DNA of 64,000 nucleotides, taken from Haliotis cracherodii. Lineage: Eukaryota. A model generated the notes under the pieces. It saw only the letters and a program-made list of their open reading frames with translations. It was not told the origin of the DNA and searched no databases. The position numbers and the translations under genes are program-made. Numbering within the stretch: the first letter of the stretch is position 1; every line of letters starts with the position of its first letter. Location of the stretch: the NCBI RefSeq assembly GCF_022045235.1, contig NW_027266319.1, forward strand, positions 26,226,001-26,290,000, written 5' to 3'. Below are positions 1 through 64,000 of this stretch, piece after piece.

Positions 1-59
1 AGTTCAAGGACACCAATGTAAAGGAGCTGAGTGAGAGGTGTTGGGGATCTGTGCTGAGG

Positions 60-510
60 TCCAGGATGATGACCTTTCTCTTTGATTTAGTGACAAACAG
101 AGAGGCAAAGGACTCAATAATTACCTTGAAATATTCCTCTGCTAATAGAAAATGGCTTTGAAGTCACCACCTGCTCCTGCAAATCTCAAGTTGAGGTGAG
201 CAGCAATTCATTAAAGACTTGAGTAAAACAAGCAGTCGCTCGGAGAGGTCAATAAATTCCAGGGACTTCAAAATCCGTTAATGAGGTATAGTATCATAAG
301 CATTTCTCATCCAACACATTGATAGGTTACAATGGTAAATTTTAGTTTCTTCGAGGATCATTGATCCTTGCAATCCCCAAATTCCTTTCTGCACCATAGA
401 ACGAATATCATTGGAAGCGCAGTTGACAGAAGATCTGTAAGACATTCTGAAAATATTTGTAACTCTGGATTCAGACAAGTTAAGGGTAGAAGTGTTTTGA
501 ATCGGTCAAA
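60..510 (-). pseudogene. Degenerate non-LTR reverse transcriptase fragment, R4/Dong/NeSL-like
   Basis: Manual minus-strand translation gives ordered RT motifs across frameshifts and stops: LPLTCLN..., QKG...GCKDQ, NLSMCWMRNAYDTIPH (cf. NLSMAWIDYKKAYDSVPH), ILKSLEF, and ISRGIFQG...LSPL (cf. GIFQGDSLSPL). Confidence 0.7.
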
Positions 511-654
511 TCACCTTTCTTGGAAGAAGTATTGTTTGACCTTTGCACAACCAAGCCGGAACACCCCCTATGTCCAAAAAGAGAATTTATACAGTTTAGT
601 AATGGTGTTTGGACACACGGGAACAGTTTCCATTACCGGTTTCCAATACCATCA

Positions 655-890
655 AGCCTTTGGACACGCCGTGATATAACTAGAGTATTATTCAAAGCGG
701 TTTAAAACACAACTCACTCACTCACTAACTTACTCTTATAAGGATCCTTGGTTTGTCAGCACCATGCCCATGCCTTGGTTTCACCACATTGGTACACCTC
801 TAAGACCTGCATCGTTATAGTCTTTCCTAATACAGTAATCTAATATGCTGTGGTATAATATTCAAAGCGGAGTTAAACCCAACTCACTCA
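655..890 (+). mobile_element. Two adjacent SINE 3' fragments with (CACT)n tails
   Basis: GACACGCCGTGATATAACT...GCGGTTTAAAACACAACTCACTCACTC, followed by GTTTGTCAGCACCAT...AAACCCAACTCACTC. Same family as 42778-42930 and 51271-51510. Confidence 0.6.
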
Positions 891-2509
891 AATCTGACTC
901 AATAATTGCTAATGCTATGCTATTCCTTCGCGTCCGTCAATTAGTATTAATATGGCCGATGTACCAGTTTCTAATTAGTTCAGCCTTACACCAAATGCTT
1001 TTATCAGCAAAGGGCTCAACTAAAGTACAAGGTGGTATAACAGCCGTTCGACCTGTAGGATCTGCATAAGTTACGTAACTAAGCAAAAAGGAAATTGTCA
1101 TGAAAGTTACCAGATATGTTCATATAAATGAGAACTAAATTGATTTGCATGTGCAACAGATGACTGTTTTGGACTTATGACAACATTAAATGCATAGGTA
1201 TGAAAAAAGCGTGAAAAAAGCTGATGTTTGTGGTCATCATGAAGCGTCTTTCTGACAGTATAACATGAGGAAATTAGGAATTCTTTGACCCATTTTGATT
1301 TTCATAGCAGATAAACATAAAACCGTTACAAATATATTTAAAAAAACAGGGTCTTGCTCATTCATTTGTAGATTATCTGAAAATCTGCCTTTTTTACTCA
1401 TTTTCACAATATTTGTGCATTTGACCATGCCAGAAGTCCAAAACTTCAAAGTAAAAAGGCTAGTTTTCAGCCATTTGAACATTCCACATCCATATTTCAT
1501 TTTTTTCTATTTAATATCACATGTCCTTTGCGTCGAAAGTGTCCCTTATCCGACTTATATTTGGCTTACAGTGTAATTCCGAGTCTCAATAAAAGAATAA
1601 AGGAATCGTTGTCACTCCTTGATACTCTTGTCTTTGAATTCTCATAGCTTTCGCTCACTATGACCACCGTTTTGCAATGACACTATTGGTAATTGAATAA
1701 GATACAAAAATGACACACAATAAATCACCTGGCATTTTATGTGAAGAGAAAAGTGGTTTCGTTACAAGAATAAAGAAAGTAGTTGTCGTTGCCTATATCC
1801 ATCAGCCACTTCCTTCATCAATGACAGAAATACAAAGCGATATATCAACCGAAAATATTCCGAACTGGCCACTACATAGACGGTCAGGGTACAAAATGTA
1901 TATCTGTCAAACATTCCTATGGACCAACTGCGCACAATCTGCTGGTCCACATCATATCAACGTTCCAATTAATTAGATAATGGAACGAGACGGATATATT
2001 ACCGCTCTACGATTTTCACTAACTCAAACGTCAGAGCTCAATGACCAACAACTCACGACTCGTTGGCCGACAATTTAGCAACGTAAACTTATCTGTTAAC
2101 CCAACGCGGCTTCGATCCAGAACTAGATACGACAGTACGCATGCAAGTAATCCAATCACATAGCCTAATAAGAATGTCAATTCGTACAAATTAGGCTATG
2201 ATCAACGTCAAATTGTCATTTTGATTCCTAAGTTATGGTCTGTTTCAGTGTTATGACTACGACTCAAAACACCTTGTCCACGTGAATAAATAAAACAGTG
2301 TGATTGTTCGAAATGTGTGTTTTAGTATAAATATTATTATTACTGCTATATTATTATTAGTATATTAATAGATAATATTATTGTTATAATAATATATACG
2401 GCACTGACGACTTATAACATTGGCAAAATAGATTTTCTGCTGAATCTTTCAGTGACTCTATAAGGTGTATATTGGTCCAAAGGATACAGGGTTAAAATGA
2501 AATGAGAAA

Positions 2510-4065
2510 AAGATTTTTTTTCGCTCTCCCAAATCCATCAAAAGCTTTTATTGATCAATTGAATAAAATTCTTTTTAACTTTATTTGGAGTGGCAAAAGA
2601 GATAAGATTAAGAGGGATTATTTGAAAAGGAATTACAGTCAAGGTGGATTGAAAATGACTGATTTACCCAAATTTATATCATCTTAAAAATTTATGTTTA
2701 AAAAGATATTGCGAAAAAAACATTAATTATGACCTTGCTAGTTTTCAGCTGGCTCATATCTACACTTTAGGTGCCAGTTTGCACAAGAATAGGGAAATTG
2801 TAAATCCTTTCTGGAAAGATACCCTTATAGCCTGGAGTGACTTTATGTTATGCATTCATGTGACTTTGAAGACTTAGAAAAAGCAGAAATTGCTTCCCAA
2901 CCCATATGGTTAAACCATTATTTTAGATAACCAGTATTAATTTTTAATGACTGGTTTAAAAAAGGTATAGTTACGATAAAAGACTTGTATGATGAAAACG
3001 GATGGATCCCTTTCCCACGTTTACAACAACTTTTTGATCTTAAAGGAACTTTTCTCGACTATAACCGTATGTTTTTTAATATTCCAAGAAGTTGGGGACA
3101 AAATATTGATAAAAATCTACATTCCTCTTCTAATCTCACAATATCTCCTTGGATTTATGATCTTACACGTTCTATTAAAGGAACAAAAGTGTTTTATAAT
3201 AAACTGACTGGGAATTCCCTCCCTCTCCCTAAATCTTGTTTGAAATGGGAAAATCAGCTGGAATGTTCTTTTCCATGGAATCAAATATTCAGTGTATATT
3301 GCCATGGGTTAAGGGACACAAAACTCAGGTATTTCCAGTTTAGATTTATTCATAAAGTGATATTTACTAAACGTGAGTTATTAAGAATGAAACTTATTGA
3401 TAACGATGAGTGTTCTATTTGTCATACTCACAAAGAAAATGTTTTTCATGTTTATATTGAATGTCATGTTGTTAAGAATTTCTGGTCAGATTTCTGTATT
3501 TACTTGACTCATGTCTTGCATAGAAAAATCCTTATAACTGACAACGAGCTCCTCTTCTGTACCTCTGATGTACTAATTAACCATTTGATTGTAGCTGCTA
3601 AAAGATTTATATTTGTCCAGTGTATTAAGAATGAAAAGGTTGACTTTGTTGCTTTTAAGAACACAATAAGAAGTATCTATGACGTTGAATATCATATTGC
3701 ACGTAGAAATAACGACTTCTCTGCCTTTAATAGAAAATGGGCTTTGTTTACTCAAACTGTAAAATAACTTATTCACTTGATGTTTGTAACATAATTTGAT
3801 GTACCATAAATACCGCATCTTCTTAATTGTATACATATTAAATATGCCTTCATCTGTAACATGATGTGGATTATGACTTCATCTGTACCATGATGTGCAT
3901 TATGCCTTCATCTGTACCATGATGTGGATTATGCCTTAGGCCTCCTCTGTACCATATCCTTTTGAGAAGTACCTGTATTCATAAAGCTGTATTGCTTTCC
4001 GAGTGCATATGTATCCTGTGTATATGACTGAATAAAAAATTATTAAAAAAAAACAAACAAAAAAA
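2510..4065 (+). mobile_element. 5'-truncated L1/Tx1-clade LINE (ORF2 C-terminus with zf-RVT domain, 3'UTR, A-rich tail)
   Basis: ORF 2502-2687 (LFNFIWSGKRDKIKR...GGLKMTDL) and ORF 2985-3767 (KLRYFQFRFIH...CSIC...E..FHVYIECHVVKNFW) are typical L1/Tx1 ORF2 C-terminal motifs, with stops and frameshifts between them. AATAAA and an A-rich tail lie at ~4031-4065. Candidate TSD is AAATGAGA (2500-2507 / 4063-4070). Confidence 0.85.
3843..3955 (+). repeat. ~29-bp tandem repeat in the LINE 3'UTR (~3.5 copies)
   Basis: TATGCCTTCATCTGTACCATGATGTGGAT repeated in tandem. Confidence 0.85.
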
Positions 4066-4555
4066 TGAGACAAGTTGTAATTGTTTGAAACTTTATTCAT
4101 ATTAATGATAACAAAACATATTTTCTTCTGCAGAATATAGAAATTCTCTGTTGACAAATATCGGATACATTTACAGTAGCGTTTTCTAAAGTAAATACAC
4201 TGTAAAGTTATTGCACTGACGAAAGACAGTCCTCTAAATTCTGCAACATAAATTTAAATATCAATATATGCAACGATACCATGAAGAAAGTAAAGGCGCG
4301 GATGATAGTGTTCCTTCTCATTTGCAACATTGCAATCTTTTATTTAACAACCTCATTCGCCAAACAATATAAATATTCCAATGTGGATGCAGCTTGTGGA
4401 CGTCCGTATCCGCCATGTTTACTTCCCTGGCTGTGGAAAGTAGGAAGTTAATTCGTACTCCGGGCGTGAGCTTCTCAAAATGCTCCAGCTTTCAGAGCAA
4501 TAAGTGTGACGAAATGTGATAAGAACATGTCTCAAAATAAAAGCTCGCTTTTGTC

Positions 4556-7500
4556 AATTCCTTCGTTATTCTCATGTCCTCTTTGTCAAAGTTGATATGT
4601 TTAACTTTCGTTTTCTTCAGCACACGTGGAGTTCACGAACGACGATTTATGTCAAATATCGATAAAAGAAAAGACATACGTAAAACATACCGCGTCTCAC
4701 GGTCGATGGAAATTAAATTAACAGTGCTATCTAAAATAGCTAAAATAACCCTACATCATGACTCCTAACACAAAACAAGAATATCAGTAATCCGTTACAG
4801 TGCCATGAACTTCATGCGAGGACAATCTACTGTGGTAACGTTCATATGTGTTTAACTACATAACATGTAGGTACAAATTTCTCTCTAGGGATTCGAAACA
4901 ATGTGTTGATTGTCAGACAATTTTCAAACAATTGAAGCTTTGGAAATTATTGAAATTGTTATCCGTTATTTGCTTTGTTCTGCTTCAGTAGCGAGTGACA
5001 AGCTGTATTCTACGTAGACTCCAACTCATTTAGAGTCGGTAGACATCAATAGATAAGCTTAATAAAACATACAATATCTATTTTGGCTGGAGTTCAACTT
5101 GTTCAAAGTGCAAAGGAAAGATGTCCCACGGTGTGAGACTTACTTCTGATGACAAGGACAAATGTATTCATATCTAATCCCAATAGAAAAGCTAATATTT
5201 TAAAGCCTTCATGTAAAATACAACGTTTTGGGCAACCATAAATAAACACGTCAATTCATTTCATGACTGTAAACGGAATCGCAAGTGCTGCAAGTAGCTG
5301 GTAGAGAGTGACCGCTAGAAATCTCAAGTTTACAGATACAGGCTTTGATGCCCAGCCTCTTGTGTTGGCATTTTGGTTTTAAAGTGCGCTGTCGTTAGTG
5401 ACACCGTCGAGGGGTGGGGGTAGGGGACTGGTGTAGAGGATTCTGCCTTAACTAATCAGAAGGATTAGGCTAAAATATTTGTGCAAAGATATTTGTTGAC
5501 ACGCTACCTGTAAACGCATTATGTACACTCAGCTTTGGATGTAACAACATCAAAGGCATAGAACATTCGTTTCCTTTTGTCTGAACAAAATGTGTAATTT
5601 ACAGTTATGTCAAACAACTATTTTGGCATTAGTCTTTGATTCGCTTTTTATAGGCGAGTGTTGATTGTAATGTTTTGCCCCATCAGTTGTATGAATCCTT
5701 CAAATGTCTCTTTTAATCCGAACGGCGTAGCCGAGAAATGCGAGACTGTTCATCCGATGCAATACTGCTTTCCGAAGTATCAAAGACTTAACGAATTTAA
5801 TCTCAATTTCTCTCCAGTTTATTTAAAATCTCTATTATTATCGGTTTGTCAACACGTTAAGCGAATATTGCTGATATCAAATCTTGCTGCAGCCATCCAG
5901 ATTCATATGCCATCCAACCTGATATTATATGGGATCTAGAAGTTCTAACGTGAAGTAACGCTCATTACTACTTTAATATTTCATATGTGTAAGGATTAAA
6001 TATTTATCGAAGTCGCAAGACAGAGTGAACGGTTGCTGAATTCCCGATGATTACACATATAAAGGATTACAGTACTGTACCTCTCGACCTTCCCCTGTGT
6101 CCGTCCCCGCGGGGATGAGAGTATGTCTTAAGCACCCTGTGCTGGGCTTAAGAGGCGACTTGATGGATCGGTGGTCAGGTTCGGTGACCTTGTTGATAGC
6201 GTTGATATCGTGGATAGTTACTCGTATTAATCACTGGATTATCTGGTCCAGACTCGACTATTTGCAGGCCGCCGTCATACATCTCGAATGGTGCTTAGTG
6301 CAGCGTTAAACGACAAACAAACACACAGTTCTACATGTATGATATCTGTACACTTTATTTCGTGGATGCGTTTATTATTCATGTCTGCTGAACACCAGCT
6401 CGAACTCAATACTACAGTTCTTTAGCTTCAATTTAGGTAATACAACCGGACGACATAGAAAAGTGAGTGCATGTCTGGTTACATAATATAACACATTAAA
6501 CTTGAATCGTGAACATGTAAACATATCTAACAATTAGTTCATCACGTGTGTATGGTATGCAATGCTAATGCCAATACACTTAACTCCAAACTACATGTAT
6601 ATATGTCAAAGATCACAGTGAACACCATGGTTTTAGGATCATTGTTTCCTGTCCTCACCTGCATTAGGGGAATCGTGTACTTTAAGTGCAATCCTGGATA
6701 CATTACACCAAGACGTGGCTGTCATAAGAGAAAGTAGCCACTTAGTGTTTCTTGATACTTTGGGAAATATATACCGCCACATAAATAGGTGTATGTACAC
6801 ATTATCTCGCTTTCTTTGGGTAGTGTTTGCACTTGGTTGTTTTACCTACACCAAAAGGCTGCATGTCTCACGAACACCTTGATATAAGTGGTAATGTAAA
6901 GAAATATTTTCGGAAGCCATCGAACCATACCCAACGACTGACAGAGCTACAAAACCCTTTCGTAAGGCACAAGGAATCTCTGCTAACGATTTCGACTGTA
7001 TCATGAGCACGTGTCAATGACTCACTATCAATTAGTCCAAATTTGACAATGACAAAAGTTATGTTCCTTGCAGTTTCCTATTTTGACATGTATTATATGT
7101 TACCGTGTTTTTTTAGGGATGAACAATTGACTTGCCTTTGCATGTGTTTGTGACGGGTGCCACCGGTGGGCAGGATACGTTCACCTTTTCTGGAACACCT
7201 GGTATCACTATTTGAAAGTGATACATAAACACTTGCTTATTATGCAGTCGGAATTTTTTATCAGGTATATCTTCTGAATTTGAAAACGATTGTGTCGTTT
7301 TTATCTAAATGGTATTCAGATTCTCCACATAAACCAGTGATATAGCTATAAATTAGGAATTGCATGTAGAAAATCTCCATGTGCTCAAAATAGCATGATA
7401 AAGAAAGTCTCTTTTAGGGATTAAGCTGATTGGAATGAGCGCTCAAACGCGATGACTCTGGTTGAAATAAACACAAAATGTATCAAACATAAATTTATAA

Positions 7501-7825
7501 GTAAAATAAATGAACATAAATAAATAAGTTAAATAAAACATAAGTTCAGTGATCCATTCATAAAAATTCCATTACTTATTTGCCTGCTACGCTCAATAGT
7601 ATCTGTTTTGACCGATGATCGAGCCTCATTATTTTCTAGCGCTGACGTTTTACAATTACTTGATCTCTGTCGCTGTTTCTGCTGTTTCTTCATAAGATCA
7701 GCAGTATTCATCAATGATGGTAAGTCAACTTCAAACGATTTGTTTGATGCGAGACATCTGTTATCATGCTATTCACAAGGACACCTTATATACATTAAAT
7801 ATGGACTTGTGAACATATATTGAAC
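4556..7825 (+). repeat. Tandem segmental duplication, copy 1 (~3.27 kb)
   Basis: Collinear and nearly identical to 7829-10642; e.g. ORFs 5658/8925 and 6097/9364 recur at offset 3267. Confidence 0.95.
6100..6325 (+). mobile_element. Dispersed SINE-like repeat (GGTGGTCAGG...CGTTAAAC-(ACAA)n family); duplicated at ~9367-9592
   Basis: Shares its core and (ACAA)n-type tail with 47047-47310, and in reverse with 21180-21360, 23197-23330, 27643-27788 and 30775-30960. Confidence 0.7.
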
Positions 7826-7828
7826 TAA

Positions 7829-10642
7829 ATTCCTCCGCTATTCTCATGTCCCCTTTGTCAAATTTGATATGTTTAACTTTCGTTTGTTTTCAGCACAAGT
7901 GGAGTTCACAAACGACGATTTATGTCAAATATCGATAAAAGAAAAGACATACGTAAAACATACCGCGTCTCACGGTCGATGGAAATTAAATTAAGAGTGC
8001 TATCTAAAATAATTTAAATAAGCCTACATCATGACTTCTAATACAAAACAAGATTATCAGGAATCCGTTACAGTGCCATGAACTTCATGCGAGGACAATC
8101 TACTGTGGAAACGTTCATGTGTGTTTTACTACTAAACATGTAGGTACAAATTTCTCTCTGCGGATTCGAAACAATGAGTTGATAGTCAGACAATTTTCAA
8201 ACAATTGAAGCTTTGGAAATTATTATAATTGTTCTCCGTTATTTGCTTTGTTCTGCTTCAGTAGCGAGTGACAAGCTGTATTCCACATAGACTCCAACTC
8301 GATTTGAGTCGGTAAACATCAATAGATAAGCTTAATAATACATACAATATCTATTTTGGCTGGAGTTCAACTTGTGTTCAAAGGAAAGATGTCCCACGGT
8401 GTGAGACTTACTTCTGATGACAAGAACAAATGTATTCATATCTAATCCCAACAGAAAAGCTAATATTTTAAAGTCTTCATGTAAAATACAACGTTTTGGG
8501 CAACCATAAATGAACACGTCAATTCATTTCATGACTGTAAACGGAATCGCAAGTGCTGCAAGTAGCTGGTAGAGAGTGACCGCTAGAAATCTCAAGTTTA
8601 AAGATACAGGCTTTGATGCCCAGCCTCTTGTGTTGGCATTTGGTTTCAAAGTGCACTGTCGTTAATGACACCGTCGAGGGGTGGGGGTGGGGACTGGTGC
8701 AGAGCATTCTGCCTTAACTAATCAGAAGGATTAGGCTAAAAATAATTGTGCAAAGGTATTTGATGAAACGCTACCTGTAAACGCATTATGTACACTCAGC
8801 TTTGGATGTAACAACATCAAAGGCATAGAACATTCGTTTCCTTTTGTCTGAACAAAATGTGTAATTTACAGTTATGTCAAACAACTATTTTGGCATTAGT
8901 CTTTGATTTGCTTTTCATAGGCGAGTGTTGATTGTAATGTTTTGCCCCATCAGTTGTATGAATCCTTCAAATGTCTCTTTTAATCCGAACGGCGTAGCCG
9001 AGAAATGCGAGACTGTTCATCCCATGCAATACTGCTTTCCGAAGTATCAAAGACTTAACGAATTTAATCTCAATTTCTCTCCAGTTTATTTAAAATCTCT
9101 ATTATTATCGGTTTGTCAACACGTTAAGCGAATATTGCTGATATCAAATCTTGCTGCAGCCATCCAGATTCATATGCCATCCAACCTGATATTATATTTG
9201 ATCTAGAAGTTCTAACGTGAAGTAACGCTCATTACTACTTTAATATTTCATATGTGTAAGGATTAAATATTTATCGAAGTCGCAAGACAGAGTGAACGGT
9301 TGCTGAATTCCCGATGATTACACATATAAAGGATTACAGTACTGTACCTCTCGACCTTCCCCTGTGTCCGTCCCCGCGGGGATGAGAGTATGTCTTAAGC
9401 ACCCTGTGCTGGGCTTAAGAAGCGACTTGATGGATCGGTGGTCAGGTTCGGTGACCTTGTTGATAGCGTTGATATCGAGGATAGTTACTCGTATTAATCA
9501 CTGGATTATCTGGTCCAGACTCGACTATTTGCAGGCCGCCGTCATACATCTCGAATGGTGCTTAGTGCAGCGTTAAACGACAAACAAACACACAGTTCTA
9601 CATGTATGATATCTGTTCACTTTATTTCGTGGATGCGTTTATTATTCATGTCTGTTGAACACCAGCTCGAACTCAATACTGAAGTTCTTCAGCTTCAATT
9701 TAGGTAATACAAACGAAAAGTTAATGCATATCTGGTTACATAATATAACACATTAAACTTGAATCGTGAACATGTAAACATATCTAACAATTAATTCATC
9801 ACGTGTGTATGGTATGCAATGCTTATGCCAATACACTTAACCCCAAACTATATATGTCAAAGATCACAGTGAATACCATGTTTTTAGGATCATTGTTTCC
9901 TGTCCTCAGCTGCATTAGGGGAATCGTGTACTTTAAGAGCAATGCTAGATACATTACACCAACACGTGGCTGTCATAAGAGAAAGTAGCCACTTGAGTGT
10001 TTCTTGATACTTTGGGAAATAGGTGTATGTACACATGTATCACGCTTTCTTGGGGCAGTGTTTACACTTGATTGTTTTCTACCTACAGCAAAAGGCTGCA
10101 TGTCTCACGAACACCTTGATATAAGTGGTAATGTAAAGAAATATTTTCGGAAGCCATCGAACCATACCCAACGACTGACAGAGCTACAAAACCCTTTCGT
10201 AAGGCACAAGGAATCTCTGCTAACGATTTCGACTGTATCATGAGCACGTGTCAATGACTCACTATCAATTAGTCCAAATTTGACAATGACAAAAGTTATG
10301 TTCCTTGCAGTTTCCTATTTTGACATGTATTATATGTTACCGTGTTTTTCTAGGGATGAACAATTGACTTGCCTTTGCATGTGTTTGTGACGGGTGCCAC
10401 CGGTGGGGCAGGATACGTTAACCTTTTCTGGAACACCTGGTATCACTATTTGAAAGTGATACATAAACACTTGCTTATTATTCAGTCGGAATCTTTTATC
10501 TGTTTCATCATAAGATCAGCAGTATTCATCATTGATGGTAAGTCAACTTCAAACGATTTGTTTGATGCGAGCCATCTGTTAACATAATATTCACAAGGAC
10601 ACCTTATATTCATTAAATATGGACTTGCTAATATATATTGAC
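7829..10642 (+). repeat. Tandem segmental duplication, copy 2 (lacks ~420 bp equivalent to ~7263-7681)
   Basis: Direct comparison with copy 1. The junction TTTTATC|TGTTTCATCATAAG at ~10500 joins sequences ~420 bp apart in copy 1. Confidence 0.95.
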
Positions 10643-12519
10643 ATAAATAAGCTATAAACCAAGGTTATTCTAACACGTCGATTAAAGCCTGATTTATGAC
10701 AGCAAAACTACATAATTAAGACTGAGAACGAAGACCAAACAGCAAACAGGTCAACAAATGTACACTCGCTAAATCAATGTATTACTTATTCCGGATCCTG
10801 CATAGCCAGTTCAATGTATCGTAGAGGTTATGCGTAATGGGTGTCATCTTGTTCAGGATATGAATTTATCATGAGATCGCCTATCTGTCAATAAGTAAAC
10901 TATAATTTAAGAGAGATGATGCCTAATCAAGAAACTCCTGTAGAATATGTTTTCTGTGGTTCAAAACACCATGCTGTTCAGACGGTACACACTGCAACGT
11001 GGATGTTTTACGAGATGGTGGCTGGGGAAGGGGGTTGGGCTGCCTGGGGATGGGGGGTGGGGTGGCAACATGTCTCTGGTAGGGTCGCCTTCATGGTCAG
11101 TATTTAATAAACCCGGACTTAATTAGCAGCTAAGGAAGATTAACAAGACGTGATTGTGGCGTCTCAGCGTGTAGCCCATGTATCATCTTGCAACATGAAA
11201 CAACGGTCATATATGATGAATGGCTAAGGTATTGGGTGCAGGAGGAGATGGTGACCACTGATGACCTTTAGGAAGCAGGCCTTTGGTCAACACGACTCAA
11301 AGATTAATGCACACGTTTCAACCATGAATTAAAACGTCGTGGTAGAGCTCTGATGCGTATACATAGGAACATTGAAGGAGGAGTAATTTCGCTTGATTAA
11401 AGGATAGCAGGCAGTTTCAATCTATCAGGTTGGAAATGTTTTTGGATAATTTTACTTTTAATCAAGTAAATTTCGGAATTGAGATGCGTTAGGTACAATT
11501 TGATTTTTTTTCTATTTTTTATCTACTTAGATACGACATGTAGTTCATCGTATGTTTGTTTTATAATTTTAACAGGTTGAAGGTAAGAGTAAAGTATATT
11601 AATGAACTTTACAAAAGTAAGGACGCCGTCATGATGGAGTTAATGATAGTTATCAACTCTCGACTGAGGGATGACCAGCTAATCATAACAGCTTAACACG
11701 ACTTGACATTAAGAAGTAAATGTTAACTGATTGCTAATCAAATAATGTTAAAAAGCTAATTTGATTTAACTCATGAATCGAATTACATTCTAATTTCATT
11801 AACTGTGTCCAAGATATCTAATACATTTTGAGGACCTCCGTAAGAACTACAAGCTACAAATGACGTTCATATTGTGAGGTTCATCTGCAATAACCATTAG
11901 CATTGGTCTTAACGGATTAATAACTCATATGTCAAACATTCATATGTTGAAAATGTATTACTTTTTCGGGTATGGTTGACATTTATCGCTGTTGAAGAAT
12001 TGGTGTATGTGTACTTTCTAGACATATTGTTTATTTGTCTGTGGTTATAAATATCCATTGTTCCATCAAAAAATTATTGTGTTCTATTGCGTTGTCACAT
12101 TAACAATATTTATTATTCCCTAAAAAAGGAATATTTTGTGAGTAGGATGATTCTCCTACTGCATGCATATACTCTGATGAGGTAGCTGGAGCAAAAATTC
12201 TTATAAATATGTAATAAGTGGATTTTACACACACACACACGTATAGTTCCACTGTACGTTCTTTGCGATTCGGCCGCTGTAAATGTATGTTGCGGCATTG
12301 AAATTGCCACAATGTCGAATACAGGGCAGTTGTGGTAGAGAACACTGGATAAAGTTTTGTAACAAATTGATTGTAATTCATCGTGGAGCTCTGGGTGATT
12401 TTAAACGCGTGTGGTAAATAATTTGCACATTAATGATAGGCATGGTTATAAAAGCGGAACATTTTGACAACTGACTGACATCTAGTACCATCTAACACAC
12501 TGTACCATGTATTCGCACT

Positions 12520-13720
12520 GAGTAATGTTTCCAGCGCCTAGTACCTGGTACCTAGCACAAGGCACCAAGGATCAAGTAGCTAGTACACAGCACAGGGCAC
12601 CAATGACCTAGAACTCAGCACAAGGCGCCAATTACGTAATACCTACAACCCAGAACAAGGAAACAATGGTACTTAGTACCTAGTATCCAGCACAAGGCAC
12701 CATGAACCCAATAGCTAGTACCCAGCACAAGGCACCATGAACCCAGTAGCTAGTACACAGCACAGGGCACCAATGACCTAGAACTCAGCACAAGGCGCCA
12801 ATTACCAAATACCTACAACACAGAACACGTAAACAAGGGCCTAGTACCTAGTATCCAGCACAAGGCACAATGAACCCAGTAGCTAGTACCAAGCACAAGG
12901 CAAAATGAACCCAATAGCTAGTACCCAGCACAAGGCACCATGAACCCAGTAGCTAGTACCAAACACAAGGCACAATGACCCAGTAGCTAGTACCAATCAC
13001 AAGGCACAGTGAACCAGTAGCTAGTACCCAACACTAGGCTCAATGACCCAATACCTAGTACCCAGCACAAGGCACAATGACCCAGTTCCTAATACCCAAC
13101 ACAAGACAACAATGACCCAGTACCTAGTACCCAACACAAGTCACAATGACCCAGTTCCTAATACCCAACACAAGACAACAATGACCCAGTACCTAGTACC
13201 AAGCACAAGGCACAATGACCCAGTTCCTAATACCCAACACAAGACAACAATGACCCAGTACCTAGTACCAAGCACAAGGCACAATGACCCAGTTCCTAAT
13301 ACCCAACACAAGACAACAATGACCCAGTACCTAGTACCAAGCACAAGGCACAATGACCCAGTTCCTAATACCCAACACAAGACAACAATGACCCAGTACC
13401 TAGTACCAAGCACAAGGCACAGTGACCCAGTTCCTAATACCCAACACAAGACAACAGTGACCCAGTACCTAGTACCAAGCACAAGGCACAATGACCCAGT
13501 AACTAGTACCCAGCACTAGGCACAATGACCCAATACCTAGTACCCAGCACAAGGCACAGTGACCCAGTAGCTAATACCCAGCACTAGGCACAATGACCCA
13601 GTAGCTAGTACCCAGCACTAGGCACAGTGACCCAATACCTAGTACCCAGCACAAGGCACAATGACCCAGTAGCCAGTACCCATCACAAGGCACAAGTACT
13701 AGTACCCAGTACCTACTACA
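12520..13720 (+). repeat. 34/35-bp minisatellite with a central 69-bp higher-order repeat
   Basis: Monomer is ~CAATGACCCAGTACCTAGTACCCAGCACAAGGCA. In ~13043-13500 two variants alternate strictly (34+35=69 bp), which produces the 23-aa repeat in the ORF track. The flanks are more diverged. Confidence 0.95.
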
Positions 13721-14420
13721 CAGCAGCCATCACACTGGCAAAACATTAACATACGTTAAATGGATAAAACGTTTACCCCCTATTTGTCGTCATAGGTTGA
13801 GATGTTTGGCGTTATCGTCAACTGAACCTATTTACATTCCCTTTTTACCATATCCTTTTTCATTAACGAACATGTAGTCGCATTTTGGAAGTTTATTCAA
13901 TGGTCCCTGTACCTGGAATTCATCAATGGTTTCATACTATCAAACAAGGTTATGTATTAGCATACATAACAAAATATGTCTGTCTTGGTAGACACATTAT
14001 TAACTTATCCTTGCAATATTATCTGATTATTCAAGGATGCTTGTCGGATTCTGTCCCCGAAGTCATTCACCTCAGACATTAACTTCATTCTGAGTCTGAT
14101 TCCCAGTTTCCAGTTGGACAATACTGAAGTGTCCGTGGGCCTTACATTCAGTAAAACCCTTTCCATATCCATAAGAAATAACTACATAAAGCAGATTTGA
14201 TTGTATCATTCCGACTTTATCATGGGCATGTGTTTATGAATCACTATTAAATAGTAATGAAACCAGGTGTTCGCGAAAAGGTAAGCGTGTCATATACCAG
14301 CTACCGTCGACTCTTGTGTGCCCGTAATCAAAGAATTCGCTCTGATTTGTATACTTGGGTTCTCATGACAATCTACGTGACCCTATGTTCCACGTGATAA
14401 ACGTTGATAATTTGAACCTT

Positions 14421-17400
14421 AGTCCTTCAGTACACCAGTGTCAGGTACCCAGTCCCTCAGTACACCAGTGTCAGGTACCCAGTCCCTCAGTGCATCAGTG
14501 TCAAGTACCCCAGTCCCTCAGTGCACCAGTGTCGGGTACCCCAGTCCCTCAGTGCACCAGTGTCAAGTACCTCAGTCCCTCAGTGCACCAGTGTCAGGTA
14601 CCTCAGTCCCTCAGTGCACCAGTGTCAAGTACCCCAGTCCCTCAGTGCACCAGTGTCAGGTACCCCAGTCCGTCAGTGCACCAGTGTCGGGTACCCCAGT
14701 CCGTCAGTGCACAGTGTCAAGTACCCCAGTCCGTCAGTGCACCAGTGTCAAGTACCCCAGTCCCTCAGTGCACCAGTGTCGGGTACCCCAGTCCCTCAGT
14801 GCACCAGTGTCAAGTACCCCAGTCCCTCAGTGCACCAGTGTCACGTACCCCAGTCCCTCAGTGCACCAGTGTCACGTACCCCAGTCCGTCAGTACACCAG
14901 TGTCAGGTACCCCAGTCCCTCAGTGCACCAGTGAGAGGTACCCCAGTCCCTCAGTGCACCAATGTAAGGTACCTCAGTACCTCAGTGCACCAGTGTCAGG
15001 TACCCAGTCCCTCAGTGCACCAGTGTCAGGTACCTCAGTCCCTCAGTGCACCAGTGTCAGGTACCCCAGTCCCTTAGTGCACCAGTGTCAGGTACCCCAG
15101 TCCCTCAGTACACCAGTGTCAGGTACCCCAGTCCCTCAGTGCATCAGTGTCAGGTACCCCAGTCCCTCAGTGCACCAGTGTCAGGTACCTCAGTCCCTCA
15201 GTGCACCAGTGTCAGGTACCCCAGTCCCTTAGTACACCAGTGTCAGGTACCCCAGTCCCTCAGTGCACCAGTGTCAGGTACCCCAGTCCGTCAGTGCACC
15301 AATGTCAGGTACCCCAGTCCCTCAGTGCACCAGTGTCAGGTACCCCAGTCCCTCAGTACACCAGTGTCAGGTACCCCAGTCCCTCAGTGCACCAGTGTCA
15401 GGTACCCCAGTCCGTCAGTGCACCAGTGTCAGGTACCCCAGTCCGTCAGTACACCAGTGTCAGGTACCTCAGTCCCTCAGTGCATCAGTGTCAGGTACCC
15501 CAGTCCCTCAGTGCACCAGTGTCAGGTACCTCAGTCCCTCAGTGCACCAGTGTCAGGTACCCCAGTCCCTCAGTGCATCAGTGTCAGGTACCCCAGTCCC
15601 TCAGTGCACCAATGTAAGGTACCTCAGTACCTCAGTGCACCAGTGTCAGGTACCCAGTCCCTCAGTGCACCAGTGTCAAGTACCCCAGTCCCTCAGTACA
15701 CCAGTGTCAGGTACCCAGTCCCTCAGTGCACCAGTGTCAGGTACCCAGTCCCTCAGTACACCAGTGTCAGGTACCTCAGTCCCTCAGTGCACCAGTGTCA
15801 GGTACCCCAGTCCTTTAGTGCACCAGTGTCAGGTACCCCAGTCCTTTAGTGCATCAGTGTCAGGTACCCCAGTCCGTCAGTGCACCAGTGTCGGGTACCC
15901 CAGTCCGTCAGTGCACCAGTGTCAGGTACCCCAGTCCGTCAGTGCACCAGTGTCAGGTACCCCAGTCCTTTAGTGCACCAGTGTCAGGTACCCCAGTCCC
16001 TCAGTGCACCAGTGTCGGGTACCCCAGTCCGTCAGTGCATCAGTGTCGGGTACCTCAGTCCCTCAGTGCACCAGTGTCAGGTACCCCAGTCCCTCAGTGC
16101 ACCAGTGTCGGGTACCCCAGTCCGTCAGTGCATCAGTGTCGGGTACCTCAGTCCCTCAGTGCACCAGTGTCGGGTACCCCAGTCCCTCAGTGCACCAGTG
16201 TCAGGTACCCCAGTCCCTCAGTGCACCAGTGTCGGGTACCCCAGTCCGTCAGTGCATCAGTGTCGGGTACCTCAGTCCCTCAGTGCACCAGTGTCAGGTA
16301 CCCCAGTCCCTCAGTGCACCAGTGTCGGGTACCCCAGTCCGTCAGTGCATCAGTGTCGGGTACCTCAGTCCCTCAGTGCACCAGTGTCGGGTACCCCAGT
16401 CCCTCAGTGCACCAGTGTCAGGTACCCCAGTCCCTCAGTGCACCAGTGTCGGGTACCCCAGTCCGTCAGTGCATCAGTGTCGGGTACCCCAGTCCGTCAG
16501 TGCATCAGTGTCAGGTACCCCAGTCCGTCAGTGCACCAGTGTCAGGTACCCCAGTCCTTTAGTGCACCAGTGTCAGGTACCCCAGTCCCTCAGTGCACCA
16601 GTGTCGGGTACCCCAGTCCGTCAGTGCATCAGTGTCGGGTACCTCAGTCCCTCAGTGCACCAGTGTCAGGTACCCCAGTCCCTCAGTGCACCAGTGTCGG
16701 GTACCCCAGTCCGTCAGTGCATCAGTGTCGGGTACCTCAGTCCCTCAGTGCACCAGTGTCGGGTACCCCAGTCCCTCAGTGCACCAGTGTCAGGTACCCC
16801 AGTCCCTCAGTGCACCAGTGTCGGGTACCCCAGTCCGTCAGTGCATCAGTGTCGGGTACCTCAGTCCCTCAGTGCACCAGTGTCAGGTACCCCAGTCCGT
16901 CAGTGCACCAGTGTCAGGTACCCCAGTCCTTTAGTGCACCAGTGTCAGGTACCCCAGTCCCTCAGTGCACCAGTGTCGGGTACCCCAGTCCGTCAGTGCA
17001 TCAGTGTCGGGTACCTCAGTCCCTCAGTGCACCAGTGTCAGGTACCCCAGTCCCTCAGTGCACCAGTGTCGGGTACCCCAGTCCGTCAGTGCATCAGTGT
17101 CGGGTACCTCAGTCCCTCAGTGCACCAGTGTCGGGTACCCCAGTCCGTCAGTGCACCAGTGTCGGGTACCCCAGTCCCTCAGTACACCAGTGTCACGTAC
17201 CCCAGTCCGTCAGTACACCAGTGTCAGGTACCCCAGTCCCTCAGTGCACCAGTGTCAGGTACCCCAGTCCCTCAGTGCATCAGTGTCACGTACCCCAGTC
17301 CCTCAGTACACCAGTGTCACGTACCCCAGTCCGTCAGTGCACCAGTGTCGGGTACCCCAGTCCGTCAGTGCACAGTGTCAAGTACCCCAGTCCGTCAGTG

Positions 17401-19870
17401 CACAGTGTCAAGTACCCCAGTCCGTCAGTGCATCAGTGTCAAGTACCCCAGTCCCTCAGTGCACAGTGTCAAGTACCCCAGTCCCTCAGTGCATCAGTGT
17501 CACGTACCCCAGTCCGTCAGTGCACCAGTGTCGGGTACCCCAGTCCCTCAGTGCATCAGTGTCAGGTACCTCAGTCCCTCAGTGCACCAGTGTCAGGTAC
17601 CTCAGTCCCTCAGTGCATCAGTGTCAGGTACCTCAGTCCCTCAGTGCATCAGTGTCAGGTACCTCAGTCCCTCAGTGCATCAGTGTCAGGTACCTCAGTC
17701 CCTCAGTGCATCAGTGTCAGGTACCCCAGTCCCTCAGTGCACCAGTGTCAAGTACCCCAGTCCCTCAGTGCACCAGTGTCAGGTACCCCAGTCCGTCAGT
17801 GCACCAGTGTCGGGTACCCCAGTCCCTCAGTGCATCAGTATCAGGTACCTCAGCCCCTCAGTGCACCAATGTAAGGTACCTCAGTCCCTCAGTGCACCAG
17901 TGTCAGGTACCCCAGTCCCTCAGTACACCAGTGTCAGGTACCCCAGTCCCTCAGTACACCAGTGTCAGGTACCCCAGTCCCTCAGTACACCAGTGTCAGG
18001 TACCTCAGTCCGTCAGTGCACCAGTGTCAGGTACCCCAGTCCCTCAGTACACCAGTGTCGGGTACCCCAGTCCCTCAGTACACCAGTGTCAGGTACCCCA
18101 GTCCCTCAGTACACCAGTGTCAGGTACCCCAGTCCCTCAGTACACCAGTGTCAGGTACCCAGTCCCTCAGTGCACCAGTGTCAGGTACCCAATCCCTCAG
18201 TACACCAGTGTCAGGTACCCCAGTCCCTCAGTACACCAGTGTCAGGTACCCCAGTCCCTCAGTACACCAGTGTCAGGTACCCCAGTCCCTCAGTGCACCA
18301 GTGTCGGGTACCCCAGTCCCTCAGTACACCAGTGTCACGTACCCCAGTCCCTCAGTACACCAGTGTCAGGTACCCCAGTCCCTCAGTGTCACCAGTGTCA
18401 GGTACCTCAGTCCCTCAGTACACCAGTGTCAGGTACCCCAGTCCCTCAGTACACCAGTGTCAGGTACCCAGTCCTTCAGTGCACCAGTGTCAGGTACCCA
18501 GTCCCTCAGTACACCAGTGTCAGGTACCCCAGTCCCTCAGTACACCAGTGTCAGGTACCCCAGTCCCTCAGTACACCAGTGTCAGGTACCCCAGTCCCTC
18601 AGTGCACCAGTGTCGGGTACCCCAGTCCCTCAGTACACCAGTGTCACGTACCCCAGTCCCTCAGTACACCAGTGTCAGGTACCCCAGTCCCTCAGTGTCA
18701 CCAGTGTCAGGTACCTCAGTCCCTCAGTACACCAGTGTCAGGTACCCCAGTCCCTCAGTGCACCAGTGTCAGGTACCCCAGTCCCTCAGTACACCAGTGT
18801 CAGGTACCCAGTCCCTTAGTGCACCAGTGTCAGGTACCCAGTCCCTCAGTGCACCAATGTCAGGTACCCCAGTCCCTCAGTACACCAGTGTCAGGTACCC
18901 CAGTCCCTCAGTGTCACCAGTGTCAGGTACCTCAGTCCCTTAGTGCACCAGTGTCAGGTACCCCAGTCCCTCAGTGCACCAGTGTCGGGTACCCCAGTCC
19001 CTCAGTACACCAGTGTCAGGTACCCAGTCCCTCAGTGCACCAATGTCGGGTACCCCAGTCCCTCAGTGCACCAGTGTCAGGTACCCCAGTCCCTCAGTGC
19101 ACCAGTGTCAGGTACCCCAGTCCGTCAGTGCACCAGTGTCAGGTACCTCAGTCCCTCAGTGCACCAATGTCAGGTACCCCAGTCCCTCAGTGCACCAGTG
19201 TCAGGTACCCCAGTCCCTCAGTGCACCAATGTCAGGTACCCCAGTCCCTCAGTACACCAGTGTCAGGTACCCCAGTCCCTCAGTGCACCAATGTCAGGTA
19301 CCCCAGTCCCTCAGTGCACCAGTGTCAGGTACCCCAGTCCGTCAGTGCACCAGTGTCAGGTACCTCAGTCCCTCAGTGCACCAGTGTCAGGTACCCCAGT
19401 CCGTCAGTGCACCAGTGTCAGGTACCTCAGTCCCTCAGTGCACCAGTGTCAGGTACCCCAGTCCCTCAGTGCACCAGTGTCAGGTACCTCAGTCCCTCAG
19501 TACACCAGTGTCAGGTACCTCAGTCCCTCAGTGCACCAATGTCGGGTACCCCAGTCCGTCAGTGCACCAGTGTCAGGTACCTCAGCCCCTCAGTGCACCA
19601 GTGTCAGGTACCTCAGCCCCTCAGTTCACCAGTGACAGGTACCCCAGTCCCTCAGTACACCAGTGTAAGGTACCCCAGTCCCTCAGTACACCAGTGTCAG
19701 GTACCCCAGTCCGTCAGTGCACCAGTGTCAGGTACCTCAGCCCCTCAGTGCACCAGTGTCAGGTACCTCAGCCCCTCAGTGCACCAGTGTAAGGTACCTC
19801 AGTCCCTCAGTGCACCAGTGTCAGGTACCCAGTCCCTCAGTGCACCAATGTCAGGTACCCCAGTCCCTCA
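14421..19870 (+). repeat. Satellite array 1: 31-bp monomer, ~175 copies; degenerate edge to ~20310
   Basis: Monomer CAGTCCCTCAGTGCACCAGTGTCAGGTACCC = 16-bp + 15-bp related half-units, with occasional 29-30-bp variants. Confidence 0.97.
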
Positions 19871-20309
19871 GTCCCACAATGGTGCGTTGGTGCCTTGGTG
19901 TCAAGTACATCAATGTGCAGACTCTATGTATCAGTTCCGGTTCCATGTACCCCTTCATCCATTTTCTCAGTGCAGAGTCCAGAGCCACAGTGTCAAATAC
20001 CAAAGCGTCCAGTCCTAAAGTGTCAATTGTCTTCAGTAGCCCTGTGTCCAGTAACCCAGCGTTCAGAACCACTGCGTCCAGTGTCTCATTTACAGGCACC
20101 CATGGGTTCAGTGCCTCAGTGTCACAATGTCAGTGTCTGTTCGCATACCGTGTCTAGCATCTCAGTGTCAGGTACTCATGGCCAGTGTCCATGCTCAATG
20201 TGCAGGACCTCGATACTTCAGTGACCATTGCTTCAGAATCCAGTGCCTCTGGAGATTGTACGCTGTGTGTCCAGTATCTCAGTGTCCGTGGTCGGTCTCC
20301 AGTAATCCG

Positions 20310-21045
20310 CTAAAGTACAGATCAACCTTCAGTTCACATAAAACAAAAGTCATTTTAACACAAGTCGCAACTAACGCTATTAACGATCATTTAGTGTCAT
20401 CACGATGTTCACAGGGGTCCGTCCAGTCCAAGATTTTAGATATCACAACCGTGTGAAGGCTTTCTTGGCTCACCTACAGTGTAGTCGTGGTTCAGCATGT
20501 CTTCATTATATACTTTAAACTTCAGATCTTGGCAATCTATTTTCAGTAGGCGATAATCCACAATGACAAATACCGCTGCCATGAAAGGAACTGACATCCG
20601 CACACCGGTTATATGATGTAATTTCTATTGATCGCGCCAAATATACACCTCGCATAAACTACAAAAACACTGTTAAGAAGTCCTACTTTAATGAGAATAC
20701 ATGACAGAGTCGTTTGAAGTCTATGCTTTATGATATCATATACATGACGAATTTGCAAATACCGCTGACGCCTTGGTTAAGGTTTTAAGATAAAAAGGAA
20801 TTCGTGTTTGGCATAGCCATTAAATCAACGCGCATTGAAAGTACAAAAACATACTTTGATTTGTCGTGATTGCAACATGCTATATCTGTCTGATCGGATG
20901 AATGTTTGCACTGATCTATTCGCTTACGTAATTGTGTATTCAGACCAATGTAGGGCAGCCCAGAACTTCAGGGTGACGTTTAAGGAAAATGTACAGTTTT
21001 CCAGGTTTTCGAATCACGTAAAGTATTAATAGTGTTTAGGTGTTA
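20310..21045. repeat. Module block A, copy 1 (also ~26335-26960 and ~41885-42650)
   Basis: The conserved stretch AACTTCAGATCTTGGCAAT...GCTGCCATGAAA.GAACTGACATCC.CACACCGGTTATAT follows each of the three satellite arrays. Confidence 0.9.
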
Positions 21046-21399
21046 TTTTGTCATGTTTGACAATGTTAATGTTATGGTGTATTTATTCTCTATTAAATAT
21101 ACAATTAAGCATATTTCAGTATTATTCTGGTGGGTAAAAAGGGACTCCTCTATGGCCCCTTAATTCGTTCGTTCATATGTTTGTAAATGTCTGTAAATAA
21201 TCGAGTCTGATCTGGACACGATGACACGCATCAAACAGGTCAGCGAGCCTGACCACCCGATACCGTTATTCGCTTATTGCGACAAACACATTCGCCTCTT
21301 ACGGCTAGCATGTGTTGCTGAAGACCTATTCTAACCCGGATATTCATGGGTTTAATATTGGGACACGTCCACGTCATTTGGGTGTGATGACCTCCTAGG

Positions 21400-22310
21400 A
21401 CCGAGCCTGACCATCCGATCCTTTTATGGCCAGCATAGGTACCGGGGATCAATTCTAACCCGACAAGTAAGGAGAATGAACATAAGACAAACAGGTTCCC
21501 CTGCCTGTTCACTCATACCCACAAAGCTGTTTTTCTCCTCAACATGACATTTGGTGTCAGAATGTGCCCACAAGCGTCGGAATTAGCTTTATATGAGTGT
21601 GAATTACAGATGTAATGAAATAAAGAGAAGATGACTACCATTGAAAGGCTCCTTCAGATTGGATTCAAAATTAAAGTGTAATATCAAACAGAATTCCCTT
21701 GTTGGTGCTTCATGAATCAAACATGGCAGATTTTAATATTGTATTTGATGATGCTTCTTGAAGTGCAATTTCCCTCAGCAAAAAGGGAAAACATTGAATA
21801 ATCGACTCACACTCTTACAAGTCAATGTAAGATGTACAATACAAATGTTTCTTTGACAAATGCACATGCAAGAGAGGTGGAATGTCTTTGGCGGTCTTGA
21901 TTTATCAATAAGTGGTCCATACAATTGATATGTACTTTGTTGGGAATCCTTGACTTTCGCTTCTTTTCAAAACATTATTAACTAGCTGTGTAGTCACGTA
22001 ATTAGATGTTCAAAGGAGATGTATTTAAAAGGTTTTGTCGTATGGCATTTCGTTTTTAGAACTCAGTTTTACAGCAGTTGGATATTTTCTTCCACACTGG
22101 CGTGTCACATCGGGTTGCAAGTGAATTACTCTTAAAAGTGGCGTTATGTCCAACTCCCACGCTCACTCACTTGAGTGAACATTTCAAAGTAATTTCACCT
22201 TTTTCCTTAATTGGGATATATTTTAGGTACACGTTCAGCGATCATCGGTCAGTGATCAGCCATCAACGATCAACAGGAATTATGGGCACATTCAACATTT
22301 TGGCAAAAGA
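21400..22310. repeat. Module block B, copy 1 (also ~29220-30115, partial ~30960-31470, and ~43400-44080)
   Basis: Shared GTGTCAGAATGTGCCCACAA.CGTC...GGATTCAAAATTA.AGTGTAATATCAAAC...GATTTATCAA...GTGGTCC.TACAATT. Confidence 0.88.
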
Positions 22311-22345
22311 CTGCTTATGTATTCAAAATTCAAAATCATTTAAAA

Positions 22346-22530
22346 TACAGTAGAACACGGATAGAGCGAACACACGGATACAACGAACTGTTAAAAAATC
22401 CCCGATTTATCTCCTATAGATTATCATACATAATTTTATTTTCATAACGGACTCTCTACAGCGAACTAACGTATATAGCGAACTGATATGTGATCACTAC
22501 CACTAATTAGTGATGTGTATAGCGAACTGA
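22346..22530 (+). mobile_element. Possible left end of a Tc1/pogo-type MITE
   Basis: Begins TA|CAGTAGAACACGGATAGAGCGAAC with repeated (T)AGCGAAC subterminal motifs. No matching right end was found. Confidence 0.35.
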
Positions 22531-22542
22531 GAAATCTCACTC

Positions 22543-22699
22543 AGTGAGTGAGTGAGGTTTTACGCCGTTTTTAGCAGTATTCCAGCAATATTACGACGGG
22601 GGACACCAGAAATGGGCTTCACACATTGTACCCATGTCGGGAATCGAACTCGGGGCTTCGGCGTGACGAGCGAACGCTTTAATAACTAGGCTACCCGAC
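22543..22699 (-). mobile_element. tRNA-derived SINE with (CACT)n tail
   Basis: Reverse complement has an A box (TAGCCTAGTTA), a B box (GTTCGATTCCC) and the same body as 30230-30398. Confidence 0.85.
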
Positions 22700-22899
22700 A
22701 CTCAATGTCCAGAGTCACTGCTTTAGGCAATATTCAATCAGAAGCGAATCAACGCAATCTCTGATGACGATTCAACCTTGTCAAACTTGCATTATGTTAC
22801 TTTTACCTGGCCATGTAATTGGACTAATCTTGTCTGTAAAACAAGCAAATTTCATTCAATAATTTGATATATGCAAATGATAGCGTCAAATCGCATTTC

Positions 22900-23200
22900 T
22901 TATCATCTGAACCAGATTCCGTGGTTGAACTGTGGTGACTAATTATAAAATCACACACCGTCTACCTCCATCCTGTATATACATCCCCATCATGAACTTA
23001 GCAACCCAAGGTTTCCTCCTTCAGATATATAGCCTCATCACTTTTAACGCCACCAACACCCGGATAATATATTGGTTTTATACGTATTATAAGGGCAGCT
23101 ATTAACATTACACTGATTGTTTCTTCGGACTCCTCTGAGATTTGCCTCATAAGGCAAGACCTGTCCTAGGCTGTTTTATAGCCAGCAGACAAATAAGGTT
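22900..23200. repeat. Module block C, copy 1 (also ~32230-33050 and ~45430-46290 plus ~47790-47870)
   Basis: Shared CAGATTCCGT...GTTTTATACGTATTATAAG...TTCTTCGGACTCCTCTGAGATTT...GCAAGA.CTGT.CT. Confidence 0.88.
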
Positions 23201-23389
23201 TTGGTTTGGTTTGGTTTGGTTTGTTGTTTAACGCCGCACTGAACAATATTCCAGCTATATGACGGCGGTCTGTAAATTATCAAGTCTGGACCAGACAATC
23301 CAGTGAATGAGGTACTGACAATGCAGCAAGTGAAATCAACAATTAATGCTCTTTTTTCATGTTTAAGTATCATCATTAACACCTATTGA

Positions 23390-23775
23390 AGCAGTAGTAG
23401 TTCTAGCAGTAGTAGTTGTTGTTGTAGTGGTGGCAGTGATAGTGTTTGTGGTTGTGGTGGTGGCAGTGATAGTGATTGTGGTGGTGGCAGTGATAATGGT
23501 GGTGGTGGTGGTGGTGGTGATGGCAGTGGTAGTGTTTGTGGTTGTGGTGGTGGCAGTGATAGTGGTCTTGGTGATGGCAGTGATAGTGTTTGTGGTTGTG
23601 GTGGTGGCAGTGATAGTGGTTAATGTGGTGGTGGTGGTGGTGGTGGCAGTGATAGTTTAGGTGGTGGTGTTGTTGTTGGTAATTATAGTAGTGGAAGCAG
23701 TTGTGGCGGTGGTAGCAGTGAAAGTGGTGGTTGTGGTGGCAGTGATAGTGGTTGTGGTGCTACAGTGATGGTGGT
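23390..23775. repeat. Compound (GTG/GTA/GCA)n trinucleotide repeat; equivalent tracts at 33058-33172 and 47880-47910
   Basis: Directly visible. Same position in each module, followed by a shared short block (TGATTATATCCTTTT / TGACGACATCCTTTT). Confidence 0.9.
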
Positions 23776-23882
23776 TATAATTTTATGTCAGCTTTATCGT
23801 AATGGTTGAGTTTGATTATATCCTTTTCGAACTATTGGAATCTTGTTTTCCCCTTTTTAAACATGATTTGTTTAGAAAACTG

Positions 23883-26330
23883 ACCTCAGTATCCTGTATC
23901 TCATTGTCCAATACGTCCAGCGTCTTAGTGTCCAGTATCTCAGTGTCCAGTGTCCAGTATCTCAGTGTCCAGTGTCCAGTATCTCAGTGTTTCAGTGTCT
24001 CAGTTACCAGGTGCTCAGTTTCCAGTTTCTCAGTGTCTGATATCCCAGTGTCCAGTATCTCAGTGTCCAGTATCTCAGTGCCCAGTACATCAGTGTCCAG
24101 TATCTCGGTGTCCAGTGTCCAGTATCTCAGTGTCCAGTACATCAGTGTCCAGTATCTCAGTGTCCAGTATCTTAGTGTCCAGTATCTCATTGTCCAGTAC
24201 ATGAGTGTCCAGTATCTCAGTGTCCAGTATCTCAGTGTCCAGTACATCAGTGTCCAGTATCTCAGTGTCCAGTACATCAGTGTCCAGTATCTCAGTGTCC
24301 AGTACATCAGTGTCCAGTATCTCAGTGTCCAGTATCTCAGTGTCCAGTGTCTCGGTGTCCAGTATCTCAGTGTACAGTATCTCGGTGTCCAGTGTCCAGT
24401 ATCTCAGTGTCCAGTACATCAGTGTCCAGTACATCAGTGTCCAGTATCTTAGTGTCCAGTATCTCGGTGTCCAGTGTCCAGTGTCTCAGTGTCCAGTACA
24501 TCAGTGTCCAGTATCTTAGTGTCCAGTATCTCATTGTCCAGTACATCAGTGTCCAGTATCTCAGTGTCCAGTATCTCAGTGTCCAGTACATCAGTGTCCA
24601 GTATCTCAGTGTCCAGTACATCAGTGTCCAGTATCTCAGTGTCCAGTATCTCAGTGTCCAGTGTCCAGTATCTCAGTGTCCAGTATCCAGTATCTCAGTG
24701 TCCAGTATCTCAGTGTCCAGTACATCAGTGTCCAGTATCTCAGTGTCCAGTATCTTAGTGTCCAGTATCTCATTGTCCAGTACATCAGTGTCCAGTATCT
24801 CAGTTTCCAGTATCTCAGTGTCCAGTACATCAGTGTCCAGTATCTCAGTGTCCAGTACATCAGTGTCCAGTATCTCAGTGTCCAGTATCTCAGTGTCCAG
24901 TGTCCAGTATCTCAGTGTCCAGTATCTCAGTGTCCAGTACATCAGTGTCCAGTATCTCAGTGTCCAGTACATCAGTGTACAGTATCTCAGTGTCCAGTAT
25001 CTCAGTGTCCAGTACATCAGTGTCCAGTATCTCAGTGTCCAGTGTCCAGTATCTCAGTGTCCAGTACATCAGTGTCCAGTAACTCAGTGTCCAGTACATC
25101 AGTGTCCAGTACATCAGTGTCCAGTACATCAGTGTCCAGGTGCTCAGTTTCCAGTTTCTCAGTGTCCGGTATCTCAGTGTCCAGTATCTCAGTGTCCAGT
25201 ATCTCAGTGTCCAGTACATCAGTGTCCAGTATCTCAGTGTCCAGTGTCCATTATCTCAGTGTCCAGTATCTCAGTGTCCAGTACATCAGAGTCCAGTATC
25301 TCAGTGTCCAGTACATCAGTGTACAGTATCTCAGTGTCCAGTATCTCAGTGTCCAGTACATCAGTGTCCAGTATCTCAGTGTCTAGTACATCAGTGTCCA
25401 GTATCTCAGTGTCCAGTATCTCAGTGTCCAGTACATCAGTGTCCAGTATCTCAGTGTCTAGTACATCAGTGTCCAGTATCTCAGTGTCCAGTATCTCAGT
25501 GTCCAGTGTCCAGTATCTCAGTGTCCAGTATCTCAGTGTCCAGTACATCAGTGTCCAGTATCTCAGTGTCCAGTATCTTAGTGTCCAGTATCTCATTGTC
25601 CAGTACATCAGTGTCCAGTATCTCAGTGTCCAGTATCTCAGTGTCCAGTACATCAGTGTCCAGTATCTCAGTGTCCAGTGCATCAGTGTCCAGTACATCA
25701 GTGTACAGTACATCAGTGTCCAGTATCTCAGTGTCCAGTACATCAGTGTCCAGTGCATCAGTGTCCAGTACATCAGTGTACAGTATCTCAGTGTCCAGTA
25801 TCTCATTGTCCAGTACATCAGTGTCCAGTATCTCAGTGTCCAGTGTCCAGTATCTCAGTGTCCAGTACATCAGTGTCCAGTACATCAGTGTCCAGTACAT
25901 CAGTGCCCAGTACATCAGTGTCCAGGTGCTCAGTTTCCAGTTTCTCAGTGTCCGGTATCTCAGTGTCCAGTGTCCATTATCTCAGTGTCCATTATCTCAG
26001 TGTCCAGTATCTCAGTGTCCAGTACATCAGTGTCCAGTACATCAGTGTCCAGTTCATCAGTGTCCAGTACATCAGTGTCCAGGTGCTCAGTTTCCAGTTT
26101 CTTAGTGTCCGGTATCTCAGTGTCCAGTATCTCAGCGTTTCAGGGTCTCCGTTTCCAGTTTCTCATTGTCCGGGTACCCAGTGTCCATCCAGTACCCCAT
26201 TGTCAGATATCGCACTGTCCAGTGCCTCTGTGTCCACTGCATCTTTGTCCAGTATCTGTGTTCCGATCATCCAGTACTATGATTCTCGTATCACTGTGCC
26301 TAGCACCGCAGTTTCAGATACCACAATATA
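23883..26330 (+). repeat. Satellite array 2: 15-bp monomer CAGTGTCCAGTATCT/CAGTGTCCAGTACAT with interspersed 7-bp CAGTGTC slips
   Basis: Homogeneous core ~23930-26135 with degenerate edges. Confidence 0.97.
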
Positions 26331-27097
26331 CCACTAAAGTACAAATCAGTCTTTATTCACGTAAAACAAATGTCATTCTAAGACTTTTTTCGACTGACAC
26401 ATTGAAAGATAAGTAGTACCATCACCTTGTTCGAACCTTGGCAAATATTTTCAACAGTTAGATCTACACATACTTTGAACTTCAGATCTTGGCAATCTAT
26501 TTTCAGTAGGGGATAATCCACAATGGCGAATACTGCTGCCATGAAAAGAACTGACATCCTCACACCGGTTATATAATGTAATTGCTATTGATCGCACCAA
26601 ATACACACCTCGCATAAACTATAAAAACTCTCTTAAGAATGAGAATATCTATTGAGAATACACGCCAGAGTCGTTTGAAGTCTATGCTTTATGATATCAT
26701 GTAAATGACGAATTTGTAAATATAGCTGACGCGCATTGAAAGTTCAAAAAACATACTTTGATTTGTCGTGATTGTGACAAACTGTCTGATCGGATGAACG
26801 TATGCATTGATATATTCTCTTACGTAATTGTGTATTTAGAGCAATGTACTGCAGAGAGAACTTCAGGGTAACGTTCAAGAAAAATGTACATATTTACAGG
26901 ATATCGAAACAAGGAAAGTATTAATAGTGTTTAGGTGTTAACCTCTTCAAATGCTTAGAAAAACGTGTGTAGTTTCTTTTATTTGTGTTATCATCTATAG
27001 TGTGCCTAAAATATACAATTAACAATAATAATTATTCATATGTAACATCAACATTCATTAAATACTAATACTTCAATTGACGTTCTTGGATACTCGG

Positions 27098-27270
27098 CGG
27101 GGCGGTGGGGTAGCTTTGTGGTTAAAGCGTTTGCTCGCCACGCCGAAGACGGGTGGAATTGTTGGATTATTGCTAAAAACGGCGTAAAACCATACTCACT
27201 CACTCACTCACTCACTCACTCACTCACTCACTCACTCACTCACCCACTCACTCACTCATTCACTCACTCG
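27098..27270 (+). mobile_element. Internally deleted tRNA-derived SINE with expanded (CACT)n tail
   Basis: The head GGGGTAGCTTTGTGGTTAAAGCGTTTGCTCGCCACGCCGAAGAC joins directly to the 3' body GCTAAAAACGGCGTAAAACCATACTCACTC... Confidence 0.8.
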
Positions 27271-27788
27271 AGACACAGCGGATACCGACATCTGGTGTTA
27301 ATGTTAATGCGACTATTTCTGCAATGGAAATGCGTGGGAACAAACTACACTTTCGAGAGGTTAACACAAAACACCTTAAACCGTTTAATTCATATCTGGA
27401 TCACTCTTCTTGTACGGTAGGCGGTTTTAGTGTGGTTTGATGAAAGTAGGTGAGACATTGTATTTGCCTCCTGTTTTATAAGTAATCACTGCGGGCACAC
27501 AATACACAACAGAAACAATTCAACATTTGTGTCGAATTCTCGGATGCTGGCGAGTCTGAGGGATACACCTTTGCACATTGAATCTGGGCGCATTGGGCGC
27601 CAGTAGTCCACGTGTGCCCCTTCATAAAATTTTGTTCCTCCGTATGTTTGTTTGTTTGTTTGTTGTTGAAAGCCGCCCACGGCAATAATCCAGCTATATG
27701 ACTACCTGTAAATAAACGAGTCTGAACCAGACAATCCTGTGATCGATATTGTGAGCATCGAACCACATCGATGGGGTACGATGACACC

Positions 27789-28855
27789 GGTGTCCTCCCA
27801 TTAGTTAGACAGCCATTTGTTAGACACCTTAAAATAACAACTTTTCTGGTTGAGTGCACAACAAAGTGCAATGCTGTTACCTTGATTGATAATGGAATGA
27901 CCCATAGCTAAACATCAAGATATAACAAAACAAAAAGACATGTTAAGTCAGGTGTACTTATTTATAAACGTTCATAAAATCAACATTAACAAGATCAACA
28001 TCTGAGAGATTCCCGGGAAGAGCAGGCATGGTGTTGCGGCACTGTCTGTAAAGGGCACCGCTGACGCTGGAGAAGGAAGGCATCGTTGTCATCTTCTTGT
28101 GCTAGCTGGTCATTGTAGAGGGAGTGCATCTTGGTTGTTTCTTCACGGGCGCCCTTTCGAAGTGTGCTGAGGAACTTGAGAGTTTGTTGACAGGTTCTGG
28201 TGGATGGTTGTGCTCAGTCTGGTTCCGGAGGAAGTCGTCACTTGTTGTGCATCTACCAGTGCAGGTCTTGATAACACACCTCCAGTGGGTGCTGGTCTGT
28301 CTTTCTCGATTTCGGTTGTAGAGATATCCATCCAGACGAATCTGAGGTGTGCCTCTCTGTGACATAATATATTCCACTTTCCTTAACCCAGCCATTCTGA
28401 TAATGCTACCATGATCTGCCAGTAATGATATTTATATCACAGTTGGTTAAACTGAGTAGACACTGACAAATTGATAGTTAAAGATTAACTGTTTTATATT
28501 AAGAATGTTATTATAACAAGCATCTAAGGGCAAGTGTAACTTGAGTAGTAGTCTAGTTGAGAAGATCCTCATTTTCCACAAGTTTTAAAGATTAAACACT
28601 ACATATTGGATTAACATAATAACTTATAATCAGAGTACAACATGCAACTGGAGTAGCAGTCTAGTAAATAACTATATCAATAAATAAGTAGAAAATAAGT
28701 AGAGAAAGATCAAACAATGAACTTTGAGACATGCCTAATTAGTTCACTGAGTAGGACTGTACCATTGTTGTGGGTACTGCCCTAATTAATCCCCTACTTC
28801 AGTGTCTGACAACTGGCTGTCTAACAACTGGCTGTCTAACTAAAGGGAGATAACC
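27789..28855 (-). mobile_element. Non-autonomous Mutator-like (MULE) DNA transposon, 1067 bp, inserted in a SINE-like repeat
   Basis: Imperfect TIRs: GGTGTCCTCCCATTAGTTAGACAGCCATTTGTTAGACA versus GGTTATCTCCCTTTAGTTAGACAGCCAGTTGTTAGACA (reverse complement of the right end). Perfect 8-bp TSD ATGACACC (27781-27788; 28856-28863). Contains a FLYWCH ORF. Confidence 0.85.
28102..28395 (-). pseudogene. FLYWCH zinc-finger N-terminus of a truncated MULE transposase
   Basis: SQRG..QIRLDGYLY...HWRC...CTGRCTT...HNHPP matches the FLYWCH pattern. Frameshifted continuations (LRKRAREETT, PSFSSVSGALYRQCRNTMPALP) resemble the MULE linker. There is no DDE domain. Confidence 0.8.
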
Positions 28856-30229
28856 ATGACACCCTATCAACCAAGTCACCGAGTCTGACCACCCAATCCT
28901 CTTAAGACCAGCTTACATGTAGGTACCAGGGGCCAACTGTAACCTGGCATCCCAAATAGGGATGCCCCTTGATACATTGATACAACTGATGTACATTAAA
29001 GAACATGTATGATTTAATATTTGAGGAATATTCGAAGAAATAGTTCAAAACTGTAGTAACATATATTTGGAGTGAACATTAGACGGAAGAGATTTCCCTA
29101 TTTATTCACTCACACCAACAACAGTGTTTTTGTCAATTATTCAGTGTCAGAATGTGCCCACAAGCGTCTGAGGCTTAAGATGCATGGGTTGCTGAAGACT
29201 GACCCGGATCTTCTTTGGTTTGATCACCCTAGCAACCCAGTCACCGAGCCTGACCACCCGATCCTCTTATGGCAAGCAACGGTACCGGGGACCAATTCTA
29301 ACCCGACATGTAACGAGAGTGTACATAACACAAAACAGGTTCCCCTATTTATTCACTCACACCCACAACACTGTCTTTGTCGTTAACAAACATCAATTAT
29401 TCAGTGTCAGAATGTGCCCACAAGCGTCTGAATAAGACTTAAAATCCACAGAGTGTGAATTACAAGTGTGAGTGTTTAATAGAGAGAAGATGACTACCGT
29501 TGAACAGCTCGTTGTGATTGGATTCAAAATTAGAGTGTAATATCAAACCGAATTTCCTTGTTGGCGCTTCATCAATCAAATGATGCTTCTTAATGTGCAA
29601 TTTCCGTCAGCCAAAAGTAAAAATATTGAATAATCAATTCACGCTCTCACAAGTCAATCTAACATTTACAATACAAATATTTCTTTGACAAATGTACATA
29701 CAAGAGAAGAGGAAAACCTTTACCAGATTTGATTTATCAAAATGTGGTCCTTACAATTGATTAGGTTCATTGTTCGGAAAAATAAAACTTCCCTTCTTAT
29801 CAAAACTTTATAACGAGATGTGTAGAAACGTAATTGCATGTCCATAGAAGATGTGTTTTAAAAAGAAGTCTATCATATAGACATAGATGGTTTTAAAGAG
29901 CTTATCGGCTTTTCACCGTGGTTTTAAAACTCGACGTCAGTTTGATCTATCCTCCCACACTGACCTGCCACGTCCGATTTAACGTGAATGATCGTTAATA
30001 GCGGCGTCATGTCTATCTCCTAAACGCACCCACATGCTGTTTGTAAGCATTTTTAAATAATTTCACATTTTGCCATATATGGCATATATTTGGATCCACG
30101 TTCAGCAATCAGCGATATTTTGCGGGTTTATCGCAAAAATAGACGCACAGATGCGACGATATGCAGGATATCCCCCACAAATTATGACACACAAGATATA
30201 TGATACTACCGTATACTTCCAGATACAGA

Positions 30230-30398
30230 GTGGTGGTCGGGTAGCCTAGTGGTTAAAGCGTTCGCTCGTCACGCCGAGACCCGGGTTCGATTTCCGACAT
30301 GGGAACACTGTGTGAAGTCCATTTCTGCTGTCCCCCATCGTGATATTGCTGGAATATTGCTAAAAGCGGCGTAAAACCATAACCACTCACTCACTCAC
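30230..30398 (+). mobile_element. Full-length tRNA-derived SINE with 12-bp TSD
   Basis: A box TAGCCTAGTGG, B box GGTTCGATTTC, (CACT)n tail, and perfect TSD TCCAGATACAGA (30218-30229; 30399-30410). Confidence 0.92.
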
Positions 30399-33066
30399 TC
30401 CAGATACAGAATACTAGGAGTCAGTACAATGCGTCTGAGTGTGGTATCCATGTTAAAACCTCGGCATGGTTTATCACGGACTAGCATTTTGAAAACGACA
30501 TAAGTCCGGACTGCAACAAACAGTCACACCGACACGCACATTCATCACGTCGCTCCAACAGTGGAATAGTTATAAAGGCGACGTCAAACCCCTTTCCACC
30601 ACACCTCATATTGTACGGTCAGTTTTGATTGTACTGACTTGTACAGAACTTATATGCATGGAAGTAGAAGATTCATTGCATTTTGCGTTACGTTTTACAA
30701 ATATTGATGGCTGACATACAATATATAACAGAAACAAATCAAAATTTGTGTCACTCGTGCCCCTTAATTTGTTCGTTCGTTCGTATGTTTGTCTGTTTAA
30801 CGCCGTACACAGCAATAAGCCAACTGTAAGACCGGATACGATGACATGCATCAAATAAGTCAGCGAGCCTGACCACCCGATCCCGTTAGCCGCCTCTTAC
30901 GACAAGCGTAGTGCCCTTTTACGGCAAGCATGGGTTGCTGAAGACTGGATCTTCATTGGTTTGATCACCCTATCAACCCAGTCACCGAGCCTGACCACCC
31001 GATCCTCTTATGGCAAACAACGGTACCGGGGACCAATTCTAACCCGACATGTAACGAGAGTGTACAAAACATAAAACAGGTTCCCCTGTTTGTTCACTCA
31101 TACCCATAAAGCTGTTTTTGTCGTTAACAAACATCAATCATTCAGTGTCAGAATGTGCCCACAAGCGTCGAAATTAGCTTTATATGCACAGAGTGTAAAT
31201 TACAGATGCGAATATATTAACAAAGAGAAGATTACTATCATTGAGAGGCTCCTTATTAATTAAAGTGTAATATCAAATAGATGTTTGGCGCTTCATGAAT
31301 CAAACATAGCAAATTTACAATATCATATTTGAGGATGCTTCTTAACGTGCAATTTCCGTAAGCAAAAAGTAATTCACGCTCTCACAATGTAATATGTATG
31401 GCCTTTATTTAGGTACACGTTTAGAGATCAGCAATCAGTGAACACTTGGACATATGGACACAATTAAAACAGTTTGGAAATATTAAGGAGTGATGTTTTA
31501 TCTTTATAATAATACCACAGCTTGCTGTATGCAAATAGTAGCGAAAAACCCGTTTCAATAATCAATTCTTTGAAGCATGTTTTCGTTGAGAGTCGTTTAT
31601 ATATTGTTTAAAACATGTAATCGAGAAAGTTTATTGAAGCGTTGTATTACGTTTACTATAAGTATTCCTGAGTATTTGTATAGATTTTCTTTAAGTAATA
31701 GATTCTTTCTGTTATTGCCAGAATCCGCTAGTGACTCTTATGATGAGGTCGCCGTTATGTTTCGAAGTATCCTGAAGTATTCTGCATCCTGAAGTACTTG
31801 GTAGTATCTGGTAGCTTACATTTTCCAATGGCATCCTGTGTCTTGAAATATCCAGTTGTGCTCTGTAGCGTGAAGTACCTGGTAGTATCTTGTTTCTGGA
31901 AGTAGTCGGCGATATCCTATGTCTTGACGTATCTGTTGGTGTCTGTTTTGAGGGAGGGAATACCCGGTAGTATCTACTACATCAACACACTCGGTGAATA
32001 TCAATTTCCGGATTTTCCGTTTCACCACAATCTCCTTTCAGTTATGTATCAGGACACGTACCGTTCTTTCACCTTCCCAGGGAGCCGCTTCTACAATATA
32101 AATGTAAACTGATACTCTGCACAGTAGGGAGTGGGAGTGGGAGTGGGAGTGGGAGATTAGCGCTATGTATATGTATAATTGTTGTCGTTGTCGCTGTCGT
32201 GGTTGTTGTCATGTCATGTCATGTCATGTCATCATTTTTACACAGGATATTTCAAGATCTTATATTCAAACCTATACATGATACAGAAACTTCAGACAGG
32301 TCTCTCTGAGAGGTCAAAAGAGCATATTACAAGAAGGTTTGATGTGAATCCAACAGACGTTTCCCCTATCATTTGAAGCAGATTCCGTTGTCTACAATCT
32401 TGGTGTCTACAATCAAGCACCGTCAACCTGCAATCCTGTATATACATTATAATCGAAGCGAGACCTTGGTCCCCTTTTCAAATATGTCAACTCAACACTT
32501 CAAAAGTAATCGACATCAAGATAGTCTATTAGTTTTATACGTATTATAAGGATAGCTATTATCAAGACACTGATTGATTCTTCGGACTCCTCTGAGATTT
32601 CCTCATAACGCAAGATCTGTTCTAGACTGTTTTATAGGCAGGGGACAAATGAGGGATATAAAGAAGCTAAGAAAGAAATGTCACATACAGTGTCGACGGC
32701 TATCAGTTCTATGACAAAGCCTTAATGCGTGGTCATTTTGTAATGAATATTGATCAGATACTGTCAGCGTTAAGTTGCTTGTATGTGTGTGCTGCAACAC
32801 AAATGGCCACCTTCTGTATGGCTTTTGTTGTTGTATAGGTAGTTATCATCCCACGTGTATTTCAGATGGAGATATAAATGAGGTACCGGACAACCGTAAT
32901 TGGTGACAGCACTACCAGACAAATCATTAAGATGAATCTCAACGTGGAATTGTTCTGAAATCTTCACACTTAACTTTTCTAAACCTCAATTGCGTCAACT
33001 CCATAAATGATGTTGTTTTAGGTCTTAGTATCATTATTGACAGCAATTGGTTCAATAGTATTTGTG

Positions 33067-33114
<48 letters not shown>

Positions 33115-33281
33115 TTGGTGGCGATAGTGGTTATGGTAGTGGTAGTGGTTGTGGTGCTGCAATGATGGTGGTTTTATTTCAAGTTTGTTTCAATGTACTG
33201 GGTATGATTATATCCTTTTAAAAATATCAGAAGTTAGTTTTTAACTTTGAATATGTTTTCTATATATATCCATTTTCTCGA

Positions 33282-33517
33282 TGGCCAGTATCCTGTATCC
33301 AGTACCTAAGTATATAGCATCCCTGTGTCCAGTATATCAGTGTCCAGTACTCAATGTTCGGTATCTAGTTTCCAGAACGTCATCGTCAGGTACTTCTGTG
33401 TTCTGTACCTCATTGTCAGGCACCGCAGTGTCCAGTTCCCCTGTGTCCAGTACTTCGGTGTCCAGTACCTCAGTGACGAGTACCTCTGTGTCAAGTGCCT
33501 CTGTAGCTCAGTGCCCA
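33282..33517 (+). repeat. Degenerate left edge of satellite array 3, separated from the rest by a transposon insertion
   Basis: Diverged GTGTCCAGTACCTCA 15-mers. Removing 33518-37273 and one CA restores CAGTGCCCAGTACCC. Confidence 0.85.
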
Positions 33518-34319
33518 CCCAGCAAACAATTCTACGTTGTGACAACGTTGTTACAACGTTGACTTTTCGTTGCTGCAACGTTGTGACGTAACGTTGTCAC
33601 AACGTAATTCTGTAGACTCCCAGATTGGTTGCTACAACGTTGTGCGTAAACCAAAATACAACCAAATCAAGACGTTGTCACAACATCCATTTTTTACGTT
33701 GCTACAACGTTTATCCAAAACGTCGCGACAACGTAGGTATCGCACACATATGGCGACACTACAGTTGTTGCAATGTCCATGTAGATTAACGCCTGTCTTA
33801 TTCCTCAATACCTCCTAAACAGCCAGAAAAGTTTGTACCAATCTAGCTTATAGTTAAGACATCAGGTACCAATCTAGTTGAGACATCAGGTACCAATCTA
33901 GTTAAGACATCAGGTACCAAGCAATACATTCTGAAAACTGAATTCACTTTAACCCTATCCATGAAACAGCAAGTCAATGTAATGCACTCTTTTGGCAGAG
34001 TTTGAAATACGGCCAAGATAAAAATCTAAATGTTTTAAATTACATGTACAATTTGGTTATATAATATTTATTTTCCCAATCAGTTTTCAAGGCTATGTGC
34101 AAATTGTTCACAAATGTTTCAACACAATTGAAAGATATTTGATTTTCCCACGAATTTGCAAATTAATAACCATCAAACAATAAGCCCTGCACAAATTGAA
34201 ACATTTAAATTTTCTTGGCCTTACCCCATACATTCAGCATTGAGAGCAACACTGTGACAAACAGAATAGTCTATGCATCTGATGTCCTAAGATCCATTTC
34301 CCAGCAACGAAATGACAAT

Positions 34320-36575
34320 AGAATTCTGGTTGAGGTGACTTTTATTTATTTATTAAATGACAAGTCAGAACTTGGGCTGAGTGGCTGAGGAGCCTTTTCA
34401 GTCCTCAAATGAAAAGTCACAGGGATGATCTTCAACTGTATCCATAGTCTCTCCTTAAGCCTTGGTAACTGAATAAAAAATGACACAAATGTAATAAAAT
34501 GGCAAGGCAAGGGACATATTTCTGACATAACACAATAATGGTTGCATTCCCCAAAATAATATTTTGATGTCTGATGTCAGTCTTTAAACAGGATCATACA
34601 TAGGCAGAAAAGCTTTTAACACTGAATCATTGATGTAACTTTATACCCCCGCCCTTTTAGATTGTGGGTATAATTAAATAAGAATCATCTAAATTTTAAT
34701 TCTTGAAGATGTTTGTATACATTATTGCATCATACATACCTTTCTGTCAGTGATGTACTTTAAACAAATGTGCTCCCACAATACTGTTTCTCCACCTGAA
34801 AGAAAAACAGAAACCACAAAGTATCACATTTTTAAATAAACCAGTACTGTATAGATAAATAACATTTACTTAGAGTATGATTTAACTGGTGGTAGTATTG
34901 GCAAATAGTTTTATCAGTCAATAGATCAACTGTAGTTATTCAAAAGCAGTAACTTTACCTTTCTGCTGTACATCACAGTGAATATGTTGGCCAAGTTTCT
35001 AAAAAAAATAAAATATATATATTGCCAAATAAAATAAATAGTTCCCATATTTGAAGCATGAATGTTGAATATGAATTATGAATAAAAGTGTTAACACTTT
35101 TGGGTATTTATCCTAATTAAAATTGTGATTATTTTTTTTAAATACTTACCTTAATATTTTCCATATTAATATGCCAGGGTATTTATATAGAATCTATGTT
35201 CTAATATTTACAAAGATAGAAACATGGGAAAATTAACAAAATGCAATAGCTTATACAATACCAGACGAAGTTGAAACAGCAATTTATTTGTTACTACGAT
35301 TATTAACATAATACAGTTCAATATCGTTAAATATAATTCTGTAGACCTAGTATGGTAGCCTACGTGGCAACATATGGAGATAAAAAAAAAACGAACGAAT
35401 AGGGTTGCTATCAATTCCAATTTATTTTTCATTGGTGCACATTGGCTACACCTATCTCACCTTAATAATCAACAAACAATGACCAACTCACTGACAATAT
35501 ATGGTGATATTTAACTTTTGACAATCGACTAGCTTATCATCACCAATATGACAATACCGCAAACACCCCGTTATAGCGCGCGACGAGAGACTCGTTTTAC
35601 TTTTGCTCGTTTTCATTAGAAGGGAGTGGGACATAGATCTAGTTATCGGAAAATGATGAATTGATTCTTTTTTGGAAATAATAAAAATACACCATGATAA
35701 GAGCCTTGCTAAAATAAAATGTATAGACAGCACCAACAACCTGATGGTCTACATTTACGCTACTTCAGTCAGTGCTAATTAGGCCTTTTCGGAAACAACA
35801 AGTGTGTTTCTATCTCTTCCCGAAAATACAATTTTTCATAACATCATTGAGCGCATTAAGACTAAGGCTATAACTAGTAGCCTACAGAGAGTCGATCTGA
35901 AAATACTTCCATTGTTTTGATTCCCTCTCTTCGCTGTATAAGAGAAATCTACTAAACCTTTCCCATGGCCTGAATGAGCCACATTGTTTCACAAAAATCA
36001 AAGTCCGAAGATTAGTACAAGTAAACTTTGAATAGTAATGATTTCAGAAATAACACGGAAGAAATGGCGATAATTGTCAGTGGTCAGTAGGCGTTGCATA
36101 AGTTAGGCCTATTTACAGACCTACACGTTTACGATCGAAACCCGAACATAATATGACGCCATTGACGGCCACAAAACGCCGCCAGACTGAATTCTGGTCA
36201 AACATATACTGCTTGCCCTTGGTAATTACCCTTGGTATCCATAAAATAATAATATGGAAAAAAGTCTTGGGCCTCCTTCACCTCTATATACATCATGTTC
36301 TGTGTATTAAATATTGATATCAACACTGACGTTCATTGATAGAGACCGGCAAACTGCATTCTAACCCCGCCACTTCTGAATAATACGATACATTTAAATC
36401 ATTTGACGATCTGCATGTACAGAAACATATCAACAAGCGGAGGCTGCTTCTGAAAAATTTACTTACCTCATCCGAATTCACAGATCATCTGTCCAGTTCT
36501 AGTTGCTGCACAATCTCTTGGTTGTAGACTTCTAATATATGTCTAGAGTGAGCTTGAACTAAGATGGCTGGTGAC
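34320..36575 (-). ncRNA. Predicted spliced, polyadenylated non-coding or micro-ORF transcript inside the CMC element
   Basis: Co-oriented splice signals define exons ~36570-36467|GTAAGT; TTAG|35200-35150|GTAAGT (weaker); TTTTTTTAG|34998-34959|GTAAAG; TTTTCTTTCAG|34795-34740|GTATGT; and TTTTTTATTCAG|34468 onward, with stacked AATAAA at 34341-34354. Prediction only. Confidence 0.4.
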
Positions 36576-36596
36576 AACAAATCTTGCGCGACAATG

Positions 36597-36615
36597 TGAC
36601 GTCATTCTGACGTCA
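36597..36615. promoter_or_regulatory. Two tandem full CRE palindromes (TGACGTCA) upstream of the predicted first exon
   Basis: TGACGTCA at 36597-36604 and 36608-36615; YY1-like AAGATGGC at 36561-36568. Confidence 0.45.
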
Positions 36616-37273
36616 CTTCACGAGGCAACAGGCTAAACTTTTCAGCAGTCGCTCTCACGCCGCTAAAAATGGGCGCAATTGTTTTTAACTGTAATATTGC
36701 TTGTGACAACATTTAGTAGACAGAAAACTTCGTTATAGATATATATATATTTAAAAAAAATAAAACTAAGAGATGGTAGATCTACAAGTGGTTTCCTAAA
36801 CATCATTTACAAAAAGTGTTGTAATGTCCAACGCACAACGTTATCACAACGTTAATTTGCAACGTTGTTGTTACGTTGTGGAATAACGTTGTCATAGAGA
36901 TACGCAATTACGTTCAGGAAATTTTAGTATTAAGAGATGAGAATTTAAATGCCGAATATATAGAAAGGTAATGCATTAATGCCTTGGTATTCTGACAAAT
37001 TCGTGTTGATTTTGATAAAGCAGTTCTATTCCTTTATGACTATCGAGAAGCAAACTCTATAACGTTTCACCGACGTTTCAGAAACGTAGCTACAAAACGT
37101 TGTGTGATGTCCAATGCACAACGTTTTCACAACGTGAATGTGCAACGTTGTTATAACGTTGTGAAATAACGTTGTACGTTGACGTTATAACAACGTTGTG
37201 ACAACGTAATATCACGACGTTACCAATCCACAACCTTTCCACAACGTTGTGACAACGTCGTGTGTTAGCTGGG

Positions 37274-40200
37274 CAGTACCCTTTATCCAGTACCTCAGTG
37301 TTCCGTACCTCGGTGTCCAGTACCTCGGTGTTCAGTACTAAGTATCCAGTACCTCAGTGTCCAGTACTAAGTATCAAGTACCCAGTGTCCACTCCCTATG
37401 TGTCCACTACAAAGAATCCAGTACCTCAGTGTCCAGTACTTAGTGTCCAGTACATCAGTGTCAAGTACCTCAGTGCCCAGTACATCAGTGTCCAGTACTA
37501 AGTATCAAGTACCCCAGTGTCCACTCCCTATGTGTCCACTACAAAGAATCCAGTACCTCAGTGTCCAGTACTTAGTGTCCAGTACATCAGTGTCCAGTAC
37601 TAAGAATCCAGTACCCCAGTGTCCAGTACTAAGAATCCAATACCCCAGTGTCTAGTACTAAGTACCCAATACCTCACTGTCCAGTACTAAGTATCCAGTA
37701 CCCCAGTGTCTAGTACTAAGAATCCAGTACCCCATTGTCCAGTACTAAGTCTCCAGTACCTCAGTGTCCAGTATCTCAATGTCCAGTACCTCAGTGTCCA
37801 GTACCTAGTGTCCAGTACCTCAGTGCCCAGTATCTCAGAGTCCAGTATCGCAATGTCCAGTATCACAGTGTCCAGTATTTTTGTACCCAGTACCTCAGCG
37901 ACCAGTACCACTGTGTTCAGTACCCCTGTGTCCAGTATCTCGATGTCCAGTACCTCAGTGTCCAGTACCCAGTGTCCAGTACCTCAGTGCCCAGTATCTC
38001 AGAGTCCAGTATCGCAATGTCAAGTATCACAGTGTCCAGCACCTAGTGTCCAGTACTTCAGTGCCCAGTATCACAGTGTCCAGTATTTTTGTACCCACTA
38101 CCTCAGTGACCAGTACCACTGTGTCCAGTATCTCATCGTCTAGTATTTCAGTATCCAGTATCTCAGTGTTCTTATTTCCAGGACCTCAATATCAGGTACC
38201 CCTGTGCTCAGTACCTCAATGTCCAGTACCTCAGTGTCAGGTACCTCAGTGTCCAGTACCTCAGTGTCAGGTACCTCAGTGTCCAGTACCTCAGTGTCAG
38301 GTACCTCAATGTCCAGTACCTCAGTGTCAGGTACCTTAGTGTCAGGTACCTCAGTGTCCAGTACCTCAGTGTCAGGTACCTCGGTGTCCAGTACCTCAGT
38401 GTCAGGTACCCCTGTGCTCAGTACCTCAATGTCCAGTACCTCAGTGTCAGGTACCTTAGTGTCAGGTACCTCAGTGTCCAGTACCTCAGTGTCAGGTACC
38501 TCAATGTCCAGTACCTCAGTGTCAAGTATCTTAGTGTCAGGTACCTCAGTGTCCAGTACCTCAGTGTCAGGTACCTCGGTGTCCAGTACCTCAGTGTCCA
38601 GTACCTCAGTGTCAGGTACCTCAGTGTCCAGAACCTCGGTGTCCAGTACCTCAGTGTCAGGTACCTCAATGTCCAGTACCTCAGTGTCAGGTACCTCAGT
38701 GTCAGGTACCTCAGTGTCAGATACCTCAGTGTCAAGTACCTCGGTGTCCAGTACCTCCGTGTCAGGTACCTCAATGTCCAGTACCTCAGTGTCAGGTACC
38801 GCAGTGTCAAGTACCTTAGTGTCAGGTACCTCAGTGTCAAGTACCTCGGTGTCCAGTACCTCAGTGTCAGGTACCTCAGTGTCCAGTACCTCAGTGTCAG
38901 GTACCTTAATGCCCAGTACCTCAGTGGCAGGTACCTCAGTGTCAGGTACCTCAGTGTCCAGTACCTCAGTGTCAGGTACCTCAGTGTCAAGTACCTCAGT
39001 GTCAGATACCTCAGTGTCAAGTACCTCGGTGTCCAGTACCTCCGTGTCAGGTACCTCAATGTCCAGTACCTCAGTGTCAGGTACCGCAGTGTCAGGTACC
39101 TCAGTGTCAGATACCTCAGTGTCAAGTACCTCGGTGTCCAGTACCTCCGTGTCAGGTACCTCAATGTCCAGTACCTCAGTGTCAGGTACCGCAGTGTCAA
39201 GTACCATAGTGTCAGGTACCTCAGTGTCAGGTACCTCATTGTCAGGTACCTCAGTGTCAAGTATCTTAGTGTCAGGTACCTCAGTGTCAAGTACCTCAGT
39301 GTCAAGTACCTTAGTGTAAGGTACCTCAGTGTCAGGTACCTCAGTGTCAAGTACCTCAGTGTCAGGTACTGCAGTGTCAAGTACCTCAGTGTCAGGTACC
39401 TCAGTGTCAGGTACCTCAGTGTCAAGTACCTTAGTGTCAGGTACCTCAGTGTCAGGTACCTCAGTGTCAAGTACCTCAGTGTCAGGTACTGCAGTGTCAA
39501 GTACCTCAGTGTCAGGTACCTCAGTGTCAAGTACTTTAGTGTCAGGTACCTCAGTGTCAGGTACCTCAGTGTCAGGTACCTCAGTGTCAGGTACCTCAGT
39601 GTAAGGTACCTCAGTGTCATGTACCTCAGTGTCAAGTACCTTAGTGTCAGGTACCTCAGTGTCAAGTACCTCAGTGTCAAGTACCTTAGTGTCAAGTACC
39701 TCGGTATCCAGTACCTCCGTGTCAGGTACCTCAATGTCCAGTACCTCAGTGTCAGGTACCGCAGTGTCAAGTACCTTAGTGTCAGGTACCTCAGTGTCAG
39801 GAACCTCAGTGTCAAGTACCTTAGTGTCAGGTACCTCATTGTCAGGTACCTCAGTGTCAAGTACCTTAGTGTCAGGTACCTCAGTGTCAAGTACCTCAGT
39901 GTCAAGTACCTTAGTGTCAAGTACCTCGGTGTCCAGTACCTCCGTGTCAGGTACCTCAATGTCCAGTACCTCAGTGTCAGGTACCGCAGTGTCAAGTACC
40001 TTAGTGTCAGGTACCTCAGTGTCAGGAACCTCAGTGTCAAGTACCTTAGTGTCAGGTACTTCATTGTCAGGTACCTCAGTGTCAAGTACCTTAGTGTCAG
40101 GTACCTCAGTGTCAAGTACCTCAGTGTCAAGTACCTTAGTGTCAGGTACCTCAGTGTCAGGTACCTCAGTGTCAAGTACCTCAGTGTCAGTTACTGCAGT

Positions 40201-53124: not shown

Positions 53125-53825
53125 TCCGGATAAGGGAGGTTATGTTGGTATAAAACTCTGGATTAAATTAAATTTAGTTGGCATTTTGTTGTGATTTAAT
53201 TAGGTTAATTTTGTATATAGTCCCAGATTAGTAAGGTTTAGTTAAATTGTATAAAGTTCCGGATAGATGAGATTACGTTTGTATACAGTTGCGGATAGAT
53301 AAGGTTTAGTTTGTGCATAGTTTAGGATTAATAGGGTTTAATTTGTTTATAGCTTCGGATAAATGAGCCTAAATTTGTGTATAGTTCTGGGTTAATAAAG
53401 GTGAGTGTGTATATATATGAGCGTATGTCCGGATAGATGAGATTAAGTTTGTATGTATTTACGGATAAATGAGGTTCAGGTTTAATATATAGTTGTGCAT
53501 TATGTACCTATTATTTTTGGATAGTTTCAGATTAATGAGGCTTAGTTTGTATATAGTTCTGGATAAATCAGGTTTAGTTTGTAAATAGGTCTGTATCCGT
53601 TAAGTTTCATTTGCACATAGTTTCGGATAAATCAGGTTTAGTTTGAATACAGTTCCGGCGGAAATTGAGTTTTAGTTTGTATAATAGTTTCGGATTAATT
53701 ATGTTCAATTTGTGTCTAGTTATGGATGAATGAGGTTTAGTTTGTATTTAGTTACCTATAAATGAGGTTTAGTTTGTATTTAGTTACGTATAAATGAGGT
53801 TTAGTTTGTACATATAGCCGGATCA
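53125..53825 (+). repeat. Degenerate ~32-bp minisatellite (~21 copies)
   Basis: Consensus ~GGATAAATGAGGTTTAGTTTGTATATAGTTCC. Confidence 0.85.
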
Positions 53826-55394
53826 TTCCGGTATTGCCAGTATACTAGATTTCCCTCATAGCGAAAGCATCCACTTCGCAAAGGATATCCCGCAAGGATA
53901 AAGGAATAATCAGGAATAATTAGGTTAAACTGGTATGGAATTTCATGTTAAACCTTTATGCGGCGGTACTTATTTGACACAGCATTGTTATTGCTGCCTT
54001 CATATCTGATTAGATTGCAAATAAATGCTTATTTCGACAATTATTATACTTTCCAACTATAATCAATAATAGGCATGAGTGGAGCTTTATTACCACCCAG
54101 ATAAATGTCTTTTCGGATCGGATTAATCTCAACGATTCAACCAATATCAATACTTTCGAAATGTGACAAATAGACCAATCCATCATGAATATTAGACGTC
54201 GTTGAAAAATAAATCATGTATTACCATAATAAATCTATTTTTTCTGAGTTATTCCGTTGCCTATCAGAGAATTGTTACCAGAGAATAATCTAGATCACTT
54301 GAGTTGCATTTATCATGGGAAATTTGCCAAACATTTTCAGAAGCGAAATGTTCTCACTTGCTTCATGCAATTAGAATAAAAACGGTTTGACGTCTTACTC
54401 GCGGCTGTGCATAACCGTTTCATTTCGTTCGGGATTTGACAAGATTTTTTTTTTATGAACTCAGCATTATTTTTGCAGCGTACATAAAACTAAAACTTTG
54501 AAATGCCAAACAATCACCTTCGAGGTGAAACTTGAGAGCTTTCAATGAACAGTTCAACACTTATTTAATAAGGAACGTAGGTTATCAGTCAAACTAAAGT
54601 CCACAATCAAAATAACTTCAAATGCCCTTCGTTATAATCTGAACTCATTTAATGAAATAACACGATCACTGTGTATGTGTATGTGTACACCAAAACCTTG
54701 TGTCGTTGTTGGGACACAAAATTGCTGTTTCAACGTTATCGACAAATGTAAAGAAGCCCTTAAAATGGAACTAGACTCCTATGCCCGTGCCCAGTGTAGG
54801 TCTAGAATTGTAATTACTACGTTGTGTCAAACTGAGGCATTTCCTTTGCATAATAAGTGTAATTATACAAAAACAATATATTGTGAGGTAGATATGCGTA
54901 AAAGTCGCTCTTAAAGAATCCATACAAAATTAAGCCTGCTACCTGACCAGGTCATGGGCCGGGAACGCAACATTTAAGTATCAGATAGTCCCGGGAAAGC
55001 CGAACTCGTAATTGCTTTTCACTGTCCACGCTGATGTTGCTGAACGCGACGTAAAATCATATTAATCACAGATAAAGGTTACTTGTAAAGTTCATACAAT
55101 CCTAAGTATTGAATCCTAGAAGGGACATTGTCGCGTTATCGCATTGTCCTTACAAAAACAACGAAAACGTGTCAAAATTGACCAAAACGCGACAAATGCG
55201 ATGAAGCGACAGTTTGGCCATTTGTCGTATTGTCGAGCTTTTATTTTTTTATTTAACAAAGGTCGACAAGGTCAAAATATATCGCCATACTTAGGATTCC
55301 ATACTTATATAACAAACTACCATAACCTTATCGGTAATGATACCAAATACATATATTCAGATTTTCTTCATATCGTGGTAATAGAACACATTGC

Positions 55395-55500
55395 TGAACA
55401 CCGGTGGGGCAGGATACGATCACCTTTTCGCGGTATCATAACCTGGTATCATCACTATTTGATAGTGAGTCATAAACTGATGTTCATGATATAGTAGGAA
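55395..55500 (+). repeat. Dispersed repeat also at ~7155-7255 and ~10395-10495
   Basis: Shared CACCGGTGGGGCAGGATACG...ACCTTTTC...ACCTGGTATCA...CTATTTGA.AGTGA. Confidence 0.65.
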
Positions 55501-58500
55501 TCGTACAGTCGACTCTGTTTTGGCAGAGATATTCTATTTTCTCATTACTATTTTGTCAACGATAACTGCTGTGTTGCAAGATATTAAAAAACGGTAATGG
55601 GGAAGAACATTGTCAATTGTTTTATGTACAAAACTATAACGACCCAATAACCGCAGATGGTGCGAGGCCAGATGTTTCGATCCTGCTCAAAACGGCACGT
55701 ACGACAGTTGATAAGAAATATTGTGCGAATGTCCCTCTTAAAGTGTACAATAAACGATTGTCTTGTTGAGCAATTTACAGCTAAAACGATCCGAACGTTT
55801 TTATTTCTTGGGAGACAATAATCTTGCTATTTTCTGAGAAAGTAATTTTCAAGATTTTCTTTGAAAAAAGGACATACGCTATGTCTGAGCGCCGGGACCA
55901 GATGCCATCGGCGGAAACAAGAAGTGATAGTCATATAGCTGAAATTGGTATCAGCGTTAATTCACTACTCACAAGCCTTACCATAGCGCGCAAAATCCTC
56001 GTCATACAATATGTTGGCTGACGTTTCCTTAAATTAACTTCCGTCGAATCTCACAGAAGCCGCACTGACGATGCTTGGTCCAAGGACTCCCTCCATTGGA
56101 TACCCCTTTTCCAACCATGAAGGTCCCGCACTGACTACCGACCCTCCAACCAAGGAGCCCTTTTATCAAAGCCCGTCGTATGCAACAGACGCCGGACTGT
56201 AGATAAAAGAACAGCATTGGCTCTAACACGAACCACAATTTTCAAAACTTGAACCAAGGATTCCATTTGCCTGTATTTGCCGTACTGCCGATCCACGTGC
56301 GGCTTTCACGTTATGAGAAGAAACTCTCAAATCTCGACCCCATTGACCACCCATTGCCAAACCTCGCAGAGGTGGTTCTGTCAATCCAAAACTTTCATCC
56401 TCGACCCCCTTTGGTGACCATTAAGCTGTTTCTCTCATGTCAGTAACGGCCAAGTCATCACCATTCCTGGATAGGAGCGAAGCTTGGGGTTGATAAAAGT
56501 TAAAACCATTTCTGTTGATAGTCGGTTTGTTTTTCTCTGTCGGGGATGAGCTAATCAATGGGCCCAACCATCTCTGACTGCGCACAAGGCTTTTATTCGG
56601 TTCCCTATATGGTGCAGTTTGTTAAACCTATGCCAATCCAAACCCAAATGCAAGAATTGAAAAAGCCACCCTACTCACGCAGCTTCACACAATTTAACTC
56701 ACTCACTCACTTATTCGTTAACTCATCACCGATAATAAAATGGTAATTTCGCGGTCAATGAGTGAGTGACTGTGCTCAGTGAGTGAGTGAGTGAGTGGAT
56801 AGTGGGGTATTCGAGTGAGTGAGTGAGGCATCACGGTATGTCAGCTCAGTGGGGGACCACGTTGGTATTGTGTATGCCCTAGACGTTCACCACTCGAAAT
56901 CCACGAGCGCGAGTCAAACAAAGAGTCACATAAAGGCGAATCTGGATTTCCAACCCTCGACCATCGGATTCTGTCATAATAAAGGGACTCAACTCAGAAC
57001 AACGATCATATTAGTGTAGTTAAAATGTTCGAATTTAAATTCGAATATGGTATTAGGTTTATGCATTCATGCTCACATGGACTGTGGCAGTGACGAAAAA
57101 TATACCTCTGTAACTACTACTCATAACTACCGATTAAATTCTTCTCTGAGTGTTTGGTTGCATTGGACCAAGTAGTTGTAACCAGCAAGGTTCATTTCTC
57201 AGTAAATATACGGTGTACGGTATATGATACATCACGATGGCATCTCCTATTATTCTTTTCAAAGCAACTGATTGATTTTGTTCTTTTCATACTCTCGACA
57301 AACCTACATTGTTTTCCCAAAACGACTTGCAGTGTCCATTATATAGTGTGATGTGTCGCTGTGAGGCAAATACCATTCCTAGGTCTCATGTGGAACAATA
57401 TTGCTCTACATTGTTCATATTACCATGGCAACCACGTTGTTCACGTGCTACTTGAAAGATGCCCACGTCAGCCATTTCGAATGCTGGCCATTTATATTTT
57501 CATATTTCCAGCTTGAACTTGAACCATTATTTTCACTAACCGAATTCGTTTTGGAATGGCATTGTCCCAGCGGCCTTTGTCCACGTGAATGTTCCTCAGA
57601 TACGCCCTGACATAACTGCAACATTATTAAAGCAGCGTTAAGCCAAACTCACTCACTCACTCGCTCACTCACTCACTCTATCACTTGTCCGTTTTTGGTC
57701 AATGATACACCAACCCTGAGTGGCTTCATTAGGGATCAAACCGAGAACTTCTGCGTGATGAACGAACGCTTTAGCCACTAGGCTCATCAAACGCTAATGC
57801 AGCGGTTAAGTTGCAAAATTATTTTCATTCCTTTCTGTGTGCCTGTATTTATAGTTGGTAAAGATGCAAGTATGAATTATCTGCACGTATATCCATACAT
57901 AAGAGTAAAGCAACTTGCAAATCGGATGGTCGAAGGTTTGCGTTCAAAGGTGTTATTCATTTTTTTTTTTTTTGTGAAACTCACGTTAATACCTGGCAAG
58001 ATACTTGTAACAGAATGGAGTTGTACAAAAATAAAATTATTACTGTTGATATTAACAAAGAAAAAGAAAAAAACACCTTTAAAAATTGTATTGTCCATTC
58101 CACCCCTATTTCTTAAAATCACTCTCCATCTTCAAGTATCCTTTGACGTTTAAACTTGAAACACTATGTATAAACGCAGGCGATCAAGTCTACAACACTC
58201 TGTACATTCAGAAACAACAAAGAGACACGAATGGTGTTATCCAACCTTTTCGCGTTTGTAAATGCCAGAAGCCAAAACTATGAAAACTGTCGCTCGTCAA
58301 GCCAAGGACCCGGGTTCAAATCCCCACATGGCTATAATGTTTAAGGCTTTCTTGGGTATCACCTGGTGTGAAATAGCTGGCAAATAATGCTGAATGTGGA
58401 GTGACATTCAAAGCACACCCCTACACCCTTCGTTTTTACCAACGATCCAATTACTGACAGCTCTTACACTTTATCACTACGGTATCGAGTTGTAACATAG

Positions 58501-60068
58501 GGGATGAAGTTTATGGAAAACGCTTGGCTAAGATTCTAAATCTCGGGAAAAATTGTACACTTAGGTGCATGGATTTGACTTAAAGGATGCTGGGAAGCAA
58601 TCAAGGGGAATTCCTGTGCACTGCTGACTTTCACTTCCGGACAGTACTAGTGTTTGCCGTGTTTCAGAAGCACTTCCACGAAACAGATAATTAGGACCCG
58701 GATTTGAGCAGCAGTTTCCAACACTTTTTAAAAAGGTTAATCCGGTGTTTTTTTCAGAAATTTCAAATCTTAAAGGTTTAAATCCCCGCAAGAAATACGT
58801 GACTTCTTTAAGTGCATCCTTAATATCACTACAAAAAGTAACATAGAATCAACTACCTTTTCAAACTTGTTTGCTTTAGGGATATTTCTTCTGAGCAATG
58901 CTTAGAGTATTGATGGGAACTCGATAATGACGTTACACTTTAAGGCTGTGCTGCTGTCATGATGAATACAGAGACAGATTATACAACCTGATAGAGTAGG
59001 ATAGGCATCAATGTATACATGTTATATTATGAGACGTCAAGTATAAGCTCTTTCCGTTTTAGATATTGATGATGGGACCATCCCTACCCCTTATAATTAT
59101 CACGACTGTACCTAAACAGGTATTGGAAACGGCTTTCTATTTCAATCTCAGTTAGCGCGATGTAAAAAATCAATTAGACATTCAATGTTATAACGCTGAC
59201 CAGTGTCACAGGCATGACACGCCGCATTATAACTGGAATACTGTTAAAAGCGGCGTTAAAACCAACTCACTCACAGGCATGGACTTTTTCTGTGTTGTCA
59301 TTGCTACAGCGCCAGCATGTTGGTCATGTTACTGCAGACTCCAAGGTGCATGAATCAATAGACATGCATGACATATATTGTGACTGATCTTCAAAATATT
59401 TAACAAGCATTTAACAAACGTGTTTTTAAACCTTTGGACGTCCACGTGTTTCAGTTTCTCCAATGACACCTTGATGAACATACTTCGTTCTATGAATCTG
59501 TCAGAATGGTGAAAGAAGTCAACGTGCTGCGAATGTTCTAACAAAACTCAGCATGGTGAAACCATTGAATGTCAATGCTAGGTTTACCGTAGGGTGTTCT
59601 CATTTAGTATGGTGACTTGTAATTCACCTGGATGGCATTGCCATTAAAGAATGATATATCATATATTAGAATTAATTCCTTTTCGTATTGATGTGCACAA
59701 TGTATTCATGTCGTATTTCGTTTCTGACGGATACAGTAAGGACACATTTGCTTGCTGTAATATCACTTATGGATCTCAAGCGAGGAAGGTCTAGTGTATG
59801 CACAAGGAGTGTGATTTATAAACCAGTTGCGATTTGGTATTGTCGCAAAAGTGTGAACAAGCGTGAATGACAAATGGACCCGTTTTTACCAACTGTGTTG
59901 AAGAGGAAACAGATGTTATGCATGCACTGTTTTGCCAAACAAATATTTTTTATAAGATTGTGCTTTAAAACAATCTAAAACGTACGTTTACGAACATACT
60001 GACCAAGCTTATAGGATCACGTGACTGCCAACACGAGTAATTTCCATAGAGGTATCATAAAAATAGAA

Positions 60069-60074
60069 TTTATT
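60069..60074 (-). terminator. Candidate polyadenylation signal AATAAA of the neuropeptide gene
   Basis: Minus-strand AATAAA ~500 bp downstream of the stop codon. Confidence 0.5.
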
Positions 60075-60569
60075 AAATATCAGCAAAGATTCGTTTAATA
60101 TTGCATTAAAACAGTCAAGAAAGTATAGAGTCAGTCAGACAACGAATTACTCATACACTATTACGTTATTCTGTTAATAGTATCTGATGTAACATAATCA
60201 TATAGCTTACAATAAATGTTCTCTTATTGATATGCTTACTTTTATACATATTCGCTATACATAAATGACATGTCAATTGAGAATCCAAAGTTTACGAAGT
60301 TGATAGATTGCAACGCTCACATCACACAAGCACACAGTACCTCAGTGAAATAGAACTGTTCACATAGATCCTCAATAGTCAATAATCATCTCTATAGAAA
60401 GTAAACATTCCTAGCAGGTTGGGAATTGTATTTGCTTATAGTTATCCATCGGGACCACCCTTGGCTCCTTTCTTTCAACAGTCTGTTTGTCATGGCCGTT
60501 TACCTTGAACCCCTCACGTCACCAGTAGTCTCTCGTCCAGTCCGCCTTTTACAGGCTCTGGCTAGGCGC

Positions 60570-61502
60570 CTAGCCTATGAATTCACGTACGCGTTTGTTG
60601 TAGCCGTTGTCGATGCTGTCGTCAAAGCTGAGAAGGCTTCGTTTCCCTATGAACTCACGCACCCTCTTCCTGACGTCTCGTTTCCTCTTTGCAGCCGCTG
60701 GGGAAGGCATCACCGAACGTTTACCGAAGAACTCCCGAAGGCGTTTCTGTTCCTCTATTACGTTCCGTTTGCCAAAGAATTCTCGTAGTCGTTTCTCTTC
60801 CATGGGCCCATCTCGTTTCCCGAAAAACTCTCTGAGGCGCTTGTCATCCACGTGCCCGTCCCGTTTGCCAAAGAACTCTCGGAGCCGTTTCTGTTCCTCT
60901 GGGCCATTGCGTTTACCAAAGAATTCACGAAGACGTTTTTCTTCTACTGGTTGGTCGGACCTTTTGCCAAAGAACTCTCTCAAACGTTTGTCAGCTTCGA
61001 GTCCATCTCGTTTGCCGAAGAATTCCCGTAATCGTTTGTCCGCTGTTACGTCACTCCTTTTGCCAAAGAATTCACGAAGACGCTTGTCGGCACTCAGATC
61101 GCTCCTTTTGCCAAAGAATTCTCTCAGTCTCTTATCAGCACTTAGATCGCCACTCCGTTTCCCAAAGAATTCCCTTAGCCTTTTATCAGCACTGGGATCG
61201 CTTCGCTTACCAAAGAATTCACGAAGTCTCTTGTCCGGATTATCACTTCGTTTTCCAAAGAATTCCCTTAAACGTTTGTCCTCCCTTTTACCAAAGAAAT
61301 CCCTGACTCGCTTGTCGTATGTTCCATAGTCCTGGCCAAAACCTTCAGCAGAGTCCGCTGAACTTAAATCTCTCTTACCAAAGAACTCCCTGAGTCGTTT
61401 ATCGGGTGTGGCCCCCACGTCCCTACGATCCCGGTCTGCCTGTCCCCCGGACACGACAAGTAGGGTTAGTCCGGCCACTAGAAGTTGATGCAAGGGCGGC
61501 AT
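60570..61502 (-). CDS. Neuropeptide precursor, PRQFVamide/LRNFVamide-family pentapeptides (13x LREFFamide, 1x VRDFFamide, 2x VREFIamide), 310 aa, single coding exon
   Basis: Hydrophobic N-terminal signal peptide (MPPLHQLLVAGLTLLVVSGGQA) followed by an RDRR site. Repeated KR-xR(E/D)F(F/I)-G-KR cassettes have mostly acidic spacers. The last peptide ends Gly-stop. The peptide repeats differ at synonymous positions. Confidence 0.95.
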   Translation of the reverse strand: MPPLHQLLVAGLTLLVVSGGQADRDRRDVGATPDKRLREFFGKRDLSSADSAEGFGQDYGTYDKRVRDFFGKREDKRLREFFGKRSDNPDKRLREFFGKRSDPSADKRLREFFGKRSGDLSADKRLREFFGKRSDLSADKRLREFFGKRSDVTADKRLREFFGKRDGLEADKRLREFFGKRSDQPVEEKRLREFFGKRNGPEEQKRLREFFGKRDGHVDDKRLREFFGKRDGPMEEKRLREFFGKRNVIEEQKRLREFFGKRSVMPSPAAAKRKRDVRKRVREFIGKRSLLSFDDSIDNGYNKRVREFIG

Positions 61503-61524
61503 GCTGGCTCACCGCGCGGGACAC

Positions 61525-61565
61525 AAAATGAGGATACTAGTGAACGCGCGCGCGCCTTTTAAAGC
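61525..61565 (-). promoter_or_regulatory. Candidate core promoter of the neuropeptide gene
   Basis: Minus-strand TTTAAAA (61563-61557), a (GC)n tract, then Inr-like TCATTT with A at 61529, ~27 nt upstream of the ATG. Confidence 0.45.
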
Positions 61566-64000
61566 CAGCTCGTGTACTCTCCGCGCCAGCCCTCCCTCGC
61601 AGCCAAACAGCGGCTGCTAACGCATCTTCATTATAATCATTTAACAATTTGCCGATTTAGGCTCAAATTTATGTGTATGATTAATTTAGCTCTATTAGCG
61701 CGACAGAAGGCTGGATACAGAAATCAATGAACAATCAGTCGTCAGAGAGTGTCATAGCAAAAGCATTGCGACAGACGGAGCAGGGGTGGTTCAATAAGAG
61801 ACTACATTTCTTCTCGGAGGATCAATAGTAAACTTTGTTGTATACGCGAAAGACGGTCCAACCCACGCATCCGCCAACAAGAGGTGTGGCTTGTTGAGTG
61901 ACAGGACGGAGGGGGCGGGATAGTGACTGGCACGAGGGGTGGCTGTTAATAGTGCTTATCTTAGGCCAGCGATCACTTCAACGTGATTCTACTTATTAAG
62001 CGCAGGTTTGTGATCAGCAGAGACGTCTCGGAAAGTCTCCGAACCTCCCGTCTCCTCATAATGAAGCTACTGTCGTTACAGTTTATTTAGTGAAATTGAC
62101 TTTCGAAACCTTGGTCTCAATGTGATTAAAATCTAGGATCTTAAGGCAATTCTTTCTTTTAGGAAATATTTGTTTTAGGTTGTGAAAAATCAATGTTGGT
62201 TCTGGCTATTTGTGCTATGCTGTATGTTTAATGTGTCTATTTAACCCGACACCGAAAACACAGTGAGTTCTATTTGGAATATCAAGTCAAGATGCCCTGA
62301 AGCACAAAGCCCATGGTGATCTGTAAGTTTAGCAACCAGAATCTACGCATGGTTAGGTTAAAATAAGTAATACACTGACGTTTTTATATATCAAATATGC
62401 ACAAAGGTTCGAAAGATACCTCTGAGTGGTTGTTGTTAATTATATCCTTAAATTATTATTCACAGATGAAATTTCCGAAATTTGGATGCTAATTGGCATC
62501 CGAAATATATTTTTTCATCAAAAAACAATATAAATAGCCAGTGTTACATACTACTTAAATTACTTTATATCGCTACTTTGTTCTGATCCGTATTGGAAAT
62601 TTATTTCCATCTAAACCTCGCGCGGACACATTCCCAACGAGACTTATCCTGATGGCCTTTTTATTACAACACAATTATCTCGATTGTCATGTAAAACAAT
62701 AATGTAAACTGTCATCATTTAATGCGTTCCATTAATAATTTTTCAAATATTCTTTTCATCATGACAAGGATATTTATTTTTGAAAATGTGTAATATCAAA
62801 TCCAACCACCTTAACTGTAGTCACCATGTCTCCGAAACCAATAGCTGTAACAAAACACTGCTTTATAACTATAAATGACAATCTCCTTGAACGCAGAGAC
62901 CTTAAACAGATTACAGCGATCAAGGAGAAAGCAAAGTTAATTATTTCCATTTTCATAAGAAGTGCATCAATGTCAGAACGTGACAAGGAACATGGATGAA
63001 ACATATTTTATGATACAAAGGCTTGTGCTATCGATAAACCAATCCGATAACCTGGGTATCATGATCCGATAAATATGCAAAAGGGGAATATACTTTCAAG
63101 CTCCATGTATCAATACGATGCCTTCTTTCTCAATACATTATTGATTAACTATATGCTTAGTTAGTTCCCAATATGCTAATATAAGGCTTTTTATACGTGT
63201 CGCCGAAACATTGCGACAGACATGGTTGCAAGTCATCTGGCACATCACGATAAATTGAGCGGTTCACTCGAAAAATGTATTCATATGCGATTTCTAACGC
63301 TTTTTGATTGAGATGAAATTACGATTTGAACATCCATTATTTTATGACATTATTTGATGATGAGATTATTACCCTCGTGTGTTTTCGTATCGTAAATATC
63401 ATATATTAGAAATTAATTTACCCAGGCTACCACAAGACGGGCAACGGCACATGGTTACAACTGGCGAACCTTTTTAATACCTCGTGTCCAATGAAGTAAC
63501 TTATTTGAGACTGACTTGTTGAAGAATTCCAATCAGCTGTGTCATATTGCAGCTTATTTCAACATTACACGTCAGGAAATTTCCATTCCGTTATGATTGG
63601 TTAAATGAATTTTGAAATATTACCACTCAATTTTCTGCGCAGTACATGACCTCCTCTTTATATTTGAGACAAAGAATTTTAAAGTCTTTCAAAACGATAA
63701 CGAAATACACGACATTCATATTTTCATTGAAATTACTTTTGTAATGCCAAATCTTTTCTTTCGCAAATATACATCGTAACCTGATATAAGGAGAATGTTA
63801 GATGGGATAAATCGGTTATTGGTACTGGTACCAACGGTTGGATGATAAGAATAAAATCCTACCCTCAAATATGATCAATTCACTCCAGACTTACAGTGCT
63901 AAAGTGACGGAGGGAAAGTAACTGTTTCATTCAACCCTGCAATCGATGGGTGTGTCCGTCGCTCACCATGGTAACTGCACCCTCGCGGGACAGATATAAG

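Follow-up and report, generated by a model that had tools for sequence, protein, structure and literature searches.

Which neuropeptide gene lies at positions 60570-61502 of this Haliotis cracherodii DNA, and does the Phe-Phe ending of most of its predicted peptides set it apart from the PRQFVamide/LRNFVamide family? The open reading frame stands on the minus strand of a 64,000-nucleotide stretch, referred to here as the window. The evidence strongly favors the view that this is the abalone PRQFVamide/LRNFVamide gene and that it encodes a likely secreted precursor, predicted to yield 13 copies of LREFFamide, one of VRDFFamide, and two of VREFIamide, which likely serve as neuromodulators as their counterparts do in Aplysia.

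The precursor

The frame comprises 310 codons and translates into a leader followed by 16 Gly-extended pentapeptides: 13 LREFF-G, one VRDFF-G, and two VREFI-G. KR pairs lie on either side of 15 of these, while the final VREFIG runs straight into the stop codon. The initial annotation, which described 16 dibasic-flanked, Gly-extended pentapeptides, had the counts right and erred only in the last copy, which ends at the stop and not at KR. Its signal peptide is supported by hydropathy, with a hydrophobic core at residues 7-17 whose Kyte-Doolittle mean reaches 2.74 over a 9-residue window. The spacers of the LREFF array are about 40% Asp/Glu, and the repeat period is about 48-51 bases. Pfam returns only sub-threshold noise for the precursor. 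The positions of the individual elements are collected in Table 1.

Table 1. Positions of the precursor gene, its parts, and other elements of the window
Feature	Position	Strand	Basis
Coding sequence of the 310-aa PRQFVamide/LRNFVamide-family prepropeptide, without introns	60570..61502	-	ORF; 308/310 match; joint-free contigs
Predicted signal peptide, about residues 1-22	61437..61502	-	Hydropathy
Furin-type RDRR site preceding Asp, ahead of first peptide	61422..61433	-	R-x-[KR]-R-[DES] pattern
LREFF-Gly, copy 1	61377..61394	-	ORF translation
VRDFF-Gly, sole copy	61290..61307	-	ORF translation
Array of 12 more KR-LREFF-G-KR copies with short acidic spacers	60723..61271	-	Translation; period analysis
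VREFI-Gly, copy 1, usual aliphatic ending	60645..60662	-	Translation; copy and flanks also in P0001
VREFI-Gly, copy 2, abutting stop codon	60573..60590	-	ORF translation
Probable 3′ untranslated region	60055..60569	-	Poly(A)-type signals; contig ends
Upstream region, 5′ leader and/or promoter	61503..61840	-	Covered by same contigs
LINE-type retroelement remnant, zf-RVT domain	2931-3764	+	Pfam PF13966, E 8e-8
FLYWCH zinc-finger domain	28105-28431	-	Pfam PF04500, E 1e-11
Minisatellite, 34-base unit	12776-13713
Minisatellite, 31-base unit	14421-19872
Minisatellite, 15-base unit	23915-26187
Minisatellite, 15-base unit	37286-41859
Related copies of the 59215-59274 repeat	663-721, 851-890, 22544-22598, 23227-23267, 30349-30394, 42874-42929, 47254-47294, 51276-51336, 57612-57656

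Contig coverage and flanking signals

Window DNA is matched in sequencing runs under five species labels from seven studies. Contigs of four runs from four studies (X12, X14, X15, and X16), which are only guessed to be RNA, none of the matching runs listed being recorded as such, were mapped on positions 54001-64000. Neither the missing coverage of the flanking bins nor the differences in depth between runs enter the argument. A single contig without a joint spans 60055-61821 in X14 and 60078-61755 in X15; X12 covers 60073-61402 with zero differing letters, and X16 covers 59919-61840 in three pieces.

On the minus strand, the 3′ region holds the signals ATTAAA (60094-60099) and AATAAA (60069-60074). 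Contigs of three runs end at or just past the latter (60073, 60055, and 60078), and a piece of the fourth extends to 59919, which together give a weak hint of a poly(A) site near AATAAA. Upstream of the coding sequence, a TATA-like TTTAAAA (61557-61563) and initiator-like words at 61543 and 61531 mark candidate transcription starts, yet the contigs extend to 61755-61840. Three in-frame ATGs at 61617-61640 (minus strand) form a 7-codon upstream ORF, which would sit in the 5′ leader if transcription began where the contigs reach furthest upstream and not at the TATA-like word.

A published abalone precursor

In Supplementary File 2 of PMC6523705 (Kim et al. 2019), the entry “FVamide (3) LRNFVamide” is a full-length precursor of Haliotis discus hannai whose sequence was deduced from ganglion transcripts. 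It is 310 residues long and, compared by eye, equals the window protein at 308 of 310 positions; the leader, the 16 peptides and their order, and the Gly-stop end are all the same. The two differences fall in spacers, where D166 and N199 of the window protein are N and S, respectively, in H. discus hannai. Going by this near-identity, both the precursor sequence and the family label are already in print for the farmed abalone, and the gene is not new. The novelty that the initial annotation had thought possible, provided no identical precursor had been described, is thereby lost.

The main text of that paper has no matches for REFF, LRNFV, PRQFV, or FFamide and leaves the peptide and its Phe ending unmentioned, which is why the gene looked unreported. 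A main-text literature search with LREFF and its amide spellings gave no neuropeptide paper among the matches listed, none of the LRNFV papers found concerns abalone judging by title, and no paper was found that remarks on a Phe ending of family peptides. In the parts of the De Oliveira 2019 supplements examined, a REFFG precursor was not found. The exact window protein is absent from a collection of 15 billion proteins, and two protein searches returned no near-identical abalone protein, so the sampling of both searches is incomplete.

Ganglion expression is thus documented for the H. discus hannai precursor by the transcriptome from which it was deduced. In the same study, a Table S2 entry named “PRQFVa” (TBIU013932, 388 bases) has FPKM values of 1656-2458 across six ganglion samples, not differential with maturation, and may represent the window gene. 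Mass spectrometry in that work detected 119 peptides, and its Table 3 of differential peptides lists none of the LREFF type.

Family membership

The orthology with PRQFVamide/LRNFVamide precursors proposed in the initial annotation holds up in the protein search that it had called for: the best sequence matches are PRQFVamide-family members, and the published label agrees. A word-index search gave 18 matches among 8000 candidates scored. Four of the 18 are informatively named, and all four are PRQFVamide precursors (from Deroceras, Mercenaria, and Patella); a Bulinus match filed as hypothetical has eight PRQFV copies. A full HMMER scan gave 131 matches at E values up to 0.001.

The window precursor shares its general plan with Aplysia PRQFVamide (Swiss-Prot Q86MA7), its Deroceras, Mercenaria, and Patella orthologues, and Lottia LRNFVamide. 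All have a leader and a furin-type site, followed by many KR-flanked x-R-[E/D/Q/N]-F-hydrophobic-Gly units set in acidic spacers. Of 43 family precursors, 28 have the R-x-[KR]-R-[DES] pattern ahead of their first peptide, that of the window (RDRRD at residue 24) included. The core x-R-[E/D]-F-hydrophobic-Gly is present in 16/16 window peptides, with F as the hydrophobic residue in 14 and I in two, and LREFV, VRDFV, and VREFV, each one residue off a window peptide, occur in other family members. The Aplysia precursor itself lists VRDFV-, VREFV-, IREFV-, and AREFV-amide. In contrast to Aplysia-type members, the window precursor is shorter, lacks PRQFV, and has Phe in place of Val, Ile, or Leu at the end of 14 of its 16 copies.

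The initial annotation took the known members to end in Val-amide, a premise that proves too narrow. Of 142 relatives collected, 42 (near-duplicates among them) have at least two x-R-[EDQN]-[FL]-x-Gly peptides, and the last residue of their 397 peptides is V in 290, I in 65, L in 29, F in 12, and Q in one. Val is the usual ending without being invariant: 4 of the 42 lack any Val-ending copy, and 31 of 43 precursors, the window's counted, mix endings. Phe endings are confined to two of the 43, namely the window precursor and the ENA protein P0001, from which all 12 other F endings come. P0001 carries 12 LREFF and two VREFI peptides, is 61% identical to the window protein by BLASTP, and has the same C-terminal layout with a different leader. 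On this comparison, the Phe ending appears common to more than close relatives.

Past its last VREFIG, after residue 331, P0001 has a tail that looks like gene-caller read-through, possibly into an intron; the window protein stops exactly where this tail begins. Among the bivalve precursors compared (P0068, P0070, P0078, P0086, and others), those labeled “LRNFVamide” carry xRYF[L/V] peptides while others carry xR[ED]F[V/I/L], and the label may span two different genes.

It is improbable that the window gene is a lineage-specific PRQFVamide paralogue and that a typical Val-amide copy lies at another locus. Theba, which in the query file of PMC6523705 has LRNFVamide-1 to -3, demonstrates that one gastropod can possess several such precursors. 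Against a paralogue in abalone, the sole LRNFVamide entry in the accessible published list, which stands beside enterin and MIP, is this very precursor, and the window protein keeps the family leader site as well as two Ile-ending copies. No host neighbor gene is recognizable in the 64-kb window.

Selection on the repeat and the Phe ending

The units are far denser than base composition yields: in 2000 base shuffles of the ORF, at most two dibasic-5mer-Gly-dibasic/stop units appear in any frame compared to 16 in the real sequence. The 14 FF units agree at every second codon position, while their third positions approach saturation (0.71 for Gly and 0.66-0.75 for Arg). This combination marks the LREFF repeat as an old coding sequence maintained by selection and sets it apart from DNA satellites such as those elsewhere in the window. 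Runs X14-X16 together have 16 coding differences, of which 12 are silent and four are replacements, all within spacers; none of the six differences that fall within KR-peptide-G-KR units changes an amino acid.

The terminal Phe codon has the same first base in 14/14 copies. Under a crude star model, which ignores gene conversion and codon bias, this constancy has a probability of 4e-6 at the observed divergence and of 0.005-0.02 at lower values. Because Phe is kept in every one of these copies despite near-saturated silent sites, in a family in which most precursors mix endings, the receptor of this lineage probably prefers the Phe ending.

Most likely, a single unit acquired the Phe ending in one event, and internal tandem duplication in steps of 16 codons would then have carried it along the array, while the two Ile copies at the C-terminus kept their original form. 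The 48-51-base period and the location of both Ile copies at the C-terminus suggest such internal amplification of a single Phe unit.

Processing and function

Standard neuropeptide processing comprises secretion, dibasic cleavage, carboxypeptidase trimming, and PAM amidation at Gly. The H. discus hannai precursor, which is 99% identical, is transcribed in ganglia. Following that route, the window protein would enter the secretory pathway, be cleaved by prohormone convertases at KR, be trimmed by carboxypeptidases, and be amidated by PAM; the final VREFI copy, which ends in Gly-stop, would need no trimming. The predicted MH+ values of the products are 710.398 for LREFF-NH2, 682.367 for VRDFF-NH2, and 662.398 for VREFI-NH2.

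In Aplysia, PRQFVamide is reported to inhibit gut contraction and to modulate buccal feeding neurons (PMC5736919, citing Furukawa 2003). By analogy with this distant gastropod, the window peptides would likely have a gut and buccal function, inhibiting gut contraction and tuning buccal feeding neurons through a GPCR. The family receptor of the lineage itself would accept the Phe-ending peptides. The receptor step is a proposal, as Thiel 2021 reported receptors for F[V/L/I]amide peptides from annelids and brachiopods alone; that study also warns that such peptides may be phylogenetically different. A literature search on PRQFV and receptors listed no deorphanization study judging by title.

Other receptors and a switched signaling system

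The constancy of Phe in a family with mixed endings could also be read as a sign that the new ending redirected the peptides to an FFamide/SIFamide receptor or to a TRH-type (fulicin/EFLGamide) receptor, with a function unlike that of PRQFVamide. Such redirection is improbable; a co-adapted receptor of the family's own explains the conservation equally well.

With molluscan FFamide/SIFamide-like precursors, the window precursor shares only the C-terminal Phe-Phe-amide. The former, grouped with SIFamide in PMC6425005 and PMC5996578, are short, carry two longer GxNPNMNSLFF-type peptides, and in abalone are encoded by a separate gene, as far as the published list consulted goes. The FFamide mimicry raised for the window peptides is therefore a weak likeness, apparently limited to two residues. 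Membership in that family is rejected, given that the ORF contains no GxNPNMNSLFF-type peptide and that abalone has its own FFamide precursor.

The TRH-type core E-[L/F]-[L/F/V], as in nematode (G/A)(R/N)ELFamide (PMC8398477), comes near R-E-F-F-amide, but ordinary LREFV members of the PRQFVamide family match it just as well, so that what is shared is a loose E-F-hydrophobic core. According to the same source, molluscs have fulicin, (F/Y)S(E/D)FL, as their TRH-type peptide, which in oyster is an alternative splice product of the MIP gene; the N-terminal (F/Y)S of fulicin contrasts with x-R in the window peptides, and, unlike MIP/fulicin, the window gene has no splice joint in the contigs. Fulicin/EFLGamide membership is likewise rejected, since the ORF holds no (F/Y)S(E/D)FL-type peptide and the contigs show no joint. 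A search for a TRH-type/EFLG exon added by alternative splicing found neither a joint nor a convincing peptide exon downstream; when the rest of the window was scanned in six frames for [EDQ]F[LIVFM]G[KR*], a single match turned up, isolated and outside any precursor context.

A broader possibility is that abalone, together with at least one lineage farther removed, exchanged Val-amide for Phe-amide throughout the PRQFVamide system under selection, with the receptor of that system changed or swapped. We regard this as doubtful. If true, it could entail cross-talk with a SIFamide/FFamide or TRH-type receptor, the two Ile-amide copies would retain the old signal so that one precursor carries two messages, and the FF/FI pair would constitute a natural probe for the molluscan F[V/L/I]amide receptor. 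Under the preferred reading, that of the abalone family gene acting through its own receptor, the remaining interest is modest and lies in a structure-activity question, namely the effect of a Phe-Phe compared to a Phe-Val ending. A precursor with Phe- and Ile-ending versions offers a ready ligand pair for a receptor screen and for abalone feeding or gut-motility assays.

There is next to no chance that the ORF is a dead copy or a chance reading of a DNA tandem repeat: although a satellite-rich window does yield long meaningless ORFs, this is ruled out by the codon-position pattern (units without second-position differences), by species differences that are mostly silent, by the published ganglion transcript, and by the distant homologue.

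Other elements in the window

A short dispersed repeat at 59215-59274, probably the terminal part of a SINE-like element, attracts a very large number of contigs from each of the four runs and has nine further matches in the window at E below 0.001. Rfam and ARAGORN searches over the window found nothing, including no Rfam or tRNA match for this repeat. The four minisatellites have similar AGTACC-containing cores and long open frames without evident meaning. Two stretches 3267 bases apart, at about 5640-6306 and 8907-9573, yield ORFs of equal length with identical translated context, as would follow from a duplication in the recent past or from an error of assembly. The FLYWCH domain likely derives from a Mutator-like transposon or an isolated exon.
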